Source: Deltaproteobacteria bacterium (GTDB lineage Bacteria > Desulfobacterota > Binatia > UBA1149 > JAJCZL01). From it: a stretch of DNA of 64,000 nucleotides. A program made the translations under genes and the position numbers. The notes beneath the pieces were generated by a model. That model was not told the origin of the DNA and did no database searches. It saw only the letters and a program-made list of their open reading frames with translations. Numbering within the stretch: position 1 is the first letter of the stretch; each line of letters opens with the position of its first letter. The DNA lies in NCBI GenBank assembly GCA_029262415.1, contig JAJCZL010000068.1, positions 2,372 to 66,371 on the forward strand, in the 5' to 3' direction. Shown here one piece after another: positions 1 through 64,000 of the stretch.

Positions 1-317
1 TACGCGGCGACGCCCTCGGCAGCGAGATCAGCGAACATCTCGGCCGTCGAGCGTTCGTCGAACGGGGCCCCCGCGTCCTCGGCGGCCTTCCACATCGCCA
101 GCCACCTGGCCCTCTGCGACGGGGCTGTGAGCGCCAGCTTCGGCTCGCTGTAAGCGACCCAATGCTCGCGAAGCAACAGGCCGATCTCGACCGCGTAGAC
201 CGTGACGAGCATCGCGACCAGCGCAACAATCGTCCCCAGGATGCGCGAGTTCGCACCCCGACGACCTGCGAAAGCCGCAGATTCCGGCGTATGGTTTTCT
301 CGCTGCGGCTCTGACAT
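1..317 (-). CDS. hypothetical membrane-anchored protein, 5' part only (gene runs off window start)
   Basis: Minus-strand ATG at 317 preceded by AAGG; reads MSEPQRENH...ILGTIVALVAMLVTVYAVEIGLLL (one TM segment) and is open to position 1; not in ORF track because no stop in window. Confidence 0.3.
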   Translation of the reverse strand, partial: MSEPQRENHTPESAAFAGRRGANSRILGTIVALVAMLVTVYAVEIGLLLREHWVAYSEPKLALTAPSQRARWLAMWKAAEDAGAPFDERSTAEMFADLAAEGVAA

Positions 318-529
318 CTCAGTTACCTTCAAGGTCGTGCCGGCCGGAGCGGGACGCGCTCACACCGTAAACGCTTTCTATGGAAGATAGGTGATACCTT
401 CAATCGCCCATCTGATTTCAGACGCACGTCACTTCTTGCCAATCACCGAACGCACGTGCCCTCAGTAGCCGGGCATTGGCGGTGTGCAGCAGATGACGGC
501 CAACTCAAAAAAGGCGCTTGATTACGGCT

Positions 530-967
530 TCAACTCGCGGACGTCGATTGATTGGGCGGCTCGAGCAGACCCAACTGTACCAGAAGCGTGAACTGATCGG
601 TCAGCGCCCACTGCTCGGCAATCTTTCCGTCTTGCAAACGAAAGATCGAGGTGTCGGCAATCTCGACCGACTTTCCCGTTGCCGCAGCGAACGGTAACCG
701 GCCTTTGTGGGTGCCGCGAATCGTAAGCCGGACAACCACTCGATCTCCGGCAGCGATGAGATCCTCGATTGTCTCGTTGTAGTCGGGAAAGGCTTCGCGA
801 AGCATGGCGGCGAGTTCTTTTACGCCGCCGGCGCCACTGCCCCAACTCGGACCGAACGGAGAGGCGTGTACCTGGAAATCCTCGGCGTAGAACTCCGGGG
901 TGCGAGCGATATCGCCTTCGCTCCAGATGACGCGGCACGCGGTGCGTACGATTTCTTCATTTGTCAT
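530..967 (-). CDS. SnoaL-like / ester-cyclase-like (NTF2 fold) protein
   Basis: 145 aa; GDRVVVRLTIRGTHKG...FRLQDGKIAEQWALTD pattern typical of SnoaL-like polyketide cyclase family; recalled from memory. Confidence 0.5.
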   Translation of the reverse strand: MTNEEIVRTACRVIWSEGDIARTPEFYAEDFQVHASPFGPSWGSGAGGVKELAAMLREAFPDYNETIEDLIAAGDRVVVRLTIRGTHKGRLPFAAATGKSVEIADTSIFRLQDGKIAEQWALTDQFTLLVQLGLLEPPNQSTSAS

Positions 968-1074
968 ATGTCTGACTTTGCATTCCGCGACAGCTGTGTC
1001 ACCTGGCCGGCTCCACGTCTCAAGACCGAAATCGCTCGAGTTGAGACCGGCGGATCAAATCAACGAAGGATCGA

Positions 1075-1431
1075 TCACGAGCCGCCACGCATCGCGCGCA
1101 CGGAGTTAGCGGTACTTCCCATTGGCTCTCTAAAGACCGAGCCGTGGTTGAACTCAGCGGACCACGCAGTCTTCACACTATTAGTATTGTCGGCATTGAC
1201 AGTGGACGACCAGTATCTGTCGAGTAGTAGCGTGCCGCTACAAGCCGGATCGCTCACCTCGGTACAGCTCGCCCCGCAGTCGGTCCCATGCAGCGCAGGA
1301 TCTAACGCCGGTTCCGCCGCGCGGACATCTCGAAGCGTTTCCAGCTCACTGAGCGTCGGGATTCGCCAATCGTCGTAGCCGCCCACCACGACGAGGTCGT
1401 TTAGTGCCACAATGTGCTGCCAGATCGTCAA
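1075..1431 (-). CDS. DUF1566 (Lcl C-terminal domain) protein, possibly N-terminally truncated
   Basis: WRIPTLSELETL motif characteristic of DUF1566; short N-terminus without signal peptide. Confidence 0.4.
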   Translation of the reverse strand: MTIWQHIVALNDLVVVGGYDDWRIPTLSELETLRDVRAAEPALDPALHGTDCGASCTEVSDPACSGTLLLDRYWSSTVNADNTNSVKTAWSAEFNHGSVFREPMGSTANSVRAMRGGS

Positions 1432-1751
1432 TCGACCCGAGGCCAGGTCGCACGTTTCTCCCTCGTCGAACTCGCCAATGCGATTTTCGAGTACCTAGAG
1501 GTCTTTCACAATCGCCAGCGTCGACACTCGGCGCTTGGTATGGTTTCACCAGTCGAGTTTGAGATTCGACACAGAAGCGGGGCGGCAGCATGAATCCAGT
1601 TGGCCGACTCCACGAAAGTCAGGGCACACCAAAGTGTCCGGAGAACCCCGGGCGGTTCGTTGTGGCGCGCACTTCGCTTTTCACGTACAAGGTCGAGCTT
1701 TGCACGACGCCGCTGCGGCTCTGAGGCCGCGTAACGCAAGGATCATAACCG

Positions 1752-2795
1752 ATGAAGAGCATTCGAAATGACAAGGGCGCGAGCCCCATTTGCCGTCGTA
1801 TTTTGGCTGCAGTCCTGGTGCTGCTCTCGCTTGCGGCGGCGCCGCCGGCGTACGCGTCTGAGACGGCCGCAACAGTGGCGGGCGAGCCCATCACGATGGG
1901 CGAGCTCGAGAAGAGTGTCCGATCGCATCTCATTGAGATCGACAACCAACGCTACGAAGTTCTCGATGCGGGCCTGCAGGAATTGATCGGCGGGCGTCTA
2001 TTCCTTGCCGAGGCAAAGTCACGTGGGATCGCGGTCGAAGCGTTGCGCCGGGAAGAAATCGTATCGAAGGTCGCCGAGGCGACCGACGCCGAGATCCAAG
2101 CCGTCTTTGATATGAACAAGCAGAAGCTCGGCGAAACCACCCTCGACGACGTACGCGACCAGATCGTCGCCTACTTGCAGGGACAGCGTACGGCTGCGCG
2201 CACGACGGAGTTCTTGGGCGAGCTGCGCGCCAAGTATCCGACGGTGGTGATGTTGAAACCGCCGCTCGTCAAGGTTGCCACCGGCAACAACCCGCCGCGC
2301 GGCGCCGCCGATGCTGCGGTGACGATCGTAGCGTTCTCCGACTACGAGTGTCCCTACTGCAAGCGCGGCGAGCAGTCGATCGAAGCGGTGCTGACCAAGT
2401 ACGGCGACAAGGTCCGGTACTACCACCGCGATTTTCCGCTGCCCTTCCACGCCAATGCGCGTCCGGCGGCGCAGGCCGCACGTTGTGCAAACGAGCAGGG
2501 AAAGTACTGGGACTACCACGCGATGCTGTTCCGCAGCGCCGAGCTGTCCGAGGAGCACCTCAAGGAGATCGCCGACAGTCTCGGCCTCGATCGTGGCAAG
2601 TTCGACGAGTGCCTCGCCTCGGGCAAGTACGGTAAGGCGATCGACGCCGACGTCGCCGCCGGCGCCGAGGTCGGAGTGTCGGGTACGCCGGCGTTTTTCG
2701 TCAATGGCCGCATGTTGTCCGGAGCGCAGCCGGCCGAGAAGTTCTTTGCGCTGATCGACGCCGAGCTTGCGCGCAAAGGGGTCGGCCGCCGGTAG
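1752..2795 (+). CDS. DsbA-family thiol:disulfide oxidoreductase with N-terminal SurA-N-like chaperone region
   Basis: Signal peptide LAAVLVLLSLAAAPPAYA; thioredoxin CPYC active site (AFSDYECPYCKRGE); GTPAFFVNG DsbA-like tail. Confidence 0.75.
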   Translation: MKSIRNDKGASPICRRILAAVLVLLSLAAAPPAYASETAATVAGEPITMGELEKSVRSHLIEIDNQRYEVLDAGLQELIGGRLFLAEAKSRGIAVEALRREEIVSKVAEATDAEIQAVFDMNKQKLGETTLDDVRDQIVAYLQGQRTAARTTEFLGELRAKYPTVVMLKPPLVKVATGNNPPRGAADAAVTIVAFSDYECPYCKRGEQSIEAVLTKYGDKVRYYHRDFPLPFHANARPAAQAARCANEQGKYWDYHAMLFRSAELSEEHLKEIADSLGLDRGKFDECLASGKYGKAIDADVAAGAEVGVSGTPAFFVNGRMLSGAQPAEKFFALIDAELARKGVGRR

Positions 2796-2816
2796 AGGTT
2801 GGAGCCGGCCGGCGGG

Positions 2817-5800
2817 TTATTCAATAACTTCGCCGGTCCCTTCTGTCGGCGGACACGGACAGTCGAGCGTGATGCCTGCAACGCCGACGGCCGCGCGCAA
2901 ACACGTCAAAGCGTCGGTTGCTGTTGTGGGCATCGTGCCCTTGGGCGCGCAGATGCATTTGGGCGCGCAGATCGTGGCGCCGACCGCGGTTCTCAACAGA
3001 TAGAAACAGTCGGTTGCGACCGGGCCAACGCTCGACCGCGAGACCGGCGCCGAGCACACGCCGGGGCCTCGGTAGCCGCCCGCGAGCCCGGTCGGATCGA
3101 CGATGCGGCCGTTTGCGACGCCGTCCAGGTCGCCGAGACCGCCGTCTACGTAGGTAATAGTGCGCCCTTCCCCGAACGGGCCGGCGTCGGCGGTGAGATC
3201 GACGAAACCTTCGGTCGGATCGTACTGTAGAAACTGATCCGCACCGGGGTGGAAAAAGTTCACGTAGTAGAAAGCCCCGATGCTTTGGCCGACCGCGAGG
3301 TCGTCAGTACGGTAGCCGACCACGCCGAACGGAAACACGATATTGGGCACGTCGGCGGGGCTGGCCGCTAAGGCTTCGGTTTGCGAGAGCGTCGAGATGC
3401 GGTTGATGTTTCCCTGCGTTGAGAAAATCCCCATCACGTCGCCGTTCTCGGCGTTCTTGTACACGCTGATTCTTTGCGTGCTGTCGTCGATCCCATCTGA
3501 GTTGACGTCGAAGAAGCCGGTGACTTCTGCGCGGTCTTCGACGCCGTTGTCGTCGGCATCGTTCGGATCGACCGCGGCCGTCGTGAATGCAAAGGGTCCA
3601 GAGTATTCGGAGACCTGGCCCGAAGAGTCTACGTAGCGTGCGCTGATCGTATAGCCGGTGCCCGGGTCGAGCAGCGGTCGCGGCAAGACGAGTTCGCGCG
3701 AGCCGACCAGCTGTAGATGCCGTTCAAATACGACGCCCTGCACGCCGCCGTCAAGAGGACCTTCAATGCGGATGCCTACTGCGCTGGCACCGTCGATGCT
3801 GTCGGGGTCGTTAAACGACGAGATCGCAAGATTGAACTGTGAGAGCGGGAACGCGGAATCAGGAGTAAGTCCGGAAATACTCGGAGTCTCGGGCGGATAG
3901 CCCGGCAGCAGCGGCAAGGTAGTCGTGGTCGGGCCGGGGAACGTCGTGGTGGTACTGCTGATGGTGGGCTTGACGGTTATCAACTCGCCGGCCTGGTGGT
4001 CGAACTGCAGTGGTGCGGCGATGATCAGCGAGCCGAGACCGGTGATCGTCGCTTCTTCTTGGTTCGCGCCGCCCGGATTGATGACGATCGCCTGCCCGTT
4101 CTGGAAGAACTCGTTTTGCGCGGGATCCAACCCAAGTACTTCGAGGTCGTGGATCTCAAGCACCGTGGTACCCGCGGCAGCGTCGGCAGCGAGAGCGGTT
4201 TGCGGGAGTAAGAACACTTCGAGACCCGAGGGCACGTAGTTGCGCCAGCCGCCGCCCGGTGTCCAGCGTTGCAGATGACCGAAGGTGTTTTGGCGCAGCA
4301 CCAGCGCGCTCGGATTGGTGGTGTAGGTGGGAGTAAGCGGGCAGCTTTGCGCTGCGGCCGGGCCGGCCCCGCGCGGCGCAGACCCCAGGCCGGCCCCAGG
4401 CGGCGCAGAGCCCGGACAGCCCGAGCTGATGATCGCCCAGGTGCCGGGTCCGACATACACGAGTTGCTCTTCCTCGACCGCCGCTGCGAGGTCGTCGAGG
4501 CTGTCGGGTGTGGCATCGGCTGCACGTAGGTTCAGCGTGGCTCCGCGGAAGTACATCCTTGCGGCAGTGCGGAAGTCGACCGGATCGTTCCAGCTCTTGC
4601 CCGGGTCAAAGCGCGTTGCCCTTACGCGGCCGTCGGGTCTGTAGGCAGCCATCGCCGGTGAGTTGGGAGTGTGGGTGGAGAACTCGCGCAGATACGCGTT
4701 GCGTCCGGCGGCGTCGTTCCAAGTAAGCGTGGCCGGGTGTTGGAACTTGAGCTTGCGCATCAACTTATAGATTTCCAAACGAACTTCGGGCGGAAGTATC
4801 TTTCCGTCGGGGCCCAGGAACGCCATCGGGTCGATGTCGCCGGTGACCTTCTGCCAGCCTTGTAGCGGGTCTTCGATGTTGGCCACGAGTGCTGGACGGC
4901 CGTTTTGACCGGTTACCGGCGAGCCGCGGAACCTACGTTGTTCGGTGATCAAAGCTTCTGCGGGCAGCGGGAAGTTCTGGTCGAAATTGTCGGCTGCGCC
5001 ACTCAGGCTGTTGCGCGAGACCGGCATGCCGTCTTTCTGGAACTTGAGCCACTTTGCACGCTCACTCTTTGCGATATCGCCGCCGAGCCCGGTTTCGGGA
5101 TGCGCCCCCTTGCCGTACCACTCATCCCAGCGTTGGCCCCAGCGTGCTTCGACTTCGGCGATCGTCTCCGAATGCGCACCGGCATTGTTCAGCCGCCGCC
5201 GGACCTCGGAAAGAGGCGGCGGTTGGGCGATCAGCACCTCGTCGATCTGGTTGGGGAAGTCGAGCCAATCTACGTCGATGGGGTGAACGTTCTTGGCCTT
5301 GAGCGGGAAAGGCTTGAGCGCGAATTTTCCGGTTCTGAGTTTCTGGATAACGCCCGCACCGCGACGACGAACAACGATAGTGATGTTCCAGCGCTCGGCA
5401 AATTCACGGAACAACCGGTCGCTTAACTTGTCGATCCCGAACAACGGAGCCAGGTGAGCGGCATAGGCAAGGTCGTCACCGTTCTTCAGCGCACGTACGC
5501 CTACTGCTGCGCGCGCTTCGAGTGTTGCGGCTTGCGAAGCGGCTTTAGCCGCGACGCCGCGCGTGGCGGTGAACGCGGTCTTGTGTGCGAGCTTGCAGAT
5601 AGCGAACACGCCGGGAAGTACCACATCGATGTTCTCGCCGGTGAGCTCTCCCCACCACTGTGCAACTGCGGCAGAGTCGCCCGTTTCCCAGTCTGTGGCC
5701 AGGCGGGTAAAGCGTTGCTCGACGGCGTTATCGAAAAGTACGCCTGCATCGTTGAACGGCATCGCGAACGCGATCGCTATCGCGGCGATCGTGTTTGAGT

Positions 5801-8222
5801 CATACAGTGCCTTGTCTGCCGGCGTGAGGCCTTCGCGGATGTCGAGCAGGTACTTGGCAACCTTGTCGCCGACGGCCTCGTAGGTTTCCGGCCAATCCCA
5901 GGGCGACAATCCGAGAACGAGCGCTTGTCCGGCCAGACCGACGAGTGCAGAAATGCCCTCGGCGACGGTTGCGAGGCCGTCGAAGGTGCCGACCAAGTAG
6001 TGGCCGATCAACGCGCCGACCGACGCATCGATCGGCGGGTCGCTCGAGACGTCAACGCGCACAAGGTGGTCGGTAGAGCCTTCCTTGTAGAAGATCTGTT
6101 CCGGTGCGAGCGCAGTGCGCGTGTCGTCGGGGTTCAGAATGAAACCGGTAGGCTTGAAAGTGACCGTTCCGCGTGTACCGCCGTCTACAAGTGTACGTAC
6201 GGGCGCGCGGAACATAACCTTCTCACGCGGCGCAAGAACCTGCGCGATACCGATCGCGCACTCGGCATCCGGAGCGCTGGTGCCATTCGGGATCGGCTGA
6301 GCGTAGAACGCATTGCCCTGCGGCTGCGGCCGCACCACGACGAGGATCGTTTCATCGTTGCTAAGATTCTCGACTGTTCCGAGTATGCGCCAAGAGTTTC
6401 CGCCGATTACCCACTCGGCGCCGTTGCGAAGGAAGGTGTTGGAGGTCTCGCTTTCGAAGTACAGGATTATGTCGCCCGAGATCTTTACGACTGTAAAGCC
6501 GGTTTCGCTGAGCGTGCCTATACCGGACGGGTCTTGTGCGGTGATGAGCGCTTCGACGTTGTATTCACCGTCGGCGCGCGCTTCTAAAGTGTAGGTACGC
6601 GAGATCGACTCGCCCGGTGCCAGCGTACCCAAGGCCGCCGGGTTCGGATTGGGGCCGACCGGGTCGAACGGGCCGCCGGTGACCTGCAGCGCTCCGAGCA
6701 CCGGCGGCGGGATCAGCCGTGAGGATACCGCGATCGGTTGGGCGAATATGTTGTTGACGTCCTGGTTGAAAACGTTGGTCACCGTGACCGTAGCAGTGAC
6801 CGTTTGCGGGATGGGGCCTTGGGCGGTGTCCTCAAGCACCACCACGGGTTTGTCTACGTCGACCTTCACTTTCAAGATCGTCTGCGGCACGTCGATGACG
6901 CGTGTTACAGGGCCGGGTACGACCGCGAATCCGCGGCTGTCAACGCCGGTCGCGTCGTTGCTAAGAGTCAGCCTACCCCTGGAGGTGGCGCGCAGTGTGT
7001 ACGTACGCGACAACGCTTCGCCGGGCTGCAGGCTGAAATTTTGCGGGATCCCCGGCGGGTTCGGACCGGCTACGACTTCGACAATCGCCGACGGCGAGAA
7101 CACCAGCGGGGTCCAATCGATGCCGGTGATTGCCGCGGTGTTAGTCGGATCGGCCTGGATCGTGACGCGCACGTCGAATTGCTCGTCGACCTCGACGACG
7201 CTCAAGAGGCGGCCGGGGAGCGTCAAGGAGAGGATCAGGTTGTCCGTCATCCCGATCGCGACGCTCTCGGCATTCATCTCGATTCCGCGCTCGCTGTCGC
7301 TGTTCGTCGGTGAGTAGTGCTCGAAGACCTCGAAGTAGTAGCTGGCCCCGCGCGCCTCGAGCACGGTGAGATCGCTGGGAAGCTGCGACGCATCCCGCAC
7401 CTGCACCCGATACGTCATCGTGAAGGACGTCGGAGGCAGGGGGCCGCCCCGATCCCACCTGACACCCACGGCCTGAGAGTCGCCGGTGACTACGGCGCCC
7501 GGCGCGCCGGTTACCGAACCGGGGACGATGTCCGCGCCTAACGGGGCGTAGAGGAACACGCGCGCGAACTGTATCTCGCCGTACGGATAGTCCGTGGCCG
7601 TCACCGTGTACGTGATTTCATCGCCGGGGGCGGCCGATCCCTGATTCGCCGTCATCCGCACACGGGAGTAGAGGAACGTCGCCTCCTCGACGAGGTCGCC
7701 TTGGGCGCTTCCATGGCCGACCTCGACGACGTTCGCGTCGATGTGCATCGCGATCGTCACCTTGGGTGCGATTTCGGGGAGGTCGGCCAGGTCGGCCACG
7801 CGCACGAGGATCTCTACTTCGGTGTGACTGTGTACGGATCCCTGGCCGGTCGAATCCTGCATCAGGCTGACCGTGTTGCCGTTCGCGGTCACGGTCGTCG
7901 GGTTCCCGGGAGGAAGGAACTCCCAGTCCAGGTACTCCATGGAGGACGGCAGTATTACTGTCGTCGTTGCCGTCGCCACACCGTGATTCGTCACACCGCT
8001 CCGGAGCCGGAGCCTCAGAACCTCTCCCGGCACGATTAGGTGGGTGAACCCGTCGCGACTGATGATGTCGAGACTTATCTCTCCGTCAGCGGTTCCGTGA
8101 GCCGCGGCGGGTGATGCTCCCAGGCCCGCGAGCACTCCGAGGACTGTGATCGCCGCGATCAGCCGGCGTAGGCAATGTGGCGGGGAATGGCGGTTCCTCA
8201 GGGCCCGGCTCTGGTTGGTCAT
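2817..8222 (-). CDS. giant secreted surface protein: DUF11-type repeat array, about 500-aa unassigned central region, Thr-rich linker, FN3-like and Ca-binding D-rich repeats, C-terminal dockerin-like module
   Basis: 1812-aa ORF 2817..8255; likely start is MTNQS at about 8222 with GGGAGG 6 nt upstream; signal peptide; repeated TYTVTATD-like DUF11 segments; C-terminal ATDALTCLRAAVG dockerin-like motif. Confidence 0.6.
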   Translation of the reverse strand: MTNQSRALRNRHSPPHCLRRLIAAITVLGVLAGLGASPAAAHGTADGEISLDIISRDGFTHLIVPGEVLRLRLRSGVTNHGVATATTTVILPSSMEYLDWEFLPPGNPTTVTANGNTVSLMQDSTGQGSVHSHTEVEILVRVADLADLPEIAPKVTIAMHIDANVVEVGHGSAQGDLVEEATFLYSRVRMTANQGSAAPGDEITYTVTATDYPYGEIQFARVFLYAPLGADIVPGSVTGAPGAVVTGDSQAVGVRWDRGGPLPPTSFTMTYRVQVRDASQLPSDLTVLEARGASYYFEVFEHYSPTNSDSERGIEMNAESVAIGMTDNLILSLTLPGRLLSVVEVDEQFDVRVTIQADPTNTAAITGIDWTPLVFSPSAIVEVVAGPNPPGIPQNFSLQPGEALSRTYTLRATSRGRLTLSNDATGVDSRGFAVVPGPVTRVIDVPQTILKVKVDVDKPVVVLEDTAQGPIPQTVTATVTVTNVFNQDVNNIFAQPIAVSSRLIPPPVLGALQVTGGPFDPVGPNPNPAALGTLAPGESISRTYTLEARADGEYNVEALITAQDPSGIGTLSETGFTVVKISGDIILYFESETSNTFLRNGAEWVIGGNSWRILGTVENLSNDETILVVVRPQPQGNAFYAQPIPNGTSAPDAECAIGIAQVLAPREKVMFRAPVRTLVDGGTRGTVTFKPTGFILNPDDTRTALAPEQIFYKEGSTDHLVRVDVSSDPPIDASVGALIGHYLVGTFDGLATVAEGISALVGLAGQALVLGLSPWDWPETYEAVGDKVAKYLLDIREGLTPADKALYDSNTIAAIAIAFAMPFNDAGVLFDNAVEQRFTRLATDWETGDSAAVAQWWGELTGENIDVVLPGVFAICKLAHKTAFTATRGVAAKAASQAATLEARAAVGVRALKNGDDLAYAAHLAPLFGIDKLSDRLFREFAERWNITIVVRRRGAGVIQKLRTGKFALKPFPLKAKNVHPIDVDWLDFPNQIDEVLIAQPPPLSEVRRRLNNAGAHSETIAEVEARWGQRWDEWYGKGAHPETGLGGDIAKSERAKWLKFQKDGMPVSRNSLSGAADNFDQNFPLPAEALITEQRRFRGSPVTGQNGRPALVANIEDPLQGWQKVTGDIDPMAFLGPDGKILPPEVRLEIYKLMRKLKFQHPATLTWNDAAGRNAYLREFSTHTPNSPAMAAYRPDGRVRATRFDPGKSWNDPVDFRTAARMYFRGATLNLRAADATPDSLDDLAAAVEEEQLVYVGPGTWAIISSGCPGSAPPGAGLGSAPRGAGPAAAQSCPLTPTYTTNPSALVLRQNTFGHLQRWTPGGGWRNYVPSGLEVFLLPQTALAADAAAGTTVLEIHDLEVLGLDPAQNEFFQNGQAIVINPGGANQEEATITGLGSLIIAAPLQFDHQAGELITVKPTISSTTTTFPGPTTTTLPLLPGYPPETPSISGLTPDSAFPLSQFNLAISSFNDPDSIDGASAVGIRIEGPLDGGVQGVVFERHLQLVGSRELVLPRPLLDPGTGYTISARYVDSSGQVSEYSGPFAFTTAAVDPNDADDNGVEDRAEVTGFFDVNSDGIDDSTQRISVYKNAENGDVMGIFSTQGNINRISTLSQTEALAASPADVPNIVFPFGVVGYRTDDLAVGQSIGAFYYVNFFHPGADQFLQYDPTEGFVDLTADAGPFGEGRTITYVDGGLGDLDGVANGRIVDPTGLAGGYRGPGVCSAPVSRSSVGPVATDCFYLLRTAVGATICAPKCICAPKGTMPTTATDALTCLRAAVGVAGITLDCPCPPTEGTGEVIE

Positions 8223-8513
8223 CGCAGCCTCCCAGTATCCCCGGCGATAGGGCATCGGGGGAGGACTAGCTTAGAGGCGACGGTTTCCCGGGAAGGGCAT
8301 CGTTCCAAGCGCAACGCGATCATCGTGTGAGCAGCATGCACCGCACTGGATAGTGCCAAGTGCCCGAAGTTAGAACAATTCTGACAAGGTATGCTTGTAA
8401 TCTAAATCGCCGCCGATCCCCCATATGGGTACTTCTTCATCGATTGCGTGACTTCACTCGTGCAGTTGATGTACGGAGCCTTCTCTGAGCGAGCGATCTG
8501 TTGGGTGGGACGT

Positions 8514-10049
8514 TCAGCCGAGGAACAGTCGATAAGCCGGGTTCTGCGTCTCATCGACGTAGCCGTAGCCGACTTCGTCCAAGAAGCGCTCGAACTCAGG
8601 CTTCTCGGCCGGGGGCACCTGCATGCCGATCAACACGCGGCCGTAATCGGTGCCGTGGTTGCGGTAGTGGAACAGACTGATGTTCCACGTGCGGCTCATG
8701 TGTTCGAGAAAACGCATGAGCGCGCCGGGACGCTCCGGGAACTCAAAGCGGTAGAGTAGTTCGTGCGCTGCCTGCGGCGCATGGCCGCCGACCATGTGGC
8801 GGATGTGCAGCTTAGCCATCTCGTTTGCGCTGAGATCGATAGTGTCAAAGCCCGAAGCATCTAACTGATCTGCTATCGTCGCCGCCTCGGCTTTGCCGCC
8901 GACTGCGATGCCGACGAATATGTCGGCGCGGTCTGAACTGCCGTAGCGGTAATTAAATTCGGTAATACTGTGTTCGCCGATCAGCCGGCAGAACGCTTTG
9001 AGGCTGCCCGGGGTCTCCGGGATCGTAACGGCGAGAATCGCTTCACGGTGCTCGCCGAGTTCGGCGCGCTCGGAGACATGGCGCAGGCGGTCGAAGTTCA
9101 TGTTGGCGCCCGAGCAGATCGCTACGATACTGCCACTGCCACTGCCGGCTGCAGCGCCGGTTTCGTCTGCGCGCGCCGCCCACGCCTTGGCGCCCGCGAC
9201 CGCGAGCGCGCCCGCGGGCTCGAGCACCGCGCGGGTGTCTTCGAATACGTCTTTGATCGCCGCACAGATCGCGTCGGTGTCTACCAGTACGATCTCGTCG
9301 ACGAGTTCTTTGACCAGGCGAAAGGTTTCTTTGCCGGCGATTTTGGTCGCCACACCGTCGGCAAACATACCGACGTGATCCAATTCGACGGGATGTCCCG
9401 CCTGGAGGGCCGCATGCATTGATGCGGCGTCTTCAGGCTCGACGCCGATCACTTTGGTATCCGGGCGCAGGCGTTTAACGTAGGCGGCAATCCCGGCGAT
9501 GAGTCCGCCGCCCCCCACCGGTACGAACACCGCATCGATCGCGCCGCTGTGCTGGCGCACGATTTCCACTCCGATGGTGCCCTGCCCGGCGATGACGTCG
9601 GGGTCGTCGAAGGGGTGAACCAAGACGCGCCCGGTCTGCGCCGCTATCTCATGGGCATGGGTCTGGGCTTCGTTGTAGTTGTCGCCGTGCAGGATGACGG
9701 TGCCGCCTAAGCGACGCACGGCATCGACTTTGATTGCCGGGGTCGGCACCGCCATGACGATGCTCGCGTCGATACCGAGCTTGGAGGCGGCAAGCGCGAC
9801 TCCCTGTGCGTGGTTGCCGGCCGATGCCGCAACCACGCCGCGGGCGCGCTCATCGGCACTCAGATTTGCAATCTTGTTGTACGCGCCGCGAAGTTTGAAC
9901 GAGAAGATCGGCTGTTCGTCTTCACGTTTTAGAAAGACCGGCCGCCCGAGCCGCATCGAGAGCGCGGGCGCTTGGTCGAGTGCGGTTTCGCGTGCAACCG
10001 CGTAAACCTGCGCGCTGAGGATCCGTTCGAGGTAGTCGACGCCCGCCAC
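8514..10049 (-). CDS. ilvA: threonine ammonia-lyase, biosynthetic (two C-terminal ACT-like regulatory domains)
   Basis: PLP-enzyme motifs FSFKLRGAYN, SAGNHAQGVA; 511 aa matches the biosynthetic IlvA architecture. Confidence 0.85.
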   Translation of the reverse strand: MAGVDYLERILSAQVYAVARETALDQAPALSMRLGRPVFLKREDEQPIFSFKLRGAYNKIANLSADERARGVVAASAGNHAQGVALAASKLGIDASIVMAVPTPAIKVDAVRRLGGTVILHGDNYNEAQTHAHEIAAQTGRVLVHPFDDPDVIAGQGTIGVEIVRQHSGAIDAVFVPVGGGGLIAGIAAYVKRLRPDTKVIGVEPEDAASMHAALQAGHPVELDHVGMFADGVATKIAGKETFRLVKELVDEIVLVDTDAICAAIKDVFEDTRAVLEPAGALAVAGAKAWAARADETGAAAGSGSGSIVAICSGANMNFDRLRHVSERAELGEHREAILAVTIPETPGSLKAFCRLIGEHSITEFNYRYGSSDRADIFVGIAVGGKAEAATIADQLDASGFDTIDLSANEMAKLHIRHMVGGHAPQAAHELLYRFEFPERPGALMRFLEHMSRTWNISLFHYRNHGTDYGRVLIGMQVPPAEKPEFERFLDEVGYGYVDETQNPAYRLFLG

Positions 10050-10060
10050 GCGCGCCCGTG

Positions 10061-10801
10061 TCAGGACGCGTCGGCTGCCGCGGGGCTCTTGCGCGCAAGA
10101 CCGGGGGCATCCTCGGCCGCTTCGCTTTCGGCGTTCTTGTCGCGCAGCAGTGCGATCAAGCCTTTCGGTCCGCGTTTGCTCGCCACGTCTTGGAACTGTG
10201 AGCGGAAATTCGAGACCATGCTGACGCCTTCAATGACGATGTCGATGATTTTCCATTCGCTGCCGCGCACCCGCATCCGGTAATCGATCAAAATGTCGGC
10301 GGCATTCGGTCGTATGATCTTGGTGTTGACGGTGCGGTCGCCGCGCGCTTCTTCGCGCTCGCCGGAGACAACGAAAGCAATGTCGGGAAAGTTATCGACG
10401 TTACGTCCGTAGGTGATCGACAGGTGACGCCGGAACACTCTCTGGAACTCGAGCTGTTCGTCCTTGTTGAGTTTGGTCCAGTTACGTGCGAGCACCAGCC
10501 GCGACACCGTGTAGAAATCTGCCGTCTCATCGAAGAGTGCTTCCAGCTGATCGCGCTTTTCGGCGGCGGGGGTGACCTCGTCTTTAATGATGTCGAGTGC
10601 TCTGTTCGCGGTCGTCTGGACCAGTTCTTTCGCATCGCCCGGTCCGTCGGCGATACCGAGTTTGGCCCACGCGGTCACGACGATCGCGCCGATTATAAAT
10701 CCGGCGAGGAGCTTGCGCCTCGAAGGCGGCGTTCTCGGCAGCGCCTCCTGCTTTTGATTGTCGCGCACGTCGTTATTCTCCGTCGAAGTAGTAGAGGTCA
10801 T
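10061..10801 (-). CDS. mlaC: phospholipid-binding periplasmic protein MlaC (Ttg2D family)
   Basis: MlaC-like sequence, last gene of the mla cluster; TM/signal segment LLAGFIIGAIVVTAWA. Confidence 0.65.
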   Translation of the reverse strand: MTSTTSTENNDVRDNQKQEALPRTPPSRRKLLAGFIIGAIVVTAWAKLGIADGPGDAKELVQTTANRALDIIKDEVTPAAEKRDQLEALFDETADFYTVSRLVLARNWTKLNKDEQLEFQRVFRRHLSITYGRNVDNFPDIAFVVSGEREEARGDRTVNTKIIRPNAADILIDYRMRVRGSEWKIIDIVIEGVSMVSNFRSQFQDVASKRGPKGLIALLRDKNAESEAAEDAPGLARKSPAAADAS

Positions 10802-11588
10802 CTTCGCTCTCCGCTGTTACGCCTTCGCCGTTTCTAATCTCGATTTCGCGTTGCTGAAAGTAGAGGTTACGGACAAACGTATAGTAGTCGAGAGAAGTCG
10901 CTTTCGCATCTTCGATCTCTTCGATGACCCCGGACCGCCAGTGTATGGTTTGCAGCGTTCGTTCCGCTGCCAATTCTTCGGGTTTGACCTCCGGCGGCCA
11001 AATTGCCAACGGATAATCGACCAAAGTGCCGGCAAAATCGCGCACGGTAGAGGGACCCAGGAAGGGTAGCACTAGGTAAGGGCCCGCCGGTACCTTCCAA
11101 ACCCCAAGGGTTTGCCCAAAGTCTTCGCTGCGGCGTTCGACGCCGTCGCATCCGGTGATGTCGACGAATCCTGCGACCCCGAGGCCGGTATTGACGAAGA
11201 AGCGGCCGAAGTTCTCGAGTGCGAGTAGCGGGTGACCTTGGAGAATGTTGTTGCCGATCACCACGGGCGAGCGCAGGTTGCGGAAAAAATTGGTGAATCC
11301 GTTGCGCACCGATTGCGGTGCGGCCCAACGCCATCCGCGTGCGGCGGGTTCGAGGAAGTAGACGTCAACTTTGTCGTTGAACGCCCAGATCACGCGGTTA
11401 AGGCCTTCGAACGGGTCGCTCTCGCGGCTTGTCGGTTCAGCGCTGTCTACTTGGGCGGCGGGCGTGGTCTCTAGCGATGCGGTCGCAAGCTGCGCGAGCG
11501 CGTCGCCGGCGGTCGCGAGCACCAGCGCGGCCGCTAACACCGGCGTGGCCGCTAACGACGATACGACTCGGTTGCGCGCGGCCTTCAT
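10773..11588 (-). CDS. mlaA: MlaA/VacJ family lipoprotein
   Basis: DPFEGLNRVIWAFNDKVD motif typical of VacJ/MlaA; signal peptide; overlaps mlaD stop by 4 nt. Confidence 0.7.
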   Translation of the reverse strand: MKAARNRVVSSLAATPVLAAALVLATAGDALAQLATASLETTPAAQVDSAEPTSRESDPFEGLNRVIWAFNDKVDVYFLEPAARGWRWAAPQSVRNGFTNFFRNLRSPVVIGNNILQGHPLLALENFGRFFVNTGLGVAGFVDITGCDGVERRSEDFGQTLGVWKVPAGPYLVLPFLGPSTVRDFAGTLVDYPLAIWPPEVKPEELAAERTLQTIHWRSGVIEEIEDAKATSLDYYTFVRNLYFQQREIEIRNGEGVTAESEDDLYYFDGE

Positions 11589-12049
11589 CTGTCGTCCTCG
11601 CTGCCGGTGCTGCCGTAAACGAATTTGCCGAGCAGGCGTTCGAGCAGAACCGCCGACTCAGTGAACTCGAGCTGTTCGCCTTCCTTGAGCATCGTCTCTT
11701 CGCCTCCAAGCAGCATTGTAAGGTAACGGTCGCCGAGAAGGCCGGAGGTGACGATCGAAACCGATGTATCGACGGGGATTTGGAGTTCCGGGTTCAGGTT
11801 CATCTCAACGCGCGCACGATAGTCGGCGTCGAGTACGATCGACTCGACCGCGCCGACCTTGACCCCGGCGATTACCACGGGTGCGCGGGGTTTGAGGCCG
11901 CCGAGTTCGTCGAACGTTGCGTACAAGGTAAGGCCGCCCGGGCCGCCGTAGCTGATGCCGCCGACGGTGATCGACAGGTAGGCGACCGCGGCCAGTCCGA
12001 TGAGCACGAAGATGCCCACGATAAAGTCACGAAGTGGATGCCTGTTCAT
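11585..12049 (-). CDS. mlaD: MlaD (MCE-domain) protein
   Basis: N-terminal TM followed by MCE domain (LKPRAPVVIAGVKVGAVESI). Confidence 0.75.
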   Translation of the reverse strand: MNRHPLRDFIVGIFVLIGLAAVAYLSITVGGISYGGPGGLTLYATFDELGGLKPRAPVVIAGVKVGAVESIVLDADYRARVEMNLNPELQIPVDTSVSIVTSGLLGDRYLTMLLGGEETMLKEGEQLEFTESAVLLERLLGKFVYGSTGSEDDR

Positions 12050-12053
12050 TGAC

Positions 12054-12830
12054 TCAAACTCCCCATAGCGCGGTGATGAAATAGTCGGAGATCAACACGC
12101 ACACCGACGCGAAGACTACTGTCGAGGTAGTTGCCGAACTCACACCTTCTGAGGTCGGTGTGGCTGTAAAGCCGCGGTAGGTCGAAATCAAGCCGACCAA
12201 TATGCCGAATATGACCGATTTGAGCAGGCTACCGGCGACGTCGTCGGCGAAGGTCATCGAGGATTCCATGCTGGTCAAGTAGGTGCCGCCGTCGATGCCC
12301 ATAAGTAGAACGCCGATCATCCAGCCGCCGAACAAGCCGCAGCAGATAAACATTGCCGAGAGCAGCGGCATGACCAGGATCATCGATGCGGCTTTAGGTG
12401 TGACGATCAGGTGCATGGGGTCGATCGACATCATGCGCAGACCGTCGAGCTGTTCGTCTTTGACCATCGTAGCGATTTCGGCCGCGGTAGCCGAGCCGGC
12501 GCGTCCGGTGGTAAGTAGCGCGGTGAGCACCGGGCCGAGTTCTCTGACCAAGCTAAGTCCGACCACAGCCCCGAGAGTTTCTTCGGCACCGAAGCGTATC
12601 AGTGTGTTGTAGCCCTGCAGACTCAGCACCATGCCGACCGCGAGGCCCGAGACGCAGATGATGACGATTGACAGAACGCCTTCTTTGAAGATTTCCTCGC
12701 AGAAGCGCCGCCAGCGCAGCGGCCGTACAAAAAGATTTTTGACCACCGACAGCGCGAACATACCGAAGCGTCCCAGATCATAAATGAAACGGTAGACGAG
12801 GAAGCCGAGTTCTCGGATCAGCTCGATCAT
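12054..12830 (-). CDS. mlaE: MlaE ABC transporter permease
   Basis: 258 aa polytopic permease with strong MlaE/Ttg2B similarity. Confidence 0.85.
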   Translation of the reverse strand: MIELIRELGFLVYRFIYDLGRFGMFALSVVKNLFVRPLRWRRFCEEIFKEGVLSIVIICVSGLAVGMVLSLQGYNTLIRFGAEETLGAVVGLSLVRELGPVLTALLTTGRAGSATAAEIATMVKDEQLDGLRMMSIDPMHLIVTPKAASMILVMPLLSAMFICCGLFGGWMIGVLLMGIDGGTYLTSMESSMTFADDVAGSLLKSVIFGILVGLISTYRGFTATPTSEGVSSATTSTVVFASVCVLISDYFITALWGV

Positions 12831-12856
12831 ATAGGTTGGCTTGGCGCGCCGCGCTC

Positions 12857-13657
12857 TTATGCGCGGGCAGCCCCACCTTCGGGCTCAATGTCGTCGATGT
12901 TGTCGGTGAGTTCGTCGCTAAGCAGGTTGTGGATGAGTGGATCCGCGCTGGCCCGCATCTCTTCGGGCGATCCGGAAACGGCGCCCGAGGCTTTGAGCAC
13001 CAGGACGTGGTTGGCCATACGCATGGTCGTGGCGACGTGGTGGGAAACCAGCAGCGTCGTCATTTCGTAGCGTTGGTTGACCTGGAGCAACAGCGCTTCG
13101 ATACGCTTGACAGAGATCGGATCCAAACCCGAGAAAGGCTCGTCACATAGAAGAATTTTCGGCCGTTGGATGATCGCACGCGCGAGCGCCGCGCGTTTGA
13201 GCATGCCACCGGAGAGCTGCCCGGGCAGTAGGTCTTCTGCGTTGGCAAGGCCGACTGCATCGAGGCGGTCGCGGACCTCGTCGGCGATGTCGTCTTCGCT
13301 CATGTCGGTGTGTTCGTGCAGAGGAAAGGCGAGGTTGTCGAAGACTGAGATCGAATCAAGCAGAGCGCCGTGCTGGAACATCATGCCGATGTCACGTCGT
13401 ACGTCGTACATGTCGGACTCGGCCAGTTTGGTAACATCGCGGCCGTCGATGTAGATCGCGCCCGACTGCGGCCGGATCAGGCCGCCAATCAATCTGAGCA
13501 GGGTCGATTTACCGCTGCCGCTGCCGCCCAGGATCACGGTGATCTTGCCGCGCGCGAACTCGCAGGTGAGATCGTGCATGACACGCCGCGTCCCAAACGA
13601 CATGTTTACGCCCTCTAGCGCGATCGCGACCGATTTATCGTTGCGTGCTGACTTCAT
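12857..13657 (-). CDS. mlaF: MlaF ABC transporter ATP-binding protein
   Basis: Walker A GGSGSGKST, signature LSGGMLKRAALARA; start refined to MKSARN ATG at 13657 with AGGA RBS (ORF track extends to 13807). Confidence 0.85.
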   Translation of the reverse strand: MKSARNDKSVAIALEGVNMSFGTRRVMHDLTCEFARGKITVILGGSGSGKSTLLRLIGGLIRPQSGAIYIDGRDVTKLAESDMYDVRRDIGMMFQHGALLDSISVFDNLAFPLHEHTDMSEDDIADEVRDRLDAVGLANAEDLLPGQLSGGMLKRAALARAIIQRPKILLCDEPFSGLDPISVKRIEALLLQVNQRYEMTTLLVSHHVATTMRMANHVLVLKASGAVSGSPEEMRASADPLIHNLLSDELTDNIDDIEPEGGAARA

Positions 13658-13866
13658 CCTTATATAGGCGAGGAGGTTTTCAACGGTTTGAGAGGGTTGC
13701 GACCGACCGGCGGCGCCCTTTTTAGCAGCAGAGGGCCGGGATTCCAACGACGCTTCGCACGACGTCGCCGCAGATAGCGAACGGGGGACACATTTCGACG
13801 CAGGCAAGGCTCAGCCTCGGCACGCGAAATGACTGGGGTACCGGCCCCCTCCAAGGTATTGACATT

Positions 13867-13885
13867 GATTGTGATGTTCAATATC
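13867..13885. promoter_or_regulatory. Fur-box-like site between divergent mlaF and TonB-dependent receptor
   Basis: GATTGTGATGTTCAATATC matches about 14/19 of Fur consensus GATAATGATAATCATTATC; embedded in an inverted repeat CATTGAT...ATCAATG, with TTGACA just upstream. Confidence 0.3.
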
Positions 13886-13940
13886 AATGTAGCCACGGAG
13901 CGCTGCAGGCTCCGCAATACACAACCAGGATGAAGCCGAA

Positions 13941-16379
13941 GTGAGAATACGACAAACCATTAATTGCATCCTAGAACCGGCCGTCAAGCCCTGCGCGGCT
14001 CCCGAGCCCACACGGGCGATTGCTCAACCTTGGGGTCGCCGACCAACGAATAACCGCCGAGGCTTTACGCTTGCCGGCCGCGCCGCCTGGGTTCTGAGCC
14101 TGCTCGGGGTCGTGGGTGCCGCCGGCCTTGAGTTTTACCCCGGCGTGGCCTTCGGCGCTGACCACACGTCCCGCGGGGAGCGTCGAGTACTCGAGCTGCC
14201 AACCGTGACTGTTCTCGGCGATAGCGACCTACGCACGCTGCCCGGGTCAGGGAGGCGGGTCACCAGCGATGAGATCCGCACACAGAGCTATGACGACATC
14301 AACCGCGTGCTGCGTAAGGTGCCCGGTGTCTACCTGCGCGAAGAAGACGGCCAGGGTCTGTTTCCGAACATCAGCCTGCGCGGTGTCGACGGCGCGCGCA
14401 GCGCCAAGGTGACGATCATGGAAGACGGTGTGCTGACGGCGCCTGCACCGTACGCAGCACCGTCGGCCTACTATTCGCCGACGGCAGGACGGATGCACAG
14501 CATCGAAGTTCTCAAGGGCTCGAGCCAGGTTCGCTACGGGCCGCACACCACGGGTGGCGTCATCAACTACGTATCCACTCCTATACCGGCCGAGCCGACC
14601 GTGTACTTCAAGCAGCTCTTCGGCAACTTTGAGGAGATTCGCTCGCACCTTTATTTCGGCGACACCATCGACACCAACAATGGACGTTTGGGTTTTTTGG
14701 TTGAGGGCTTCTTCCGTCGCAACGAAGGTTTCAAAACTCGCGACACGGCGCCCGACTTTGCCGATGGCGACGACACCGGTTTTGAGAAGACCGAGCCTAT
14801 GGTCAAGCTCTCGTGGGAGCCCGACACGCCGACCTATCAGCGCTTCGAGGCCAAGCTCGGCTACAGCGACATCGATGCAGACGAGGGGTACCTCGGCCTG
14901 ACCGAGGCCGACTTTGCGGCCGACCCGTACCGGCAGTACACAGCTTCGCGCTTCGATCACTTCGAGAGCACCCACACCCGCAGTTACTTACGGCATTACA
15001 TTGAGCCGACACGAAACCTCAACGTTACGACCACGGCCTACTACAACAAGTTCCACCGCAACTGGTTTAAACTGAACGACGTTAGCGACGATCCCAATGC
15101 TACGCCGGTGACCTTCGGCGCCTCCGACCTGGCGTTGGCAAAAGCGTTGGCCGAGGGTGGTACGCACCTCGACGTTCTCAAGGGGAACGCCGGCGGCACC
15201 TGGCGCGTGCGCAACAACAACCGCGACTATTACCTGTACGGGATGGAGAGCGTGCTGAACACACAGATAGAAGTCGGCGGCATCGAGCACAACGTTACGG
15301 CTGGACTGCGCGCCAACAGCGACAAGGAGCGTCGCTTCCAGACCGACGAGTACTTCAACACCAACGCCTCGGGCGTGGTAACCGGCTCTACACTGGGCGA
15401 AGCCGGAGCGGGCGGCGATCGTGAAGAGAAAGTTGATGCATATACCGCGTTCGTCGAAGACAAGATCACGCTTGGACGTTTGACCATCACCCCCGGTGTG
15501 CGCGTCGAGCATTTGGAGTTATCGACCGTCGACTTCCGTTCGGGCGAAGCGCTTGACGGTAGTCTCAACCTGCTGGGCGGGGGTGTCGGTGTTTCGTTTG
15601 AGGCGTCGGATACGACGACGTTGTTCGGGGGTGTGAACCGTGGCTATTCGCCGCCCGGACCACGCGCACACTTGCGTGGCGACATGCTCGATGAAGAGAC
15701 CAGCATCGCTACTGAACTTGGCGTCCGCTACGACAGCGGCGATGGCGTCGTGATCGGCGAGGCGGTGGCTTTTTACACTGCCTTCGATGACCTGATCGTG
15801 CTCGACAATGTCGGTGGAGCAGGCGGCTCGAGCGGCGACCCGATCAGCGAGAACGCCGGTCGCGTCGATAGTTACGGCTTGGAGCTTTCCTCTACTTATG
15901 ACGCCGGTGTAGCCAACGGTTGGCAGGTTAACAACCCGTTCTTCTTGGCGGTGACGCTTACGCAGGCCGAGCTGAAGAACGATGTGAACTCGACGGACGG
16001 TGAGTCAATTTTCGCAGGCGGCTTTGACGGCGCGAAGGTTCCCTATGTGCCCGAGATTCAGGCCTCGGCCGGTGTTGCCGTGAATGGACAGCGCGCGGGT
16101 GCGGAGTTGGTCGTAAACTACGTAGACTCAACCTTTTCGACGGCGAGCAACGTCAGTACTCAAATCGACGCATTCGGCCAGCCCGATGCGCGTTTCGGGC
16201 GCATCGACTCGTATGTGACCGTCGACCTTGCCGCACACTACGACATCAACGACAACGTGCGTTTGCTGGTCGGTGCCCAAAACCTGTTTGACGAAGACTA
16301 CTTGGTTTCTCGTCATCCCTTCGGTCCGCGTCCGGGTCGCCCCTTTACGGCTTACGTCGGGTTAGAATTGAAACGTTGA
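13941..16379 (+). CDS. TonB-dependent outer-membrane receptor
   Basis: Plug-domain motifs (DINRVLRKVPGVYL, NISLRGV) and 22-strand barrel length; true start may be an internal GTG after the signal region. Confidence 0.8.
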   Translation: MRIRQTINCILEPAVKPCAAPEPTRAIAQPWGRRPTNNRRGFTLAGRAAWVLSLLGVVGAAGLEFYPGVAFGADHTSRGERRVLELPTVTVLGDSDLRTLPGSGRRVTSDEIRTQSYDDINRVLRKVPGVYLREEDGQGLFPNISLRGVDGARSAKVTIMEDGVLTAPAPYAAPSAYYSPTAGRMHSIEVLKGSSQVRYGPHTTGGVINYVSTPIPAEPTVYFKQLFGNFEEIRSHLYFGDTIDTNNGRLGFLVEGFFRRNEGFKTRDTAPDFADGDDTGFEKTEPMVKLSWEPDTPTYQRFEAKLGYSDIDADEGYLGLTEADFAADPYRQYTASRFDHFESTHTRSYLRHYIEPTRNLNVTTTAYYNKFHRNWFKLNDVSDDPNATPVTFGASDLALAKALAEGGTHLDVLKGNAGGTWRVRNNNRDYYLYGMESVLNTQIEVGGIEHNVTAGLRANSDKERRFQTDEYFNTNASGVVTGSTLGEAGAGGDREEKVDAYTAFVEDKITLGRLTITPGVRVEHLELSTVDFRSGEALDGSLNLLGGGVGVSFEASDTTTLFGGVNRGYSPPGPRAHLRGDMLDEETSIATELGVRYDSGDGVVIGEAVAFYTAFDDLIVLDNVGGAGGSSGDPISENAGRVDSYGLELSSTYDAGVANGWQVNNPFFLAVTLTQAELKNDVNSTDGESIFAGGFDGAKVPYVPEIQASAGVAVNGQRAGAELVVNYVDSTFSTASNVSTQIDAFGQPDARFGRIDSYVTVDLAAHYDINDNVRLLVGAQNLFDEDYLVSRHPFGPRPGRPFTAYVGLELKR

Positions 16380-16405
16380 AGGGCGTCGGTGCGTCGGTGG
16401 TGAGA

Positions 16406-17035
16406 TCAGTGACGCGAAGAGCGGCTGTGGCGAGCCAGTTCGAACTCGAAAGGGATCGTCGCCTCGTACTCAACCGCTAGACCGGCGCGCGAAGCGGGGG
16501 TGAAGCGATAGAGCGCCGCTGCTTTGCGCGCGGCCTCGTCCAGGGTGATCACTCCTGAACTGCGTAGCGTCGTAACGTTACCGACTTTCCCGCTCGCAAG
16601 GACCAGGAGTTTGAGAAGAACAGTTCCTTCTTGCCCGGCGCGTTGTGCGCTTTGCGGATAGATCGGCGGCCGGTTACGTGACCAGGGCACCGGTTCCGTA
16701 TCAATAACGCGTGCTACGCTTTCGTTTACCTCGCGCGATGCGTCCGGCGCTGCGACCGGCACCGGCACTACGGGTTTTTGCGGAGCTACTTTGGCCATCG
16801 GCTTCGGTTTCGCCGGTGCAGGCTCGGGAACGACCTCGCTTACGGGTTCGGGCTTGACGGCCTCGAGTACCGGTGGTGACGGCACCGTAGGTGCGCGTAC
16901 CGAAACGCTGATGCGTTCGGAACGGACGTTGAGTTGCGGTGTACGGATGTGGGGCGCCGCGGCGAGTATCGCAATGTGGGCAAATACCGAGGCCGCGACC
17001 AATGAGTGGAAGCCAAAGTCGTTGTCAATGCGCAT
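16406..17035 (-). CDS. tonB: energy transducer TonB
   Basis: Pro-rich spacer (PEPAPAKPKP...) and TonB C-terminal domain; start refined to MRIDND. Confidence 0.65.
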   Translation of the reverse strand: MRIDNDFGFHSLVAASVFAHIAILAAAPHIRTPQLNVRSERISVSVRAPTVPSPPVLEAVKPEPVSEVVPEPAPAKPKPMAKVAPQKPVVPVPVAAPDASREVNESVARVIDTEPVPWSRNRPPIYPQSAQRAGQEGTVLLKLLVLASGKVGNVTTLRSSGVITLDEAARKAAALYRFTPASRAGLAVEYEATIPFEFELARHSRSSRH

Positions 17036-17057
17036 GTTCAACCGTGTCGCCTCTTCT

Positions 17058-17468
17058 TCATTCGCCCGTCGGCGGTGTGTTATGCGCGATGTCCAGCGAT
17101 TTGGCGCCTGCACGGCGCGCGGCGTCGATGACTTGGACCACCGTTTTGTATGGAACGCTCTCGTCGCCGCGGAAGATCACGGCTTTCTCCGGCGCTTCCG
17201 CTAAAGCGTTGCGCAGTTGGTCGAGGAGTCCGTCGGCGAGGACTTCGACCTGATTGACGAACAGCCTGCCGTCGGCGCCTGCGCTGACCATGACCGCACG
17301 CCCGTCGCCAGGACCGTCGTTGGTCTGCGCTTCGGGTAGCGCGACTTCGATGCGCGGCGCCATGAACGTCGAACTCAACATAAAGAAGATCAACAACTGT
17401 AAGACGATGTCGAGCAGGGGGCTGATATCGAGCGTGGTCGAAGGTTTTTTGGTACGGCGGAACTTCAT
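17058..17468 (-). CDS. exbD: biopolymer transport protein ExbD/TolR
   Basis: 136 aa, single N-terminal TM, ExbD family similarity. Confidence 0.8.
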   Translation of the reverse strand: MKFRRTKKPSTTLDISPLLDIVLQLLIFFMLSSTFMAPRIEVALPEAQTNDGPGDGRAVMVSAGADGRLFVNQVEVLADGLLDQLRNALAEAPEKAVIFRGDESVPYKTVVQVIDAARRAGAKSLDIAHNTPPTGE

Positions 17469-17498
17469 CGTCGGCGCATCTCGTTCGCGACGCTGACC

Positions 17499-18188
17499 TC
17501 AGCCCTGTCCGACCGCAGCTGGCAGCGAGTCGCGTTCACCTTCATCACTATGCATTTGTGCGGTGTGTTTGCCGAGCCACTGGTCGAGGTAGCTGACGAT
17601 GAAGCTCATGCGACGTGCCATTTGGTCGGCGCGGCTTTCGAGGGAGTGGAACGCGGCAAGACAGGGAATGGCTATCGCCAGGCCGAAGACCGTGGTGAGA
17701 AGTGCTTCCCAAATGCCCGCTGCCAAATCGCTCGGCTGTACCTGTCCGCCGGCGAGTTCGATCTGGTGGAAGGCACCGACCAGTCCAGCAACGGTTCCGA
17801 GCAGCCCGAGCAGGGTTGCAAGGTGGGCGATAGTAGAAAGTCCGCGTAGGCGTTGCTCGGCACCTTCGAGTGCGAGTGCACCCTCGCGCGCAACCACCGA
17901 ACCACGCGCGTCGTCGTCGAGGTCGATGGTGTCTAGGTAGGCACCGGCCGTTGCGGCGACCGGTCCGCGGTATGTGCTGCAGAGTTCGCGCGCCTGTTCG
18001 AGTTTGCCCGTCGTTACCCGCGCGGCGAGTTCGCCGACGAACTTAGGGTAGTCCAAACGCATGCGGATATGGGCGAGGCTGCGGTCGAGGATCAGCGCGA
18101 GAGCGACGACCGAGCAGCCGAGTAGCGGCCACATGATGGGTCCGCCTTTGAGGACGAGTTCGGCGAGTGAATGATTCCAGACTTGCAT
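17499..18188 (-). CDS. exbB: MotA/TolQ/ExbB proton channel protein
   Basis: ExbB family TM core; start refined to MQVWNH at 18188. Confidence 0.8.
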   Translation of the reverse strand: MQVWNHSLAELVLKGGPIMWPLLGCSVVALALILDRSLAHIRMRLDYPKFVGELAARVTTGKLEQARELCSTYRGPVAATAGAYLDTIDLDDDARGSVVAREGALALEGAEQRLRGLSTIAHLATLLGLLGTVAGLVGAFHQIELAGGQVQPSDLAAGIWEALLTTVFGLAIAIPCLAAFHSLESRADQMARRMSFIVSYLDQWLGKHTAQMHSDEGERDSLPAAVGQG

Positions 18189-18260
18189 ATGTATAACCGC
18201 CTGCCGCCTTAGCACTCTCCTGTGTCGTCGCGCAAGCGCGACAACCATGGGACTCACTTT

Positions 18261-18279
18261 GATTATGAATGTCGTTATC
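18261..18279. promoter_or_regulatory. Fur-box-like site about 70 bp upstream of exbB
   Basis: GATTATGAATGTCGTTATC matches about 14/19 of Fur consensus; sits in the 560-bp exbB / DUF938 divergent intergenic region. Confidence 0.35.
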
Positions 18280-18745
18280 AGCGTACCATGTCAAGTGGTC
18301 ACCCCTCTAAACGCGACTGAGTTAGGTCGCTTAATAATAAAAAAAATGACACGGCGCGTAACAACCCAGAATTCGCTACTTTGCCCTAATTCCGCCGCTT
18401 TTCACTCACTACGGTCGCGACCGTCGGTATTGCCAAAGCTCCGGCGGCCGCGGCCGTAGAAAAACTGGTCGTTCACAGCGGCCGCGCGAGTCCCTGTTCG
18501 GCCCGAGTTTCGGGCGCTTCGCGGAAGCGACCGGCATCAAGGCTGAGGTTTGCTACAACGACACGCCTGCGTCGGCCATTCAACTGCTTGCCGGGGTTGA
18601 AGCCAGCCTGGCGGACGTAAAAACTTGTTTTAGGAGTCCGGCTATTTCGGTGCGCACCAATCCGCGCTTCGACGATTCGCAGGGCCACAGGGTCGGCACC
18701 ATCGGCAGGACTGCGCGCCGTGATAAGCTCCACGCCGTGAAACAG

Positions 18746-19336
18746 ATGGCGCGACACTGCGACAGGAATCAAGCCCATATCTTGGACGTGCTGCGTGAAG
18801 CCTTTGCAGACGTCGGCAGCGTACTCGAGATCGGCAGCGGCAGCGGACAGCACGCGGCTTACTTCGCGAGTAACCTGCCGCGCCTACAATGGACACCGAG
18901 CGATCTCGTCGAAAGTCATCCGAGTATTCAAGCGTGGCGTGATGAGCTCGCGCTCGCCAATTTGCACGCGCCGCTTGCCCTCGACGTAGACGATTCGGTG
19001 TGGCCCGGCGAACCCTTCGACGCGATCTTCACCGCGAACACTTTGCATATCATGGGCTGGCCCTCTGTTGTGAACCTCTTCGCGCACGCACCGCTTGTGC
19101 TGCGGCCCGGTGGGCTGTTGTGCATATACGGTCCGTTCAACTACGGCGGATGCTATACCTCGCCCGGTAACGAGGCCTTCGATGCGCGTTTGCAGGGGGA
19201 CGATCCGGTGCGTGGAATCCGCGACTTCGAGCGGATTGATGCGCTGGCCCTAGCGCATGGCATGCGCCTGCGCAAAGACTACGAGATGCCGGCCAACAAC
19301 CGCATCCTCTTGTGGGTCAACAAAAGCGACGAGTGA
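18746..19336 (+). CDS. DUF938 family (SAM-MTase-like) protein
   Basis: Conserved DUF938 core (ILDVLREAF...LEIGSGSGQHAAYFA...ANTLHIM); start refined to MARHCD. Confidence 0.55.
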   Translation: MARHCDRNQAHILDVLREAFADVGSVLEIGSGSGQHAAYFASNLPRLQWTPSDLVESHPSIQAWRDELALANLHAPLALDVDDSVWPGEPFDAIFTANTLHIMGWPSVVNLFAHAPLVLRPGGLLCIYGPFNYGGCYTSPGNEAFDARLQGDDPVRGIRDFERIDALALAHGMRLRKDYEMPANNRILLWVNKSDE

Positions 19337-19364
19337 GCCTGCCGCAGGTTAGTCTATATAGGTT

Positions 19365-20366
19365 GTGATACCTGCAAGAGTCGGTTTTTGCTTAGCTGCG
19401 GCTCTGTTCTCGGCAGCGGCGACCGCGGTCGCTTATCTACAGACTGCCGATCTGCCCGGACCCGGCGTGTTTACGTTGTGGAACGTTCTCGCCCTGGCCA
19501 ATTTGGCATTCGCGGTGGTGGGGCTCGCGCTCAACTCCTTGGTCATCAAGTCCAAGCAGGTTCGTTCGGTAAGGCCCGGCGATTGGGCGGTGCTCTGTGT
19601 CATCGCTGTGGTTTCCGGCGGGATTGCGCCCGCGATGTTGTTCTCCGCGCTCGCCGATCAGTCGGTGGCCGGCGTCGTGGTGCTCTCGCGTATTGAGCCG
19701 CCGCTTACGCTCTTTCTCGCAGCGGCCCTGCTCGGCGTGCAGGCCAACGCTTTGCGCACAGGTGGTGCATTTCTTGTGTTCTGCGGCGTGTTGCTGACGG
19801 TCATGCTGCAAGGGCCGATGGGTCACCTGACCAAGACGGGTCTCTTGCAGATCGGGACCGGCGAGTTGCAGGCGATCGGGGCGGGGATGTTGTTGTCGAT
19901 CACGACAGTTGCCTACCAGATGCGGCTTGCCCACGTGCCGATCTCGATCTACGTAGTCGCGCGCGCTTTCATTTGCACCGTGTTTTTCTTGGTGGTCGGG
20001 GCGGCCGTGCAGACGGATTCGCTGTTCAGCGCGATGGCCACGGCGGGTGTTTGGCCCTACCTCGGTGGCTACATCGCCGTCTTCGGAGTTGCGGCGCCGC
20101 TGTTCTGGGTGATCGGGTTGCGCAGGTTGCATCCAGCGACGGTCTCAGTCGCAGTCTCGACCACGCCGTTTCTCGCGGTGATCATTGCAGCGCGGGTGCT
20201 CGGACAACTGCCGACGATGGCTGAGATTGTTGGTGGCAGTCTGGTCGCGCTCGGCTTGATCATGACCATCGTTGGGGCCATGGAAGACGGCCGTCGCGGT
20301 CGGCACTTTGCGTCTGTCGGGTCCGCTGACGAGTTCGACAGCGGGCTTGGATTCAAAGGGGTCTAG
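19365..20366 (+). CDS. DMT/EamA-family membrane transporter
   Basis: 333 aa, about 10 hydrophobic helices, duplicated EamA-like halves. Confidence 0.55.
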   Translation: MIPARVGFCLAAALFSAAATAVAYLQTADLPGPGVFTLWNVLALANLAFAVVGLALNSLVIKSKQVRSVRPGDWAVLCVIAVVSGGIAPAMLFSALADQSVAGVVVLSRIEPPLTLFLAAALLGVQANALRTGGAFLVFCGVLLTVMLQGPMGHLTKTGLLQIGTGELQAIGAGMLLSITTVAYQMRLAHVPISIYVVARAFICTVFFLVVGAAVQTDSLFSAMATAGVWPYLGGYIAVFGVAAPLFWVIGLRRLHPATVSVAVSTTPFLAVIIAARVLGQLPTMAEIVGGSLVALGLIMTIVGAMEDGRRGRHFASVGSADEFDSGLGFKGV

Positions 20367-20400
20367 TTGTTCCTTGGGCGGGGCGCCGCTATGACGGGGA

Positions 20401-21144
20401 ATGCCCTATCGCACCTTCGCCGCTTTGGTATTAGCCCTCGCTTTCTTGTCGGCTGCCCTTCCCGGGGTGGGGCGCTTCGAAGCCTGCGCGCGTGACCACG
20501 GCCATTCCGAAGCCAAGCCGGGAGACGAGTGGTTCGGGGCAACCAGCCATCGTCGCTTTGACGACGCGAAGTACTGGTCGACAGTCTTTGACGACCCGAA
20601 ACGTGCGGTTTGGCAAAAACCCGTAGAAATTGTCGCCGCACTTGATTTGCAGCGCGGGACGACCGTTGCTGATCTCGGCGCCGGCACCGGTTATTTTCTC
20701 GCCCATCTGCTCGCCGCGATCGGCGCACAAGGCACAGTTTACGCGGTTGAGGTCGAACCGAATCTCGTTGTTCACCTCCGCGAGCGCGCGCAGACCGCTG
20801 GGTGGCAGAACGTGATCCCCGTGCTCGCGTCCAACGATAACCCGCGGTTGCCGGCGGGCTCGATAGATATCGTGCTGATCGTCGATACCTACCACCATCT
20901 CGACGACCGGCGCGCGTATCTCGGTCGACTTACGCGTGCGCTATCGAAGCGCGGACGGATCGCGATCGTCGATTGGAAGAAGGGGGACTTCCCCGAGGGT
21001 CCCGACGACAGCCACAAGCTCAGTCGTGAGCAGGTCGCCGGCGAGATGGAGCAAGCGGGCTTTCGCTTGGTGGCCGACCCGATCGTGCTCCCTTATCAAT
21101 ACATGTTGATCTACGAATCGGCGTCGCCGAACAACGGAGAGTAG
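20401..21144 (+). CDS. class I SAM-dependent methyltransferase with N-terminal signal peptide
   Basis: SAM motif I VADLGAGTGYF and methyltransferase core. Confidence 0.65.
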   Translation: MPYRTFAALVLALAFLSAALPGVGRFEACARDHGHSEAKPGDEWFGATSHRRFDDAKYWSTVFDDPKRAVWQKPVEIVAALDLQRGTTVADLGAGTGYFLAHLLAAIGAQGTVYAVEVEPNLVVHLRERAQTAGWQNVIPVLASNDNPRLPAGSIDIVLIVDTYHHLDDRRAYLGRLTRALSKRGRIAIVDWKKGDFPEGPDDSHKLSREQVAGEMEQAGFRLVADPIVLPYQYMLIYESASPNNGE

Positions 21145-21146
21145 TC

Positions 21147-21500
21147 ATGGCCGCACTCAAGCTTTACCACAACCCGCGATGCAGTAAGTCGCGGGAGGCT
21201 CTAGCTTTACTCGAAGCAAAAGGCGCCGAGTTCGCGATCGTCGAGTATTTAAAAAACTCCCCCACAGCCTCGGAAATAGAAAAACTGATTCGCACTTCCG
21301 ACGATCGGCCCGCGGCGTTCGTGCGCACCGGCGATGCGAGCTTCAAGGAGGCCGGCCTCAGTCTCGCGCCCGACGCCGACGCCGCCGAGGTTGCCAAGTT
21401 GATTGCGGCACACCCGGCGCTGATGCAACGCCCGATTCTCGCTTCTGCGGACAAGGCCGTGGTCGGCCGTCCAGTCGAAAATCTTCTCAAACTCCTCTGA
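21147..21500 (+). CDS. ArsC/Spx/YffB-family protein
   Basis: KLYHNPRCSKSREAL motif with catalytic Cys; 117 aa. Confidence 0.65.
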   Translation: MAALKLYHNPRCSKSREALALLEAKGAEFAIVEYLKNSPTASEIEKLIRTSDDRPAAFVRTGDASFKEAGLSLAPDADAAEVAKLIAAHPALMQRPILASADKAVVGRPVENLLKLL

Positions 21501-21505
21501 CCGGG

Positions 21506-21958
21506 TCAGAGCACCGACATCAGGATCTGCGTGCACATTCCGAATATGGCGAGCGCGCCCACAACGTAGGAGATCGCACGCCACGGTTGCAGGTGGCCCA
21601 TGTAGACGCCGGTGTGGACCAGCCGCGCGATCGTGAACGTCCACATATATACCGAGGCCCCGAACGGCGTCGCACCGCTCAGAACGTAGAGAAGCCCGAT
21701 CGCGAAGAAGATCGGGATATTCTCGAGGTCGTTGCGCTGGATGCGCAACGCGTGCGCGACCTCCTCGGTTTCTAACCCTTGTGCCGCCGCCTGTGCGTTA
21801 GCGTGGCCGAACACGTGTGCGTCTTCGTTGTTGACGTAGCCGACGTGTCTTTGGCGCGTGACGCCGGTGTAGGCGGCCGAAAGTATCATCTTAATCGCCA
21901 GTACCGTCGCGCAAATTGCGTACGTCACAAAGGCGGGGTTCGAAAGTAGATCTTCCAT
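21506..21958 (-). CDS. MAPEG-family membrane protein
   Basis: 150 aa, 3-4 TM, MAPEG-like conserved R/Y pattern. Confidence 0.5.
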   Translation of the reverse strand: MEDLLSNPAFVTYAICATVLAIKMILSAAYTGVTRQRHVGYVNNEDAHVFGHANAQAAAQGLETEEVAHALRIQRNDLENIPIFFAIGLLYVLSGATPFGASVYMWTFTIARLVHTGVYMGHLQPWRAISYVVGALAIFGMCTQILMSVL

Positions 21959-22043
21959 CCTGACCTCTTATCTTCTTGTATTCGCGCGGCGAGAGCGGCG
22001 AGTTCGGAGCGTCGCGAGATGCAGCTATGATAGTCGAGCACTT

Positions 22044-22085
22044 GGGGCATGGGAAGGCGCGGCCGGGGCATGGGAAGAGGCGGCC
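22044..22085. repeat. 2 x 21-bp tandem direct repeat
   Basis: GGGGCATGGGAAGGCGCGGCC / GGGGCATGGGAAGAGGCGGCC, about 60 bp upstream of rnhA start. Confidence 0.6.
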
Positions 22086-22140
22086 CGGGCGGCGTGTCTG
22101 CGAGCGAAGCAATATTGAGAATGCGAGCGAAGCGATACCG

Positions 22141-22989
22141 ATGAAGAAGGGCGAAGCAGTGGTGTTTACCGACGGCGCGGCCAAGGGGAATCCGGGTCCC
22201 GGCGGATGGGGGGCGATCGTTTTGTTGGTGGGCGGCCGGGTTGTCGAGTTCGGCGGTGCCGAGGACCACACCACAAACAACCGTATGGAGATGACGGCCG
22301 CGATCGCGGCGCTCGAGTTCCTCGCCGCCGAAGCGCTGGACGACCATGTGTTGATCTTCGCCGACTCGAGTTATGTGATCGACGGTGCAACCAAGTGGGT
22401 TGCGGCGTGGAAGCGTCGAGGCTGGAAGAAAGCCGACGGCAACGGAGTCTTGAACCGGGATCTTTGGGAGCGTCTCGCGGCTCTGTGCTCGGTGCGCACG
22501 CGCCGGCGCTTGCTCAGCTGGAAGCGTGTGCGTGGGCACGCCGGGGTTCTCGGTAACGAGCGCGCCGACGAAATCGCATCGGAATTGGCATTAGGCAACG
22601 ACGTCGATCTCTACGACGGCCCGGCCTCGGGCTACCGATACGATCCCGCCGAACTCGTGCGCGATGCCGAGGCCGACTGCAGCGGCGGCGATCGTCGCCG
22701 CGCGGCCGACAAGCCCGGCGTCGGCGGTGGTGGTCGCCCCGCGACAGGCAAGCCCTGCGGCGGCACTGGCGCAGGCGGCAGTAGCACCAAGCCTGCCGCA
22801 CCCGCTCGCAAGGGTAAGCCGCACAGCTACTTGTGTGTCGTCGACGGCGTCGCGCGACGCCACCCGACATGGCCCGAGTGCGAAGCCTTGGTGAAGGGAA
22901 GGTCGGGCGCGCGCTTCAAAAAGGCCATGACCGCCGCCGAGGAGGCCGAGATACTTTCGTCATGGGGCGTGAGCCTCACCAAGACCTGA
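22141..22989 (+). CDS. rnhA: ribonuclease HI with Gly/Pro-rich linker and C-terminal hybrid-binding (caulimovirus-VI-like) domain
   Basis: RNase H motifs VVFTDGAAKGNPGPGGWG, TNNRMEM, HAGVLGNERADE; C-terminal TWPECEALVKGRSGARFKKAMTAAEEAE matches the HBD consensus; start refined to MKKGE at 22141. Confidence 0.8.
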   Translation: MKKGEAVVFTDGAAKGNPGPGGWGAIVLLVGGRVVEFGGAEDHTTNNRMEMTAAIAALEFLAAEALDDHVLIFADSSYVIDGATKWVAAWKRRGWKKADGNGVLNRDLWERLAALCSVRTRRRLLSWKRVRGHAGVLGNERADEIASELALGNDVDLYDGPASGYRYDPAELVRDAEADCSGGDRRRAADKPGVGGGGRPATGKPCGGTGAGGSSTKPAAPARKGKPHSYLCVVDGVARRHPTWPECEALVKGRSGARFKKAMTAAEEAEILSSWGVSLTKT

Positions 22990-23166
22990 CTCTGCCGCCG
23001 GCGAGCCGGCGCTGCGACACTGTGCGGATGGCGCCGTCGCCGGCGTGTTCTTCGCGCAATCGCTCGCTCCCTACGGCATGGCGGCATGGCGGGTGGTCTC
23101 AGTCGTGGCCGAGCGCGCGGCACACCCGCTGATGCCGGTGGCGCAAGGGGACGAGAAGCGTTCCCG

Positions 23167-23219
23167 TAAAACCGCTTTGAGCGGTTCACTATGAAATCCC
23201 CCGGCTTTGCCGGGGGATT
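23167..23219 (-). terminator. two tandem GC hairpins downstream of the HNH gene (candidate intrinsic terminators)
   Basis: AACCGCTttgAGCGGTT followed by TTTT on the minus strand, and TCCCCCGGCtttGCCGGGGGA; both read from sequence. Confidence 0.3.
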
Positions 23220-23295
23220 GTTGCCAGTTCCGCAGCTGCCGATACCACCAACCGTACTTCCGTAGCAGTTTCGCAGGCACCGACACCACCAACCG

Positions 23296-24474
23296 TTATC
23301 CACTCGACAGCCGACGAACATTCCGCGCGGAATGTCGACTTGCGCCGTGCCGCTTGCTCAGCATGAAATCCAGCCCGAAGTCCAGCTCTGCCTGATACTG
23401 GTTGTGGGCCCGGCAACGCAGCGCAATATTGCCTGCCTCGTGGCGGCCGCCTTTGCCGTAGGGGATCCCGTGATGGTACTCGATGCAGCTTGTCGCTCGG
23501 CAGCGCCGTCCCTGTGCATCGACAAACCTGCAACGACCGGCGTCGCGTCTCCATACTTCGCGGCGGATCGCAGCCGGGATCGCGCGTGTTCGCTTAGTGC
23601 TCGGTCGGCCGCTGGGTCGCGCCGCCCTGGTGACCGCCGCTCCGGTGGCGACCTCTCCGGTGACGGAAGCATTGGTGACCGCCGCCTTCTTCTTCAGCGT
23701 ATCGTCGAGAAGTAACTCGATTGCGCGGCTGACGATCAGCGCAGGGTCTGCGCTCGGCAACTGGTGGCCTAGCAAATCCTGCAACGAGCGCAGCCTGTCG
23801 TGCGTCTGCTGGTCGACGGTGATCTCGATCTTGAAACGCCGCGGGGCGAGCGCGACAACTTGTTTGTGAACGGGGACGGGCTTGGCCGCACCGGCCCCGG
23901 CCGTCAGATTGGTCGGCGTGCACTGCCCGTCGCGACCGCGGTCCTCTCGGGCGTTTGTTGTCGGCAGCTCCCTGGGAACAGCGGGTCTGGTCAGTCTCGG
24001 CAGCGCGCGCACGCGCGAAGGCACATCAGGTCGCGGCGCCAGCTCGGCCAGCAAAACATCTATCTCTCGCGAACTCTTGTGCTTGGCACGCCCGAGCAGC
24101 GCTTGATGATTGTCTTCGGTCAGATGCTTGCCCAGCTGATTGATAGCGCTTAGGTGCAGTTCACCGGTGGCTACCATCGGCAAAACCACCGGGAAGCGCC
24201 GCGCGGTTCGCGCCGCCCAGATGCGCTTGGCCGTCATCGACTCCGACATATGAAAGCGCTCCATACAGAACGCGAACATCGACGGGCACGCATGTTTGGC
24301 CCACAGCCTCCGTTCATCGATCTCGCCGATATGCGCGAGCAGCTGCGCGGTATTGTGTCGGTCTTGACGGACCAGATGACCAAAGCGTTGGAGAAGTGCT
24401 TGTTCCGGAAGGTCTGCAAGCAAAGTGTTGAATTCCATCGAGGTGTTAAGTTCCATCGCAGTGTTGGTTTTCAT
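23296..24474 (-). CDS. HNH endonuclease (DUF222-like N-terminal region + C-terminal HNH)
   Basis: C-terminal CRFVDAQGRRCRATSCIEYHHGIPYGKGGRHEAGNIALRCRAHN (HNH His/Asn pattern); palindromic repeat embedded in the 3' end encodes HSARNV. Confidence 0.7.
   Translation of the reverse strand: MKTNTAMELNTSMEFNTLLADLPEQALLQRFGHLVRQDRHNTAQLLAHIGEIDERRLWAKHACPSMFAFCMERFHMSESMTAKRIWAARTARRFPVVLPMVATGELHLSAINQLGKHLTEDNHQALLGRAKHKSSREIDVLLAELAPRPDVPSRVRALPRLTRPAVPRELPTTNAREDRGRDGQCTPTNLTAGAGAAKPVPVHKQVVALAPRRFKIEITVDQQTHDRLRSLQDLLGHQLPSADPALIVSRAIELLLDDTLKKKAAVTNASVTGEVATGAAVTRAARPSGRPSTKRTRAIPAAIRREVWRRDAGRCRFVDAQGRRCRATSCIEYHHGIPYGKGGRHEAGNIALRCRAHNQYQAELDFGLDFMLSKRHGASRHSARNVRRLSSG
23318..23335. repeat. 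18-bp perfect palindrome ACATTCCGCGCGGAATGT (copy 1)
   Basis: Seen directly; lies inside the 3' end of the HNH gene. Confidence 0.7.
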
Positions 24475-24710
24475 AAGCCGAGACTAACACGGGTTTTTTC
24501 GCGCGCGGTGACGCGTGAGTCGTGAAGCCGAGTAGAATTGCTGACAGAACAAACCAGTACCGCGCTGCCAAGCGTTCGACGTCGTTGACACAAAAACTTT
24601 TTACGTTGATCAGAGAACGTCGCTTAACGGCGAAACTATGAGGCCGAAAAACCTGTCAAGAGAAATCGTCATCGCGGCTCAGTTGATATTCCGATCAAGC
24701 ATATCAACGC

Positions 24711-24740
24711 TTGAACATGCCGCGCGGAATGTGAAGTCGA
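24711..24740. repeat. 30-bp repeat unit containing palindrome variant ACATGCCGCGCGGAATGT (copy 2)
   Basis: TTGAACATGCCGCGCGGAATGTGAAGTCGA; first of two identical units with a 47-bp period, about 240 bp upstream of the HNH gene start. Confidence 0.7.
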
Positions 24741-24757
24741 CTCGGGTATACGGGCCA

Positions 24758-24787
24758 TTGAACATGCCGCGCGGAATGTGAAGTCGA
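24758..24787. repeat. 30-bp repeat unit containing palindrome variant (copy 3)
   Basis: Identical to 24711..24740. Confidence 0.7.
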
Positions 24788-24971
24788 TGATTGGTCGCGC
24801 ATATCCGCTATGACCTCGCGCTCAGCCACTTCGCGGCGGCGGTGCGATGATTGTTGCCGGTTTGTGCGACTCGCTCACAGGCTGAGCCCCGCTGCCGGCC
24901 GCGCACTTGCGACCTTCGGACTCGATCGAATCAGTCAGTAGCGTTCTTGAGCGAATTGATCGGACGAGACA

Positions 24972-25796
24972 CTAGGCGCGCCCGGCCTTTTTTAGATCAT
25001 CGTAGGCGGCGTTGATCTCGGCCATACGCTTGCCGGCGATCTCGGCGAACTCTTCGCCCAGGTGCTGGGCACGGTCGGGATGGTTCTCCATCGAGAGTTT
25101 ACGCCACGCGGATTTGATCTCATCCGCGTTCGCTTCGGGTCCGAGGCCGAGTGTTGCCAAGGCTTCGTTCAGCCGATGTGCGGCGCTTGGCCGGGAAAAC
25201 CGTTCGCCGTAATCGCCGCCGGCTTGGCCGAATCCGCCAAAGCCGAATCCGCCCATGAACGCCCCGAGGCCGAGATACCCCGCGACCTCTTCTATGAAAC
25301 GCTGCTCGTTCGGCTTAACGGTGCCGTCGGCTTGGGCGACCGAAGTCAGCACACGGATGACGATGAAACGTTCTTGAAGACCGAACTGCGCGGCGATCCG
25401 CGCACAGATCGACCGGGTGTTTTCGGTGCTCCTGCGGCTCTCTTTGATCAGATCGCGGATCCACAAGAGTTTCTCGTCGTCGTAGCGAAGCGATTGCTGA
25501 AAGTAGGCACGGATCGCGGTGACCTCGCGTGGGTCGAGTTCTCCGTCGAGTTCGGCAAGGCGGGTGAGCAGCAGGACGAGTTCAGGAACGAAGCGTTTTT
25601 GCGCTTCGCTCTGGGCCTTGCGGAAGGCCGGGAGTGTGTAGCGCCGCATGTACCACCGGGCTGCAAATAAGCCGATGGTCGCGAGTAGGAACAGGCCCGC
25701 AAACACCCGTATCATGCCGACGAACAGCGGGCCGCCGCCGAGTAGGGCGATTAGCAGGACAAGCCAGAGGCAGCCGGGGTTGAAACGGAGAGCCAT
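24972..25796 (-). CDS. DjlA-like membrane J-domain co-chaperone (TM + TerB-like + C-terminal DnaJ domain)
   Basis: N-terminal TM helices; C-terminal J domain with HPD (ENHPDRAQH). Confidence 0.65.
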   Translation of the reverse strand: MALRFNPGCLWLVLLIALLGGGPLFVGMIRVFAGLFLLATIGLFAARWYMRRYTLPAFRKAQSEAQKRFVPELVLLLTRLAELDGELDPREVTAIRAYFQQSLRYDDEKLLWIRDLIKESRRSTENTRSICARIAAQFGLQERFIVIRVLTSVAQADGTVKPNEQRFIEEVAGYLGLGAFMGGFGFGGFGQAGGDYGERFSRPSAAHRLNEALATLGLGPEANADEIKSAWRKLSMENHPDRAQHLGEEFAEIAGKRMAEINAAYDDLKKAGRA

Positions 25797-25819
25797 GGGT
25801 CGGGCGCTGAGCCGCCGCG

Positions 25820-25896
25820 TGGTCGGGGTGAGAGGATTTGAACCTCCGGCTCCTGCGTCCCGAACGCAGTGCTCTACCAGGCTGAGCTACACCCCG
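25820..25896 (-). tRNA. tRNA-Pro (anticodon CGG)
   Basis: Minus-strand read CGGGGTGTAGCTCAGCCTGGTAGAGCACTGCGTTCGGGACGCAGGAGCCGGAGGTTCAAATCCTCTCACCCCGACCA; cloverleaf with TTCGGGA anticodon loop, GTTCAAATCC T-arm and encoded CCA. Confidence 0.8.
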
Positions 25897-26043
25897 TTGC
25901 GCGGAAAACGAGTAACCGCAGTCACTAACACGTGGATCGGCAAAAGCGAAGCGAAGCGTGGATTGCCAAAGGCGAAGCGTACATCGCGCCGTGCATCGAG
26001 TGGGCCCCGAGGGTAAGCACCGCAGGGGCCGAAGGAGCGCAAA

Positions 26044-26676
26044 ATGGGATTCTACAACGATGAGATTGCACCCCGCCTGGTAAGCGCTGTATGCGGTGCG
26101 CCGGCGGCTAGGGAGCGCCGACGCCGGGTGGTGCCTTTGGCCGAGGGGCGGGTTCTGGAGATCGGCATGGGTTCGGGTCACAACCTGCCTCTTTACGATG
26201 CCGGCAAGGTTGAGTTCGTTTGGGGGTTGGAGCCCGGCCGGACCATGCGCAAACTCGCCGCCGAACGGGTTCGCAAAGCTCCTTTCGAGGTCAAGTGGCT
26301 CGATTTGCCGGGTGAAGAAATCCCGCTCGAGGACGGCAGCGCCGACACCGTGCTGACGACATTCACGCTGTGCACGATCCCCGACGCGCAGGCCGCGCTC
26401 GCGCAGATGCGCCGGGTGCTCAAGCCTGGTGGTAAGTTGTTGTTCCTCGAGCACGGCGAGTCGCCGGATGCGCTGGTTCACCTTTGGCAGCGCGGGATCG
26501 AGCCGGTGTGGAAACCGCTGTCGGGCGGCTGTCACGTGACCCGCAAGATCCCCAAGATGATCGAGGACGCCGGTTTCTCGGTTAAGAGAATGAACCAGGG
26601 CTACCTGCCCGGCATCGCTGCCAAGCTGACGGCGTTCGCGTCATATGAGTATTGGGGAAGCGCTACGCAAGCGTAA
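26044..26676 (+). CDS. class I SAM-dependent methyltransferase (type-11-like)
   Basis: VLEIGMGSGHNL motif I; RVLKPGGKLLFLEH motif. Confidence 0.65.
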   Translation: MGFYNDEIAPRLVSAVCGAPAARERRRRVVPLAEGRVLEIGMGSGHNLPLYDAGKVEFVWGLEPGRTMRKLAAERVRKAPFEVKWLDLPGEEIPLEDGSADTVLTTFTLCTIPDAQAALAQMRRVLKPGGKLLFLEHGESPDALVHLWQRGIEPVWKPLSGGCHVTRKIPKMIEDAGFSVKRMNQGYLPGIAAKLTAFASYEYWGSATQA

Positions 26677-26790
26677 GTCAGTCGGCGGAGGCGTAGGGGA
26701 ATTCCGAATAAGCAAAGGGGGCAGGTACTTTCTAATTGCGAGAAAATACCTGACCCCGGCAGGAGGTTTGAAGTTAGCTTCGCCGAGCGA

Positions 26791-27453
26791 TTACTGGCCG
26801 GCGGGCAGGGTCGTGGTCGTCGCAATCAGCGTGGTGGTCGGCGTCGTCATCGTCGTCGATGTCGTCGGCGGGACGCAGACGTCGATGCAAGCGTCGAATC
26901 CGGCGACGCAGGCGTCACGGCCCGTGCGCTTATCGGCTTTGCATTCTTTGCGACAGGCTCCGCGGCTTTCGGCTTCGGCGCACTGTTCTTTGCACTGTTT
27001 GCCCGCGGTTCGGATGTCTTTGAAGCAGCGTCCGGCGGCTTTTCCGCAGGCGTTGACGCACTCGCGGTCTTCGGGGATGCGGCAAGTTCCTTTGCACTCG
27101 CGACGATCGGCTCTGCAGATGTCCTGTTCGGCCTGACGTACTTCACCGGCGGCTGCGTTGCAGTCGTCGCTGTCGGCACCGCACACCTCGTTGCAGGCAT
27201 CGTGGTCTGCGGCGCAGGTCTCGCCGTTGCCGCAGGCTTCGCGGTCCAGTGCGCAGCCTTCGCGGCATACGTCGCGCACGGTGCTGCATTCGTCGCGCGC
27301 GGCGTCACGGTCTCGCTTAGCGTCTTTGTCGCAGCTGTTGGCTACTAGGTTACACGCGCTTATGCAGTTGTGGGCATCGGCGGTCGCGTAGGCTGAAAGT
27401 GTCGCGGCAAACGCGAAGGCGGCAGCCAAAGCCAGTCCTTTTACTGAGGTCAT
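26791..27453 (-). CDS. secreted Cys-rich protein, paralog A, ending in Thr-rich linker
   Basis: Start refined to MTSVKG with GGAGAAAC upstream; signal peptide; about 30 Cys in CxxxC/CxDxC spacing; C-terminal PPTTSTTMTTPTTTLIATTTTLPAGQ. Confidence 0.55.
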   Translation of the reverse strand: MTSVKGLALAAAFAFAATLSAYATADAHNCISACNLVANSCDKDAKRDRDAARDECSTVRDVCREGCALDREACGNGETCAADHDACNEVCGADSDDCNAAAGEVRQAEQDICRADRRECKGTCRIPEDRECVNACGKAAGRCFKDIRTAGKQCKEQCAEAESRGACRKECKADKRTGRDACVAGFDACIDVCVPPTTSTTMTTPTTTLIATTTTLPAGQ

Positions 27454-27660
27454 TCGGTGTTTCTCCTTATCTGAATCGGCTCGGCCGGTCACAGGCGTGC
27501 CTCGTTTGAGTGAGTCGAGTTTAGGAAGGAGACCGCTGCAGCTACAAGGTTGCCGGGCGACGCGGGGAGGAAAACTTACCGGTTGTGTACGTGACCGCAA
27601 AGCAGAGCGCCTGCGGGGCAGCGAAAACCCCGCAGGCGACAAAGGCAATGCTTTGTGTTC

Positions 27661-29013
27661 TCAGAGACAGTTTGGATCGGCACCATCGGTCAAATTATCG
27701 CAGTCGTTGTCGATGCCGTCGGTGCACGTTGCGTCGCCGTTAGGTCCTTCGACACCGGGCGTGCCCGGTACGCAGATATTCGGTGTACCGGCAGTGCAGA
27801 CCGCAACCGTTACCTCGCACGCGCCGACGCCGCAGGTTTGGTCGCCGAGGTTCTCAACGGTGCAGCTGTCGCTGCAGCAGTCGCCTGCGGTGGTGTTGCC
27901 GTCGTCGCAGAACTCCGGGGTCTGGACGATTCCGTTACCGCACAACGGGACGTCGCCGACCAAGCCGTCGGAGATGTCGTCCATTACCAATTGGAAGCAG
28001 CTCTTCAGGCACTTGCGGTCGAGCGCGCCCAAGCCGTCGATGCACACGTCGCACGGCGCCGTGACGTCGGGGACGATCAAACCAGTTGCGCCGTCGACCA
28101 TCTGGTCGCCGACACACTTGTCGATTTGGTCGAGCTTTTTCTTTGCGATGCCGGCCTGTGCGTCGCGGCAGATATCGGAATCGATGCCCTGAGCGACGCA
28201 CTTCTTGTCGGCCAGCTGCGAACGCTTCATGGTGTAATTGACCGCGGCCTTGCCGAAGCGCTTCTGGCACTTGGTCTGGTCTTTGAGGAGGTCCTGGTCA
28301 ACGTTCAGCCCGGTCGGCGGGTCGAGTTGCTGGTCGTTGCCGGCGTAGGCGAAGGCGACGATCGATTCGACGAAATCGCCGGGGTCGCAATCGAGCGGCT
28401 CGGGGCCGGCATCCTTGCACTTATCGGCCTTGATGTTGCCTTTCTTGAGCAGCAGGTCGTTGCACTTGGCGCGTTTTTTGGCCTGTTTCTTCACCCACTT
28501 GAAGCAGTCCTTGTCGAGACCCGCGATCGCCTTGGACTGACGAACGGTGATGTCTGAGACCACAAGGGTCGCGCTGGTGTTGACGTCGTCGACCGGCACG
28601 AACACCGTCGCCGCGCCGCGCGCGCTAACGCTGACGCCGTCAGAGCCGTTCGCGGTCACGGTTACGATGCATTCCCCGTCCGGAATGTTCGGACCGCCGC
28701 GCTCGACCAGCATGACTGAACTGACCTGTCCGGTATCTGGATAGGCGCCGGTGACATCGGCGTTGTCGGAAGTGGTCGAGGAGATCGAGCACTTCACGCC
28801 GTTGCCGGTCGCTTCGGTGCTGGTTTTAACGTCGACGACGATGTCTTGCAGGTTGATTCCCGCGATCGGCGCGTCGAACACCACCTGCCCTTGGTAGGAG
28901 ACCGTCCCGTTGTAGTCGACGGCGTGCGCAAGGGGTGCCGCAAAGCAGTACCCCAATACGCCCGCGTAAATGGCGGTTCTTACGGCGACGCCCCTCACCG
29001 TACCGGCCGTCAT
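27661..29013 (-). CDS. secreted protein with Myxococcus-type Cys-rich repeat and MopE-like Cx2DGxDNDCD motif
   Basis: Start at MTAGTV (ATG overlaps upstream stop as TAATG); signal peptide; CGNGIVQTPEFCDDGNTTAGDCCSDSC and TCTDGIDNDCDNLTDGADPNC near the C-terminus. Confidence 0.6.
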   Translation of the reverse strand: MTAGTVRGVAVRTAIYAGVLGYCFAAPLAHAVDYNGTVSYQGQVVFDAPIAGINLQDIVVDVKTSTEATGNGVKCSISSTTSDNADVTGAYPDTGQVSSVMLVERGGPNIPDGECIVTVTANGSDGVSVSARGAATVFVPVDDVNTSATLVVSDITVRQSKAIAGLDKDCFKWVKKQAKKRAKCNDLLLKKGNIKADKCKDAGPEPLDCDPGDFVESIVAFAYAGNDQQLDPPTGLNVDQDLLKDQTKCQKRFGKAAVNYTMKRSQLADKKCVAQGIDSDICRDAQAGIAKKKLDQIDKCVGDQMVDGATGLIVPDVTAPCDVCIDGLGALDRKCLKSCFQLVMDDISDGLVGDVPLCGNGIVQTPEFCDDGNTTAGDCCSDSCTVENLGDQTCGVGACEVTVAVCTAGTPNICVPGTPGVEGPNGDATCTDGIDNDCDNLTDGADPNCL

Positions 29014-29651
29014 TACGGCAACGTCGTCGGAGGCGTAAGGTCTACGCCCGCACATCCGGAGTAACAGAACACTGCATCATCTTCACAGAACTGCGCAGTG
29101 GTGTTGGCGATGCGCCGGCACTCCTTGAAGCAGTTCTTTCGCTCACCGCCGGTCGCGCAGGCGCGCTTGCAGCCTTTCTCGTCGCGCTTGGCTGCGGCCG
29201 TGCAGTCGTGCTCTTGCTTGGTGCACCCTCTTACGCACAAGCCGTCGATCGGGTCTATGCACTGGTCGTCGCAGGTGGTACGCGCAACCGTGCACAGCGC
29301 GCGCAGGTCGTTGCGTGCTGTTTTTGCGTCGTCGCGGCACGTGTCGCGTCCGGTGTCGCAGTTAGCGTCGCAGTTCACGCAGTCGTCGAGGCACTGCAGG
29401 TCCCCTGCGGCGCAGTCGGCCTCGCAGGTTGCGGCGTTGGCCGTACAATCGTTGTGACAGATCGTTTCTTGCTGGTCGCAAACGACCCTTTGGGCTTTCC
29501 ATGCGCCTTTGGCGCTGTGTTGGCAGGCGCGGCGAATCTGGTTGCACACGCTGCGGCAGGTCACCGCGTCGGCTGGGGCCGCCGCGAGTAGGCCGATGCC
29601 GGAGAAGAGAAATGCGGCGAGAAGGCCGGTGACGATAGTCTTACTCTTCAT
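29013..29651 (-). CDS. secreted Cys-rich protein, paralog B
   Basis: Signal peptide MKSKTIVTGLLAAFLFSGIGLLAAAPADA; Cys pattern similar to 26791..27453; ends PPTTLP. Confidence 0.55.
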   Translation of the reverse strand: MKSKTIVTGLLAAFLFSGIGLLAAAPADAVTCRSVCNQIRRACQHSAKGAWKAQRVVCDQQETICHNDCTANAATCEADCAAGDLQCLDDCVNCDANCDTGRDTCRDDAKTARNDLRALCTVARTTCDDQCIDPIDGLCVRGCTKQEHDCTAAAKRDEKGCKRACATGGERKNCFKECRRIANTTAQFCEDDAVFCYSGCAGVDLTPPTTLP

Positions 29652-29813
29652 TATTATAGCTCCCTATGTAACGCGTAAATCTACTCCACTCTCTTCTGTC
29701 TTGTCCACCCATTTGGACGGGTTTCCCCGCTAAAGCGGGAGAGCAGACTATGGTCCTAACCCGAATGGGGGCATCGTTGAGCGGCGCATCCCCAAAGGCT
29801 AGGAGTAGTCGCA

Positions 29814-30951
29814 ATGAACGCACCCGATCTCTCTCACCTCGGCGACGAGCGGATCTTCGTCGATCCGACGCTTTACGCAGACTAAGAAGCCTGGCACGCC
29901 GCCACGACGTCTTTCACGACACCTTGAGGGCGGTGTGGATGCCGATCGAGTCCTACCAGAAGCGCACCGAAATGGGGCTGGATCTTCGCTCGCTGGTTCA
30001 GGTTGACGGCAAAGAGCACCGCGACCTGCGCGCGCTCACCAACGAATGGTTCAAACCGGCCAACCTGCGCAAGCGCACTGAAGCCGCGCTGCCCGTGCTG
30101 GCGCGCAAATTTGTCGACCGCATGAAAGACATGGGCGGTGCGTGCGACTTCGCGCGCGACATTGCGCTTTTTTATCCTCTGCACGTCATCATGGGGATCC
30201 TCGGCGTACCCGAACAAGACGAGCCTTACATGCTCGAGATCACGCAGAATCTTTTCGGATCCGAGGATCCCGATCTGAGCGGCGTCTCGTTCACCGATCC
30301 TGCGTTCTTCACCGAGTTAATGAAGATGGCCCAGTACTTTCAAGGCATCACCGATGAGCGTCGGGCCCACCCGACGCTCGACGTTGCCTCGACGCTCGCC
30401 AACGGACAGATCGACGGGCAACCACTGAGCGATATCCAGGCGATGGGATACTACGCGATCATCGCCACCGCCGGCCACGACACCACTTCGAGTTCGCTCG
30501 CAGGCGGCCTGGAGGCGCTCATCCGGCGTCCCGCCGTGATGCAGGAACTCATCGACGACCCCTCGCTGATCCCCAACGCGGTTGAGGAGATCGTCCGCTG
30601 GGTAACGCCGGCGCGGCACTTTCGGCGCGAGGCACAAGAGGACACCGAAGTTAACGGCGCCCGCTTCAAGAAAGGCGAGTACGTGTTTCTTTTCCATTTG
30701 TCTGCGAATCGAGACGAGACCGTGTTCGAAAACCCGATGGAGTTCGACATTCACCGCCCAATGCGCGTGAGCATCTCGCGTTGGGAATCGGCGTACACTT
30801 TTGCCTCGGCGCACACCTTGCGCTGAGGGAAACGAGCCCCGACTCCGTTTCCGTAGATACCTGGGATTCACGGTCGGGCTATCGCGACTGCAACAATCAC
30901 GGCCCGGCGGCCTGTTTGCGCCGGACCCGGCGGGTGCGCTAGGCTGGCCCA
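29814..30951 (+). pseudogene. cytochrome P450, disrupted (N-terminal stop/deletion and C-terminal frameshift)
   Basis: RBS AGGAG + MNAPDLSHLGDERIFVDPTLYAD hits TAA at 29883; P450 core continues in another frame (ORF 29750..30826: AGHDTTS I-helix, EIVRW K-helix); heme loop HLALGIGVHFCLGAHLA is in a third frame after about 30757. Confidence 0.5.
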
Positions 30952-31037
30952 GCGCTCAGGACAATTGAAGTATCAAGACCGCGACGGCTGGGCCGCGCTA
31001 TGCGACCGGCCCTGTTGCACCCTGCCGCCGAGAGGTG

Positions 31038-31089
31038 GGCAAGAGGTGGCAAGACGTGAGCAAGAGGTGAGCAAGAGGTGAGCAAGATG
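31038..31089. repeat. 5 x 10-11-bp tandem repeat (A/G)GCAAGA(G/C)GTG spanning the translation start of the 31078 gene
   Basis: ggcaagaggtg gcaagacgtg agcaagaggtg agcaagaggtg agcaagATG; each unit carries GAGGTG (SD-like + GTG). Confidence 0.65.
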
Positions 31090-32868
31090 GGCACTTCGAC
31101 CATAACCCTTACACATGTGCAGCGAACCTTCGCATTGGTGGCTGTATACCTCGTTGTTTCGCTAAGCCTCGCCAAACCCGTGAGCGCGCAGAATCCTTGC
31201 CAAGTCGCCGACAACGGCAGCGGGACGGTGTCTTTGCCGCCGGCAGGTTGTCAGTACCTAAGCCCCAGCGAGGTCCACATGATCATCGCCGGGCTTCCGC
31301 CCGGCACCACCATCGAACTGTCACCGATCCACAAGACCTTCATCAATGCTGCGGCCGGCGCGGGCGGTACGCTCGGCGGTGATATCGAGACCTTCGACTC
31401 CACGCTCGAATTCGGAATGATCGGGACCGGCGCCCTGTCGGGGTTCTCACGTTTGCTGCAAATTCCGGTGGCGGTAGAGACGCATACGGCTCCACGCTTG
31501 CCGAACGATCCCATTCAGAGCTTTGACACCGAGATCTTTCGCATCTCAGGTGAACTGTTCGGCGACCCGGACTTTTGTACCCTGCGAGTGACCGCGGGTG
31601 CGGGCAACGCCTTGCCGAGCCCGGGGCGCACCACGCTGGTGCAGTTGCCGTCGGGCGACTTCAACGTCGACAGCTTTTTCGACATCAGCTACCAGATCGA
31701 GTTCGTCGGATGCCCGGGCAGCGTACTCGAGGGCTTCGCGGGAACGACCTCCGATACGATCAAGATGCGTACCGGTGAGCCGGTGTTGCCCACGTGCACT
31801 GTCATCGACAACGGTAGCGGGACGGTCGATCTGCCGCCCCCGGGTTGTGGATACGTCTCGCCGAGCGATTTGCACCTGATGATCGACGGCTTACCGCCGG
31901 GCACAGAGATCCGCGTAAGCCCGGTACACAAGGGCTTCTTCGTGAACGCGCAAGGACCCGGCGGCAATCTTGGGGGCGAATTCGAGCAGTTCGACTCGCA
32001 GCTCGAGATGGCTATGCAAGGCACCGGTGTCTTGGCAGGCTTCCAGAGGCTGATCTCGTTGCCGCTGGCGGGCGAATCGCACATCGGACCCCGCACGCCG
32101 GGCGACCCCGTACAGACTTTCCCAAACGACATGTTCCAGCAGCAAGGACAGATCTTTGGCGATCCGGACTTCGCGCAGCTCCAAGTCAGCGCCGGAACCT
32201 CCTTAGGCCTGCCGAGCGGTGGTCAGACTACGTTGGCCCGGTTGCCCAGCGGAGAGTTTCAGGTGGATAGCTTCTTCGACATTTCCTACCAGATCGATTT
32301 CGTCGGCGCACCGGGAAGCGCGCTCGACGGATTCGCCGGCAGCACCCAGGGGACGGCGCGGATGCAGGCCGCCAACATCGAGCAGCCCGGCGCGTGTTGT
32401 GTGGAGTTTGGCTGCTTGGAAGAAGTCACCGAGCAGTGCTTCGCGATTGGCGGTCAGCCACAGGGCAGCGGAAGCACATGCGGCGGAATCATTTTCCGTG
32501 GCCTGCCCGGTGGATCGATTTGCACGCCCCCTCCGACCACCACAAGCACGACGACGAGCACCACAACGAGTACGACGACGACCACGACGACAAGTACGAC
32601 TACAAGTACCACGACGGGTCCGACGACAACCACGACCCTGCCGAGCAGCTGCAACTGCGGTGACCCGGTTATGCCGGGGGGAGCATTTTTGCGCGCCGTG
32701 ACCTCCACCGATGCGCTGTTCACGCTTCAAGCGGGCGTCGGAGCACAGGTATGTGCGGCGTGTACCTGCGACGTCAACAACTCCGGAGCGGTCAACGCGA
32801 CCGATGCGCTGATTGTTCTGCAGTCCGCGGTCGGCCAACCCGTAGTGCTTAACTGTCCCGTCCTCTAG
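31078..32868 (+). CDS. secreted protein with two about 200-aa tandem repeat domains, Thr/Ser linker and C-terminal dockerin-like module
   Basis: Signal peptide; DNGSGTVxLPPxGCxYxSPS...FFDISYQIEFVG repeated twice; TTTSTTTSTTT linker; C-terminal DVNNSGAVNATDALIVLQSAVG. Confidence 0.6.
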   Translation: MSKMGTSTITLTHVQRTFALVAVYLVVSLSLAKPVSAQNPCQVADNGSGTVSLPPAGCQYLSPSEVHMIIAGLPPGTTIELSPIHKTFINAAAGAGGTLGGDIETFDSTLEFGMIGTGALSGFSRLLQIPVAVETHTAPRLPNDPIQSFDTEIFRISGELFGDPDFCTLRVTAGAGNALPSPGRTTLVQLPSGDFNVDSFFDISYQIEFVGCPGSVLEGFAGTTSDTIKMRTGEPVLPTCTVIDNGSGTVDLPPPGCGYVSPSDLHLMIDGLPPGTEIRVSPVHKGFFVNAQGPGGNLGGEFEQFDSQLEMAMQGTGVLAGFQRLISLPLAGESHIGPRTPGDPVQTFPNDMFQQQGQIFGDPDFAQLQVSAGTSLGLPSGGQTTLARLPSGEFQVDSFFDISYQIDFVGAPGSALDGFAGSTQGTARMQAANIEQPGACCVEFGCLEEVTEQCFAIGGQPQGSGSTCGGIIFRGLPGGSICTPPPTTTSTTTSTTTSTTTTTTTSTTTSTTTGPTTTTTLPSSCNCGDPVMPGGAFLRAVTSTDALFTLQAGVGAQVCAACTCDVNNSGAVNATDALIVLQSAVGQPVVLNCPVL

Positions 32869-35800
32869 ATGACCGGACTCCTCACGCGGGTTGCGCTCGA
32901 CTCTCCGCGCGCGGCCGTGGCAATAGGGGTCTTGATCACCGCGGTATTCGCAACGGGAATCGCGGATCTCGAGCTTCGCACCGGCGGCGATATCCTGCGG
33001 CCCGAGGGGCATCCTTTCGTCGTTCAAAGCGGCGACGACAACCTGCGCTTTCGCGAGCCGCGCCAGGCGATTGTCGTGGTGTCCTCGCGCAAGGGCGGCC
33101 CCGCAGTGGCTTCGCCTCAGGGGTTTCGGTTTCTCAAGCGCATCGACAGCGAACTCAGAACGCTGCCCGCGGTACGCGCGGCCGGGGTACTTTCGCTTGC
33201 GCGACTCGCACGCCCGGTCCGCGAAGACGGATACTTTGGCCTACGCCGCCGCCTCGATCAGGTTCCCGACGACCCCGTTCGCTTCGCAGCACTGCTCGCC
33301 GAGCTTCGCAGCCAACCTCGTACCGACGGACTGCTGCTGGCGAGTGACGGCCGCCTCGCGGCGGTGTACGTCCCACTGAGCGAGGATCGCTCGGTCGGCG
33401 AGGCTATAGGCGAATTGCAGGCCTGGGCGTCGCAATCCATCAACGCACCTTTCGCAGTTCAACTCACCGGCCCGGAGACCGCCGAGGCGACACTCGGGAT
33501 CATGGTGCTGCGCGACCTCGCAGTACTAGTGCCGGTGATGCTCGCGGTGATCGTGACGGTGCTGTTCGTGGTTTTCCGCAATCCGGGCGGAGTGCTGATT
33601 CCAATGATCGAGTCGCTCGTAGTCTTGCTGTGGACGCTGGGAGCGATGGGCTGGCTCGGAGTGCCCGTGACACTTGTCACGACGATTCTACCGGTGGTGT
33701 TGATGACGATGGCGATCACCGATGAAATCCACCTGCTCGAACGCGTCGAGGCCCACCGTGAACAGACCTCCAGCGGTTCGATGAGGGAGGCGGTCGAACT
33801 TTCGCTCGACGAAGTCGGCGCTCCAATTGTATTGACCTCAATCACTACCGCCCTCGCCTTCGCATCCTTCCTTAGCGCCGATATGGCGCCGGTGCGGCAG
33901 TTCGGCGTATTCACCGCATTCGGCATCCTCGCAGCGATGTCCCTTACCTTTGTCTGGATCGCGCCGTTGATCGTGCTGCTCCCCGAGTCGTGGTTTCGCC
34001 GACGCGCGCGCCGGCGATGGCTGGCGGCCGGCGTCGGCCTGGGGCGCTGGGCGGCGCGCCGTCCGAATCTAGCGCTCGCAGTCGGCGCGCTCGCTGTCAC
34101 CGCCGCAGCCGGCGGCCTTCCTGCGCTTCAGGTCCAAGATTCATGGATCGCCAACTTCGCCCCCTCCGACCGGCTGGTCGAGGCCGAGACACGCTACAAC
34201 CAGTCGTTCTGGGGGTCTTACCGCTTCGACATCACCGTGCAGGGGCCGCGCGAGTTGTTCTACAGCCCGGACGGCGCGGCGCTGGTGGAACAAATAGAAG
34301 AGTTAGCCGAGAAAGCCCCGCACACTCAGGCCGCTCTGAGTCACTTGGCGACCCTGCGTGAGATTGCCGAGGCGCTCGGACTGTCAACACACATTTCGTC
34401 GCTTACCGCGCTCGAAGTCGCCGATCTGGCCACGCTTGCAGAGATGGCCGAGGGGCGTTCGCGGTTGCGCGAGTTCATCACCGAAAGCGATGACGCGGTA
34501 CGCGTTCGCCTTTTCATGCGCGATGCCGACTATCGGCGCGCCGATGAGTTGCGTGGCTACCTCGACCGGCATCTCCCGCAACTGCTGCACGGGTTTGAAG
34601 TCGACTATCACTACAGCGGCGACCTGCCGGCCGCGCTCGCGACCGTCCACGCGATTGTCGGCAACCAGGTAAGCTCGGTCGCTTGGGCTCTGCTTACCGT
34701 CGGCGCGGTGCTTCTGGTGATGACCCGCCCGGGTGGGATGCTGTTGTGCTTGGTGCCCGTCGCCGTCGGAGTCGTGGTCGTACTCGGCGCTATGGGGTAC
34801 GCGCGGATTCCACTCGGTATCGCCACCAGTATGTTCGCCGGCCTGACAGTCGGCGTCGGCGTCGACTTCGGCATTCATCTGCTGCATCGCTACCGTCTAG
34901 AGCGCAGCAGAGGCCGCTCGCCTGACCGAGCTGTGGAGGCCGCCGTCGAAACGGCGGGGACAGCCATCGGGTGGGACGCTTTGGTGCTCGCGGCCGGTTT
35001 CTTGGTTCTCATGTTTTCCGCCGTGCGTCCCAACCACAGTCTCGGCGTGTTGCTTGCGGCGGCGATGGCGGCGTGTTCTGCAGGTGCCATGCTGTTCTCA
35101 CCGCGCTTACTCCGTTGGCTCGCGGCCCTCGCTTTGGTCTTTCCGTTGATTGCACCCCCCAACACCACCGCTGCCGAACCGTCGGCCACGACGGCGACCG
35201 AGGCGTGCAAGCGTCCCGAAAACGCCGAAGCTGCAGCGATAATTGCTGAACTAGAGCAGCGCTTCCGCAGCCGTCCGTTGATCACGCGGATGCAGATCGG
35301 AACGGTCTATGGGGAAAAGCACCCACTGCACGCACACTTCAAGGAGGAGCCCTACGAGAAGACTCTGTGGGGGGTCTTCGACGGCGACTCCTCGGTCACG
35401 CGCCTGCTTTACGTATTCTCTGCGCCGGGCCGCTTAGCCGGGACCACGCTACTCATTCACGATTTCGCCGAACCGGCCAGAACCGACGGGATCTGGATCT
35501 ACCTGCGCTCGTTTGAAACCTTTACCAAGCTCGACGCCCGCTCCGAGCGGACCATGGTGCCGGGAACCGCCCTTACCTACGAAGACTCGCGCGGCTTCAT
35601 ACCGCGCGACAAGTACCGTTTCACGTTTACCGAACTCGACGGCATCAAGCCGCGTGAGCACGAGAAACTCGTCTTGGGTTGCCCCGCGAGCGAGCGAATC
35701 CGTGAGAATCTCGGGTATGGATCGGTGGTGGTGCTCATAGATACGCATCTAGGGCTGGTTCGAACGATCGTCTACCGTGACCTCGGCGGCAAGACATTGA

Positions 35801-36111
35801 AGCGTTACGATGTTGTTGCCACCAGCAAACTTGGCGACGAAACGCTGGCTGCCGCGGTACGCATGGAACACCTCACCGATGGGTTCGCCACCACGCTCGA
35901 CTACCGGTACTGGCGGCCGAGCTCCCCGCCCCCGGCTGCGATCTACGATGCGGAAATAGGCAAAGAGAAGTTCTTACCGCGTCTGCAACGGTTGCTCGGC
36001 GACGGCGAGGCGGGTGGACGCCTGCGCAAGGAGATCGAAGCCGCCGACAAAAGCGTGGCCGAATACGAGAAGCGCGAGCGAGAGCGCGCGGTCAAGACCG
36101 AGAGGCCGTGA
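32869..36111 (+). CDS. MMPL/RND-superfamily exporter with fused C-terminal LolA-like domain
   Basis: ATG immediately follows the upstream TAG; two 6-TM bundles with RND/MMPL-like motifs; about 320-aa soluble C-terminal tail (IWIYLRSFETFTK...GTALTYEDSRG) resembling LolA_like lipoprotein-sorting proteins. Confidence 0.65.
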   Translation: MTGLLTRVALDSPRAAVAIGVLITAVFATGIADLELRTGGDILRPEGHPFVVQSGDDNLRFREPRQAIVVVSSRKGGPAVASPQGFRFLKRIDSELRTLPAVRAAGVLSLARLARPVREDGYFGLRRRLDQVPDDPVRFAALLAELRSQPRTDGLLLASDGRLAAVYVPLSEDRSVGEAIGELQAWASQSINAPFAVQLTGPETAEATLGIMVLRDLAVLVPVMLAVIVTVLFVVFRNPGGVLIPMIESLVVLLWTLGAMGWLGVPVTLVTTILPVVLMTMAITDEIHLLERVEAHREQTSSGSMREAVELSLDEVGAPIVLTSITTALAFASFLSADMAPVRQFGVFTAFGILAAMSLTFVWIAPLIVLLPESWFRRRARRRWLAAGVGLGRWAARRPNLALAVGALAVTAAAGGLPALQVQDSWIANFAPSDRLVEAETRYNQSFWGSYRFDITVQGPRELFYSPDGAALVEQIEELAEKAPHTQAALSHLATLREIAEALGLSTHISSLTALEVADLATLAEMAEGRSRLREFITESDDAVRVRLFMRDADYRRADELRGYLDRHLPQLLHGFEVDYHYSGDLPAALATVHAIVGNQVSSVAWALLTVGAVLLVMTRPGGMLLCLVPVAVGVVVVLGAMGYARIPLGIATSMFAGLTVGVGVDFGIHLLHRYRLERSRGRSPDRAVEAAVETAGTAIGWDALVLAAGFLVLMFSAVRPNHSLGVLLAAAMAACSAGAMLFSPRLLRWLAALALVFPLIAPPNTTAAEPSATTATEACKRPENAEAAAIIAELEQRFRSRPLITRMQIGTVYGEKHPLHAHFKEEPYEKTLWGVFDGDSSVTRLLYVFSAPGRLAGTTLLIHDFAEPARTDGIWIYLRSFETFTKLDARSERTMVPGTALTYEDSRGFIPRDKYRFTFTELDGIKPREHEKLVLGCPASERIRENLGYGSVVVLIDTHLGLVRTIVYRDLGGKTLKRYDVVATSKLGDETLAAAVRMEHLTDGFATTLDYRYWRPSSPPPAAIYDAEIGKEKFLPRLQRLLGDGEAGGRLRKEIEAADKSVAEYEKRERERAVKTERP

Positions 36112-36139
36112 CCGCGCTAGGGTTACGAGTCGGAGCGGC

Positions 36140-36541
36140 CTAAGGGAGGTTGCCGATGTTTCGTTGTCTGAGCGCCGAGACTGTCGCGAGCGCGGTAAAA
36201 TCGCGGTCGTGGTGCAGCAGTTCCAAGTCGTGGCGAATTGCGCTGGCTGCGATCAGGCAATCGACCGAGCTGCGCACCGCGGCTCCGCCCCTGCGTGCTT
36301 GGCGGTAGAGGTCGGCGGCGTGCAAATAGAGCGATGCGTCGGCAGGTGAATCGACGGTCGGCATCGCCATGAACGCATCACGCGCGAGCCGAAAGGCACG
36401 CTCGTTGTCGAGCCCTTGCAGGGCCTCTTGAATAACGGGCAAGCAGGTTACCAACTCGTCGAAGTCGGCGAGTGCTTCGAGGTCGAGCGGGTTGTTGTTT
36501 CGAAACACATCGACCCATACCGAGGTGTCGACCAATGTCAC
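36140..36541 (-). CDS. vapC: PIN-domain toxin VapC
   Basis: VTLVDTSVWVD N-terminus (GTG start overlapping upstream stop as GTGA); conserved acidic residues; paralog of 57166..57570. Confidence 0.7.
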   Translation of the reverse strand: MTLVDTSVWVDVFRNNNPLDLEALADFDELVTCLPVIQEALQGLDNERAFRLARDAFMAMPTVDSPADASLYLHAADLYRQARRGGAAVRSSVDCLIAASAIRHDLELLHHDRDFTALATVSALRQRNIGNLP

Positions 36542-36669
36542 TTCTTGCCTTTCCTGTAGACCGCCCGGTCTTTGCGCATTTCGGAAAGATCGCCTTGCCA
36601 GGCGCCCGATCCGCGCAGTTCGAGGATGCGTCTCGCCGATGGCCGCGAAAGCCATAACACCGAAAGCAT
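36538..36669 (-). CDS. truncated VapB-like antitoxin remnant (C-terminal half only)
   Basis: +1-frame ORF MLSVLWLSRPSARRILELRGSGAWQGDLSEMRKDR... ends TGA overlapping vapC GTG; matches the C-terminus of VapB at 57557..57769 but lacks the RHH N-terminal half. Confidence 0.25.
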   Translation of the reverse strand: MLSVLWLSRPSARRILELRGSGAWQGDLSEMRKDRAVYRKGKK

Positions 36670-36744
36670 TGAGCGGGCTAGGTCGACGCGGCTAGGGCCC
36701 TCACCGTGCCGCCCGCTGGGGCGGTCTCAAGATCGGGCTTGTTG

Positions 36745-36772
36745 TGTCTACATTTGAAGAGTAATGTAGACA
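36745..36772. promoter_or_regulatory. 10-bp perfect inverted repeat TGTCTACATT-N8-AATGTAGACA (putative TA operator)
   Basis: Ends 2 nt before the phd ATG at 36774. Confidence 0.4.
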
Positions 36773-36773
36773 C

Positions 36774-37037
36774 ATGCAGGTCGGAGTGCGTGAATTGAAG
36801 CAGAAACTATCGAAGTACCTGGAGCGTGCCGCTGCAGGTGAGACGATCACCGTCACCGACCACGGGGTGCCCAAGGCCGTGCTCGGCCCGATGCCGGGCG
36901 TCGACCGAATTGCGCAGGGGATTGCCGAAGGGTGGATTACACCGGCCGAACAGCCGCCTGATCCTAAGCGCAAATGGAGTCCGTCGAAATCCCAGCGTCG
37001 GATCCAAGATGTACTGGACGAGGATCGGGGGGATTGA
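36774..37037 (+). CDS. Phd/YefM-family antitoxin
   Basis: MQVGVRELKQKLSKYLERAAAGETITVTDHGVPKAVL is typical of Phd/YefM. Confidence 0.7.
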   Translation: MQVGVRELKQKLSKYLERAAAGETITVTDHGVPKAVLGPMPGVDRIAQGIAEGWITPAEQPPDPKRKWSPSKSQRRIQDVLDEDRGD

Positions 37038-37438
37038 GTCTCTACATCGACACCAGCGCGCTGATGAAAGTTTACGTCAACGAGAACGCGAGTGAAGAGT
37101 GTCAACGGATACTCAAGTCCGATCCTACGTGGATTACTGCACGGCACACGTGGGTAGAGGTGATGCGCAACCTTCCGCGTCTGTTGGATCGGCCCGAGCT
37201 TCGACGTCAGGAGAAAGAGTTCCGCAGCGACTGGCGCAGCATGTCGGTGATCGATCTTGACCAACAGACTTGTGAACGCGCGGCAGAGATCGCGCGGACG
37301 CATACTGTTAGGACGCTCGACGCGCTCCATTTGGCAGCGGCGGTGCGAGCCGGCGGAGCCTCGCTCCCCTTCGTGACCTACGATCTCCGCCAGGCCCAAG
37401 CGGCGCGTGCGCTCGGGCTGACGGTGCTTGGCAGCTGA
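37034..37438 (+). CDS. vapC: PIN-domain toxin VapC
   Basis: LSLYIDTSALMKVYV N-terminal PIN motif; TTG start overlaps phd TGA (aTTGA). Confidence 0.65.
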   Translation: MSLYIDTSALMKVYVNENASEECQRILKSDPTWITARHTWVEVMRNLPRLLDRPELRRQEKEFRSDWRSMSVIDLDQQTCERAAEIARTHTVRTLDALHLAAAVRAGGASLPFVTYDLRQAQAARALGLTVLGS

Positions 37439-37505
37439 CGCGCCGGTCTGTACGCAGCGGCTGCTGACAAAGGGACCGCAGCGGGATAAGCGGCGTGGCC
37501 TCTTT

Positions 37506-38156
37506 CTACGCCGCCGCGCGCATCGCGCCGATGGTGCCCGGGTAGTCGCCGCTGCCGAAGATCGCCGAGCCGGCAACTACTACATCGACGCCCGCGTCGA
37601 GTACCAACTTGACGTTTTCCGGATTGATGCCGCCGTCTACTTCGAGCAGGCACGACGAGCCCTGGCGCTTTTTCAATCCGGAGAGCAGACGCAGCTTATC
37701 GAGTGCAACCGGCATGAATTTCTGCCCGCCAAAGCCTGGGAAGACACTCATCACCAGGATCAGCGCCGCGCGATCGATCCACGGCGAGACGGTCTCGATC
37801 TGCGTATCCGGGTTGATGGCAACGCCGGCCTTGGCGCCGTGGCTCTCGATCAACTGAAACAAGCCTTCGAGATCGTCGGTGACTTCTTGGTGAACGGTGA
37901 TGTAGTCGGCTCCGGCCTTAGCAAAGGCCTCGATGTACTTTTCCGGCTCTTCGATCATCAGGTGAACGTCGAGAGGAACGTCGGTTGCGCGGTCAAGTGC
38001 GCCGACAATGTCGGGGCCGAGCGTGAGGTTGGGCACGAAGTGTCCGTCCATCACGTCGACGTGCAGCCAGTCGGCACCGGCGGCGACGACGTTTCGGGCC
38101 TCTTCGGCGAGCCGCCCGAAATCGGCGGCGAGAATCGACGGGGCGATCAAAGGCAT
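37506..38156 (-). CDS. rpe: ribulose-phosphate 3-epimerase
   Basis: MPLIAPSILAADF...HVDVMDGHFVPN...DGG motifs; start refined to MPLIAP (track ORF extends to 38276). Confidence 0.85.
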   Translation of the reverse strand: MPLIAPSILAADFGRLAEEARNVVAAGADWLHVDVMDGHFVPNLTLGPDIVGALDRATDVPLDVHLMIEEPEKYIEAFAKAGADYITVHQEVTDDLEGLFQLIESHGAKAGVAINPDTQIETVSPWIDRAALILVMSVFPGFGGQKFMPVALDKLRLLSGLKKRQGSSCLLEVDGGINPENVKLVLDAGVDVVVAGSAIFGSGDYPGTIGAMRAAA

Positions 38157-38265
38157 AGCCGGTTTATACGAACGCGCGGCGTAGGGGTCAAAGCGGCATC
38201 TGCGGGCTACGCAAGCCGCGGCCGCGCTGCTTGTGTCACGCTGCGCGCGATGGCAGACCGTCAAC

Positions 38266-38673
38266 ATGGAAATCACAACTCTGGTCGGTGGCTGTCTATG
38301 CGGGGCCGTGCGCTTCGAGATCGGCGGCGCGGCACGCCATCTCTGCTTTTGTCACTGCCATAGCTGCCGGTTGGCCGGCGGCGCACCGTTTGTCGCGTGG
38401 GCAAGCGTCGATGCCGATCGCTTCGTTCTGACCCGGGGCGCGTTGCGCGAACACCGCAGCTCGCAGTGTGTTGCGCGTGGGTTCTGTGCCGAGTGCGGTA
38501 CCTCTATTACATACGCGCACGAAGGACGACCCGACGACCTCGACGTCGCGATTGCGACACTCGATCAACCGAATGCACTTGCACCCGCTTGTCACGTCTG
38601 GGTCTCAGAGAAGCTTGCGTGGGTTGAGATCGGCGACGGGCTGCCGCAGTTCGAGGAGTTCGGGGCGGTCTAG
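38266..38673 (+). CDS. GFA-family (CENP-V-like) zinc-binding protein
   Basis: CxC...CHCxxC...CxxCG cysteine pattern typical of the GFA family. Confidence 0.65.
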   Translation: MEITTLVGGCLCGAVRFEIGGAARHLCFCHCHSCRLAGGAPFVAWASVDADRFVLTRGALREHRSSQCVARGFCAECGTSITYAHEGRPDDLDVAIATLDQPNALAPACHVWVSEKLAWVEIGDGLPQFEEFGAV

Positions 38674-38693
38674 CAGCGGCCGTCGGCCGGCGG

Positions 38694-39809
38694 CTATCTT
38701 TCAAGTGTGAAGCGCGCGATTTGTGCGCGGTGATCGCTCGGCGCTGCGGCGAGCAGGCGGTAGTTTGCGAAAGCGATGTGCCGGTTGCCGAGAATGTGGT
38801 CGATCCCCAATACGGGAAGCACCGCCGGAAAACTAAGGTGCGGCCCATGTCCGGCTTCGAGGTGGGCGTTGCGCAGGCCGAGTGTGGTGACGTTGTCGGC
38901 GTAGTAGGGCGCGTTGAAGTCGCCGGCCGCCACCACCGGAGTATCGGTGTGTTGGCGCAGCCACGCGCCGAGCATTGCGGACTCCTCTTTGTGCCAGTTG
39001 GCCGATGATGCCACGTGCACGGTCATTTTGAGCATGCCGTCTTCGGTCCAAATCGGCTTGGTTGCGTGGACGTTTACAATCCACATCTCACTGCCGTCGA
39101 TCTCGGCTCTTACCGCAAAGGTTCGGTAGTCGGTGATGCCGAATGCAACCTCGACGCCGGCTTCGTCGCTCAGTCGGCTACGACGAATCGCAGTTGCCAA
39201 TGCGAACACGCCGGTGCCCTTGCGCTGCGGCATTTGCTCGGGCTCGACCCAGTAGAACGCGAAGTCGGGAAAGGCCGCCACGTACCTCGCGCGGTTATTT
39301 AGACGGAGTTCTTGGAAGCAGAGTACGTCGATGTTTTCGGCGGCGACGATGGCGGGGAGGGTTTTGGTGAGTTCGCTTTTCTGATGGATATTGAGCGCGA
39401 GTAGGCCGAGCTCTGTGCGCTTGGTGGTTGCCGGCGCGACGGTCTGAGTAGTCGCGCGTGTGGTCGCGCGCGTACCGGCCGCGCGAGCGGTGGCGCTTGT
39501 GCCGCCGCCCCAGCCAAGACTGTCTAGGAAAAGCACCGTGCAGATTGTCGAGATTATCAATGCCGGGTTTGCGAAAAACGCAGGGCCGGCAGAACCCGCG
39601 CTGCGTCGCCCGCGTCGTCCGCGTAGCGAGAACGCGGCGACAGCGAATGCGACGACCGCAAGCACGATGCGCGGTGTGTATGCGAACAAGATACCGATCC
39701 GCCAGGCGTCAAGCCCGACATAGGGCGCGACCGCACTCAAAACCAGCAGTGCGAAAAGTGCGTTGCGTGCGAACTGCCCCACACCCCGCGAAACCGAGCG
39801 GTCGGTCAA
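38694..39809 (-). CDS. membrane-anchored endonuclease/exonuclease/phosphatase (EEP) family protein
   Basis: N-terminal TM helices; LLALNIHQ...VLCFQEL EEP motif. Confidence 0.6.
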   Translation of the reverse strand: MTDRSVSRGVGQFARNALFALLVLSAVAPYVGLDAWRIGILFAYTPRIVLAVVAFAVAAFSLRGRRGRRSAGSAGPAFFANPALIISTICTVLFLDSLGWGGGTSATARAAGTRATTRATTQTVAPATTKRTELGLLALNIHQKSELTKTLPAIVAAENIDVLCFQELRLNNRARYVAAFPDFAFYWVEPEQMPQRKGTGVFALATAIRRSRLSDEAGVEVAFGITDYRTFAVRAEIDGSEMWIVNVHATKPIWTEDGMLKMTVHVASSANWHKEESAMLGAWLRQHTDTPVVAAGDFNAPYYADNVTTLGLRNAHLEAGHGPHLSFPAVLPVLGIDHILGNRHIAFANYRLLAAAPSDHRAQIARFTLER

Positions 39810-41266
39810 CGCCGGTACATCCTGCGCGGCGATTCGAGCAAGGTATACAGCACGTTGTCGACGAAAGCCGGGTCGCTGGTCATGTCGAGATGGTCGGTGA
39901 ACAGAAACGTAACCGACGACCAGTCTATTGGGCTCTGGATTGACGGCGACCAGTGGCCGCCCGCGCGCTCATCCATCACCGCGCTGGTGCGCAGCACCCG
40001 GCCGTCACCCGCTGCGAGGGCCGAGACGCGCACCGTGCCGGTGTTTCTGTTTACGCTCAGCCGCGCCGGGGTATCAGCTGCGTCGCCTGCGTACAAAACC
40101 AGGCGTAACGCATCGGGGCGTTTGGCAGGGCGGTCGATTGCCGCGTGAAAGCGTTGTGCCTGTAGCAGCGATTTGTGCAAATGATCGCGTGCGATCCGAC
40201 GTCGCTCGGCTCGGTTGCCTACGCCGGGGAGCAGCCGCACCAGTACGCCGTCTTGTTGCGGATCGAGGATACCCCAGCCGAGTTCATCCCAAAGTGCTGC
40301 GTCGTAGAGGTCGCCGAACGGCGTTGTATCGTTACGGGCGTCAACAACCATCGCGTGGCGCGTGCGCGGCATCAGCTGGTAGAGCCCGGGCATGGTACCG
40401 ATCAGTGCAGGCGGATAGTCGGGTAAGAAGAAGGGGAACTCGACGCCGTTGATCAGGTTTAACACCGGATCTATCGCGCCGGCGTTGGGGGTGCCGACCA
40501 GGATCGCATTCTCGACGTTGCGCGCGCCCGCCCAGGTGAGCTTGGGCAGGCTGCCGTCGATGGGCAAGGGGGCGGCGCCGTAACGCAGATAATAGCGCGT
40601 GAGCAGTCCGCCCATCGAGTGCGCAACGATGTCGAACTTTACGTTCGGATTATCGACGCCGTAGCGCAGTTTAAGCTGCGCACTTACGTAGGCGCGTTTC
40701 TCTTGGATGAACGCATCCAGGCGCGCGGCGTTGGCGGCGTTGTCGCGTCGCCAGTCATACGCGAACTGAAAACACGTAAAGTGCCCGTCGGCGTACTGCA
40801 CCGCGCCGGCTTCGGCGAGTTCTTGGTCTTTGTATCCGCCGGCACCGAGCGTGCGCAGAATATTGACGTAGGCGCGCAACTGCAGCGGCAAGCCGAACAA
40901 GCTCAGTTTGAAACGATCGAGCACGCCGGCAGGCGCTGCGTTGTCGGTCAGTTCCGCAAGCGGCGTGCCGATACGCATCGGCACTGCCACCGAGCGCGCC
41001 CCGGCGGGATCACTTGGGTTGGCGAAGTCGCCCGAGAATGCACCCCAAACGGTCTCACCGGTGTCGGCGTCGACCAGGCGCGAGCCGAGTACGCCCGGGA
41101 TCACGATGATCGGGTTGCGCGTCTCGTCCGATTCCTGCGCGGCGCGGTTATACAGACCGCCGAGGTCGGGGATGTTCAACGCCAGGCTGCAGCCCGACGC
41201 CGCGGTCGCCAGCGCGGCTGCGGCTGCGAGCAACTTTGCGCGGAGTCCTGGTGGTTTGATCGGCAT
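39806..41266 (-). CDS. lipoprotein, LCAT-like alpha/beta-hydrolase (lipase/acyltransferase)
   Basis: Lipobox ATAASGC; IVIPGVLGSRL and nucleophile elbow AHSMGG. Confidence 0.6.
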   Translation of the reverse strand: MPIKPPGLRAKLLAAAAALATAASGCSLALNIPDLGGLYNRAAQESDETRNPIIVIPGVLGSRLVDADTGETVWGAFSGDFANPSDPAGARSVAVPMRIGTPLAELTDNAAPAGVLDRFKLSLFGLPLQLRAYVNILRTLGAGGYKDQELAEAGAVQYADGHFTCFQFAYDWRRDNAANAARLDAFIQEKRAYVSAQLKLRYGVDNPNVKFDIVAHSMGGLLTRYYLRYGAAPLPIDGSLPKLTWAGARNVENAILVGTPNAGAIDPVLNLINGVEFPFFLPDYPPALIGTMPGLYQLMPRTRHAMVVDARNDTTPFGDLYDAALWDELGWGILDPQQDGVLVRLLPGVGNRAERRRIARDHLHKSLLQAQRFHAAIDRPAKRPDALRLVLYAGDAADTPARLSVNRNTGTVRVSALAAGDGRVLRTSAVMDERAGGHWSPSIQSPIDWSSVTFLFTDHLDMTSDPAFVDNVLYTLLESPRRMYRR

Positions 41267-41649
41267 ACGTCGTTTAGTGGTTGTTCTTCTGTGTACGCAC
41301 CGGCAGACGAAGCAACCAAGAGAAGTTCCATCTCTACCAAAGCATCGATATCACGAGACAGCGTTCTATCCGAGAGACGTGCGTACTGTCTCGCGATTCG
41401 AGGCGTGGTTTCACCAAGCTCGCTCGCGGTCAGCGGCCGCTCCAGCGGTACCGCCAGCATCAGCCCGCGCCGTCGCTTAAACGTTTCTTTGTGGCGGTAC
41501 TCGGTGTTCGCGAACTGGGTGTAAATCAGGTCGCGCCAGGCGGTCTCGAACTGGCGTTCTTGCAACCGGGAGAGCAGGCCATGCAGACCGTCTCTATACC
41601 CGGTTACGGCGTAGTCGATGAATGACGAGAGACACCCGGATGGGCCCAC
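41176..41649 (-). pseudogene. C-terminal fragment of a Fic/DOC-family protein (no Fic motif; starts at an AT-rich junction)
   Basis: wHTH-like tail TASELGETTPRIARQYARLSDRTLSRDIDALVEMELL resembles Fic-family C-termini; reading frame opens directly after a TAG at the AT-rich patch 41693..41735. Confidence 0.3.
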
Positions 41650-41994
41650 TACTGTCCATACTACTGTCAGGCAACCTGTCTTTCGTGATGGGCTCTAACT
41701 TATTAATATTATGTTGTAATTTATGTATATCGACGAGTTTGGGGCGTAACTAGGCGGCCTACTGTCTACGAAAGGCGGGTTCTGCGGCACTAGAACTACG
41801 GGGCTTGAGCGCGTAGCAGCCGCCCTGCCGGAGAACAGCTCTTCGCCGCAATCCGACCCGATGGACGGGCGCGACGAGGAACTGGGAAAGAACCGAGCAA
41901 GTCCGACTCAACCCAGACCGTGACCAACAGCAGGTGCGTTGCGCAGCATGAATCTCGGCCAGGCGGCAACTATCTTGACACCTACCGCTTACCC

Positions 41995-42012
41995 ACATTC
42001 CGCGCGGAATGT
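41995..42012. repeat. 18-bp perfect palindrome ACATTCCGCGCGGAATGT (copy 4)
   Basis: Seen directly; intergenic between the Fic fragment and rsmB. Confidence 0.7.
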
Positions 42013-42396
42013 AGCCAAAACTTTGCACCTGGGTGCGTGCCGCCATCCGTACAAAGCGAGTTGGGCTTATTGACGGTGTCTCTCATCTTGCCAACGCCTG
42101 TAGAGCCACTCGCATCATGCTGGAGCCGGCACCAAGGCCATCATCTGCCGCGTGGCGTGCTCGGAAACGATTGATCGTGCCGAAGTCGGGACGAGGAAGA
42201 AGACCGGATCGCCCGCGTCGAGCCCATCGCTCAGATGCGCAGGGAATAGCCGGCCTTGAGCCTGATCCTACCGCTTGAACCGCTCCGCCTCGCTCATGCC
42301 GACGAGTCTACATCAGCGCCCCTGAAACTTTGAGCAGTCTTGGGTCGGTCTCCTGCGCAATCAGTGGTGAGAACGCCGGCGGAATCGGCGTCATGG

Positions 42397-43761
42397 TTAT
42401 CTTGCCTCCAGCGCGTTTCTTGTCATGCGCACGGCATAGAAACCATCGGTGTTGTGACGATGCGGCAGCGTGCGCAGGCTGCCGTCGTCGGCAAACAGCT
42501 CGGGGTCTATCTCGGGCGTTGCTGACGGCTCTGCCATTGTGAAGGTCGTGTGGTGTTCAAGAAAGCCGCGCACGATGTCTTGGTTCTCGGCGCGGGCAAT
42601 CGTGCATGTCGAATACACCAGCGTCCCGCCGGGGCGAACGAACGCGGCCGCGGCGGCAAGCAGCTCGCGCTGCATGGCCGCCAGGCGCCCGACGTCGGCG
42701 CGGCTGCGCCGCCATCTGATTTCGGGGTGCTGGCGAAGCGTGCCGAGGCCGGTGCAAGGGGCATCAACGAGCACGACGTCAAAGCTGCCGGTCTGTGCGG
42801 GGTCGAGACCTGTTAGCGATCCGTGGTGAATGCGGACGGGTGCGCCCTCTTGTTCGGCGCAGCGTGCGCGTTCAAGTGTCGCGCGAATCAACTCGGGTGC
42901 GTGCGCGGTCGGGTCTACCGCGAGTACGCTGCCCTTCGGGCCCGCAAGTGCGGCCAAGTAGGCGGTCTTTCCGCCCGGCGCTGCGCAGGCATCGAGCACC
43001 CGGTCGCCTGCGCGCACACCGGCCAACACGCAGACCAGTTGTGATGACTCGCCTTGTGCAATCGCTATGCCCGGCGCCTCGACGCTCTTGCGCGCGACGA
43101 TTGCATCGGGGCCGTAGCGCGCAGGGCCGGCTTCGATGCCCTCGGCGGCCAGTGCGGCAAGTGCACGGCTGCGCGCGACGAGCGCGCGCAGCACCACTGG
43201 GTTGGCCTCGTTGTTGGCTTGCATCAGTGCGTCGGCTTCGTCTGTGCCGAGCTCGTTGCGCCACATTTCGATCAGCCAGCCCGGGTGTGAGAATTCAAAC
43301 GCCGCCCGTTTTAGGTTGTCTTTGATCTGCGGCGCCGCCAGTTTCTCGCGCAGTGCGCGGCGTAACACCGCGTTGATCAGGCCGCCGGCTTTGGGCGCCA
43401 GACGCTTTGCGAGTTCGACGGCCGAATCGACCACCGCATAAGAAGGCACGCGATCGAGAAACAACAGTTGAAACAACGCCGAGCGCAACAGCACGCGCAC
43501 CGCCGCATCGAGTTGGTCGGTGCTCTTGTCGATACGCGCGCCGATGTGGGCATCGAGCGTTAGCTGCCGCGCGAGGGTGCCGTAGGCGATGATGGTGGCA
43601 AGGCCGCGATCGGCTTCTGAGAGCGTCGTGCGCGCAAGCTCGCGTGCGAGCACGGCGTCGGCGAACGCGCCGCGTTCTTCGACTTCGAGCAGCACGCGTA
43701 CGGCGAGTTCGCGCGCGGCGAGTCCCACCGCGTCGCGCGCACGCTGCTTAGACTGCGGCAC
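42397..43761 (-). CDS. rsmB: 16S rRNA (cytosine967-C5)-methyltransferase RsmB/Sun
   Basis: NusB-like N-terminus; MTase motifs DACAAPGGKT and PCTGLGT. Confidence 0.8.
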   Translation of the reverse strand: MPQSKQRARDAVGLAARELAVRVLLEVEERGAFADAVLARELARTTLSEADRGLATIIAYGTLARQLTLDAHIGARIDKSTDQLDAAVRVLLRSALFQLLFLDRVPSYAVVDSAVELAKRLAPKAGGLINAVLRRALREKLAAPQIKDNLKRAAFEFSHPGWLIEMWRNELGTDEADALMQANNEANPVVLRALVARSRALAALAAEGIEAGPARYGPDAIVARKSVEAPGIAIAQGESSQLVCVLAGVRAGDRVLDACAAPGGKTAYLAALAGPKGSVLAVDPTAHAPELIRATLERARCAEQEGAPVRIHHGSLTGLDPAQTGSFDVVLVDAPCTGLGTLRQHPEIRWRRSRADVGRLAAMQRELLAAAAAFVRPGGTLVYSTCTIARAENQDIVRGFLEHHTTFTMAEPSATPEIDPELFADDGSLRTLPHRHNTDGFYAVRMTRNALEAR

Positions 43762-43764
43762 CGC

Positions 43765-44763
43765 TCAGCCTTCGAAGCGATGCGGCAAATGTTTGCCGTA
43801 TCCGCGCACGAAGTCGGCAGCCGCCATCTGCTTCTTGCCCTCGGGTTGCACGCGGGTGATGCGCAAGAGTCCTTCGCCGCAGGTGACGAGCAATCCGGCC
43901 TCGCCGGCGTCGATGATCTCGCCGTGTGACTGCGCGATGTCCGTCGCCGGCCCGGCGTGCGCGGCGGCTTGGCTGTCAGTGGGGTTGCCAAGCTGCAACA
44001 TGCTCTCATCAATAACGTGTGCAGCGAGGATCTTCAGCCGCTTGCCGCCCAAGAATGTGAACGCAGCGGGTGATGGCAGGAACGCGCGGATCTGACGGTC
44101 GATCGCGTGTGCGTCGGCCGTCCAGTCTATACGCATGTCTTGTTTCGTCAGCGGTGGTGCCGGCGTCGCGAGTGCGTCGTTCTGTGGGGTGAAGGTCGCC
44201 GTGCCGTTGTTGAGCTGTGTGATCACCTGGACGAGCAGCTCGGCCGACATGTCGGCCATGCGCTCACGCAGCTGTCCGCCGGTTATCCGCAGCCCGATGG
44301 GGATAGTCTGCTCCAACATCACATCGCCGGCGTCCATACGTTCGTTAATGCGAATGATAGTGACGCCGGTTTCATCGAGCCCTTGCAGCATCGCGCGTTC
44401 GATCGGTGCGGCGCCGCGCAGCGCGGGCAAGATCGAGCCGTGCGCGTTGATACAGCCGTGCCGCGGGATCTCGAGAACGCTGTTCGGAAGAATCCGTCCG
44501 TAAGCCACGACCACGCCGAGGTCGGGTGCGATCTTGGCCAGTCGTTCGGCGAAGGCCGGGTCTTTCGCGCTGCGCGGCTCCAAGACCTCGAGGTTGTGCT
44601 TGAGCGCGAGGGTCTTGACGGCGCTCGGCTGCAGCTTTTTGCCACGGCCCGCGGGCGCATCGGGGCGTGTGACCACCGCCGCGATCGTGCAGCCGTCAAA
44701 GTCGAGCAGCCGGGCCAGGCTGATTGCCGCATAAGGCGGCGTGCCCATGAACACACAACGCAT
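43765..44763 (-). CDS. fmt: methionyl-tRNA formyltransferase
   Basis: HGCINAHGSILPALRGAAPIERAML motif; start refined to MRCVFMGTP. Confidence 0.85.
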   Translation of the reverse strand: MRCVFMGTPPYAAISLARLLDFDGCTIAAVVTRPDAPAGRGKKLQPSAVKTLALKHNLEVLEPRSAKDPAFAERLAKIAPDLGVVVAYGRILPNSVLEIPRHGCINAHGSILPALRGAAPIERAMLQGLDETGVTIIRINERMDAGDVMLEQTIPIGLRITGGQLRERMADMSAELLVQVITQLNNGTATFTPQNDALATPAPPLTKQDMRIDWTADAHAIDRQIRAFLPSPAAFTFLGGKRLKILAAHVIDESMLQLGNPTDSQAAAHAGPATDIAQSHGEIIDAGEAGLLVTCGEGLLRITRVQPEGKKQMAAADFVRGYGKHLPHRFEG

Positions 44764-44906
44764 CAGGGTCATCGGTTACAGCGGACACGGCCCGACGCAA
44801 ATCGGATCGGCCGCCACGGTCATATTTGCAGACGGAATGGCGTATATGCGTCGTTGAGAACCCCGGTGACGATTCACAACGCGTGTCCGGATCGGAGGTT
44901 CGCCCC

Positions 44907-45125
44907 GTGAGGGTCAAGTACTACAAAGAGACCGATTCGCTCTATATCGACCTTGCCGAGGTGCCGAGTGCCGAGAGTCGCGAGGTCTCCGAAGGGATCG
45001 TTCTTGACTACGATGCCGACGGCAACCTTGTCGGGATCGATATCGACAACGCTACGGCTAAGGTCGGCCTTGAGCGCTTGGTTGTCAGCAGCCTGCCGGG
45101 CACCGTCGAAACTGACGCGGCTTGA
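44907..45125 (+). CDS. DUF2283-family small protein
   Basis: GGAGG RBS + GTG; VKYYKETDSLYIDL...LDYDADGNLVGIDIDNA matches the DUF2283 pattern; sits between def and fmt on the opposite strand. Confidence 0.45.
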   Translation: MRVKYYKETDSLYIDLAEVPSAESREVSEGIVLDYDADGNLVGIDIDNATAKVGLERLVVSSLPGTVETDAA

Positions 45126-45141
45126 GACCGAGCCCTTCCTT

Positions 45142-45687
45142 TTAGATGTTGGGGACGTTGCTCTTGCTGGGATCGGGGTCGGGGATATCGCCGAGTTTTT
45201 TCAGGCGCTTGCGGTACATCTCGCGTTTCAGGCGTGAGAGGTGGTCGATGAACAGGGTGCCGTCGAGGTGGTCGATCTCGTGTTGCAGGCAAACCGCCGC
45301 CAGATTTTCGGCCTCGATCTCGATCTCTTTGTGATCCAGCGTCCAGCCCTTGACCAAAACCCGCGATGCGCGCGTAACCTCGGCGGTGTAGTCGACCACC
45401 GACAGGCAGCCTTCTTCGGTAATCTGGCTGCCTTCGGCCTCGATAATCTCGGGGTTGATGATCTTGAACAGTTCTTTGCCGCGGTCGTTTTCGCGGCCGA
45501 CATCGACGACGATCACGCGCTCGAGCACGCCCACCTGGTTGGCCGCCAGCCCGATACCGTTCGCGCTGTACATCGTGTCGGCCATGTTGTTCAGCAGTGC
45601 GGCCGTCTTGCCGTCGATTTCTTTAACCTTTTCGGCTTCCTTGGCGAGGATACCGTCGGGGAATCTGTGGATGCGCAGAAGCGCCAT
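45142..45687 (-). CDS. def: peptide deformylase
   Basis: GIGLAANQVG, EGCLS and QHEIDHLDG motifs; start refined to MALLRIH. Confidence 0.85.
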   Translation of the reverse strand: MALLRIHRFPDGILAKEAEKVKEIDGKTAALLNNMADTMYSANGIGLAANQVGVLERVIVVDVGRENDRGKELFKIINPEIIEAEGSQITEEGCLSVVDYTAEVTRASRVLVKGWTLDHKEIEIEAENLAAVCLQHEIDHLDGTLFIDHLSRLKREMYRKRLKKLGDIPDPDPSKSNVPNI

Positions 45688-45900
45688 CCTGCTAGATAAC
45701 GTGAGATTGGAGTTGGGTGCAAGGCAGCAGCTGTGGCTGCGGGTCGCGGTGGGAGTGTCGAAAACACGGATTCCGGCATTTAGAGTGCCCGGTCTAAGTG
45801 GCGAACTCACACAAAAAGACTATTTCTACACTTGGCCCGGTGTCGGCACGGTTTGTACGCAGCCGTGGATTGGCCACACACCTCTTCTCCTTTTAACTTG

Positions 45901-47262
45901 ATGCCGCCGACCCGACCAAACACAAACCCGACTGCGCAATCGGCGGTGGCCGCCGGCCGCCAGGCGGTGTTGCGTACGATAACGCGCGAGGGCGTTGCCT
46001 CTAGTGCGATGGTCGGCATCGGCGAGACCTACTTCGCCGCCTTCGCCTTGGCTCTCGGGCACAGCGACGCAACCGCCGGTCTGCTCGCTTCGGTGCCGCT
46101 GTTGGCAGGTGCGGTGTTGCAGATGGCGACACCCAAGGGGCTGGTGCGGCTGCAGTCCTACCGGCGCTGGGTGGTCGGCAGCGCGGTGGTGCAGGCGCTG
46201 ACCTTTGTGCCGCTTATCTGGGGAGCGCTGGCCGGGCGGCTGCCGACCTCTACCTTATTTATTTCGGCCGCGCTGTACTGGGCGGCCGCAATGTCGACGG
46301 CGGCCGGCTGGAATCCGTGGGTCGGTCGCATGGTGCCGCGCCGTACGCGCGCGCGCTACTTCGCCCACCGTGCCCGCTACGCGCAAGCGGCCGTGCTTGT
46401 CGGCATCTGCTTGGGCGGGGTCGTGCTGCACGTCTTTGACGACGGTCCGCAAAAACTCCACGGCTTTGCGTTGCTGTTCGCGATCGCATTCGTGGCGCGT
46501 GCGGTATCGTCACGTCTGCTCGCTTTGCATCCCGATGCTGATCCCTGCTCCGAGCCCGACCCCGACGAGACCGCGGCAATTACACCGGCCGCGGTGGGCG
46601 GCCGCCGACTGTTCGCCTATCTACTCGGCTCGCAACTCACCGTGCAGGTCGCCGCGCCCTACTTCACGCCCTACATGCTCGAGCATCTGCATTTCGGCTA
46701 CGCGCCTTACGTGGCGTTGACCGCCGCGTCTTTCCTTGCACGGATCGTTGCCGCGCCGATGCTCGGCCGCTTCGCGCACAACTACGGTGCCAGGCGGATG
46801 TTGCGCGTCTGCGCGCTCGGCATCACGCCGTTGCCGCTGTTGTGGTTGGTGTCGAATTCGTTCGGCTACTTGCTGGTCGTGCAACTGATAGCCGGTGTCG
46901 CTTGGGGCGGGTACGAGTTGGCGACGTTGCTGTTGTTTTTCGATGCAGTCTCCGAGCGCAGCAGACCGGCCTTGCTCGCGAAGTTCAACCTGGCCAACGC
47001 CGTCGCGATGGTCGTCGGCGCGATGCTCGGCGCGTGGCTGCTCGGCGCCGCGGGCAGCAGTTTGACGACCTACGCGTGGTTGTTCGGCGTTTCCGCCCTA
47101 GGCCGCGCGGCAGTCTTGCCGCTACTCGGCCGCATCCCCGACTACGTGCCGCCGCCGGGGGCCGCAGACGAACTGCCGATCCGTACGATGGCGGTGCGGC
47201 CGTCGATGGGCGCTATTCAGCGGCCGGTGTTGGCGGGGTTGCCGGGGGATAAGAGTGGGTGA
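45901..47262 (+). CDS. MFS transporter
   Basis: 12 predicted TM helices, MFS-like Gly/Arg-rich loops; start may be 45832 or 45901. Confidence 0.6.
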   Translation: MPPTRPNTNPTAQSAVAAGRQAVLRTITREGVASSAMVGIGETYFAAFALALGHSDATAGLLASVPLLAGAVLQMATPKGLVRLQSYRRWVVGSAVVQALTFVPLIWGALAGRLPTSTLFISAALYWAAAMSTAAGWNPWVGRMVPRRTRARYFAHRARYAQAAVLVGICLGGVVLHVFDDGPQKLHGFALLFAIAFVARAVSSRLLALHPDADPCSEPDPDETAAITPAAVGGRRLFAYLLGSQLTVQVAAPYFTPYMLEHLHFGYAPYVALTAASFLARIVAAPMLGRFAHNYGARRMLRVCALGITPLPLLWLVSNSFGYLLVVQLIAGVAWGGYELATLLLFFDAVSERSRPALLAKFNLANAVAMVVGAMLGAWLLGAAGSSLTTYAWLFGVSALGRAAVLPLLGRIPDYVPPPGAADELPIRTMAVRPSMGAIQRPVLAGLPGDKSG

Positions 47263-47280
47263 GCTTTTAGTCGGGGGCGG

Positions 47281-48273
47281 CTACCCCAGGAAACAGTTCT
47301 CGTTGTGCCAGGTCAGCGTGGCAGCATCGGGTCGGTCTGATTCTGTGTGGGGAACGTTGATCTGTTTCCCGTGAAGCGGGTAGTACGTGCGCCCGTTCTC
47401 AAAGTCTGCTTTCAAGCGTGCGCTGACTTCGAAACGGTGCTCGGGCGTGACCGTGACGTAGCCTTTGTCGAAGAGGCGATGGAAGTCCGAACGAAGTAGC
47501 AAGCCGTTCGCCGTGGCGTGCTCGCCACCCTTGGCGTACGGGCGAATGTGTGCAGCCTCCAGAGCCGGCAGCGAGTGCTCGGATGAGACGGCGCAGGTGC
47601 GTCCATACGCGTCCGTCACCGCGATGCGGAATGTCCCTTGGCCGAGGCGCGGCCTCACCAGAGTCGGCTGGCCGAAGCGTTCGGCCGGCTCGGCGATCGA
47701 CGGTGAAGAGGCGCCGCCAGCTGCTCGGGCGTAGTCGGCCTGGACGCGGGCCTGGCACTCTTGGTAAATGCGGAGTCCTTCACCCTGGCTGAGATCCTCT
47801 TGTCGACCTTGAACGGTCGCTTTTCCCCAATCGGACGGTTCTCGTACCCATTCACCTGGTGCAAAGAAGACGGGTTGGGTAATCATTAGACAGCCGACAC
47901 TGTAAGACCCACTTGGATCTCGTTTCTCGGGCTTTCGGTATCGTTCGATCCGCGCGACCATTTCTTCGAATGTTGTCGCTCCGTTTGCTTCTTCGAAGCT
48001 TTCCCAGGCGAGCCACGCAGGCAAGACTGAGGCACGCGCGAGAAACCCGAATCCCCCTATCGCGTTGTGCGGTGCCTTTAGCTTGAAGAAGAACGGAGTG
48101 CCCGGGGGCTTGCTGTGGAATGTCTTTGCGCCTGACGGTTGCCAGAAGTTCACTTCGTCCAACGTCTCGCGGGCGCGCAAGAACTCGTACCAATCAAAGT
48201 CTGTGGGTGCGATGATCCCGTGCATCCGAGTTATCTCTTCTATATAACCGCACCGTTGCGCGTGGCCTAACAA
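47281..48273 (-). CDS. PUA-like (EVE/ASCH-type) domain fused to HNH_2 nuclease; candidate modification-dependent restriction endonuclease
   Basis: N-terminal EVNFWQPSGAKTF...PGTPFFFKLK..NAIGGFG (PUA-like fold pattern); C-terminal CAVSSEHSLPALEAAHIRPYAKGGEHATANGLLLRSDFHRLFDKGYVTV (HNH_2 pattern). Confidence 0.55.
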   Translation of the reverse strand: MLGHAQRCGYIEEITRMHGIIAPTDFDWYEFLRARETLDEVNFWQPSGAKTFHSKPPGTPFFFKLKAPHNAIGGFGFLARASVLPAWLAWESFEEANGATTFEEMVARIERYRKPEKRDPSGSYSVGCLMITQPVFFAPGEWVREPSDWGKATVQGRQEDLSQGEGLRIYQECQARVQADYARAAGGASSPSIAEPAERFGQPTLVRPRLGQGTFRIAVTDAYGRTCAVSSEHSLPALEAAHIRPYAKGGEHATANGLLLRSDFHRLFDKGYVTVTPEHRFEVSARLKADFENGRTYYPLHGKQINVPHTESDRPDAATLTWHNENCFLG

Positions 48274-48320
48274 CCCAGGTGTTTCGTCGGCAACGCGATG
48301 CGTCGCGTACTGGATCGGGG

Positions 48321-48692
48321 ATGGGTATGAGTGATCAGGAGCGATCAGTTGGAGAGCTAAAACATCGAGTGGCGGACTTCTGTTCCGCGCGCGACTGGGA
48401 CCAATTTCACGGTCCCAAGTCTGTCGCAGCCGGTCTGGTCACGGAGGCGGCTGAGTTGTTAGCCGAGCTACGCTTCGCGACCGATGAACAAGAGATAGCG
48501 GCCGTGCAGGATCCCGCTCGCCGCGAACGGCTGGCCGATGAGTTGGCTGACGTGTTTTTCTTCCTGCTCCGTTTTGCCCAACGATTCGATTTCGATCTGT
48601 CCGAATGCCTGGACGCCAAGCTTGCAAAGAATGCCGAGCGTTACTCCGTTGCGAAGTCGCGCGGACGCAACGCGAAGTACGATGAGCTTTAG
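48321..48692 (+). CDS. MazG-like nucleotide pyrophosphohydrolase domain protein
   Basis: EAAELLAE...ELADVFFFLLRFA helix pair typical of the all-alpha NTP-PPase (MazG) fold; start between 48279 and 48327. Confidence 0.6.
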   Translation: MGMSDQERSVGELKHRVADFCSARDWDQFHGPKSVAAGLVTEAAELLAELRFATDEQEIAAVQDPARRERLADELADVFFFLLRFAQRFDFDLSECLDAKLAKNAERYSVAKSRGRNAKYDEL

Positions 48693-48695
48693 TCG

Positions 48696-50639
48696 ATGAG
48701 ACTCTACTCGGGGCCGGTCGACCGCTTCATCAGCGACACGGTTCGCAACCGTGTCGCTGACAAGCTGAAGGACGCATTCTTCGCCTATCACCGCTTCCAG
48801 CCGGGGCCGAGTGAAGTCACATCTTGGCGCAACTCGCTGCGCGCAACGGCGCAGGTCTTTCAAGAGGCGGGGTTCGACGACCACGGCGTCATCCTTGAAT
48901 ACCAACTGCCAATGACGTCGAAACGGCTCGATTGCATGGTCTCGGGCCGCGATGCCGCGGGTGCTCCAAACGCTGTGATCATGGAGCTTAAGCAATGGGA
49001 CAAATGCGAGGAGGCCTACGGTGACGAAGTGGTCGCCACATTCGTCGGTGGGGCTGTTCGTGAGGTGTTGCATCCGTCGGCACAGGTCGGCCGCTACCAG
49101 CGCTATCTAGAAGACTCGCACACGGCTTTCTACGATGGGGAGAACCCGATCAAGCTGAGTTCATGTGCATACCTACACAACTACACGCCTGTAGAGAACG
49201 ACCTGCTCTTGGCGGAAAAGTACCGTCCGCTGCTTGATGAGTTTCCGACCTACACAGCTGACGATGTCGATGAGCTGCTAGGGCACCTTACCGACAAACT
49301 CGGCGCAGGTGGCGGGATGCCGCTTCTCGAGCAGATCGAGGAGAGCCGATACCGGCCGAGCAAGAAGCTGTTGGACCACGTCGCCGGCGTGATCAAGGGG
49401 AAACCTGAGTACGTACTGCTCGACGAACAAGAGATTGTTTATGAGCGGGTGCTCTCCGCTGCGCAGGATGGGTTCGCGGATCGCAAACACGCTGTAGTGA
49501 TCGTGAAGGGTGGACCCGGTACGGGCAAATCGGTCATCGCGATCAATCTGCTCGCCGATCTCTCGTTGAAGGGCTTCAATTCGCACTATGCGACCGGTTC
49601 GAAGGCGTTTACTGAAACTCTGAGGAAGGCGGTTGGGAAGCGAAGCGAAGTGCAGTTCAAGTACTTCAACCAGTATGGCCAGGCGCAACCTAACGATGTC
49701 GACGTGCTGATCTGCGATGAAGCGCACCGGATTCGTGTGACGAGCAACGACCGGTTCACGCCGAAAGCGAACAGGTCGGACAACCCACAAATCGATGAGC
49801 TATTTGATGCCGCGAAGGTCAACGTATTCTTCATCGACGACAAGCAAGGTGTGCGGCCGCTGGAGATCGGTTCGGCTGATTACATCCGAGACGCTGCCGC
49901 CCGCCGTGGCAGCCGAGTGTTTGACTATCAGCTGGAGGCGCAGTTTCGGTGCGCCGGCTCTGACGGGTTCGTTAACTGGGTGAGCAATACGCTTGAGATC
50001 GAGCGTACCGCCAATGTGCTCTGGGACGCAGGCGACGAACAATTCGACTTTCGCATCATGGATTCGCCGGCTGCGCTCGAGACCGCGATTCGACAACGGG
50101 TGTTTGACGGAAACACCGGCCGAATGGTCGCCGGGTTTTGCTGGCCCTGGTCTAAACCGAAAGCAGATCGGACCCTAGAGGATGACGTTGTTATCGGGGA
50201 TTTTGGCCGCCCCTGGAATGCGCGCTCCGACGCCGGTCGACTCGCCCAGGGCATACCGAAGGAGTCGTTCTGGGCGACGGATCCGAACGGTATCGAGCAG
50301 GTCGGATGTGTATACACCGCTCAAGGTTTCGAATTCGACTACGTCGGCGTGATCTGGGGGCCTGACCTTGTTTACGACTTTGATGCGAACGCCTGGCGTG
50401 GTGACAAGACCGCGTCGAAAGACTCAACGGTAAAGCGTGCGAAAGAAGGGTTTACCGAGTTCGTTAAAAATACGTACCGCGTGCTTTTATCACGTGGGAT
50501 GAAGGGGTGCTACGTGTACTTCATGGACAAGGATACGGAGAGGTATTTTAAAAGTCGGATGGAGGGGTTGGATAAGGCGGCTGATCGATGGGGAGATTTG
50601 GAGGCGGCGGAATCGAAGCCGAAATACGGGTCTGAGTAG
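48696..50639 (+). CDS. DUF2075-family protein: N-terminal PD-(D/E)xK-like nuclease motif + SF1 helicase/ATPase core
   Basis: RLDCMV...IMELKQW (D..ExK); Walker A VKGGPGTGKS; Walker B VLICDEAHR; UvrD-like motif VYTAQGFEFDYVGV; start 4 nt after the MazG-like gene stop. Confidence 0.65.
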   Translation: MRLYSGPVDRFISDTVRNRVADKLKDAFFAYHRFQPGPSEVTSWRNSLRATAQVFQEAGFDDHGVILEYQLPMTSKRLDCMVSGRDAAGAPNAVIMELKQWDKCEEAYGDEVVATFVGGAVREVLHPSAQVGRYQRYLEDSHTAFYDGENPIKLSSCAYLHNYTPVENDLLLAEKYRPLLDEFPTYTADDVDELLGHLTDKLGAGGGMPLLEQIEESRYRPSKKLLDHVAGVIKGKPEYVLLDEQEIVYERVLSAAQDGFADRKHAVVIVKGGPGTGKSVIAINLLADLSLKGFNSHYATGSKAFTETLRKAVGKRSEVQFKYFNQYGQAQPNDVDVLICDEAHRIRVTSNDRFTPKANRSDNPQIDELFDAAKVNVFFIDDKQGVRPLEIGSADYIRDAAARRGSRVFDYQLEAQFRCAGSDGFVNWVSNTLEIERTANVLWDAGDEQFDFRIMDSPAALETAIRQRVFDGNTGRMVAGFCWPWSKPKADRTLEDDVVIGDFGRPWNARSDAGRLAQGIPKESFWATDPNGIEQVGCVYTAQGFEFDYVGVIWGPDLVYDFDANAWRGDKTASKDSTVKRAKEGFTEFVKNTYRVLLSRGMKGCYVYFMDKDTERYFKSRMEGLDKAADRWGDLEAAESKPKYGSE

Positions 50640-50649
50640 CGCTTCCTCG

Positions 50650-53600
50650 ATGGCGTTGAATTGCCCTTTCTGTTCCCCCGCCTCCGAGTCCGTCTTCCAC
50701 GCGGGCTCAGCGATTCTCGCCCTCTGGGACGCCCACCCCGTCTCCCAGGGCCACGCCCTCCTAATCCCTAAACGCCACGTCGAAACCTGGTTCGACGCCA
50801 CGCCTGAGGAACAAGCCGAACTCACCGCCGCGATTGCAATAGCTAAGCAGGCGATTGAAGAACAGCACACGCCAGACGGCTACAACATCGGCATCAACGT
50901 CGGCCCCGAGGCAGGACAAACCGTCTTTCACCTGCACGTCCATGTGATCCCGCGCTACCGTGGTGACGTCGACGATCCGCGTGGCGGCGTGCGCTCGGTA
51001 ATTCCTGCCAAGAAAATCCCCGAGAGCGCCCTTACAACCGGCCCGGTCGACGGTGACGAGACGGTCAAGGACACCGAGAACGCTCGATACGCTCCGTCGG
51101 CACTCACGGGTCTGCCGCGCAATCGCGGGATCGTCACGGGTGGCCTGGACGATCCGCTCATCTATCACCTACGCGCACACCTTGACGACGCACGACGCGC
51201 CGATATCGCCGTTGCCTTTGTGCTCGAGACCGGTGTGATCGAAATCGAGGCGCACCTGGCCGAGATCGTCACCAAAGACGACGGCCGCCTGCGTTTGCTA
51301 ACCGGCGACTACCAAGGCGTGACCGAACCCGGCGCGCTGCGCCGCTTGCTCGATCTGACAGCACCTCATCCCGAGCGCGTCGAGCTGCGCGTGTACGAAA
51401 CCGGAGGCGGTAGTTTTCATCCAAAATCCTACATCGTTGAGAACCGCCGCGGCGAGGTTACGGCCTATGTAGGCAGCTCGAACCTGACGCGCACGGCACT
51501 GCGCACCGGCGTTGAATGGAACTACCGACCAGGGAGTGTCTCGCATCCCGAGGGCGTGACCGACGTGCAAGCTGCGTTCGAGCGACTTTTCAAGGACCCA
51601 AAGACCAAGCCGCTCGATGCCGTATGGATCGATAGCTATGAAGCCCGGCGCGCAACGGCGCAGACGCGCATGGACGCACCGGCCGGTATTCCCGATGAAC
51701 CCCCGCCGCCACCGCCCGATCCGCACGCTATCCAACAAGAAGCGCTCGCCGCACTAGGCGCCACGCGCGATGATGGCAACCGCGCAGGCCTTGTGGTGAT
51801 GGGCACGGGCCTTGGTAAGACCTGGCTTGCGGCCTTTGACAGCGCCGTGGCCGGTGCGCGACGCGTGTTGTTCGTCGCGCACCGCGAAGAGATTCTGGCA
51901 CAGGCGCTTTCAACATTTCGCCGCATCCGTCCTGAGGCCAAGCTCGGCTTCTTTAACGGGCTGGCGAAGATCGCCGATGCCGACGTGCTGTTTGCGTCTG
52001 TGCAGACACTCAGCCGCCGCAACCACCTGGACCGCTTCGACGCGCACGATTTCGACTACATTATTATCGATGAATTCCACCACGCCGCCGCGGCGACTTA
52101 CCGGCGTGTGATCGGTTACTTTGAACCGGAGTTCCTGCTGGGACTGACGGCAACGCCCGAGCGCACCGACGGCGGCGACTTGCTCGGCCTTTGCGGTGAA
52201 AACCTCGTTTACCGCTGCGACTTCCTGCGCGGGATCCGCCAAGGCCTGCTCTCACCGTTTCACTACTTCGGCGTGCCCGATGAGGTCGACTACGCGAACA
52301 TCCCGTGGCGAAGCTCGCGCTTTGACGAAGCAGAACTAACTCTCGCCTTGGCCACCGAGAAACGCGCGGCCAATGCGTTGGCGCAGCTTCGCGAGCGCGG
52401 CGGCACACGGACTTTGGCTTTTTGCTGCTCAAGGCGCCACGCCGATTTTATGTGCGAATACTTCAGGGGCGCGGGTATGCGCGCGGCGGCCGTCCACTCG
52501 GGCGAGACTTCCGACCCGCGCGCTACTTCCTTGGAACTGCTCGAAGAAGGCGAACTCGACGTCGTTTGCGCAGTAGACATGTTCAACGAGGGCGTCGACA
52601 TCCCCGAGGTCGACACCGTCTTGATGCTGCGCCCAACCGAGTCGCGCATCCTTTGGCTGCAGCAGCTCGGGCGCGGCTTGCGGCAGTGCGAGGGCAAGAC
52701 GCTTAAGATCATCGACTACATCGGCAACCACCGCAGCTTCTTGCTAAAACCGCAGGCGCTGTTCGGGTTGGAGCAGGGCGATCGCCACGTCCGTGATGTG
52801 CTGGTGGCCGTCGCCGCTGGCTCGTACGACCTACCGCCCGGATGTGAGGTGACCTACGACCTTGAGGCTGTGCGCATCTTCGAGGCGATGCTTCATTCAG
52901 AGAGCGCGGGCGACCTGATGCGCACGTTCTACGAGGATTTTCTTGCCGAACATGGCGAACGTCCGACCGCCCCGGAAGCGTTTTATGCGGGCCTTTCGCC
53001 GCGCTCGGTTCGCAAGAGCTACGGGTCGTGGCTTGGGTTCATAGAGCAGATGGGTGGGCTCACCGAGCCCGAGCAGGCCGTGCGCGCGGGTAGCACCGGC
53101 ACGCTACTTGAGCACCTCGAGACCACGCCGATGTCGCGGAGCTTTAAGATGCTCGTGCTGCTCGCGATGATCGAAGCGGAGGCCTTTCCGGGGCGGATCT
53201 CGATTGAGGATCTTGTCGAGAGAGTGCGAAAGATGGCGCGCCGGTCGGTTCGCGTGCGTACCGATCTTGGCGTCGATATCGAAGACGCCGAAGTAGTGCG
53301 TCGGCATCTCGAACAGAATCCAATTGCAGCCTGGGTCGGAGGGCAGGGGACCGGCGGTGATGCCCACTTTGCTTACGAAGACGGCGAGTTCCGTACGGTG
53401 TTCGGCGCCGGCGACGTTAGTGATGCGCATGCGTATTTGGATCTTGCGCGCGAGTTGGCCGAGTGGCGTTTGGTGCAGTACTTGGATCGGCCGGGGCAAT
53501 CTGACGGCGATCGGATTGTTTGTAGCGTCACGCACAACGCGTCGGGCACGCCCATCTTGATGCTGCCCGATCGCGAGAGGGTGGCTCAGATTCCGAAGGG

Positions 53601-54282
53601 CTGGGTTCGGGTACGAATCGGCGAGGAAAACTTGGAGGCGAACTTCGTAAAGATCGCAGTCAACGTCATGCGGCGTGAAGATACCGAGGAGAACGTACTT
53701 GGGGAAGTATTACGGGGATGGTTCGGTGAGAAGGCCGGCGCATCGGGGACTGCGCAGCGGGTGGTGTTTGAGAGAGGCGAGGATGCGTATGAGTTGGTGC
53801 CGGTCGGGGTTGATGTCCCAGGCAAACCGTCTGGTGCGATCGTGGGCAAGGCCTACAAGCGTGCCGATATTCCCGGGTTGTTTGACCAGGAGCTGACGGT
53901 CGATTTCCAACGCTCGGGTTTCATCGTGAGAGACGGGCACATGTACTTGCTCGTCACGCTTGATAAGTCCGGCTTCGCCGAAGAACACAAATACGGCGAC
54001 CGGTTTCTCTCAGGAGAACTATTCGAGTGGCAGAGTCAGAACCGAACGACGCAGAGTGGTAAGCACGGGCAGCTGATCAAGGGGCACCGAGAGTCTGGCG
54101 TAACGGTGCATCTGTTTGTGCGCGAGCGTAAGGACGTCAGAGGCACGGCATTGCCGTATGTGTATTGCGGCGACCTCGACTTCGTGGATTGGGAAAGAGA
54201 GAAACCGATTACCGTGCGCTGGCGGTTGCAGGTACCGCTTTCAGCCGATCTTCAACGAAGGTTCGCGGTTGGTAGGTCGTAG
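50650..54282 (+). CDS. 1210-aa multidomain protein: HIT (histidine triad) - PLD/HKD nuclease - SF2 helicase (ResIII + HelicC) - DUF3427
   Basis: HIT HLHVHVIP (aa 94-100); HKD FHPKSY...GSSNLT (aa about 256-280); Walker A GTGLGKT and DEFH; helicase-C QQLGRGLR; C-terminal DUF3427-like region; start 10 nt after the DUF2075 gene stop. Confidence 0.7.
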   Translation: MALNCPFCSPASESVFHAGSAILALWDAHPVSQGHALLIPKRHVETWFDATPEEQAELTAAIAIAKQAIEEQHTPDGYNIGINVGPEAGQTVFHLHVHVIPRYRGDVDDPRGGVRSVIPAKKIPESALTTGPVDGDETVKDTENARYAPSALTGLPRNRGIVTGGLDDPLIYHLRAHLDDARRADIAVAFVLETGVIEIEAHLAEIVTKDDGRLRLLTGDYQGVTEPGALRRLLDLTAPHPERVELRVYETGGGSFHPKSYIVENRRGEVTAYVGSSNLTRTALRTGVEWNYRPGSVSHPEGVTDVQAAFERLFKDPKTKPLDAVWIDSYEARRATAQTRMDAPAGIPDEPPPPPPDPHAIQQEALAALGATRDDGNRAGLVVMGTGLGKTWLAAFDSAVAGARRVLFVAHREEILAQALSTFRRIRPEAKLGFFNGLAKIADADVLFASVQTLSRRNHLDRFDAHDFDYIIIDEFHHAAAATYRRVIGYFEPEFLLGLTATPERTDGGDLLGLCGENLVYRCDFLRGIRQGLLSPFHYFGVPDEVDYANIPWRSSRFDEAELTLALATEKRAANALAQLRERGGTRTLAFCCSRRHADFMCEYFRGAGMRAAAVHSGETSDPRATSLELLEEGELDVVCAVDMFNEGVDIPEVDTVLMLRPTESRILWLQQLGRGLRQCEGKTLKIIDYIGNHRSFLLKPQALFGLEQGDRHVRDVLVAVAAGSYDLPPGCEVTYDLEAVRIFEAMLHSESAGDLMRTFYEDFLAEHGERPTAPEAFYAGLSPRSVRKSYGSWLGFIEQMGGLTEPEQAVRAGSTGTLLEHLETTPMSRSFKMLVLLAMIEAEAFPGRISIEDLVERVRKMARRSVRVRTDLGVDIEDAEVVRRHLEQNPIAAWVGGQGTGGDAHFAYEDGEFRTVFGAGDVSDAHAYLDLARELAEWRLVQYLDRPGQSDGDRIVCSVTHNASGTPILMLPDRERVAQIPKGWVRVRIGEENLEANFVKIAVNVMRREDTEENVLGEVLRGWFGEKAGASGTAQRVVFERGEDAYELVPVGVDVPGKPSGAIVGKAYKRADIPGLFDQELTVDFQRSGFIVRDGHMYLLVTLDKSGFAEEHKYGDRFLSGELFEWQSQNRTTQSGKHGQLIKGHRESGVTVHLFVRERKDVRGTALPYVYCGDLDFVDWEREKPITVRWRLQVPLSADLQRRFAVGRS

Positions 54283-54347
54283 TCCCGGGAATGGCTGCCG
54301 CAATCGCCGCGGGTAAATCCATCATGCGAAGGCGACGCTAGCCCTCC

Positions 54348-54941
54348 TCACCTCAACTTCCCCTCCGTCCGCAGCACCGCCTTTGTCAGCAACCGGATAA
54401 TCTCGACCTCGGTCACCCCGAATCGTGCAAGCAATTCGTAGACCCGGCCGACAGTTGTTTGGACCTCCTTTCTCGCCCGTCGCGTCTTCTCGGTTTGGCC
54501 GGCTGCTTCGATTTCGGCCGGGGTGGCTTTGAGCAAGGCGGCTACGCGTAGAACCAGAGTTGCATCGATCGGACTGTCTGGCACCGGCACGTCTTTTCGT
54601 GTCGACCCAGCGGTTCGCGCGCCCGCCGGTTCCTTGGGCTCAAAGCCGCGAACGGAGAACTTGCCGATTTTCAGTTGGCCGCCCTCAATCCCGATCTCGA
54701 TATCCTTGCTTCGCGGCAGCATCGTTCGCAGCTTTACGAGCGGAGTAACGCTGATCGAGATTCGCCCAAGTGACGCCCCACGCGCAGGGATCGTGTGTTT
54801 TACGCGCGGCATCTCGAATCGAACTGCATCGCCGGTAACGGTCACGACAACTCGGCACGCGCCGAACTGCTTCTCGGCGGTCGCCAACTGTTTGAGTGCG
54901 TCGCGCAGTTCTCTGCGGTCTACCTTTGTACGGCTGGCCAT
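54348..54941 (-). CDS. hypothetical protein (no recognizable domain)
   Basis: 197-aa ORF with M start, convergent with the giant helicase gene; no motif recognized. Confidence 0.35.
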   Translation of the reverse strand: MASRTKVDRRELRDALKQLATAEKQFGACRVVVTVTGDAVRFEMPRVKHTIPARGASLGRISISVTPLVKLRTMLPRSKDIEIGIEGGQLKIGKFSVRGFEPKEPAGARTAGSTRKDVPVPDSPIDATLVLRVAALLKATPAEIEAAGQTEKTRRARKEVQTTVGRVYELLARFGVTEVEIIRLLTKAVLRTEGKLR

Positions 54942-55082
54942 CGGGCAGGCAGCGTAGCGGGAAGTTGGGTGCGATGAAACATGAGATGAAACACGAGCGG
55001 TGGCGACCCAGTCTTCGCCGCGAATCTTGAGGGTAGAGACGGTGCGAGTTTAGCGCGAAGGCAAGGCTACGGAACCAAACGA

Positions 55083-55283
55083 CTACTTGCCCTTAGCGTC
55101 CTGTGTTTGACGGGGTTTGTCGTTCGCTTCTTCACGTGACCGCCTCGTCTCGTCGTTTCGCAAGATACTGTCTACACTCGGCGTTCGCATCCATTCAGGC
55201 CAGGCCTCGACCTCCTTGGCCGTACGGTGCACATCCTTCCAGAAATCTTCGCTGCTAGCTTTCTTGTTCTTTTTCATGAGCAC
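55083..55283 (-). CDS. small Lys/Glu-rich hypothetical protein
   Basis: 66-aa ORF upstream of 54348..54941 on the same strand; local GC lower than surroundings. Confidence 0.2.
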   Translation of the reverse strand: MLMKKNKKASSEDFWKDVHRTAKEVEAWPEWMRTPSVDSILRNDETRRSREEANDKPRQTQDAKGK

Positions 55284-55489
55284 TCACCTTCAAGGATTCT
55301 CCGATTCCGTCAAGAAGAGCAACTGCCTTCTTTTCGCGTTCTGGGTATGCGATTGAAACCATTGGCGTACGAGGGTGCGAGTCCACCGCACGCTCTGTTT
55401 ATTACTGATGGGATTGCAACTCCCCCCGGCCCCGCCTCGCCCCGCCCCGGCTTGTCACCACGACTTCCACAGCTTAGTTTCGACACCCA

Positions 55490-57182
55490 CATGGCTGGTC
55501 GCAAAAAGCCGCGCCGCCGTCGCGCTCGGACATCCGCGCGCGCGGAGGGCTGCGGGCAGTGGGTTCTTGCGGTGCGGAGGTTTCCCGGCGTGGTTGCCGA
55601 GCCCGGCCGCGACGAAGTCCGTCCGCTGATTGTCATCTGCTACGAGACCGAATCCGACCTTGTCGTGGGACAGACGCTGGTGATGCCCGATGAGCTGACC
55701 GGCGCGTGCGCACGTGTGCTGAGCAGCGCGTGCGCGGCACCGTCGGCGGGCGCCCCGAGGACCCCGGCCCGTGTGTGGGTGGAGAGCGTGGAGATCGCAG
55801 AAGAACTCTCCTCCATCAAAGGTCTTCGCGCCGAGGTTGTCGTCGGCGAGGTGCCGGAGATCGATGGGGTGATGGATTCGTTGCGGGCCTCGTTGGCCGG
55901 CAGCGGCCGGGCTTCCGACGAAGGGCCGGGCTACCTGCAAGACGGCGGTTTATCGCGCGAGACGGTTGGCGCGTTGTTCGAGGCGGCGCGCGCACTGTAC
56001 GCCGTCGCACCGTGGAAGGATTGCAACGAGTGTCTTGCTCGCATCGATATTCCCGAGCTCGACGTGGCGGGGGCGTGTCTCGTGGTCATCGGCGCGCTCG
56101 GCGATGTTTTCGGGTTTTTGCTGTTCCCCTCGGCCGATGCCCATGAGCAGTTCATCGAAGCCACCGCGCGTACGCGACGCGGCGGGCCCGACCGTTTCGG
56201 CACACCGTTTACGTCGTTGACGTTTGTGTGCGCAGCCGATCTGCCCTCGCGGCACCGCCGCGAGGCCATGCGCGAGCGTTGGCCGGTAGCCTCCAGCGAA
56301 GCCTACCCGTTGCCCGAACGTCTGGACTCAGACGGACTCCGACGCTCCCTCACCGAACGCGACATGAAGGTGCTCGGCGCAGTCACCTCGGCTCTGTGCG
56401 CTTTCGCCGTTCGCCACCCACGATCGCTTACCGATCCCGACAGCGCTCCGGTGCGTGAAACCAGTTCGGGCCGCGACAACATCGCGGTTCGAATCACCGT
56501 GCCCTATGAGGCCTACGAGTTATTTGAAGCCAAACCAACGGGTGCGGCGGGCAAACGCGAGTCGAAGCTTAAGGTCGAAGACCGCTTACTCGGCAGAATG
56601 CTCGGGTTCGCATGCGAGACGCTGGGGCGCAGCTTCGTTGCGGAGATGGAAAGCGACTTCGACGACATCGAGTCTGCCGTTCAACTCGTGCTGCCCTTCG
56701 GCTTGTTTCATCGCCTCTACGGCGGGCGCACGGTTGCCGCGCGCTTCTTTGATGCCCACGGCTCAGAGCTTGCGGGCGAGGAGGCAAAGCTGTTTGCGGC
56801 GCACCGAGAGGGTTGGTTGAGCATTTGGGAGGTCGAGCAGGTGCAGCGCGGGCGCGGCCTGGAGTTGCTTGACGTCTTATCGGGCCAACGGTGCACGGTT
56901 GTCGAGAAAACGCTTTCTCGCAGTGTCGCCGAAGGGCATTGCCTGCTTGCGTGTGTGCTGCGCATGGATGGCCGGTTCGTCATCAACGGCATGCACGGGC
57001 GTCCGCTGGCGGCGCCTGTTGCCGCGCTAGTCGCCGAACGTGGGCGCAGGCGACTGCGCCGCAAGCGCGAGGTTCCGGTGGAGCGCTTGCGCGACGGCCG
57101 CTTCGCGCGCGCACTGCTCGGATACTGGGAAGACGCGGTTGCGACGCTCGATGCGGCTTTGCGGCCTAGCGGCCGCGGATAG
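55490..57182 (+). CDS. hypothetical protein (about 564 aa from MAGRKKPRRRR)
   Basis: Long ORF 55227..57182; Arg-rich N-terminus then acidic/Leu-rich body; no motif recognized. Confidence 0.35.
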
Positions 57183-57570
57183 AGAGAGCCGCGCGCCGCA
57201 AACCGCCGTGCCGCGCGAGCACCTCGAAATCGCTGTCGCAGTGTAGCACCGCGACGTCCTCGCGGATTGCCACCGCGGCGATCAGGCAGTCAATGAGTTT
57301 ACGAACGGTCTCGCCTTGCGCCCGGCATCGGCGGTGCAGTGCAGCGGCTTGGTCGTAGTCGCCTGGGCCGGTTGCAAGCACTGTTGCGCGGGCGAGCAAA
57401 CGCCTAAGGCTCATCAGGTGGCGGTCGTCGCGCGCCCCGGCCATGACCTCCATGCGGATCGGGTCGCAGACGGCGATTTCATCATCGAGCAGACGGTCGA
57501 CGCTGATGCATGCCGGTGAGCCGGTATCGCGCAGAAACTCGACCCATGCAGAGGTGTCAACGAGGGTCAC
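57166..57570 (-). CDS. vapC: PIN-domain toxin VapC
   Basis: MTLVDTSAWVEFLRD N-terminus; paralog of 36140..36541. Confidence 0.7.
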   Translation of the reverse strand: MTLVDTSAWVEFLRDTGSPACISVDRLLDDEIAVCDPIRMEVMAGARDDRHLMSLRRLLARATVLATGPGDYDQAAALHRRCRAQGETVRKLIDCLIAAVAIREDVAVLHCDSDFEVLARHGGLRRAALSIRGR

Positions 57571-57769
57571 TCGCCCGCCCGCTGCGCATTTGTTCCAGAT
57601 CTCCCTCCCAACCAGAGCCGCGCAGGCGCCTGGCCTCGTCGAGGTCCAGCGGTTCTGCGGCGAGCAGTTGTAGCGCGAGGTTCACGGCGTCGCGTTTGGT
57701 CGAAAGGCGGTAGCGACGCATAACCTCGGCGCAAGCCCGCTCGTCTATATCAATGTTCGTGCGCGCCAT
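57557..57769 (-). CDS. vapB: VapB-family antitoxin
   Basis: MARTNIDIDERACAEVMRRYRL N-terminus typical of VapB; overlaps vapC start by 14 nt. Confidence 0.6.
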   Translation of the reverse strand: MARTNIDIDERACAEVMRRYRLSTKRDAVNLALQLLAAEPLDLDEARRLRGSGWEGDLEQMRSGRASDPR

Positions 57770-58043
57770 ACACCACCTATACACCAATACGTGGCCAGCC
57801 TACAACCCGTCAAATCAGGCGCTATTGGGCACTTTTGCTCGACGACAATTACTTTTGCCGGTTGGGGTGGGGAGGTATATTGCGGGTCGGCGCTGCGTGG
57901 GCGCGCATGGGTAGACGACGCGCAGGGATTTGAGTCGGTTATTTGTTGATGGTAATAACTGGCATAAATTTGGTATTTAGATAGATTATTACCACTATTC
58001 GCGCAAGCCCTGCGCCCCGGTACTAGAGGGAAAGTCCTAATAA

Positions 58044-59099
58044 GTGAGATCTCTCGCCCCAGATTTCCTTGAGAAGCTTAGATTCTCGGTGGAGCAAACA
58101 TCGTCGCTGACCGCGCTCGGGCAGGCCTTCGCTCAGCAGCAGCTCTTCGAGAAACAGAGCCCCGAGGCACTTAAGACGCTTCGCACCTCGGCGATCGTCG
58201 AATCGACTGAATCCTCAAACCGTATCGAAGGTGTGGTTGCACCCAAGCAACGATTCGCGGCGATCGTTGCCGGTAAGTCGGAGCCCCGCAACCGCTCCGA
58301 GCAAGAGATCCTTGGTTACCGTGGGGTTCTTGAAATGGTGCATTCGAACGCATCGGAAATCCCGATCACGGCGAACTCGATCCGGCAGCTACACAAAGAG
58401 GTTTACAGGTATCACCCGAATGACGGCGGGAACTGGAAACCAGTAGACAATGAAATCGTCGAAAAGAATACGGCCGGTGAGATCGTGCGCGTTCGCTTCA
58501 AACCGGTCGCAGCTGTGGCGACGCCGCAGGCGATGGCCGACATCGAGCGACTGTACCGCCAGGCCACGACCGACGGTTGCGAGCCGCTCGTGGTGGCACC
58601 GCTTCTGATTCTGGACTTCTTGTGCGTCCATCCTTTTGCTGACGGAAACGGCCGAGTCAGCCGCCTATTGACGCTGCTGGCTCTGTACCACGCCGGCTTC
58701 AGTGTTGGTCGCTACATAAGTCTGGAACGTCTGATTGAAAACACGCAGTCGGACTATTACCGCGTGCTCGAAGCGAGTTCTCAGCGGTGGCACGACGGCA
58801 AGCACGACCCCCACCCTTGGCTCGAGTATTTCTGGGCGATTCTCCTAGCTGCCTACCAGGAGTTCGCCGAGCGCGTCGGCAAAGAATCGAGCGGTCGTGG
58901 TAACAAGACGATGCGTATCCGGGCGGCGATTGAACGCCGAGTCGGCGCGTTCCGCATGAGCGATCTCGAGCGTGACTGTCCCGGGGTGAGCCGAGAGATG
59001 ATCCGGGTTGTTCTGAACGAACTGCGTGACCACGGGCGCGCGGAAGTCACAGGCCGTGGTCGCGGCGCCGAGTGGCACAAGCTGGAGCCGAAGGATTGA
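58044..59099 (+). CDS. Fic-family protein (AMPylase-type)
   Basis: Canonical Fic motif HPFADGNGRVSR; AT-rich promoter region with 8-bp IR upstream. Confidence 0.8.
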   Translation: MRSLAPDFLEKLRFSVEQTSSLTALGQAFAQQQLFEKQSPEALKTLRTSAIVESTESSNRIEGVVAPKQRFAAIVAGKSEPRNRSEQEILGYRGVLEMVHSNASEIPITANSIRQLHKEVYRYHPNDGGNWKPVDNEIVEKNTAGEIVRVRFKPVAAVATPQAMADIERLYRQATTDGCEPLVVAPLLILDFLCVHPFADGNGRVSRLLTLLALYHAGFSVGRYISLERLIENTQSDYYRVLEASSQRWHDGKHDPHPWLEYFWAILLAAYQEFAERVGKESSGRGNKTMRIRAAIERRVGAFRMSDLERDCPGVSREMIRVVLNELRDHGRAEVTGRGRGAEWHKLEPKD

Positions 59100-59437
59100 T
59101 CGCTGCCGAGATCACTCGTACCTGAGAAACGCCTCGTACCTCTCCTCAAGAAACTCAGCCTTGGGCCGCAACTCCGCACTCCGCGGCACGTGGATCGGCT
59201 GATCATGCACTCCCCTTGTCCCTTCTCTGGCGGCGCGGTAGTGCGGATCGACAACGGAATCTCTGCGAGCACCGCCGGTTTGAAGATGCCTTGTTGCGAG
59301 ACTAGCGGCACCCGCCGGCCTTCGAGTTGGAAGCCCTCGCTTAGAACCTTCCAAGGAAGTACGTCTCGGCGTAGGCCTATCCACTCCGTGTAATATTCTG
59401 CTTGCATTTGATTGCACTGCTTCGTACTCTCTTCATC

Positions 59438-59638
59438 ATGGCGTCGGTGACCTATCGAATTGACGACGATCTGAAGGCGGCACTGGAAGAGTTCTGCGAC
59501 AAGCACGGCCTTAAGCACCAGGCTGTGGTCGCCGAGGCACTGGCCTCATGGCTTGAGGACGCCGAAGAGATTGCCGCGATCGAGGATCGTCGCGAGGGCC
59601 CGTGGGTCGAGTGGTCCGATGTCCGCACCAAAGTATAG
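59438..59638 (+). CDS. RHH antitoxin (RelB/DinJ/ParD-like)
   Basis: MASVTYRIDDDLKAALEEFCDKHGLKHQAVVAEAL is typical of an RHH antitoxin; overlaps downstream toxin. Confidence 0.55.
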   Translation: MASVTYRIDDDLKAALEEFCDKHGLKHQAVVAEALASWLEDAEEIAAIEDRREGPWVEWSDVRTKV

Positions 59639-59903
59639 GCTCGTCGTTCATCGTGCGGCGGTCGGCGAAATCGAGTCGCTGTCGAAGAAGATCAAACCAA
59701 AGGTCATTGCAGCGATCGACGCGCTTGCCGAAGACCCGCGTCCGCCCGGCGCCGCCGCGTTGCGCGGACGCAAAAGCGCGTTTCGGCTTCGCGTAGGTGA
59801 ATACCGCGTTCTCTACGAGATACACGCCACCGAGATCGTGGTTTACGTTGTCGCCGTAGGACACAGACGCGATGTGTATGTGCGCACGGTGCGGCGGCGG
59901 TGA
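59619..59903 (+). CDS. RelE/ParE-family toxin
   Basis: RLRVGEYRVLYEIHATEIVVYVVAVGHRRDVY C-terminal signature. Confidence 0.65.
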   Translation: MSAPKYRLVVHRAAVGEIESLSKKIKPKVIAAIDALAEDPRPPGAAALRGRKSAFRLRVGEYRVLYEIHATEIVVYVVAVGHRRDVYVRTVRRR

Positions 59904-60019
59904 CATGACCGCACCCGGGTCGATGCTGCTTCGGCCCCCCAAAAAAAGACCGCTCGAATGCCCTGGTCAGGAAATAGAGATTGAGAGGCGATAGTAATAG
60001 CTAGATTCTAGCCAGAAAT

Positions 60020-60292
60020 ATGATGACCGCAGCGATTACCGACCTGAAGAACCGTTTGAGCTACTATCTGCGCCGCGTTGCACGCGGGGAGAGCATCACC
60101 GTGCGTGGCAACCCCGTCGCTCGGATCACGCCGGTCGGTTCGCACGGCGCGGAACTGGAAGGGCTGGCGGCAGCGGGGCTGGCGAGGCTTCCGGTCGAGC
60201 CCCTTCCCAAGGGTTTCTGGACTCGCTCGCTTCCAAAGCTAAACAAATCGCTGCGCGCATACCTTGCTGAGGACCGCGAGGATCGGTTCTGA
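60020..60292 (+). CDS. Phd/YefM-family antitoxin (no cognate toxin adjacent)
   Basis: ITDLKNRLSYYLRRVARGESITVRGNPVARI is typical of Phd/YefM. Confidence 0.6.
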   Translation: MMTAAITDLKNRLSYYLRRVARGESITVRGNPVARITPVGSHGAELEGLAAAGLARLPVEPLPKGFWTRSLPKLNKSLRAYLAEDREDRF

Positions 60293-60398
60293 TCCGATTT
60301 TCTGCCCCGCGTAGGAGTCACGCCAACAGGTTCCCGTAGCGTACTGTTCCCGTATCGTGCGTTGATCTACACGCGTCCGGTTGCTAGGTTTTGCCGCC

Positions 60399-61064
60399 AT
60401 GGCTGCGTCCAAACGCAAGACTCAGCGCCCGTCGCGCGCATTGAAGTCGGTAGCCAAGAAAGACCCCGAACCGTTGTTGCAACTCCTCATTGTGTTGACC
60501 GGCTGCGACGCGCCGGTGTGGCGGCGCATTCTCGTTCCTGCGCGCTATAACTTCTGGGAACTCCACGTCGCGATCCAAGACGTTATGGGCTGGCTTGACT
60601 ATCATCTACACGAGTTCGTCGTGACTGACCCCGAGACGATGGGTGCCCTACGAATTGGGCTTCCCGACGATGAATTCTTAGATGCACCTCTTACCTTGCC
60701 GGGTTGGAAGATACCGATCGAAGGCTACTTTGGTACAGGGCAGAGCCTACCGTCACGATACACCTATGACTTCGGTGACAATTGGGAACACGTTGTGCAC
60801 CACGAGGATTTCCAAGTGGCCGAACCGGGCATCACCTACCCGGTGTGTTTGGCCGGCGAGAACGCGTGTCCGCCCGAAGACGTTGGGGGCACACACGGGT
60901 ATCGCGAGTTCCTAAAAGTGATCGCCGACCCGAGAGACCCCGAACACGAGCACTTTCGGCGATGGGCCGGTGGAGACTTTGATCCGCGCAGGTTTGACCC
61001 TGCGGCGGTGCGTTTTGACGACCCGGCCAAGCGCTTTAGGCTGGCGTTCGGCCGCGCGGGGTGA
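60399..61064 (+). CDS. plasmid pRiA4b ORF-3-like family protein
   Basis: VWRRILVP...LHVAIQDVMGWLDYHLHEF...DFGDNWEH signature of the PRiA4_ORF3 family. Confidence 0.55.
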   Translation: MAASKRKTQRPSRALKSVAKKDPEPLLQLLIVLTGCDAPVWRRILVPARYNFWELHVAIQDVMGWLDYHLHEFVVTDPETMGALRIGLPDDEFLDAPLTLPGWKIPIEGYFGTGQSLPSRYTYDFGDNWEHVVHHEDFQVAEPGITYPVCLAGENACPPEDVGGTHGYREFLKVIADPRDPEHEHFRRWAGGDFDPRRFDPAAVRFDDPAKRFRLAFGRAG

Positions 61065-61818
61065 TCGGCCGCGCCGCGCGTCTTCTGCTTCCACGCAGCG
61101 CACGCACGAGCGCACCGAGTCGCGGTGTCGGCTGTTGACGGGCCGCCTTGTCGAGCGCGGTGATCAGATTGCGTCTGAGTTCTTCGACTACGCCGAGAAC
61201 TTGTTCGGCCGTTTGCGCGGGTGAAAACCCGCACGCAGACACCTTCAACTCAGTGCTGATGACCGACACGAGAGTTGCCTCGGCGTTCATGCCCGCATCG
61301 ATCTCGTAACCGAGCGCGATGAGGTCGCCGAGGCCGAGTTCGGGGAAGCGTGAAAACAGCCAGTCGAGGTCATAGAGGTCTTTTTCCGAGCATTGGCTGA
61401 CCAACGTTGCCGCTTTCATCTTCAGCAATGTCTCGAGATCGGCAACGCTGACGCGATCGTTCGCCTCGATCGCGGTGCCGACGACGAACACTTGCGGGTC
61501 CAAGACGACTTGAGTTGCGAAAGAGTGACCGTCCAATCGAAAGTCGCCCGCATAGAGTTGCCGACTGCTCTGCGGTTCGGAGGCTTGCGCGCCGATCCGG
61601 GCGAGCGAGCGAACCGCCAGCACGGTTGCTCGAAACGCAGTGTCGTCACGGGCGAATAGGTCAAGGTCGTCCGACCTGCGGTGACCTGCGTAGTATCCGG
61701 CCAACGCGGTTCCCCCCACGAGCATGCAGCCGGACACGTCTTGGGCGAATACGTGCGTCAAGGCACGGTACAGAGGTGCGGGAAGGACCTTTTGCGCTAG
61801 TTCGCTACTTGGTTGCAT
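61036..61818 (-). CDS. AbiEii/AbiGii-like nucleotidyltransferase toxin family protein
   Basis: GGTALAGYYAGHRRSDDLDLF NTase motif; start refined to MQPSSE at 61818, overlapping the upstream XRE gene by 22 nt. Confidence 0.6.
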   Translation of the reverse strand: MQPSSELAQKVLPAPLYRALTHVFAQDVSGCMLVGGTALAGYYAGHRRSDDLDLFARDDTAFRATVLAVRSLARIGAQASEPQSSRQLYAGDFRLDGHSFATQVVLDPQVFVVGTAIEANDRVSVADLETLLKMKAATLVSQCSEKDLYDLDWLFSRFPELGLGDLIALGYEIDAGMNAEATLVSVISTELKVSACGFSPAQTAEQVLGVVEELRRNLITALDKAARQQPTPRLGALVRALRGSRRRAARPITPRGRTPA

Positions 61819-62267
61819 TTCCACTGGACCAACGTCTGCAAATCTCCACGCCGCTTTGGAGCAGTGAAGCGGGAGTACTCGCCGAAGCGTTTCCACACCG
61901 AGGGCCCGAGTATTTTTGCGGCGGCGTACACCCCGTAAACCTCGACGAGTCGCCCAACCGCGCGCGGCTCCCAGCCGATCAGCGCGACCGCGAACTCGGT
62001 CAGGCCTTCGTAGAGGCGATCCCAGAGCAGGTGGGCCCTCAGCGCATCTTCGTTCTCGCCGAGGCACGGCAGCGGTTGCATCAGAGAGTCGAGCGAGACG
62101 TCGAGCGCGCGCCCGATCCCGGCCAGGTGAGAGCCGCGCACGCCGGCGGCTCCTTCGTGTCGAAACCATTTTGAGACCGCCTGGCGACTTAGACCGACGG
62201 CTCTGGCAAGGTCGCTCTGAGACCAACCCCGGGCTAGGAGATAGGCCTTAAGTGTCTGAAGTTCCAC
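61797..62267 (-). CDS. XRE-family HTH regulator with C-terminal extension
   Basis: LLARGWSQSDLARAVGLSRQAVSKW helix-turn-helix. Confidence 0.55.
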   Translation of the reverse strand: MELQTLKAYLLARGWSQSDLARAVGLSRQAVSKWFRHEGAAGVRGSHLAGIGRALDVSLDSLMQPLPCLGENEDALRAHLLWDRLYEGLTEFAVALIGWEPRAVGRLVEVYGVYAAAKILGPSVWKRFGEYSRFTAPKRRGDLQTLVQWKCNQVAN

Positions 62268-62295
62268 GCTAATAGGATAGGCGTGTGCCCGGCTG

Positions 62296-62315
62296 TTGTC
62301 AATCTAAGTTGACAA
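62296..62315. promoter_or_regulatory. inverted repeat TTGTCAA-N6-TTGACAA in a divergent AT-rich promoter region
   Basis: Perfect 7-bp arms; between the XRE gene (minus) and mobile mystery protein A gene (plus). Confidence 0.35.
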
Positions 62316-62465
62316 TTACGTCAGTATTTGTACGCTGCTGTAACAACCCTAGTAACAGAATTCACTCACCTGCTCGATCTTGTAGCAGCCTACCGCCTGC
62401 CATAGAATGACAAAATATTAGGTTATAGCCTGGTATTATATAATGCTTTATCAGGGTATGGCCTT

Positions 62466-62927
62466 ATGACTAATCAGAAGAAAACCGTGGCACGAAAGCG
62501 TTTGGACGAACGGTTAGCTCCACTCAAGCCCGCTTCGCGCTTCCTGGCGCCGCCTAAGGGCTGGGTGCGGGCGATCCGCGACGCGCTTGGGATGTCGGCT
62601 GCGCAACTCGCCAAGCGCGTGGGCGTCCGGCCGCAAAGCGTGTCCGATATCGAGAGGTCCGAAGCCAACGGCACCGTTCAGCTAAACACCCTGCGCAGGT
62701 TTGCCGAAGCGCTCGACTGCACGGTGGTCTACGCGCTGGTGCCCAACTCATCGCTCGAGGGTTTGGTGCAAGACCGCGCACGCGAGATTGCCCGCAAGCT
62801 CCTCGCGCGCAGCGATCACAGCATGGATCTGGAAGCGCAGGGATTGTCACCGCAAGAGCGTGAAGCGCAGATCGACGCCTACGTGCGCGAGCATCTCAGG
62901 GTGCGCGATCTCTGGGAGAACTCGTGA
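62466..62927 (+). CDS. mobile mystery protein A (XRE-type HTH)
   Basis: HTH SAAQLAKRVGVRPQSVSDIE; gene pair with the downstream Fic-like gene, overlap ATGA-style. Confidence 0.6.
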   Translation: MTNQKKTVARKRLDERLAPLKPASRFLAPPKGWVRAIRDALGMSAAQLAKRVGVRPQSVSDIERSEANGTVQLNTLRRFAEALDCTVVYALVPNSSLEGLVQDRAREIARKLLARSDHSMDLEAQGLSPQEREAQIDAYVREHLRVRDLWENS

Positions 62928-63511
62928 GCGATCCACTCGACGGGCTTGCAGGCGGCACGCCGCTGGAGCCCGCGGAACGCGAGGGTCTGTTGCAGACGTG
63001 GATTACCTTTCGCGGCGAACTGAACGAGGCTGAGCAAACCAACATATCTGCCGGCCTCGCCTGGGTTCATCGCCAAGCGCGCAAAGACATCCTTAATGAA
63101 GGATTCATGAGAAACCTTCACAGGCGCCTCTTTGGCGATGTTTGGGCGTGGGCCGGCGAGTTTCGCAGCACGCCGCGCGATCTCGGCGTCGAACCCGCGC
63201 TGATTCGCTCAGAGATAAGGCTGACTTTCGACGATACGCGCTACTGGATCGAGAAGCAGACTTATCAACCCGACGAGATCGCCGTGCGCTTGCACCACCG
63301 CCTGGTGTTGATCCATCCGTTTGCGAACGGCAACGGTCGCACGACCCGACTTATTGCCGACCTGCTCGCAGAACGCCTGGGGCGTGAGCCTTTCACCTGG
63401 GGGCCACAGGGTCTCGACGATATCGGCGAGACCCGTGCGCGATATATCGCCGCGCTCAAAGCGGCCGACGATCATGATATCGAGCCGCTGCTCGAGTTCG
63501 CGCGGTCTTAG
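62924..63511 (+). CDS. mobile mystery protein B (Fic-domain)
   Basis: Fic motif HPFANGNGRTTR; 195 aa. Confidence 0.65.
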   Translation: MSDPLDGLAGGTPLEPAEREGLLQTWITFRGELNEAEQTNISAGLAWVHRQARKDILNEGFMRNLHRRLFGDVWAWAGEFRSTPRDLGVEPALIRSEIRLTFDDTRYWIEKQTYQPDEIAVRLHHRLVLIHPFANGNGRTTRLIADLLAERLGREPFTWGPQGLDDIGETRARYIAALKAADDHDIEPLLEFARS

Positions 63512-63550
63512 CCTTCTGCGCTCCGCGACCGCTTCACGAGGGCCGCGCTC

Positions 63551-64000
63551 TTAGCGCCCGAATGCAGCCACGCCGAACAACCACTTGTGCCCAAAAAGAA
63601 ACGCGAGATAGATCACCACGGCCGCAAGCGGGCGTACCACGCCGATCTCGCCGAGCTTGAGCGAGTTGCGTCCCGAGACAATCGCTGCGAACGGAACGAT
63701 CGATGTCTTCTGCGCAAACGGTTGCCAACGCGGCCCGAGCGCGCGGGCGCGCTTGGCATCGATTGAAGGCGGCCCAGCCACGCCGAGTACCGCAAAGGTG
63801 CCAAAGAAGATCAGCGACGCGACGTCGCCGTTCACGGCAATGTGAGTCAGCGCCCACAGCAGCGCGCCAAACAAGAACGGGTGGCGGGTGACGCGCACAA
63901 TTCCCTTGGCGATGTCGGGGTCGTCGACCAGCCCGGCCTGTCCGGCCGAGGTCGGGTTCTTAGCGGTCAGCCCTAAAACCGCCAGAACGAACGCAACGAG
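63551..64000 (-). CDS. NnrU/ICMT-like polytopic membrane protein (partial; N-terminus beyond window end)
   Basis: VRVTRHPFLFGALLWALTHI motif; reading frame stays open to position 64000. Confidence 0.35.
   Translation of the reverse strand, partial: LVAFVLAVLGLTAKNPTSAGQAGLVDDPDIAKGIVRVTRHPFLFGALLWALTHIAVNGDVASLIFFGTFAVLGVAGPPSIDAKRARALGPRWQPFAQKTSIVPFAAIVSGRNSLKLGEIGVVRPLAAVVIYLAFLFGHKWLFGVAAFGR

What the first reader, a model, noticed from the sequence alone, without database searches (positions are those of the whole stretch)
23318..24787. 18-bp perfect palindrome ACATTCCGCGCGGAATGT family bracketing an HNH-endonuclease gene (4 copies in the window)
Two perfect copies (23318 and 41995) and two identical 30-bp units with one mismatch (24711, 24758; 47-bp period) occur. 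One copy is inside the 3' end of the HNH/DUF222 gene, where it encodes HSARNV. Two are about 240-290 bp upstream of the same gene. The fourth sits 18 kb away at the Fic-fragment junction. This looks like a REP/MITE-like element that may be the homing or recognition site of the HNH endonuclease, or a recombination substrate.
Basis: seen in the sequence. Interest (0 to 1): 0.55.

Follow-up and report, generated by a model that had tools for sequence, protein, structure and literature searches.

The report
Palindrome-bounded HNH nuclease gene cassettes
The 18-bp palindrome is not a genome-wide repeat: it marks both ends of a multicopy, selfish-looking nuclease gene cassette of Binatia bacteria, which gives a testable handle on what the huge, uncharacterised DUF222-like/HNH protein superfamily does.

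Summary
In detail: four copies of ACAT(T/G)CCGCGCGGAATGT against 0.04 expected by chance. The REP/MITE reading is not supported. In 0.9 Mb from about 90 related loci, roughly 90% of 72 copies lie within 700 bp of a homolog of the window's 392-aa HNH gene.

The architecture recurs. One to five copies lie 240-520 bp upstream of the start codon, and one copy overlaps the last 20-55 nt of the ORF, read in different frames in different homologs. The consensus is aACATTCC-SCGS-GGAATGT. The arms are conserved, the centre varies and the flanks are unconstrained. Palindromy is kept by compensated changes at 5 of 7 arm positions. Variants differ between units of one MAG but tend to match within a unit (P=0.002).

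The units are 1.5-1.9 kb, multicopy, 81-88% identical between paralogs and under purifying selection (dN/dS 0.30). The protein combines a DUF222-like helical domain, an RHH-like segment and a zinc HNH nuclease.

Best reading: the palindrome is the duplex binding site, and possibly the cleavage site, of the cassette's own dimeric protein, and it marks the cassette boundaries. The few extra copies bracket toxin-antitoxin cassettes or are remnants. Binding, cleavage and mobility are inferred, not shown. The closest known system is the mycobacterial REP13E12 (13E12) family.

The parts
23318..23335 (.). 3' boundary palindrome ACATTCCGCGCGGAATGT (perfect). It overlaps the last 13 codons of the HNH ORF.
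   Evidence: The same position (20-55 nt before the stop) is seen in homologous units. It is read in different frames in different homologs (HSARNV or TFRAEC), so the DNA is conserved rather than the peptide.
23296..24474 (-). 392-aa cassette protein. It has an N-terminal all-helical domain (res ~10-145), a disordered linker, an RHH-like beta-alpha-alpha segment (res ~205-270) and a C-terminal zinc HNH nuclease (res ~300-376).
   Evidence: ORF. Pfam HNH is weak but present in 25/25 members. AF2 model: pLDDT 78 overall and ~96 in both domains. Foldseek matches EcoKMcrA, IscB and Cas HNH domains. The RHH lead rests on weak ParD Pfam hits (4/20) and top fold hits to RHH proteins (pCXC100 ParB, ParD antitoxins; all non-significant). 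C315, C325, H334, H335 and N349 are invariant, and C354, H357 and N358 are conserved in at least 90% of the 111 sequences. dN/dS is 0.30 among nine paralogs.
24481..24496 (-). Conserved box AAACCCGTGTTAGTCT ending 6 nt before the ATG. It resembles an extended -10 (TGnTAnnnT) and would give a leaderless mRNA (inference).
   Evidence: The box is found at the same place in 27 units, including homologs of 39-48% protein identity.
24654..24668 (-). Box CGATTTCTC-TTGACA in the upstream region, about 190 nt before the ATG. TTGAC is invariant and the CGATT part is partly conserved. Its function is unknown (-35-like or a protein site).
   Evidence: TTGAC is invariant in the alignment of 23 upstream regions. 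RNAalifold finds no conserved RNA structure in this region.
24711..24787 (.). Two 5' boundary palindromes (24715-24732 and 24762-24779; ACATGCCGCGCGGAATGT on the + strand, ACATTCCGCGCGGCATGT in gene orientation). They sit inside a 47-bp tandem duplication.
   Evidence: The same asymmetric variant is at the same place in L042, L018 and L094. Tandem 5' copies are also seen in L095, L101, L077 and L177.
23225..23296 (.). 41-bp direct repeat x2 immediately downstream of the ORF stop, at the 3' edge of the unit.
   Evidence: family D19 (84% identity). The nhmmer unit profile matches 23238-24765.
41941..42152 (+). Solo palindrome (41995-42012) with flanks that match the 3' end and downstream flank of a paralogous, frameshifted HNH gene (P0002). 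It is probably the remnant of a lost unit, lying between a Fic-like ORF fragment and rsmB.
   Evidence: P0002 residues 398-426 match 42066-42152 at 90%. 'RLPTFRAEC' spans the palindrome and 9 nt to its left. A weak tail match starts at 41941 (E=0.06). The unit profile and leader alignments find nothing else there.

Best explanation
The palindrome (consensus aACATTCC-SCGS-GGAATGT) is the cis-acting boundary site of a 1.5-1.9-kb single-gene cassette that is multicopy in Binatia genomes. Each cassette encodes one protein with a DUF222-like helical domain, an RHH-like segment and a zinc HNH nuclease. One or more palindromes lie 240-520 bp upstream of the gene. Another overlaps the end of the ORF. 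The site is most likely recognised as duplex DNA by a symmetric dimer of the cassette's own protein. The two 7-bp arms are centred 11 bp apart, about one helical turn. Binding at both ends would mark the cassette for HNH-dependent nicking or cleavage. Cleavage followed by repair would explain several observed features: duplication or gene conversion of the unit, tandem duplication of the end segments, deletion to solo sites, and occasional capture of neighbouring toxin-antitoxin cassettes between palindromes. Autoregulation from the upstream copies is an additional possibility. What is shown: the architecture, the exclusive association with the gene, selection for palindromy, unit-specific variants, the multicopy state and purifying selection. 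What is inferred: that the binder is the cassette's own protein, that the site is cleaved, and that cleavage drives mobility.
For: Association: 48 of 57 strict-motif copies in 876 kb lie within 900 bp of an HNH homolog. Five of the other nine lie upstream of a truncated HNH gene in L077. With a broader motif, about 65 of 72 copies in 902 kb lie within 700 bp.
Architecture: the same layout is seen in the window, L018, L042, L094, L095, L096-L112 and L176-L178.
DNA-level conservation: the 3' copy is read in two frames in different homologs.
Sharp motif edges and a free SCGS centre.
Compensated substitutions at 5 of 7 arm pairs. 0 of 500 shuffles reach the covariation score, and slid controls collapse.
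Asymmetric variants with non-wobble mismatches (T.C) are conserved across loci, and such copies fold no better than shuffled sequence as hairpins. This favours duplex recognition over a hairpin.
One MAG carries units with ACATTCC..GGCATGT (L018), ACATTCC..GGACTGT (L178, three identical copies) and ACAGTCG..AGACTGT (L179).
The 5'-proximal and 3' arms of a unit match more often than arms from different units (5/12, permutation P=0.002).
Multicopy state: at least nine locus tags in one MAG, and 14 loci on 11 contigs of one metagenome, three of those contigs carrying two loci each. Paralogs are 81-88% identical over 1.3-1.9 kb.
Purifying selection: dN/dS is 0.30 overall and 0.13 in the N-terminal domain. 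The HNH catalytic and zinc residues are invariant or nearly so.
Convergent weak evidence for a dimeric RHH DNA-binding module.
Signs of end instability or recombination: tandem copies with 47-150-bp periods, palindrome pairs bracketing HepT-MNT, Phd/RelE-like and a 464-aa gene, and a solo site matching the 3' end of a paralog.
Against: No binding or cleavage data exist. In the nine Ga0134124 paralogs the arms are identical in every copy and the centre tetranucleotides of the 5' and 3' copies do not match within a unit. That group therefore gives no evidence for unit-specific recognition. Homology between paralogs extends about 95 nt beyond the 5' palindrome and 45-100 nt beyond the 3' one, so the palindromes are subterminal rather than the exact ends. 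No target-site duplication or clean empty site was found. Paralog divergence (dS about 0.26) is far greater than in actively transposing IS elements. A tail-like relic to the left of the 5' palindrome is significant in only 3 of 22 cases. The RHH assignment is below significance. Within-unit matching of the ends could arise from gene conversion whatever protein binds the site. A host factor that tolerates the observed variants is not excluded.
Confidence: 0.5

Rival explanations
1. The palindrome is the operator of a host transcription factor, for example the LexA/SOS box of Binatia, carried by each HNH unit. This would parallel M. tuberculosis, where most 13E12 (DUF222) repeat-family genes carry LexA boxes with 6-bp arms and an N4 spacer.
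For: The geometry (7-bp arms, 4-bp free centre) resembles GAAC-N4-GTTC-type SOS boxes. PMC3381160 reports LexA peaks at six 13E12 genes and states that most of the family is directly LexA-controlled. The N-terminal domain is distantly DUF222-like. Upstream copies lie in the regulatory region.
Against: One copy always sits at the 3' end of the ORF. The upstream copies are 240-520 bp from the start codon, at variable distance from the conserved promoter-like boxes. In 0.9 Mb there are no copies at unrelated promoters, apart from the few cassette-bracketing ones. Compensated double changes and several variants within one MAG, consistent within a unit, are not expected for a single host factor with fixed specificity. 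No lexA or recA gene was present in the held sequence, so the direct test could not be run.
Confidence: 0.13
2. The functional form is a hairpin or cruciform, as RNA or single-stranded DNA. Examples are an mRNA 3' stabiliser or terminator plus a 5' copy, or IS200/IS605-like subterminal hairpins recognised on single-stranded DNA by the nuclease.
For: Compensatory changes keep base-pairing potential. The 4-nt centre varies like a loop. Identical hairpins lie near both ends in direct orientation, which recalls the IS200/IS605 left and right ends. Some HNH-fold enzymes resolve branched or cruciform DNA (established knowledge). An 'endonuclease VII' protein appears among the weak fold hits.
Against: The stems are short, at -5 to -7 kcal/mol as single-stranded DNA. 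The window's 5' copies, with a T.C mismatch in mid-stem, fold no better than shuffles, yet that asymmetry is conserved in four loci, and another (T.C in ACATTCC..GGACTGT) is conserved in three copies of L178. No T-tract follows the palindrome, so it is not an intrinsic terminator. If the -10-like box next to the ATG is the promoter, the 5' copies are not in the mRNA. No HUH transposase is present.
Confidence: 0.15
3. The palindromes are recombination sites of a cassette system (integron-like punctuation) served by a recombinase encoded elsewhere. The HNH gene would then simply be the commonest cargo.
For: Palindrome pairs bracket non-HNH cassettes: HepT-MNT in L177, Phd plus a RelE/ParE-like gene in L178, and a 464-aa gene in L100. 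Each has one copy upstream and one downstream of the cargo. Solo copies lie next to TIR, HEPN and Fic-like genes.
Against: Only three such cases were found, against more than 40 HNH units. No integrase was noticed in the flanks that were examined, although this was not scanned systematically. An 18-bp site is unlike attC. The palindrome variants co-vary with the HNH clade.
Confidence: 0.1
4. It is a REP/MITE-like dispersed repeat.
For: It is a short GC-rich palindrome present in several copies in one window. One solo copy exists (41995).
Against: About 90% of copies are at HNH units. There is no extended repeat unit around the solo copies. No RAYT-type transposase is present. The solo copy at 41995 matches the 3' end of a paralogous unit.
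Confidence: 0.03

Closest known systems
REP13E12 / '13E12 repeat family' (DUF222 with or without HNH) of Mycobacterium tuberculosis
   Same: Both are multicopy repeats of about 1.4-1.9 kb within one genome, each carrying one ORF with a helical N-terminal domain and a C-terminal HNH. The ORFs are kept intact. The repeats act as recombination substrates, and each unit carries a short palindromic protein-binding site (PMC10589994, PMC3381160 and PMC13157036, read). Distant relatives of the window protein give sub-threshold DUF222 hits on the N-terminal domain.
   Different: The window protein and 24 homologs give no DUF222 hit at E<=1. The host is Binatia, not Actinobacteria. The palindrome differs from the mycobacterial SOS box, occurs at both ends of the unit (including inside the ORF tail), and varies between units with compensated changes. 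I found no description of such a bracket for 13E12 elements.
REP sequences and their RAYT transposases
   Same: A single gene is flanked by copies of the short palindrome that its product is thought to recognise (established knowledge of RAYT/REP).
   Different: In REP/RAYT systems the palindrome is amplified to hundreds of intergenic copies and the enzyme is a Y1 HUH transposase. Here the copies stay with the gene and the enzyme is an HNH nuclease.
IS200/IS605 ends (subterminal hairpins LE and RE)
   Same: Near-identical short palindromes lie close to both ends in direct orientation, tens of nucleotides from the element boundary.
   Different: There is no TnpA. Conserved asymmetric variants argue against a hairpin substrate. 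No conserved target tetranucleotide was identified. Paralogs are old (dS about 0.26).
Free-standing HNH homing endonuclease genes
   Same: A selfish-looking HNH nuclease gene has a specific DNA site next to it. A solo site matches a paralog's 3' end.
   Different: The site is intact on both sides of the gene rather than split or lost. There are many diverged paralogs per genome. None was found in viral contigs. No orthologous presence/absence pair was obtained.
RHH antitoxin / centromere-binding proteins (ParD, pCXC100 ParB) and their palindromic operators
   Same: The central segment has a beta-alpha-alpha pattern, weak ParD Pfam hits and top fold matches to RHH dimers. RHH dimers bind short symmetric sites (established knowledge). 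Neighbouring cassettes are toxin-antitoxin pairs.
   Different: All matches are below significance. The module is fused to a nuclease. The sites also lie at the 3' end of the gene.

Membership tests
REP/BIME-type or MITE-type dispersed repeats | Many copies dispersed in intergenic regions independently of any one gene | tested here: not met
   72 copies in 902 kb, of which about 65 lie within 700 bp of an HNH homolog. Strict motif: 48 of 57 within 900 bp, and 5 of the other 9 lie upstream of a truncated HNH gene.
REP/BIME-type or MITE-type dispersed repeats | An extended repeat unit (TIRs plus internal sequence, TSD) shared by the copies | tested here: not met
   Similarity among the window copies ends within about 22 bp. 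The solo copy shares only the palindrome with unit ends.
DUF222-HNH (13E12 / REP13E12) family | N-terminal Pfam DUF222 (PF02720) at the curated threshold | tested here: not met
   No DUF222 hit at E<=1 in 25 members. Only sub-threshold hits (E 0.001-0.005, 17-19 bits against a cut-off of 24.4) in 2 of 10 distant relatives.
DUF222-HNH (13E12 / REP13E12) family | C-terminal HNH nuclease domain | tested here: met
   Pfam HNH in 25/25 members (best E 2.4e-5; the window protein itself scores 15.4 bits, below the cut-off). Fold matches to EcoKMcrA, IscB and Cas HNH domains. H334, H335, N349, C315 and C325 are invariant; C354, H357 and N358 are conserved in at least 90%.
DUF222-HNH (13E12 / REP13E12) family | Multicopy repeat of about 1.4 kb within one genome | tested here: met
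   At least nine locus tags of one MAG. 14 loci in one metagenome, with two on each of three contigs. 81-88% nucleotide identity over 1.3-1.9 kb.
LexA (SOS) operator | Motif present upstream of lexA, recA and other SOS genes of the same genome | not testable with these tools
   No lexA or recA homolog was present in the window or in any held Binatia locus.
LexA (SOS) operator | Site overlaps or abuts the promoter of the regulated gene | tested here: not met
   Copies lie 240-520 bp upstream of the start and inside the ORF's 3' end. Their distance to the conserved boxes varies.
Homing endonuclease gene | Presence/absence polymorphism at an orthologous site, with the recognition site disrupted by the insertion | tested here: inconclusive
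   The flanks of the solo site at 41995 match the 3' end and downstream flank of paralog P0002. The P0002 contig could not be fetched and may belong to the same MAG. The sites flanking the units are intact.
Homing endonuclease gene | Site-specific cleavage of the recognition sequence | not testable with these tools
   This needs a biochemical assay.
IS200/IS605 | Y1 HUH transposase TnpA | tested here: not met
   The only ORF of the unit is the HNH protein. No transposase family appears in Pfam, NCBIfam or PADLOC scans.
IS200/IS605 | Subterminal hairpins at both ends in direct orientation | tested here: inconclusive
   The position and orientation fit. However, conserved mismatched variants fold no better than shuffled sequence.
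Integron gene cassettes | attC sites of 57-141 bp and a linked IntI integrase | tested here: not met
   The site is 18 bp with sharp edges. No integrase was seen among the annotated neighbours of L095 and L176-L179, but no systematic scan was made.
Ribbon-helix-helix DNA-binding proteins | RHH fold of the central segment | tested here: inconclusive
   ParD Pfam hits in 4/20 members at E about 0.09. AF2 model of the segment has pLDDT 68 and no strand is called for the monomer. The top Foldseek hits are RHH proteins, but with E 0.5-7.

The most novel reading that the evidence does not exclude
A previously undescribed kind of nuclease-driven gene cassette. An RHH-HNH protein recognises the 18-bp palindromes that bound its own gene and uses them to copy, delete and reshuffle itself and adjacent toxin-antitoxin or defence cassettes. 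The palindrome-punctuated array would be functionally analogous to attC-bounded integron cassettes but would run on an HNH nuclease plus host repair. If true, this would give a first mechanism for the very large DUF222-like/HNH superfamily, which has 28,033 clusters at 50% identity and includes relatives of the mycobacterial 13E12 repeats.
Probability: 0.2. Interest if true: 0.85.

Novelty: new variant of a known kind. Interest (0 to 1): 0.6.

Why it matters
DUF222/HNH '13E12-type' repeats have been known since 1999 as multicopy, DNA-damage-responsive, recombination-prone elements. They still have no defined cis sites or mechanism. This Binatia branch shows an unusually clean anatomy: one gene, one 18-bp symmetric site at each end, compensatory evolution of the site, and unit-specific variants. 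That turns 'what do these nucleases act on?' into a direct experiment with cognate and non-cognate duplexes and a catalytic mutant. It also points to a possible link between these units and the shuffling of toxin-antitoxin and defence cassettes in an environmentally abundant, uncultured phylum.

Tried and rejected
It returned mostly coding-sequence coincidences (Streptomyces ..HMPRGMF.., ABC-transporter ..DIPRGMFGLLGPNG..).
2. P0002's 81-kb contig could not be fetched. An attempt to reach it through an rsmB ortholog failed because the nearest RsmB is only 56% identical.
3. An RNA-guide or structured-leader idea, by analogy with IscB/HEARO, was dropped. RNAalifold finds no consensus structure in 23 upstream regions, and Rfam finds only tRNA-Pro in the window.
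4. A leader or unit remnant at the solo site was not detected by an nhmmer unit profile or by local alignment.
5. The idea that an ORF-tail relic generally lies to the left of the 5' palindrome (a terminal direct repeat) is not general. Only 3 of 22 cases are significant.
6. Phage or plasmid origin was checked. No relatives were found in viral contigs. Only HNH-motif-level hits to Deinococcus plasmids were found. There are no PADLOC defence-system matches.
7. The bracket could not be generalised to more distant relatives. L113-L175 and L180-L183 show at most clade-specific 3' palindromes (L116, L147/L148, L150/L155, L151/L169) and no consistent 5'/3' pair.
8. The sigma-70 and terminator scan found nothing informative around the unit.
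Full report
**Observation**

The 18-mer family is present as described. There are two perfect copies, at 23318 and 41995. Two one-mismatch copies, at 24715 and 24762, sit inside identical 30-bp units 47 bp apart. The chance expectation is 0.04 matches per window. The first copy lies in the last 13 codons of a 392-aa ORF (23296-24474, minus strand). The tandem pair lies 241 and 288 bp upstream of that ORF's ATG. The fourth copy lies between a 157-aa ORF fragment and rsmB. The four copies share nothing beyond about 22 bp.

**Source organism**

The window most likely comes from a Binatia (Binatota) MAG. The best HNH and RsmB homologs carry that name. The closest RsmB is only 56% identical, so the lineage is poorly sampled.

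**The palindrome belongs to the gene**

A scan of species-representative genomes was dominated by coding coincidences. It did pick up Binatia contigs in which homologs of the ORF, 60-70% identical, are flanked by the same palindrome.

- In L018 the copies are 260 bp upstream of the gene and in the ORF tail.
- In L042 one copy is 235 bp upstream.
- In L077 four to five copies are upstream.
- Further homologous loci (L094, L095) and 80 metagenomic loci show the same plan. One to five copies lie 240-520 bp upstream of the start, and one copy lies 20-55 nt before the stop.

The protein tails read the site in two frames in different homologs (HSARNV/HSARHV against TFRAEC/FPGECR). The DNA is therefore what is conserved, not the peptide.

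In 876 kb of these loci, 48 strict-motif copies lie within 900 bp of an HNH homolog and nine do not. Five of those nine are upstream of a truncated HNH gene. With a broader motif the count is 72 copies in 902 kb, of which about seven are more than 700 bp from an HNH gene. This is not how a REP or MITE is distributed.

**The site**

The position matrix is aACATTCC-S-CG-S-GGAATGT. The arms are nearly invariant. The centre is GCGC, CCGG, GCGG or CCGC. Information falls to zero just outside the 18-20 bp.

Variants keep the symmetry: GCATTCC/GGAATGC, ACGTTCC/GGAACGT, ACAGTCC/GGACTGT, ACAGTCT/AGACTGT and ACAGGCC/GGCCTGT. On 42 distinct copies, 5 of 7 arm pairs show compensated changes. No shuffle of 500 reaches the covariation score, and sliding the partner columns abolishes it.

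Asymmetric forms with non-wobble mismatches are also stably inherited. ACATTCC..GGCATGT occurs in the window, L042, L018 and L094. ACATTCC..GGACTGT occurs three times in L178. As single strands the hairpins are weak, and the mismatched ones fold no better than shuffled sequence. I therefore favour recognition of duplex DNA by a symmetric dimer, with half-sites 11 bp apart, over a hairpin.

**Unit-specific variants**

One MAG (locus tags ACI8TX, equal to JBLFWR01) holds units with three different right arms. L018 has GGCATGT twice, L178 has GGACTGT three times, and L179 has AGACTGT. Across 12 units from clades where the arms vary, the 5'-proximal and 3' arms are identical in five (permutation P=0.002).

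This pattern fits cognate protein-site pairs, or gene conversion between the two ends of a unit. It fits a single host factor poorly. In the Ga0134124 paralogs all arms are identical and the centres do not match within units, so that group is uninformative.

**The unit**

Paralogs from one metagenome are 81-88% identical over 1.3-1.9 kb. Homology starts about 95 nt before the 5' palindrome. It ends at the 3' palindrome or 45-100 nt after it. Five of the 14 loci from that metagenome abut contig ends, as repeats do in assemblies.

Synonymous divergence is about 0.26. dN/dS is 0.30 overall: 0.13 in the N-terminal domain, 0.79 in the linker and 0.26 in the HNH part. These are old, functional paralogs, not a recent burst and not pseudogenes.

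The upstream region has two invariant boxes. One contains TTGAC, within CGATTyC-N3-TTGAC(A/G), about 190 nt before the ATG. The other is AAACCCGTGkTAnnnn, 6-7 nt before the ATG. The second looks like an extended -10 that would give a leaderless mRNA, which is an inference. No conserved RNA structure was found.

**The protein**

Pfam finds only a weak HNH match, though in 25 of 25 members. DUF222 is not hit. NCBIfam touches only the HNH part of IscB, and PADLOC finds nothing.

The AlphaFold model is confident for an all-helical N-terminal domain and for the HNH domain. The latter matches McrA, IscB and Cas HNH folds.

A profile search finds 28,033 clusters at E<=1e-3, most as full-length matches. 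Two of ten sampled relatives give sub-threshold DUF222 hits on the N-terminal domain. The family is therefore a distant branch of the DUF222-HNH world.

Residues 205-270 have a beta-alpha-alpha pattern. They give weak ParD hits and top, but non-significant, fold matches to RHH dimers. This is a lead for the dimeric DNA-binding module, not a finding.

**Copies away from HNH genes**

- L177: copies at 4167 and 5398 bracket a HepT-MNT pair.
- L178: copies at 1537 and 2608 bracket a Phd antitoxin and a RelE/ParE-like ORF. All three L178 copies have an ORF-tail-like left flank.
- L100: copies at 16385 and 17930 bracket an unrelated 464-aa gene.
- L006: the solo copy lies beside TIR and HEPN genes.
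- Window 41995: the solo copy has flanks that match the frameshifted paralog P0002. 'RLPTFRAEC' runs across the site, and 29 residues downstream match at 90%. It is best read as the 3' remnant of a lost unit next to a truncated ORF.
- L094: this locus carries a second copy of a unit's 5' end and a 79-bp tandem array downstream of its gene.

Tandem end duplications with periods of 47-150 bp are common. Together these features suggest that DNA at the palindromes is prone to breakage and repair, and that palindromes can delimit other cassettes.

**Mechanism**

My best reading, at confidence 0.5, is as follows. The palindrome is the binding site, and probably the nicking or cleavage site, of the cassette's own dimeric protein. 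It marks both boundaries of the cassette. Repair of HNH-induced lesions would account for duplication, gene conversion, solo remnants and neighbour capture. The upstream copies may also autoregulate.

Four rivals remain:

- A host operator such as a LexA box, by analogy with the LexA-controlled 13E12 genes of M. tuberculosis (PMC3381160). This could not be tested because no lexA or recA locus was in hand.
- A hairpin or cruciform substrate.
- Recombination sites of a trans-acting recombinase.
- The REP/MITE reading, which is largely refuted.

**Comparison and novelty**

The closest known system is REP13E12, the 13E12 repeat family (PMC10589994, PMC3381160, PMC13157036). I found no paper linking DUF222 or Binatota HNH genes to a palindrome bracket.

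I rate this a new variant of a known kind, with interest 0.6. It is solid as anatomy and evolution, and untested as biochemistry.

Noticed in passing
L177:4167-5415 and L178:1537-2625: Pairs of the same palindrome bracket toxin-antitoxin cassettes right next to HNH units: HepT-MNT in L177, and a Phd antitoxin plus a RelE/ParE-like 96-aa ORF in L178. The arrangement looks like a punctuated cassette array.
   Followed up: partly
L100:16385-17947: Two palindrome copies in direct orientation bracket an unrelated 464-aa gene with a signal-peptide-like N-terminus and no Pfam family. They lie 5-7 kb from the HNH unit of that locus.
   Followed up: partly
L029:1917, L062:5313, L076:2743, L082:894 (Ca. 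Eisenbacteria MAG SMAG_U8945): Four contigs of one MAG carry the related palindrome GAACATGCCGCGCGGCATGT(TC). Some copies lie between ORFs. No HNH homolog was detected in these loci. This may be a separate repeat or operator family.
   Followed up: partly
L001-L093 (many Streptomyces and Xanthomonadales loci): ACATGCCGCGCGGCATGT and ACATTCCGCGCGGCATGT recur as coding sequence for the conserved peptides ..HMPRGMF.. and ..DIPRGMFGLLGPNG.. (ABC transporter). These are coincidences that swamp pattern scans.
   Followed up: yes
window 23225-23296: A 41-bp direct repeat x2 (84% identical) lies between the HNH stop codon and a terminator-like hairpin (about 23196-23218) at the end of the convergent RNase H gene.
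   Followed up: no
L094:1-247 and 1862-2262: A 79-bp tandem array (four copies downstream, two upstream at 102-bp spacing) abuts the palindrome. It is followed by a second, truncated copy of a unit's 5' end.
   Followed up: partly
window 24481-24496 and homologous positions in 26 other units: The box AAACCCGTGkTAnnnn lies 6-7 nt before the start codon with no Shine-Dalgarno sequence. This suggests an extended -10 promoter and leaderless translation.
   Followed up: partly
window 47281-62226: A defence-island-like cluster lies downstream of the solo palindrome: an HNH_2 protein (47281-48273), a Schlafen-group-3-type helicase (48696-50639), a HIT-PLD-ResIII-helicase-DUF3427 protein of 1210 aa (50650-54282) and an AbiEii-type toxin (61036-62226).
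   Followed up: no
window 25820-25896: tRNA-Pro(CGG) lies on the minus strand about 1 kb from the 5' palindromes. It is separated from the unit by a TerB-DnaJ gene (24972-25796).
   Followed up: no
P0002 (NCBI contig of 81,458 bp, not retrievable): The closest homolog (81% identity) is frameshifted inside the HNH motif at residue 347 and reads through the palindrome into flanking DNA. It is probably a pseudogenised paralog from the same MAG as the window.
   Followed up: partly
L018 / proteins with ACI8TX_ locus tags: NCBI names the source of these proteins 'Hyphomicrobiaceae bacterium', whereas the same contig is titled 'Candidatus Binatia bacterium' in the species-representative collection. 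The taxonomy labels are inconsistent.
   Followed up: no
window 42397-43761 (rsmB): The housekeeping RsmB has no homolog above 56% identity in 5.8 billion proteins, while the HNH protein has homologs at 81, 72 and 70%. The cassette protein is much better conserved across genomes than a core gene. This hints at horizontal spread or unusually strong constraint.
   Followed up: partly

Follow-up and report, generated by a model that had tools for sequence, protein, structure and literature searches.

Results

A transporter gene with a C-terminal LolA-like domain

The window analysed here, a stretch of 64,000 nucleotides from an uncultured high-GC lineage, contains on its + strand one unbroken open reading frame (32869..36111) coding for a protein of 1080 aa; all features described below lie on the same strand. 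Based on the ORF list, Pfam and custom HMMs, the entire fused gene comprises an MMPL/RND core, a 13th hydrophobic segment and a LolA-like domain predicted to be periplasmic, and the custom HMMs located the MMPL part (residues 3-752) and the tail (residues 766-1076) in a single frame. In a Pfam search with the whole protein, MMPL (PF03176) matched both halves of the core in two stretches with 88.3 bits (cut-off 20.5), and LolA_like (PF17131, alias TP_0789-like) matched residues 845-1026 (35401..35946) with 54.3 bits (cut-off 30), a score that rose to 57.6 bits when the tail alone was used as query. As both profiles passed their cut-offs, the HMM search bears out the proposal of the sequence-only reading that an MMPL exporter carries a C-terminal LolA-like tail. 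That reading had set the start of the tail at 35150, which is residue 761 of the fused protein, and had cited a peptide (IWIYLRSFETF...YEDSRG) that corresponds to residues 875-909. The product displays the architecture tested for, i.e. a polypeptide of ~1040-1130 aa that unites an MMPL core, a 13th segment and a PF17131 domain at the C-terminus. A promoter and terminator scan gave no signal beyond shuffled expectation. We conclude that 32869..36111 encodes an RND transporter of the MMPL/HAE3-like branch with a predicted periplasmic LolA-superfamily domain of the PF17131/DUF1329/LolA3 subgroup.

The transporter core (residues 1-745; 32869..35103) was assigned 12 helices based on hydropathy and K/R distribution. 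The topology, i.e. the 12 helices plus segment 13, was derived from a Kyte-Doolittle scan rather than from a trained predictor; it places large periplasmic loops between TM1 and TM2 (residues 36-206, 171 aa) and between TM7 and TM8 (residues 422-599, 178 aa), with K/R enriched in the cytoplasmic loops of the 12+1 hydrophobic segments. The putative proton relay residue Asp285 in TM4 (motif AITDEIHLL; 33721..33723) is an Asp in 141 of the 144 aligned relatives, and its pseudo-symmetric counterpart in TM10, Asp666 (motif GVDFGIHLL; 34864..34866), in 142; the accompanying His288 and His670 are each kept in 137/144. Judging by these Asp/His pairs, the RND machinery of the fused protein looks intact, with Asp285 and Asp666 as the presumed proton-relay residues. 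Among the NCBIfam models, the HAE3 model TIGR00921 gave the top match with 181 bits, under its cut-off of 352, and the pump is by this measure HAE3-like only and not a member of HAE3. The suggestion of an HpnN-type exporter had to be dropped, as both HpnN equivalog models scored far under their cut-offs (NF052374, 41 bits vs 1100; TIGR03480, 87 bits vs 752). No hopanoid biosynthesis cluster was found among the neighbours within ~8 kb of the fused gene.

The tail domain, as delimited by the family HMM and an AlphaFold2 model (residues 766-1076; 35164..36096), spans ~315 aa, of which ~250 aa form the LolA-fold core; the remainder consists of a helix at the N-terminal end and a long, charged one at the C-terminal end (EAGGRLRKEIEAADKSVAEYEKRERERAVKT; tail residues 281-311; 36007..36099), the latter assigned by DSSP on the model and retained in the consensus of the family. 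The AlphaFold2 model of residues 767-1080 (mean pLDDT 92.9) retrieved LolA-superfamily structures in Foldseek with E values of 8e-17 to 7e-12 and target-normalised TM-scores (TMt) of 0.73-0.83. These closest solved folds include 3bk5 (8e-17, also linked to the tail by a profile search at 9e-12), the DUF1329 structure 4z48 (2e-16), LolA3 of Porphyromonas gingivalis / Flavobacterium johnsoniae (9tp6; 2e-15) and NE2245 (3buu). They share with the tail a LolA-type barrel that is enlarged and has additional strands, and a helix at the C-terminus, but are only 13-18% identical to it and are stand-alone secreted proteins. DUF1329 (PF07044) itself stayed sub-threshold on the tail (E 0.0028; 17.4 bits vs a cut-off of 23.1). 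In agreement with the claimed LolA-like nature of the tail, the model thus folds as an open beta-barrel of the LolA superfamily. Two cysteines of the tail, Cys780 (35206..35208) and Cys938 (35680..35682), co-vary among relatives, both being kept in 82, both missing in 35 and discordant in 13, and probably form a disulfide, which backs a periplasmic location of the tail.

A signal peptide-like segment at the junction

Beyond TM12, the junction reads RLLR-WLAALALVFPLIAPP-NTTA|AEP and resembles a signal peptide. The 13th hydrophobic segment identified by hydropathy (residues 749-763, RWLAALALVFPLIAP; 35113..35157) is preceded by PRLLR. None of the 68 full-length fused relatives lacks it, and in 64 of them K/R stands ahead of it; its counterpart in split loci is the signal peptide at the N-terminus of the separately encoded LolA_like protein. 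We predict that the tail is exported through the membrane by this segment, acting as a signal peptide within the protein or as a signal anchor. Since this segment comes after TM12, the hydropathy topology puts the tail in the periplasm; the periplasmic location claimed earlier is therefore predicted here as well, but only thanks to a segment of which the sequence-only reading had made no mention. In addition to segment 13, the co-varying Cys pair and the homology to stand-alone forms bearing signal peptides are predictive signs of an extracytoplasmic tail.

Directly after segment 13, residues T766-T767-A768 (35164..35172) form a signal-peptidase-I-type motif, with cleavage predicted between A768 and A769. 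A strict A-x-A motif occurs at this place in 67% of the fused proteins, compared to 4% after TM1 and 7% after TM7. However, Ala makes up 27% of the residues after segment 13 and this composition alone predicts A-x-A in ~60% of cases, so that the motif count adds little and was rejected as proof of cleavage. The finding that such a motif is kept at a fusion junction is new here and, as far as can be read from the sequences, means that the tail may be cut off.

A coupled gene for a secreted repeat protein

The ORF list and the junction sequence show that the gene upstream of the exporter gene (31078..32868) has the same orientation and encodes a secreted repeat ('REP') protein of 596 aa; the TAG stop of this gene abuts the ATG of the exporter. 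To judge from this junction, the two genes are translationally coupled, and the REP protein is likely a functional partner of the exporter. It is composed of a first unit of 196 aa (31192..31779; REP2 HMM 1e-94), a second unit (31792..32373; REP2 HMM 1e-89), a Thr/Ser-rich linker read from the sequence (32527..32640) and a weak Dockerin-like C-terminal segment (32767..32838; Pfam Dockerin_1 E 0.0037, under cut-off). The AlphaFold2 model of unit 1 (pLDDT 93.4) shows eight long antiparallel beta-strands and has no significant match in the PDB. The REP family comprises more than 870 secreted proteins with units modelled as 8-strand barrels and with interchangeable cell-surface sorting tags. The coupling of the exporter to such an uncatalogued secreted repeat protein is also new here.

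The REP protein is homologous to repeat proteins beside stand-alone LolA_like genes (BLASTP 1e-20), and a REP gene adjoins the fused gene in 6-8 of ~12 loci. An MMPL gene was adjacent to REP in 3/3 hand-picked loci, but in a metagenome scan across the wider REP family only 3 of 13 well-flanked loci had one. A general linkage of REP proteins to MMPL was rejected on this ground, and the association was downgraded to 'enriched, not obligatory'. The neighbourhood of the closest full-length relative (P0002, locus L001) differs from that of the window gene except for a convergent REP gene. Within ~8 kb, the window gene is accompanied by a cytochrome P450 gene just upstream that is disrupted by frameshifts, the REP gene, and genes for PIN toxins, Rpe, GFA, EEP and an LCAT-like protein. 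Lipid-synthesis or outer-membrane barrel genes were not detected within the same ~8 kb, nor was a DUF1302 barrel or a YCF48/BNR protein among the ORFs scanned around the gene.

Fused and split relatives

The same architecture was found in independent assemblies at 37-65% identity, besides a record identical to the window protein (P0001). In total, there are at least 68 full-length fused relatives. The fused form is borne by 11/12 species-representative genome loci, and among the best 150 representatives ~27 are full-length fused proteins and ~20 more resemble N-terminally truncated fragments of fused ones. Fused proteins of cultured Gammaproteobacteria are present in RefSeq, e.g. WP_051264035.1 of Teredinibacter turnerae, and the fused MMPL-LolA_like protein TOL_3187 of Thalassolituus oleivorans was described in 2018 (PMC6304351). 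The fusion, held to be unusual in the sequence-only reading, is thus the dominant form in its subfamily, already catalogued and widespread, and the window gene adds a member from an uncultured high-GC lineage.

The notion that LolA_like proteins are normally encoded separately beside MMPL genes applied to the loci L026 and L025, which hold a true split cassette of MMPL, LolA_like with its own signal peptide, and DUF1302; such cassettes turned up only among more distant relatives. It failed for the close stand-alone relatives (L003-L006 and L017), which had REP neighbours and no MMPL gene in the 6-10 kb examined. Many short 'stand-alone' matches begin within TM12 and are fragments, and a presumed split locus, L007, turned out to be a frameshifted, low-coverage fused gene in pieces. 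The fusion looks like a read-through of the cassette MMPL / signal-peptide-LolA_like / DUF1302 barrel. In a neighbour-joining tree calculated without support values, several fused lineages interleave with unfused ones; the fusion may have arisen once or more than once, and a single event was not retained as an assumption. In a large unfused sister group (L002), the pumps appear to function without an adjacent LolA_like gene, which suggests that this domain is not obligatory for such pumps.

For comparison, we used TOL_3187 (PMC6304351), which was left out of the alignment, WP_051264035.1 and the Halioglobus protein MCB1679153.1. These proteins of ~1045-1064 aa share the order of parts with the window protein, namely two MMPL halves, segment 13 and a C-terminal PF17131/DUF1329-type domain. 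The gammaproteobacterial-type fused proteins, however, branch deeply as a clade of their own in the MMPL tree, have a longer cytoplasmic linker ahead of segment 13 and lack the Cys pair; their genes neighbour DUF1302 barrel or lipid-synthesis genes, whereas the window gene neighbours REP. The fused gene of the Halioglobus type overlaps with the DUF1302 gene, and that of T. turnerae sits after a lipid-synthesis cluster (KAS III, acyl-AMP ligase, acyltransferase, PPTase, reductase). A DUF1302 / YCF48-BNR context is present beside both gamma-type fused (L024) and split (L026) relatives.

Discussion

We consider it somewhat probable (roughly 0.6) that the fused gene encodes an exporter of a hydrophobe or lipid with a built-in periplasmic acceptor, i.e. 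a single-gene form of the known MMPL/LolA_like(/DUF1302) cassette. [quoted passage not shown] The likely downstream partner in this lineage would be the translationally coupled, secreted REP protein. In favour of this reading are also the contexts of the Halioglobus-type and T. turnerae fused genes and the induction of the fused protein TOL_3187 on n-C28 alkane (PMC6304351). Counting against it are the failure to detect lipid-synthesis or outer-membrane barrel genes within ~8 kb of the window gene, the differing neighbourhood of P0002, the unfused sister group, the 3/13 figure for the wider REP family, and the deletion of lolA3, the gene of the nearest characterised structural relative, which had no phenotype in Flavobacterium (PMC11885536).

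Several known systems resemble this arrangement. The AmeABCD proteins of Castellaniella defragrans, comprising a HAE3 pump, DUF1329, DUF1302 and a YCF48-like protein, confer monoterpene tolerance and dye efflux (PMC6394551), and DUF1302, DUF1329, BNR and RND genes show cofitness (bioRxiv 10.1101/072470). AmeABCD and the split cassettes L026/L025 combine, like the window protein, a HAE3/MMPL-type pump with a periplasmic LolA-superfamily protein, but as separate polypeptides and together with a DUF1302 outer-membrane barrel, which was not found among the ORFs scanned around the window gene, nor was the YCF48-like protein of AmeABCD. AmeB is a genuine DUF1329 protein and, with 451 aa, larger, whereas the tail misses the PF07044 cut-off and yet is structurally near 4z48. 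L026 has the gene order of the fusion, with the signal peptide where helix 13 sits. Exporters of the HpnN and mycobacterial MmpL3 type share with the core the RND fold with its 12 helices, a pair of periplasmic loops and Asp relay residues in mid-membrane, and export lipid to the periplasmic side, but neither has a fused LolA-like domain; the C-terminal extension of MmpL3 is cytoplasmic.

The strongest competing explanation, a variant of this reading that we regard as a serious contender at slightly less than even odds, is that the protein is a polyprotein: signal peptidase I would cut after A768 once the protein is membrane-inserted, releasing a soluble periplasmic LolA-like shuttle instead of a domain tethered by helix 13, and the fusion would serve only to keep pump and carrier linked in synthesis, stoichiometry and location. 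A precedent is the cytochrome b/c1 precursor FbcH of Bradyrhizobium, which is processed at an internal signal peptide. In all fused relatives, segment 13 has the build of a signal peptide (n-region basic, h-region short, c-region of small residues), at the place where split loci have a genuine N-terminal signal peptide. Although the A-x-A frequency largely follows from composition, and Ala/Pro/Ser-rich stretches are ordinary linkers as well in high-GC genomes, low-Ala gammaproteobacterial members keep clean motifs (...HAKA|D, ...ARA|QT, ...RANA|RE), and two members have lipobox-like sequences (LVLTGC and GLAAC) at the same site.

It is unlikely that the LolA-like domain, anchored by helix 13, serves as an adaptor that bridges or docks to an outer-membrane or surface partner in the manner of a membrane-fusion protein rather than as a cargo carrier. 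AmeB (DUF1329) and AmeC were proposed as periplasmic adaptors (PMC6394551), the conserved C-terminal helix could make protein contacts, and in L024 the fused gene overlaps the DUF1302 barrel gene. The fold, on the other hand, is of the lipid-binding LolA / LprG / RseB type, and the window gene lacks a neighbouring outer-membrane barrel gene. The roles of adaptor and carrier are mutually compatible.

Equally doubtful is a function in the uptake or handling of external hydrophobic substrates such as alkanes, terpenes or fatty esters, as opposed to the export of endogenous lipids. In Pseudomonas, DUF1329, DUF1302 and RND genes are important on Tween 20 and on fatty esters, genes of these three kinds are located in hydrocarbon-degradation islands, and the window has a P450 gene immediately upstream. 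The characterised RND pumps that we know of, however, transport outwards, the P450 gene is broken by frameshifts, and the context of the T. turnerae fused gene is biosynthetic. The 42-fold induction of TOL_3187 on n-C28 alkane (PMC6304351) would fit uptake, while the AmeABCD data match efflux and tolerance (PMC6394551).

The tail had also been taken to point to a lipid or lipoprotein export machine, of which the lipid or hydrophobe part is plausible. Export of lipoproteins by an analogue of the Lol pathway, with an RND core in place of LolCDE, is very improbable; the sole points in its favour are the database name 'outer membrane lipoprotein-sorting protein' and the shared superfamily fold. 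To our knowledge, no RND pump extracts lipoproteins. Canonical LolA and LolB are likewise periplasmic chaperones for hydrophobic cargo, but they work with an ABC transporter on acylated proteins, whereas the window pump is of the RND type. Neither the canonical LolA (PF03548) nor the LolB profile matched the fused protein at E up to 1, and true LolA structures gave TMt values of only ~0.45-0.5 with rmsd of 7-10 Å. LolA3, the closest characterised structural relative, binds LolB weakly and lacks the conserved Arg (PMC13103446).

That a sequencing or assembly indel joined two neighbouring genes is practically negligible as an explanation: indels do occur in this contig or genome (the frameshifted P450 gene), and L007 illustrates the opposite case of a fused gene broken up, but the fused relatives come from independent assemblies including isolate genomes, down to ~25-40% identity, and the junction shows neither a stop codon nor an intergenic remnant.

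Returning to the exporter with a built-in acceptor, the fused protein probably serves to remove a greasy molecule from the inner membrane. The periplasmic transit of very hydrophobic molecules in Gram-negative bacteria is poorly understood beyond Lol, Lpt and Mla, and pairings of HAE3/MMPL pumps and LolA-superfamily proteins are encountered repeatedly, namely in bacteria that degrade hydrocarbons, in tolerance to terpenes and beside lipid-synthesis clusters. The fused form sets the ratio of pump to carrier at 1:1 and makes the partnership explicit, and is therefore handy for structural and biochemical studies in cultured Teredinibacter and Thalassolituus. Two testable ideas follow from our analysis, namely that the protein is cleaved at its internal signal peptide and that a REP barrel acts as partner at the surface. 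In a combination of the two that we rate as rather unlikely, the internal signal peptide would be functional, and signal peptidase I (in the members with a lipobox, the lipoprotein pathway) would process a natural bacterial polyprotein into the pump and a free periplasmic LolA-like shuttle, with the co-transcribed REP protein as extracellular acceptor. [quoted passage not shown]

Domain architecture and fold of the fused protein

The exporter gene is a single open reading frame without interruption (32869..36111, + strand) encoding 1080 aa. A sequence-only reading had proposed an MMPL/RND exporter with a fused LolA-like tail at 35150-36111, an interval that corresponds to residues 761-1080, the peptide quoted there being residues 875-909. 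Both parts of this proposal were confirmed by the HMM searches suggested for it: with the whole protein as query, Pfam MMPL scored 88.3 bits in two stretches (cut-off 20.5) and LolA_like (PF17131) 54.3 bits over residues 845-1026 (cut-off 30), and the tail by itself reached 57.6 bits against PF17131 (cut-off 30). The nearest NCBIfam family for the core was HAE3 (TIGR00921), at 181 bits and thus under the model cut-off of 352, and the NCBIfam HpnN models scored far under their own cut-offs for this core.

The tail was modelled with AlphaFold2 using a 48-sequence alignment (mean pLDDT 92.9). Foldseek against the PDB matched this model to 3bk5 (E 8e-17, TMt 0.79), the DUF1329 protein 4z48 (TMt 0.83), LolA3 of P. 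gingivalis (9tp6, TMt 0.82) and NE2245 (3buu), and a profile search of PDB sequences with the tail agreed, with 3bk5 at 9e-12. Based on these matches, the tail is a LolA-superfamily barrel and belongs to the enlarged LolA3/DUF1329 subgroup; it has one helix on the N-terminal side and a long, charged one on the C-terminal side. It has no LolA or LolB profile match at E up to 1, and its structural similarity to canonical LolA is poor: the geometry of canonical LolA, RseB/MucB and LprG was much weaker in Foldseek (TMt ~0.3-0.5).

Location of the tail

A Kyte-Doolittle scan of the core revealed twelve RND helices, with residues 36-206 and 422-599 forming the usual large periplasmic loops, and lysine and arginine were enriched in the cytoplasmic loops (nine in TM6-TM7, six in TM10-TM11). 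To our knowledge, the chain end after TM12 is cytoplasmic in every solved RND protein, so a plain C-terminal extension would be cytoplasmic as well. In the present protein, PRLLR comes after TM12 and leads into a 13th hydrophobic stretch, WLAALALVFPLIAPP (segment 13), and then NTTA/AEP, a succession that has the anatomy of a signal peptide. Segment 13 was found in all 68 full-length fused relatives, in 64 of them preceded by basic residues. In addition, Cys780, directly after segment 13, and Cys938, within the barrel, co-vary (both in 82 relatives, neither in 35, discordant in 13; raw counts, kinship ignored), which is compatible with a disulfide and thus with an oxidising compartment. The periplasmic location suggested for the tail therefore holds up as a prediction.

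The arrangement that the sequence-only reading regarded as normal, a separate LolA_like gene beside the MMPL gene, does exist in two loci of relatives, L026 and L025. In these, the MMPL gene encodes 755 aa ending just past TM12, and a 263-aa LolA_like gene begins ten bases later, its product carrying a separate signal peptide, MNPRAVIVLLLALTASVAG/EES; an overlapping gene for a DUF1302 outer-membrane barrel comes next. Compared with this split form, the fused gene resembles a product of read-through from the MMPL into the LolA_like gene, in which the signal peptide would have been retained as helix 13.

Such an internal signal peptide might still be cleaved, releasing the tail. The stretch after helix 13 is rich in Ala/Ser/Pro (27% Ala versus 6-7% after TM1 and TM7) and contains A-x-A in 67% of the fused proteins, compared to 4% after TM1 and 7% after TM7; clean motifs persist in low-Ala gammaproteobacterial members. 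Two fused relatives, P0313 and P0335, carry the lipobox-like motifs LVLTGC and GLAAC right after segment 13, pointing to an internal signal peptide of the lipoprotein type in some lineages. All of this fits cleavage, but A-x-A would be expected in about 60% of cases from Ala content alone, and Ala/Ser/Pro-rich stretches are also common as linkers; we therefore regard release of the tail as somewhat less probable than retention. In another fused relative, P0028 (L019:7418-11056, 1200 aa), the linker after helix 13 is longer and Gly/Ala/Arg-rich, and because of an insertion of ~55 aa, the LolA-like domain is matched by the HMM in two separate pieces.

Distribution of the fusion

The fusion had been considered unusual, which was not borne out. 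Searching 5.8 billion proteins with a word index yielded ~45 clusters with the MMPL plus PF17131 architecture (37-65% identity, several sources). Among species-representative genomes, 11 of the 12 loci encoding a relative of the tail, all from MAGs labelled Binatia, Myxococcota, Deltaproteobacteria, Deferrimicrobium or Spirochaetaceae, carried the fused gene. When 1.84 billion representatives were searched exhaustively by HMM, 1203 relatives were obtained (83 at E<=1e-30); among the best 150 of these, ~27 are at least 1000 aa long with the domain C-terminal and ~20 further ones look like N-terminally truncated fused fragments. WP_051264035.1 of Teredinibacter turnerae and a Halioglobus protein belong to the distant fused set; the database name of both is 'outer membrane lipoprotein-sorting protein'. 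Together with the work of Gregson et al. (PMC6304351), who described a fused protein, TOL_3187, in Thalassolituus oleivorans, these data show that the fusion is real and not rare. Several seemingly stand-alone matches were rejected as fragments starting inside TM12, and L007 was rejected as a split locus, being a fused gene with a frameshift. Locus L009 has, 3.8 kb upstream of its fused gene, a second, divergent MMPL gene without the tail (L009:1104-3782, ~890 aa).

In a neighbour-joining tree of MMPL cores (no support values), the core from the window belongs to a clade of 28 or more members, nearly all of them fused. Elsewhere in the tree, fused lineages are mixed in among unfused ones, and the fused proteins of Gammaproteobacteria form a distant clade. 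The architecture is hence old or recurrent. With this gene, an uncultured high-GC lineage contributes a new member to a known, functionally uncharacterised architecture.

Transport function

Asp285/His288 (TM4, AITDEIHLL) and Asp666/His670 (TM10, GVDFGIHLL), located in pseudo-symmetric motifs, are kept in at least 137 of 144 relatives, and the pump therefore appears competent. A hydrophobic cargo is suggested by the gene context of relatives, as a DUF1302 gene overlaps with the Halioglobus-type fused gene, and a KAS III/acyl-AMP ligase/acyltransferase/PPTase/reductase cluster precedes the T. turnerae fused gene. Furthermore, the split analogue AmeABCD confers monoterpene tolerance and dye efflux (PMC6394551), and cofitness links DUF1302, DUF1329, BNR and RND genes in several Proteobacteria (bioRxiv 10.1101/072470), and these genes matter in P. 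putida on fatty esters. On these grounds, we favour, with a probability of about 0.6, an exporter in which the proton motive force would power the RND core to export a lipid or other hydrophobe and the LolA-like tail would act as built-in acceptor on the periplasmic side. No cargo-identifying gene was found within ~8 kb of the exporter in the window. Of the lipid or lipoprotein export proposed earlier, the former is thus likely, whereas lipoprotein sorting is unsupported, given the missing LolA and LolB profile matches, the poor fit to true LolA structures, and the fact that LolA3, the nearest structural relative to have been characterised, does not pair with LolB (PMC13103446) and has no deletion phenotype in Flavobacterium (PMC11885536).

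Genes for DUF1702, FG-GAP/UnbV_ASPIC and RnfD-like proteins and large PKSs recur beside unfused MMPL relatives (L021:9570-16247 and L002:1-7547), hinting that this unfused sister group may export a polyketide-derived lipid. In the window, a gene for an LCAT-like lipase/acyltransferase (39806-41266, - strand; weak Pfam match) lies in tandem with one for an endonuclease/exonuclease/phosphatase-family membrane protein (38694-39809, - strand), 2.6-5 kb downstream of the exporter; a lipid-related link of this pair to the exporter is possible.

Neighbouring genes and the upstream repeat protein

Directly downstream of the exporter are PIN-domain (VapC-like) ORFs and a small putative antitoxin ORF (36140-36655, -; 36774-37037, +; 36974-37438, +), likely toxin-antitoxin pairs; 36140-36655, the only one of the three scanned, matched PIN at 1e-15. 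A cytochrome P450 gene at about 29690-30900 (+) appears disrupted, its body, heme loop and N-terminal part lying in three different frames: the body is in ORF 29750-30826, the heme loop (LALGIGVHFCLGAHLA) is close to the 3' end, and the N-terminal part reads MNAPDLSHLGDERIFVDPTLYAD followed by a stop; the gene is either a pseudogene or the result of assembly indel errors.

The TAG stop of the gene directly upstream (31078-32868, +) abuts the exporter ATG. Its product, REP, consists of a signal peptide, two ~196-aa repeat units with the motifs DPDF, LPSPG and VDSFFDI.Y, a Cys-rich piece, a Thr-rich linker and a weak dockerin-like end. REP is homologous (BLASTP, 1e-20) to multi-repeat proteins whose genes, in L003-L006, immediately precede LolA_like genes that truly stand alone, and its relatives flank the fused gene in 6 of about 12 loci by a broad HMM, or 8 with weaker matches. 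The family, with at least 871 matches in many phyla (e.g. L003:2538-5978, L014:2362-3912, L020:7001-9007, L021:7001-9247 and L022:7001-9457) and interchangeable surface-sorting ends (FlgD-Ig/T9SS, IPTL-CTERM, PEP-CTERM, dockerin), is secreted and uncatalogued, no relative being found in Pfam, NCBIfam or PDB. One unit was modelled by AlphaFold2 as eight long antiparallel strands in a barrel-like arrangement (pLDDT 93.4); Foldseek gave no significant match, the weak ones being small hydrophobic-ligand-binding barrels, e.g. OprG (TMq 0.46).

An MMPL gene adjoins REP in three of three hand-picked family members, but in only 3 of 13 well-flanked loci of a wider metagenome sample, i.e. the link is enriched and not obligatory. 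Overall, REP genes frequently, though not invariably, lie beside MMPL or LolA_like genes. REP-adjacent MMPL genes in other phyla (L020:9056-11719, L021:4160-6751 and L022:9491-12187; 863-898 aa) exceed the usual unfused form by ~100 aa, apparently because of insertions between HMM pieces near HMM positions 460-490 and not of a C-terminal tail. We infer that REP may be a partner of the exporter; this putative partner and the internal signal peptide are the points worth testing.

Follow-up and report, generated by a model that had tools for sequence, protein, structure and literature searches.

[quoted passage not shown] We prefer this reading because it agrees with the order of the domains and the linker helix between them, with the intact catalytic set, with the patchy distribution tied to defence islands, with the Type IV-type neighbours and with the missing partner methyltransferase. 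The status of candidate modification-dependent endonuclease, already proposed in a sequence-only reading of this DNA, is therefore justified; modification dependence, especially on cytosine, we infer from analogy and context. Enzymes that cut only modified DNA protect bacteria from phages with modified genomes and are also used in the laboratory to map epigenetic marks. Their reader domains, as far as they have been characterised, are of the SRA, EVE, YTH, winged-helix, DUF3427 and sulfur-binding types. The present family is very large and widespread (thousands of clusters, many phyla), its reader domain has neither a Pfam model nor a solved structure, and the predicted fold comes nearest to that of ASCH proteins, the known ones acting on N4-modified cytosine or on RNA. 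Should the family recognise something other than 5mC/5hmC, it would provide a new reagent and point to a new class of phage DNA mark policed by bacteria.

The gene is contained in an ORF of 330 codons (47281..48273, minus strand), which the sequence-only reading had taken as the extent of the gene. This holds for the ORF, but the start of the protein has to be moved. The internal ATG at 48225 (MHGIIAPTDFDWY...) is the start position in 34 of 34 aligned full-length homologues, and it is preferred for that reason and because the upstream 16 codons are unconserved. From this probable start to the stop codon at 47281-47283, the product is most likely 314 aa long, and the 16 codons between TTG 48273 and ATG 48225 are probably untranslated. 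The third-position GC of the gene is 0.67. The ORF is a genuine gene rather than a chance product of high GC, since more than 7,661 homologues span its full length and its HNH_2 domain scores above the Pfam cut-off. The motifs quoted previously (FWQPSG, FFFKLK, NAIGGFG, AHIRPYAKGG and NGLLLRSDFHRLFD) are all present in the translation. An exact look-up of the protein sequence returned no record, and its sequence cluster carries no name. The features of the locus are listed in Table 1.

Table 1. Features of the fusion gene and of its divergent neighbours (positions in the window).
Feature	Position	Strand	Basis
PUA-like/HNH_2 fusion gene	47281..48225	minus	ORF and alignment of 35 full-length homologues; >7,661 homologues
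C-terminal HNH_2 (beta-beta-alpha-Me) nuclease domain, aa 190-314	47284..47658	minus	Pfam, VcaM4I profile match and conservation
Inter-domain linker helix (predicted), aa 148-169	47719..47784	minus	DSSP on models
N-terminal PUA-like beta-barrel (predicted), aa 1-146, closest to ASCH; presumed modified-base reader	47788..48225	minus	AlphaFold and Foldseek
Divergent intergenic region, including the unconserved 5' extension 48226-48273	48226..48320	.	Sequence
MazG-like all-alpha NTP pyrophosphatase, DCTPP1 homologue	48279..48692	+	Pfam MazG-like E=7.6e-11; PDB DCTPP1 6sqw E=6.4e-17
DUF2075/Schlafen-group-3-type helicase-ATPase	48696..50639	+	Pfam PF09848 E=4.5e-93
HIT + PLD nuclease + SF2 helicase + DUF3427 protein, 1210 aa, SauUSI-like	50650..54282	+	Pfam HIT, PLDc_2, ResIII, Helicase_C, DUF3427

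The C-terminal half belongs to the HNH_2 family, as had been proposed. The profile PF13391, the sole Pfam match of the fusion protein, aligns with residues 211-259 of the 314-aa protein with E=4.4e-11 (42.9 bits, for a gathering threshold of 21), and its catalytic residues coincide with the positions mutated in VcaM4I. The domain includes the motif RLGQGTFR and the predicted catalytic residues H226, N240, H249 and D253. The only sequence match in the PDB is VcaM4I (6YEX), detected with E=1.6e-5 from the single sequence and E=1.2e-10 from the family profile, in an alignment that spans the RxGQGxFR motif and the beta-beta-alpha-Me core. Read against the mutagenesis of VcaM4I, in which the positions H224, N241, D250 and D254 are required (PMC7897488), the alignment puts H226, N240, H249 and D253 at the corresponding positions; the metal ligand is the canonical His (H249) here whereas it is Asp (D250) in VcaM4I. 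Among 35 close homologues, H226, N240 and H249 are invariant and D253 is at least 90% conserved. The catalytic set being intact and conserved among close homologues, the window protein looks catalytically competent. The HNH models of PADLOC align solely to this half. The NCBIfam model NF045808, which describes phosphorothioate-dependent SBD-HNH enzymes, gives 65 bits for a cut-off of 180 and is matched only at model positions 163-283, that is in its nuclease half. Its sulfur-binding half being unmatched, an enzyme of this type is ruled out.

The N-terminal half is invisible to sequence profiles and its assignment to the PUA superfamily rests on predicted structure. A Pfam search with residues 1-168 of 33 family members returned only noise at E<=10, and neither ASCH (PF04266) nor EVE (PF01878) nor SAD_SRA was matched at this threshold. 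A profile search of the PDB with the N-domain gave one chance match (E=0.99), and this half is also unmatched in NCBIfam and PADLOC. The AlphaFold2 model of the full-length protein, built from the family alignment, has a pLDDT of 81 (about 90 in the N-domain), and the model of the domain alone reaches a pLDDT of 90.9 and a pTM of 0.87. The predicted secondary structure is composed of beta1, alpha1, beta2, beta3, a long beta4, two helices, beta5, a short beta6 and a long helix (148-167). When the full-length model was compared to the PDB with Foldseek, the best match was VcaM4I (6.6e-7) and the third best TagI (1.1e-3), with ASCH, EVE and YTH proteins further down. The model of the domain alone retrieves PUA-superfamily proteins at nearly all of its first 50 ranks, and no SRA chain is found among these 50. 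The best match is AF2351 (E=5e-5); the Zymomonas ASCH protein ZmASCH is found with E of about 2e-4 and a TM of 0.63-0.67 normalised to the target. Lower in the list are PH0355, the EVE protein 2EVE, THYN1, YTH domains, YqfB (9kyh) and the N-domain of Thermococcus gammatolerans McrB. EVE structures rank below ASCH (TM 0.33-0.39; for 2EVE, E=3e-3 and TM 0.35-0.38). In the viral library BFVD, the best-scoring named matches are ASCH domain proteins.

The models thus confirm the N-domain as a predicted PUA-superfamily beta-barrel, closest to ASCH, then to EVE, then to YTH. The sequence-only reading had called this half PUA-like, of EVE/ASCH type, and had suggested a comparison with EVE, ASCH, SRA and YTH. 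Its PUA-like character is borne out by structure, the top Foldseek matches in both the PDB and BFVD being ASCH, EVE or YTH proteins or their relatives, but it finds no counterpart in the sequence profiles, the Pfam and PDB searches being empty. Concerning the type, ASCH is retained and EVE is not, since it ranks below ASCH. The TM values with the PUA-superfamily matches lie between 0.55 and 0.67 for an identity of only 6-15%, and an assignment obtained in this way from predicted structure weighs against the Type IV reading.

The proteins of closest fold are the ASCH proteins AF2351 (2KKU), ZmASCH (5GUS), PH0355 and YqfB (E=5e-5 to 1e-3, TM 0.6-0.67 normalised to the target). These are single-domain RNA or nucleoside enzymes that are not fused to nucleases, whereas the window domain is fused to HNH_2, is larger (about 146 aa plus the helix) and conserves a set of residues of its own. 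That the characterised ASCH proteins are RNA/nucleoside enzymes and not DNA readers also stands against the Type IV reading. It could suggest that the ASCH-like domain recognises a modified RNA base and the HNH domain cuts RNA, or that the protein takes part in nucleic-acid repair: ZmASCH is a single-strand RNase, according to a title cited in PMC7641849, and YqfB is an N4-acylcytidine amidohydrolase (PMC12707154) that acts on N4-acetylcytidine. Such an RNA-directed or housekeeping function appears highly improbable to us, because the HNH_2 domains of the VcaM4I, TagI and ScoMcrA-like type are DNA nucleases and because the distribution of the family is patchy and tied to defence islands, unlike that of a universal housekeeping gene. 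Moreover, the GxKxxExR-type motif of ASCH, reportedly described by Iyer et al. in 2006, is absent from the window sequence.

Enzymes made of a PUA-superfamily reader and an HNH nuclease are already established (PMC6765204, PMC7897488). Both the best sequence match and the best structural match of the window protein is the EVE-HNH Type IV enzyme VcaM4I (6YEX, PMC7897488), which displays the same order of parts, with a PUA-superfamily reader, a linker helix and a C-terminal HNH_2 domain carrying RxGQGxFR, and a similar length (309 aa versus 314 aa). However, the sequence similarity is restricted to the nuclease half: the readers have no detectable sequence similarity, and that of VcaM4I is an EVE domain whereas the window reader is structurally nearer to ASCH. 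The 5mC/5hmC specificity belongs to VcaM4I and is not transferable to the window protein. In the models, DSSP assigns a helix to residues 148-169 or 148-167, depending on the model, and a low-confidence linker (aa 170-189) follows it. This predicted helix would be analogous to the linker helix of VcaM4I, which is auto-inhibitory (PMC7897488). The SRA-HNH Type IV enzyme TagI/ScoA3IV (6GHS) likewise combines a PUA-superfamily reader with HNH and has no partner methyltransferase (PMC6765204); its reader is an SRA domain, for which the window N-domain has no match among the top 50 structures or with the SAD_SRA profile. ScoA3V (Sco5330), compared by its description only, is also an HNH enzyme with a PUA-like N-domain outside the EVE and SRA clusters; its relatives are reported only in Actinomycetales whereas the window family occurs in many phyla. 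According to PMC6765204, ScoA3V is the one "PUA-HNH" enzyme tested so far and shows only 6mA-stimulated nicking, an observation that goes against the Type IV reading. A 2025 review (PMC12707154) names SRA, EVE and YTH as the readers of these enzymes, and ASCH comes up there only in connection with YqfB. A literature search for "ASCH-HNH" and "PUA-HNH" gave only Lutz et al., so that no paper on an ASCH-HNH enzyme was found, and the literature contains no experimental test of any member of the window family that we could find.

The mechanism proposed here is modelled on VcaM4I and TagI. The reader domain would bind DNA and flip a chemically modified base into a putative pocket lined by the near-invariant residues W12, E24, N26, F27, W28, F47, W74, F77 and N81. 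The linker helix would hold the nuclease shut until the reader is engaged, after which a dimer formed through the HNH domains would cut nearby, with H226 as general base, N240 in a structural role and H249 and D253 as metal ligands. Host DNA that lacks the mark would escape cutting, and we propose that no partner methyltransferase is needed for this reason.

A word-indexed search detected more than 7,661 homologues (clusters at 90% identity), of which the best 120 share 56-66% identity with the window protein over its full length and measure about 305-320 aa. When the N-domain profile was searched against 1.84 billion representative proteins (E<=1e-3, clusters at 50% identity), 3,113 clusters were recovered. 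In the best 150 of these, the domain is N-terminal or nearly so, in proteins of at most 436 aa, many of them metagenomic fragments. Ten N-domain matches were checked with Pfam: HNH_2 is present in four of the five longer ones (P0244, P0188, P0149 and P0261), P0229 and the five shorter ones have no Pfam match, and no effector domain other than HNH_2 was found among the ten. In an alignment of 42 divergent members (down to 34% identity), T8, D9, W12, E24, N26, W28, F47, W74, N81 and G82 are kept in 41-42 sequences, whereas H226 is kept in 37 and H249 in 36; the residues of the reader domain are thus under stricter conservation than the catalytic histidines. Both histidines are replaced together in five representatives, while the window protein keeps both. 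These five sequences point to a nuclease-dead subclade, and nuclease activity would not be universal in the family since about 12% of the divergent members lack both catalytic histidines, which is a further observation against the Type IV reading.

The family is patchy across more than 15 phyla, including Nitrospirota, Elusimicrobiota, Acidobacteriota, Myxococcota, Planctomycetota, Chloroflexota, Actinomycetota, Verrucomicrobiota and Gemmatimonadota, and is also found in Betaproteobacteria. Four plasmids carry members, annotated merely as "HNH endonuclease". Such a patchy multi-phylum spread, together with the four plasmids, is as expected for a mobile defence gene. No full-length copy was detected in 50,697 phage records, which rules out a phage homing HNH endonuclease.

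In the window, the genes rsmB, fmt, def and an MFS transporter are located on the left of the fusion gene and defence and toxin-antitoxin genes on its right. The third-position GC is 0.62-0.72 in the island genes versus 0.74-0.81 in the core genes. The placement of the gene at an island boundary in the sequence-only reading fits these data, with the lower third-position GC on the right, and its orientation, said to be divergent from a MazG/DUF2075/helicase row, is correct according to the ORF strands and Pfam. A promoter scan of the divergent intergenic region found no sigma-70 consensus site, to which little weight is given as the host lineage is uncultured. This lineage is a deep one: its Fmt protein has a best match of 61%, and the next matches, at about 50%, include few named organisms, which belong to Binatia and Limnocylindrales. 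The start of the MazG-like gene is probably ATG 48321 or 48327, judging from the length of a homologue (116 aa in locus L009). The DUF2075 protein has an N-terminal region of 240 aa without family assignment and shows partial PADLOC matches to PDC-S41, AbiO and Nhi. With hhalign, the N-domain profile has no similarity to the DUF3427 region of the neighbouring 1210-aa protein (probability 0.2%), and so the two putative readers of the island are not detectably related. Farther right in the island are a hypothetical gene, DUF6930, PIN, Fic, ParE, PRiA4_ORF3, AbiEii, an HTH protein and a second Fic/Doc; the island genes of the window include no recognisable methyltransferase.

The window holds the HNH fusion gene with all three partners, MazG-like, DUF2075 and SauUSI-like. 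In related loci, a DUF2075 homologue lies within 3 kb of the HNH family gene in 8 of 83 cases, usually preceded by a MazG-like gene, and a PLD-helicase-DUF3427 gene in 6 of 83. A reciprocal survey started from close DUF2075 homologues, at 80 metagenomic loci. Of the 69 loci with enough flank, 50 have the MazG-like gene directly upstream of DUF2075. A full-length HNH family member adjoins DUF2075 on the same strand in 11 of the 80, or in 7 of the 34 loci with enough flank on both sides. No SauUSI-like gene was found in the 80 loci, and the HNH gene therefore appears as the common partner of two otherwise separate modules. The new observation is that the same-strand pairing, often a few bp apart, with a MazG (DCTPP1-like) plus DUF2075 or with a SauUSI-like gene recurs in relatives; this operon-like arrangement points to multi-gene units directed against modified DNA. 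The cassette, present here and in roughly 10-20% of relatives, suggests that its genes act together against phages with modified DNA. We found no description of a MazG plus DUF2075 defence unit in the searchable literature.

Among 115 flanking ORFs from 66 related loci annotated with Pfam, the commonest families are DUF2075 (7), other HNH_2 proteins (6), Mrr_cat (3) and HNH_4 (3), to which six SauUSI-like genes are added. The commonest neighbours of the family are thus other nucleases of methylation-dependent type. DNA methyltransferase families are represented at most once each among these ORFs, and a Type II restriction-modification system is ruled out, as no methyltransferase is found nearby here or recurs in relatives.

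Several loci show translational coupling of the HNH gene with an ATPase or helicase gene. In L009, the HNH gene (601-1533), the MazG-like gene (1540-1890) and DUF2075 (1891-4275) follow each other on one strand, and in L010 the helicase ORF ends at 9989 while the HNH gene starts at 9986 (4-nt overlap). This coupling would also suit a nuclease that ignores modification, with an N-domain that binds DNA generally or inhibits the nuclease, a preference for certain sequences in nicking or cutting, and restraint by an unlinked methyltransferase or by the DUF2075 or SauUSI-like helicase partner, as proposed for ATPase plus HNH pairs such as the Septu-like ScoA3II/III. HNH enzymes of ScoA3III type indeed cut regardless of modification, but ScoA3III is described without any PUA-like domain (PMC6765204). 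Conservation in the family is strongest at aromatic and polar positions of the reader, in most loci neither partner is present and no methyltransferase recurs nearby, and an unregulated HNH nuclease would poison its own host. For these reasons we consider a modification-independent nuclease unlikely, and retain the Type IV reading.

Under the Type IV reading, the target would be, with a weak preference, a modified cytosine, because the recurrent neighbours are a DCTPP1 homologue and a SauUSI-like DUF3427 enzyme. DCTPP1 prefers 5-modified dCTP. The DUF3427 domain is tied to 5mC/5hmC recognition in SauUSI (PMC6765204), and as a weak hint the ASCH-like fold recalls the N4-acylcytosine substrates of YqfB (PMC12707154).

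The repeated presence of the HNH gene in an operon with a DCTPP1 homologue would also suit a ligand-gated abortive-infection nuclease, in which the PUA-like domain binds a free (modified) nucleotide arising from infection and thereby unlocks a non-specific HNH nuclease, the adjoining DCTPP1-like enzyme making or removing the ligand. A precedent is PUA-Cal-HAD (PMC12871103), where a PUA/ASCH-clan N-terminal domain of about 185 aa with an aromatic pocket acts as nucleotide sensor and is switched on by m6-dAMP; members of this sensor family are reported in fusions with other effectors, HNH among them, and in association with MazG-like enzymes. The putative resemblance to the window domain lies in this description, and the binding of the free nucleotide by the sensor leads to dNTP depletion and not to DNA cutting. 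It also agrees with this possibility that VcaM4I deprived of its reader and linker helix is a toxic non-specific nuclease (PMC7897488). However, a MazG-like neighbour is lacking in about 80-90% of the family loci, the full-length model is structurally nearest to restriction enzymes that read DNA, and no PUA-Cal structure is found among the Foldseek matches of the N-domain, which make ligand gating quite unlikely.

In a related proposal, which we regard as decidedly unlikely, the fusion protein would be the nuclease arm of a module with the DCTPP1-like MazG and the DUF2075 ATPase (elsewhere a SauUSI-like helicase), and the ASCH-like domain would sense a free modified deoxynucleotide that licenses DNA cutting. 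The signal could be, for example, the monophosphate released on hydrolysis of a phage-specific modified dCTP by the MazG-like enzyme. If true, this would link nucleotide-pool surveillance to nuclease immunity.

In a neighbour-joining tree of 95 family members, those with each type of neighbour are scattered and form no single clade. Three neighbourhoods annotated with Pfam contain, respectively, Ssp/Dnd-like genes, an McrB-like AAA_5 gene with an SNF2 helicase, and Wadjet.

The MazG-like gene and the DUF2075 ATPase gene constitute a two-gene unit that is conserved in the related loci L084-L163, which carry close homologues of the DUF2075 protein. Among 69 metagenomic loci of these homologues, 50 have the MazG-like gene 0-64 nt upstream of the DUF2075 gene, on the same strand. 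The MazG-like product is homologous to dCTP pyrophosphatase 1 (PDB 6SQW, E=6e-17), and the DUF2075 protein gives a whole-protein hit to the PADLOC candidate PDC-S41 (E=1e-19). No description of the pair was found in the searched literature. The residues 1-240 of the DUF2075 protein are without Pfam match. On reading of the sequence, their stretch RLDCMVSG...VIMELKQW resembles a PD-(D/E)xK nuclease motif; with such a motif, the protein would be Nhi-like (nuclease + DUF2075). An identical copy of the DUF2075 protein is present in a Logan assembly of run SRR15505517.

The SauUSI-like protein of the window (1210 aa) displays an additional N-terminal HIT domain. Its PLD motif is present in one copy (FHPKSYIVE...GSSN), where a Glu occupies the position usually held by Asp in the motif HxK(x)4D. 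An altered Asp was reported for the inactive ScoA3I (Lutz et al., PMC6765204). HIT domains, fused or stand-alone, are also found near members of the HNH family (homologues of the PUA-like/HNH protein) in L018, L019, L032 and L051.

A PLD-helicase-DUF3427 gene is the direct same-strand neighbour of the PUA-like/HNH gene in six related loci (L010, positions 9986-10927, L026, L077, L038, L039 and L070). The stop codon and the start codon of the two genes overlap by 4 nt in L010, which suggests that two Type IV-type enzymes are co-translated. The flanks of the loci carrying the HNH family (L001-L083) also contain six HNH_2 proteins and three Mrr_cat proteins. With these neighbours, several nucleases of methylation-dependent type would be placed next to one another; pieces of frameshifted copies could be among the six HNH_2 proteins.

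Both catalytic histidines are replaced in about 12% of the divergent family representatives, where the residues of the reader domain are kept. In P0152, P0191, P0193, P0231 and P0254, His226 is substituted by Arg or Pro and His249 by Arg or Ala. Such members may form a nuclease-dead, 'reader only' subclade.

The remainder of the island contains many toxin-antitoxin and defence genes. Elsewhere in the window, three large ORFs show a coding-like third-position GC and are without Pfam hits at E<=1e-4.

Features of the window
Feature	Positions	Strand
MazG-like + DUF2075 unit	48279-50639	+
DUF2075 protein, aa 1-240	48696-49415	+
SauUSI-like protein	50650-54282	+
Island remainder	54348-63511	
ORF, no match	54348-54941	
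ORF, only match DUF6930	55227-57182	
PIN	57166-57570	
Fic	58044-59099	
ParE	59553-59903	
PRiA4_ORF3	60381-61064	
AbiEii	61036-62226	
HTH protein + Fic/Doc	62466-63511	
Large ORF, 1812 aa	2817-8255	-
Large ORF, 596 aa	31078-32868	+
Large ORF, 392 aa	23296-24474	-

The window seems to derive from an uncultured bacterium that branches deeply. The best outside match of the Fmt protein of the window is at 61% and the next ones are at about 50%, the few named examples of the latter being Binatia and Limnocylindrales MAGs.
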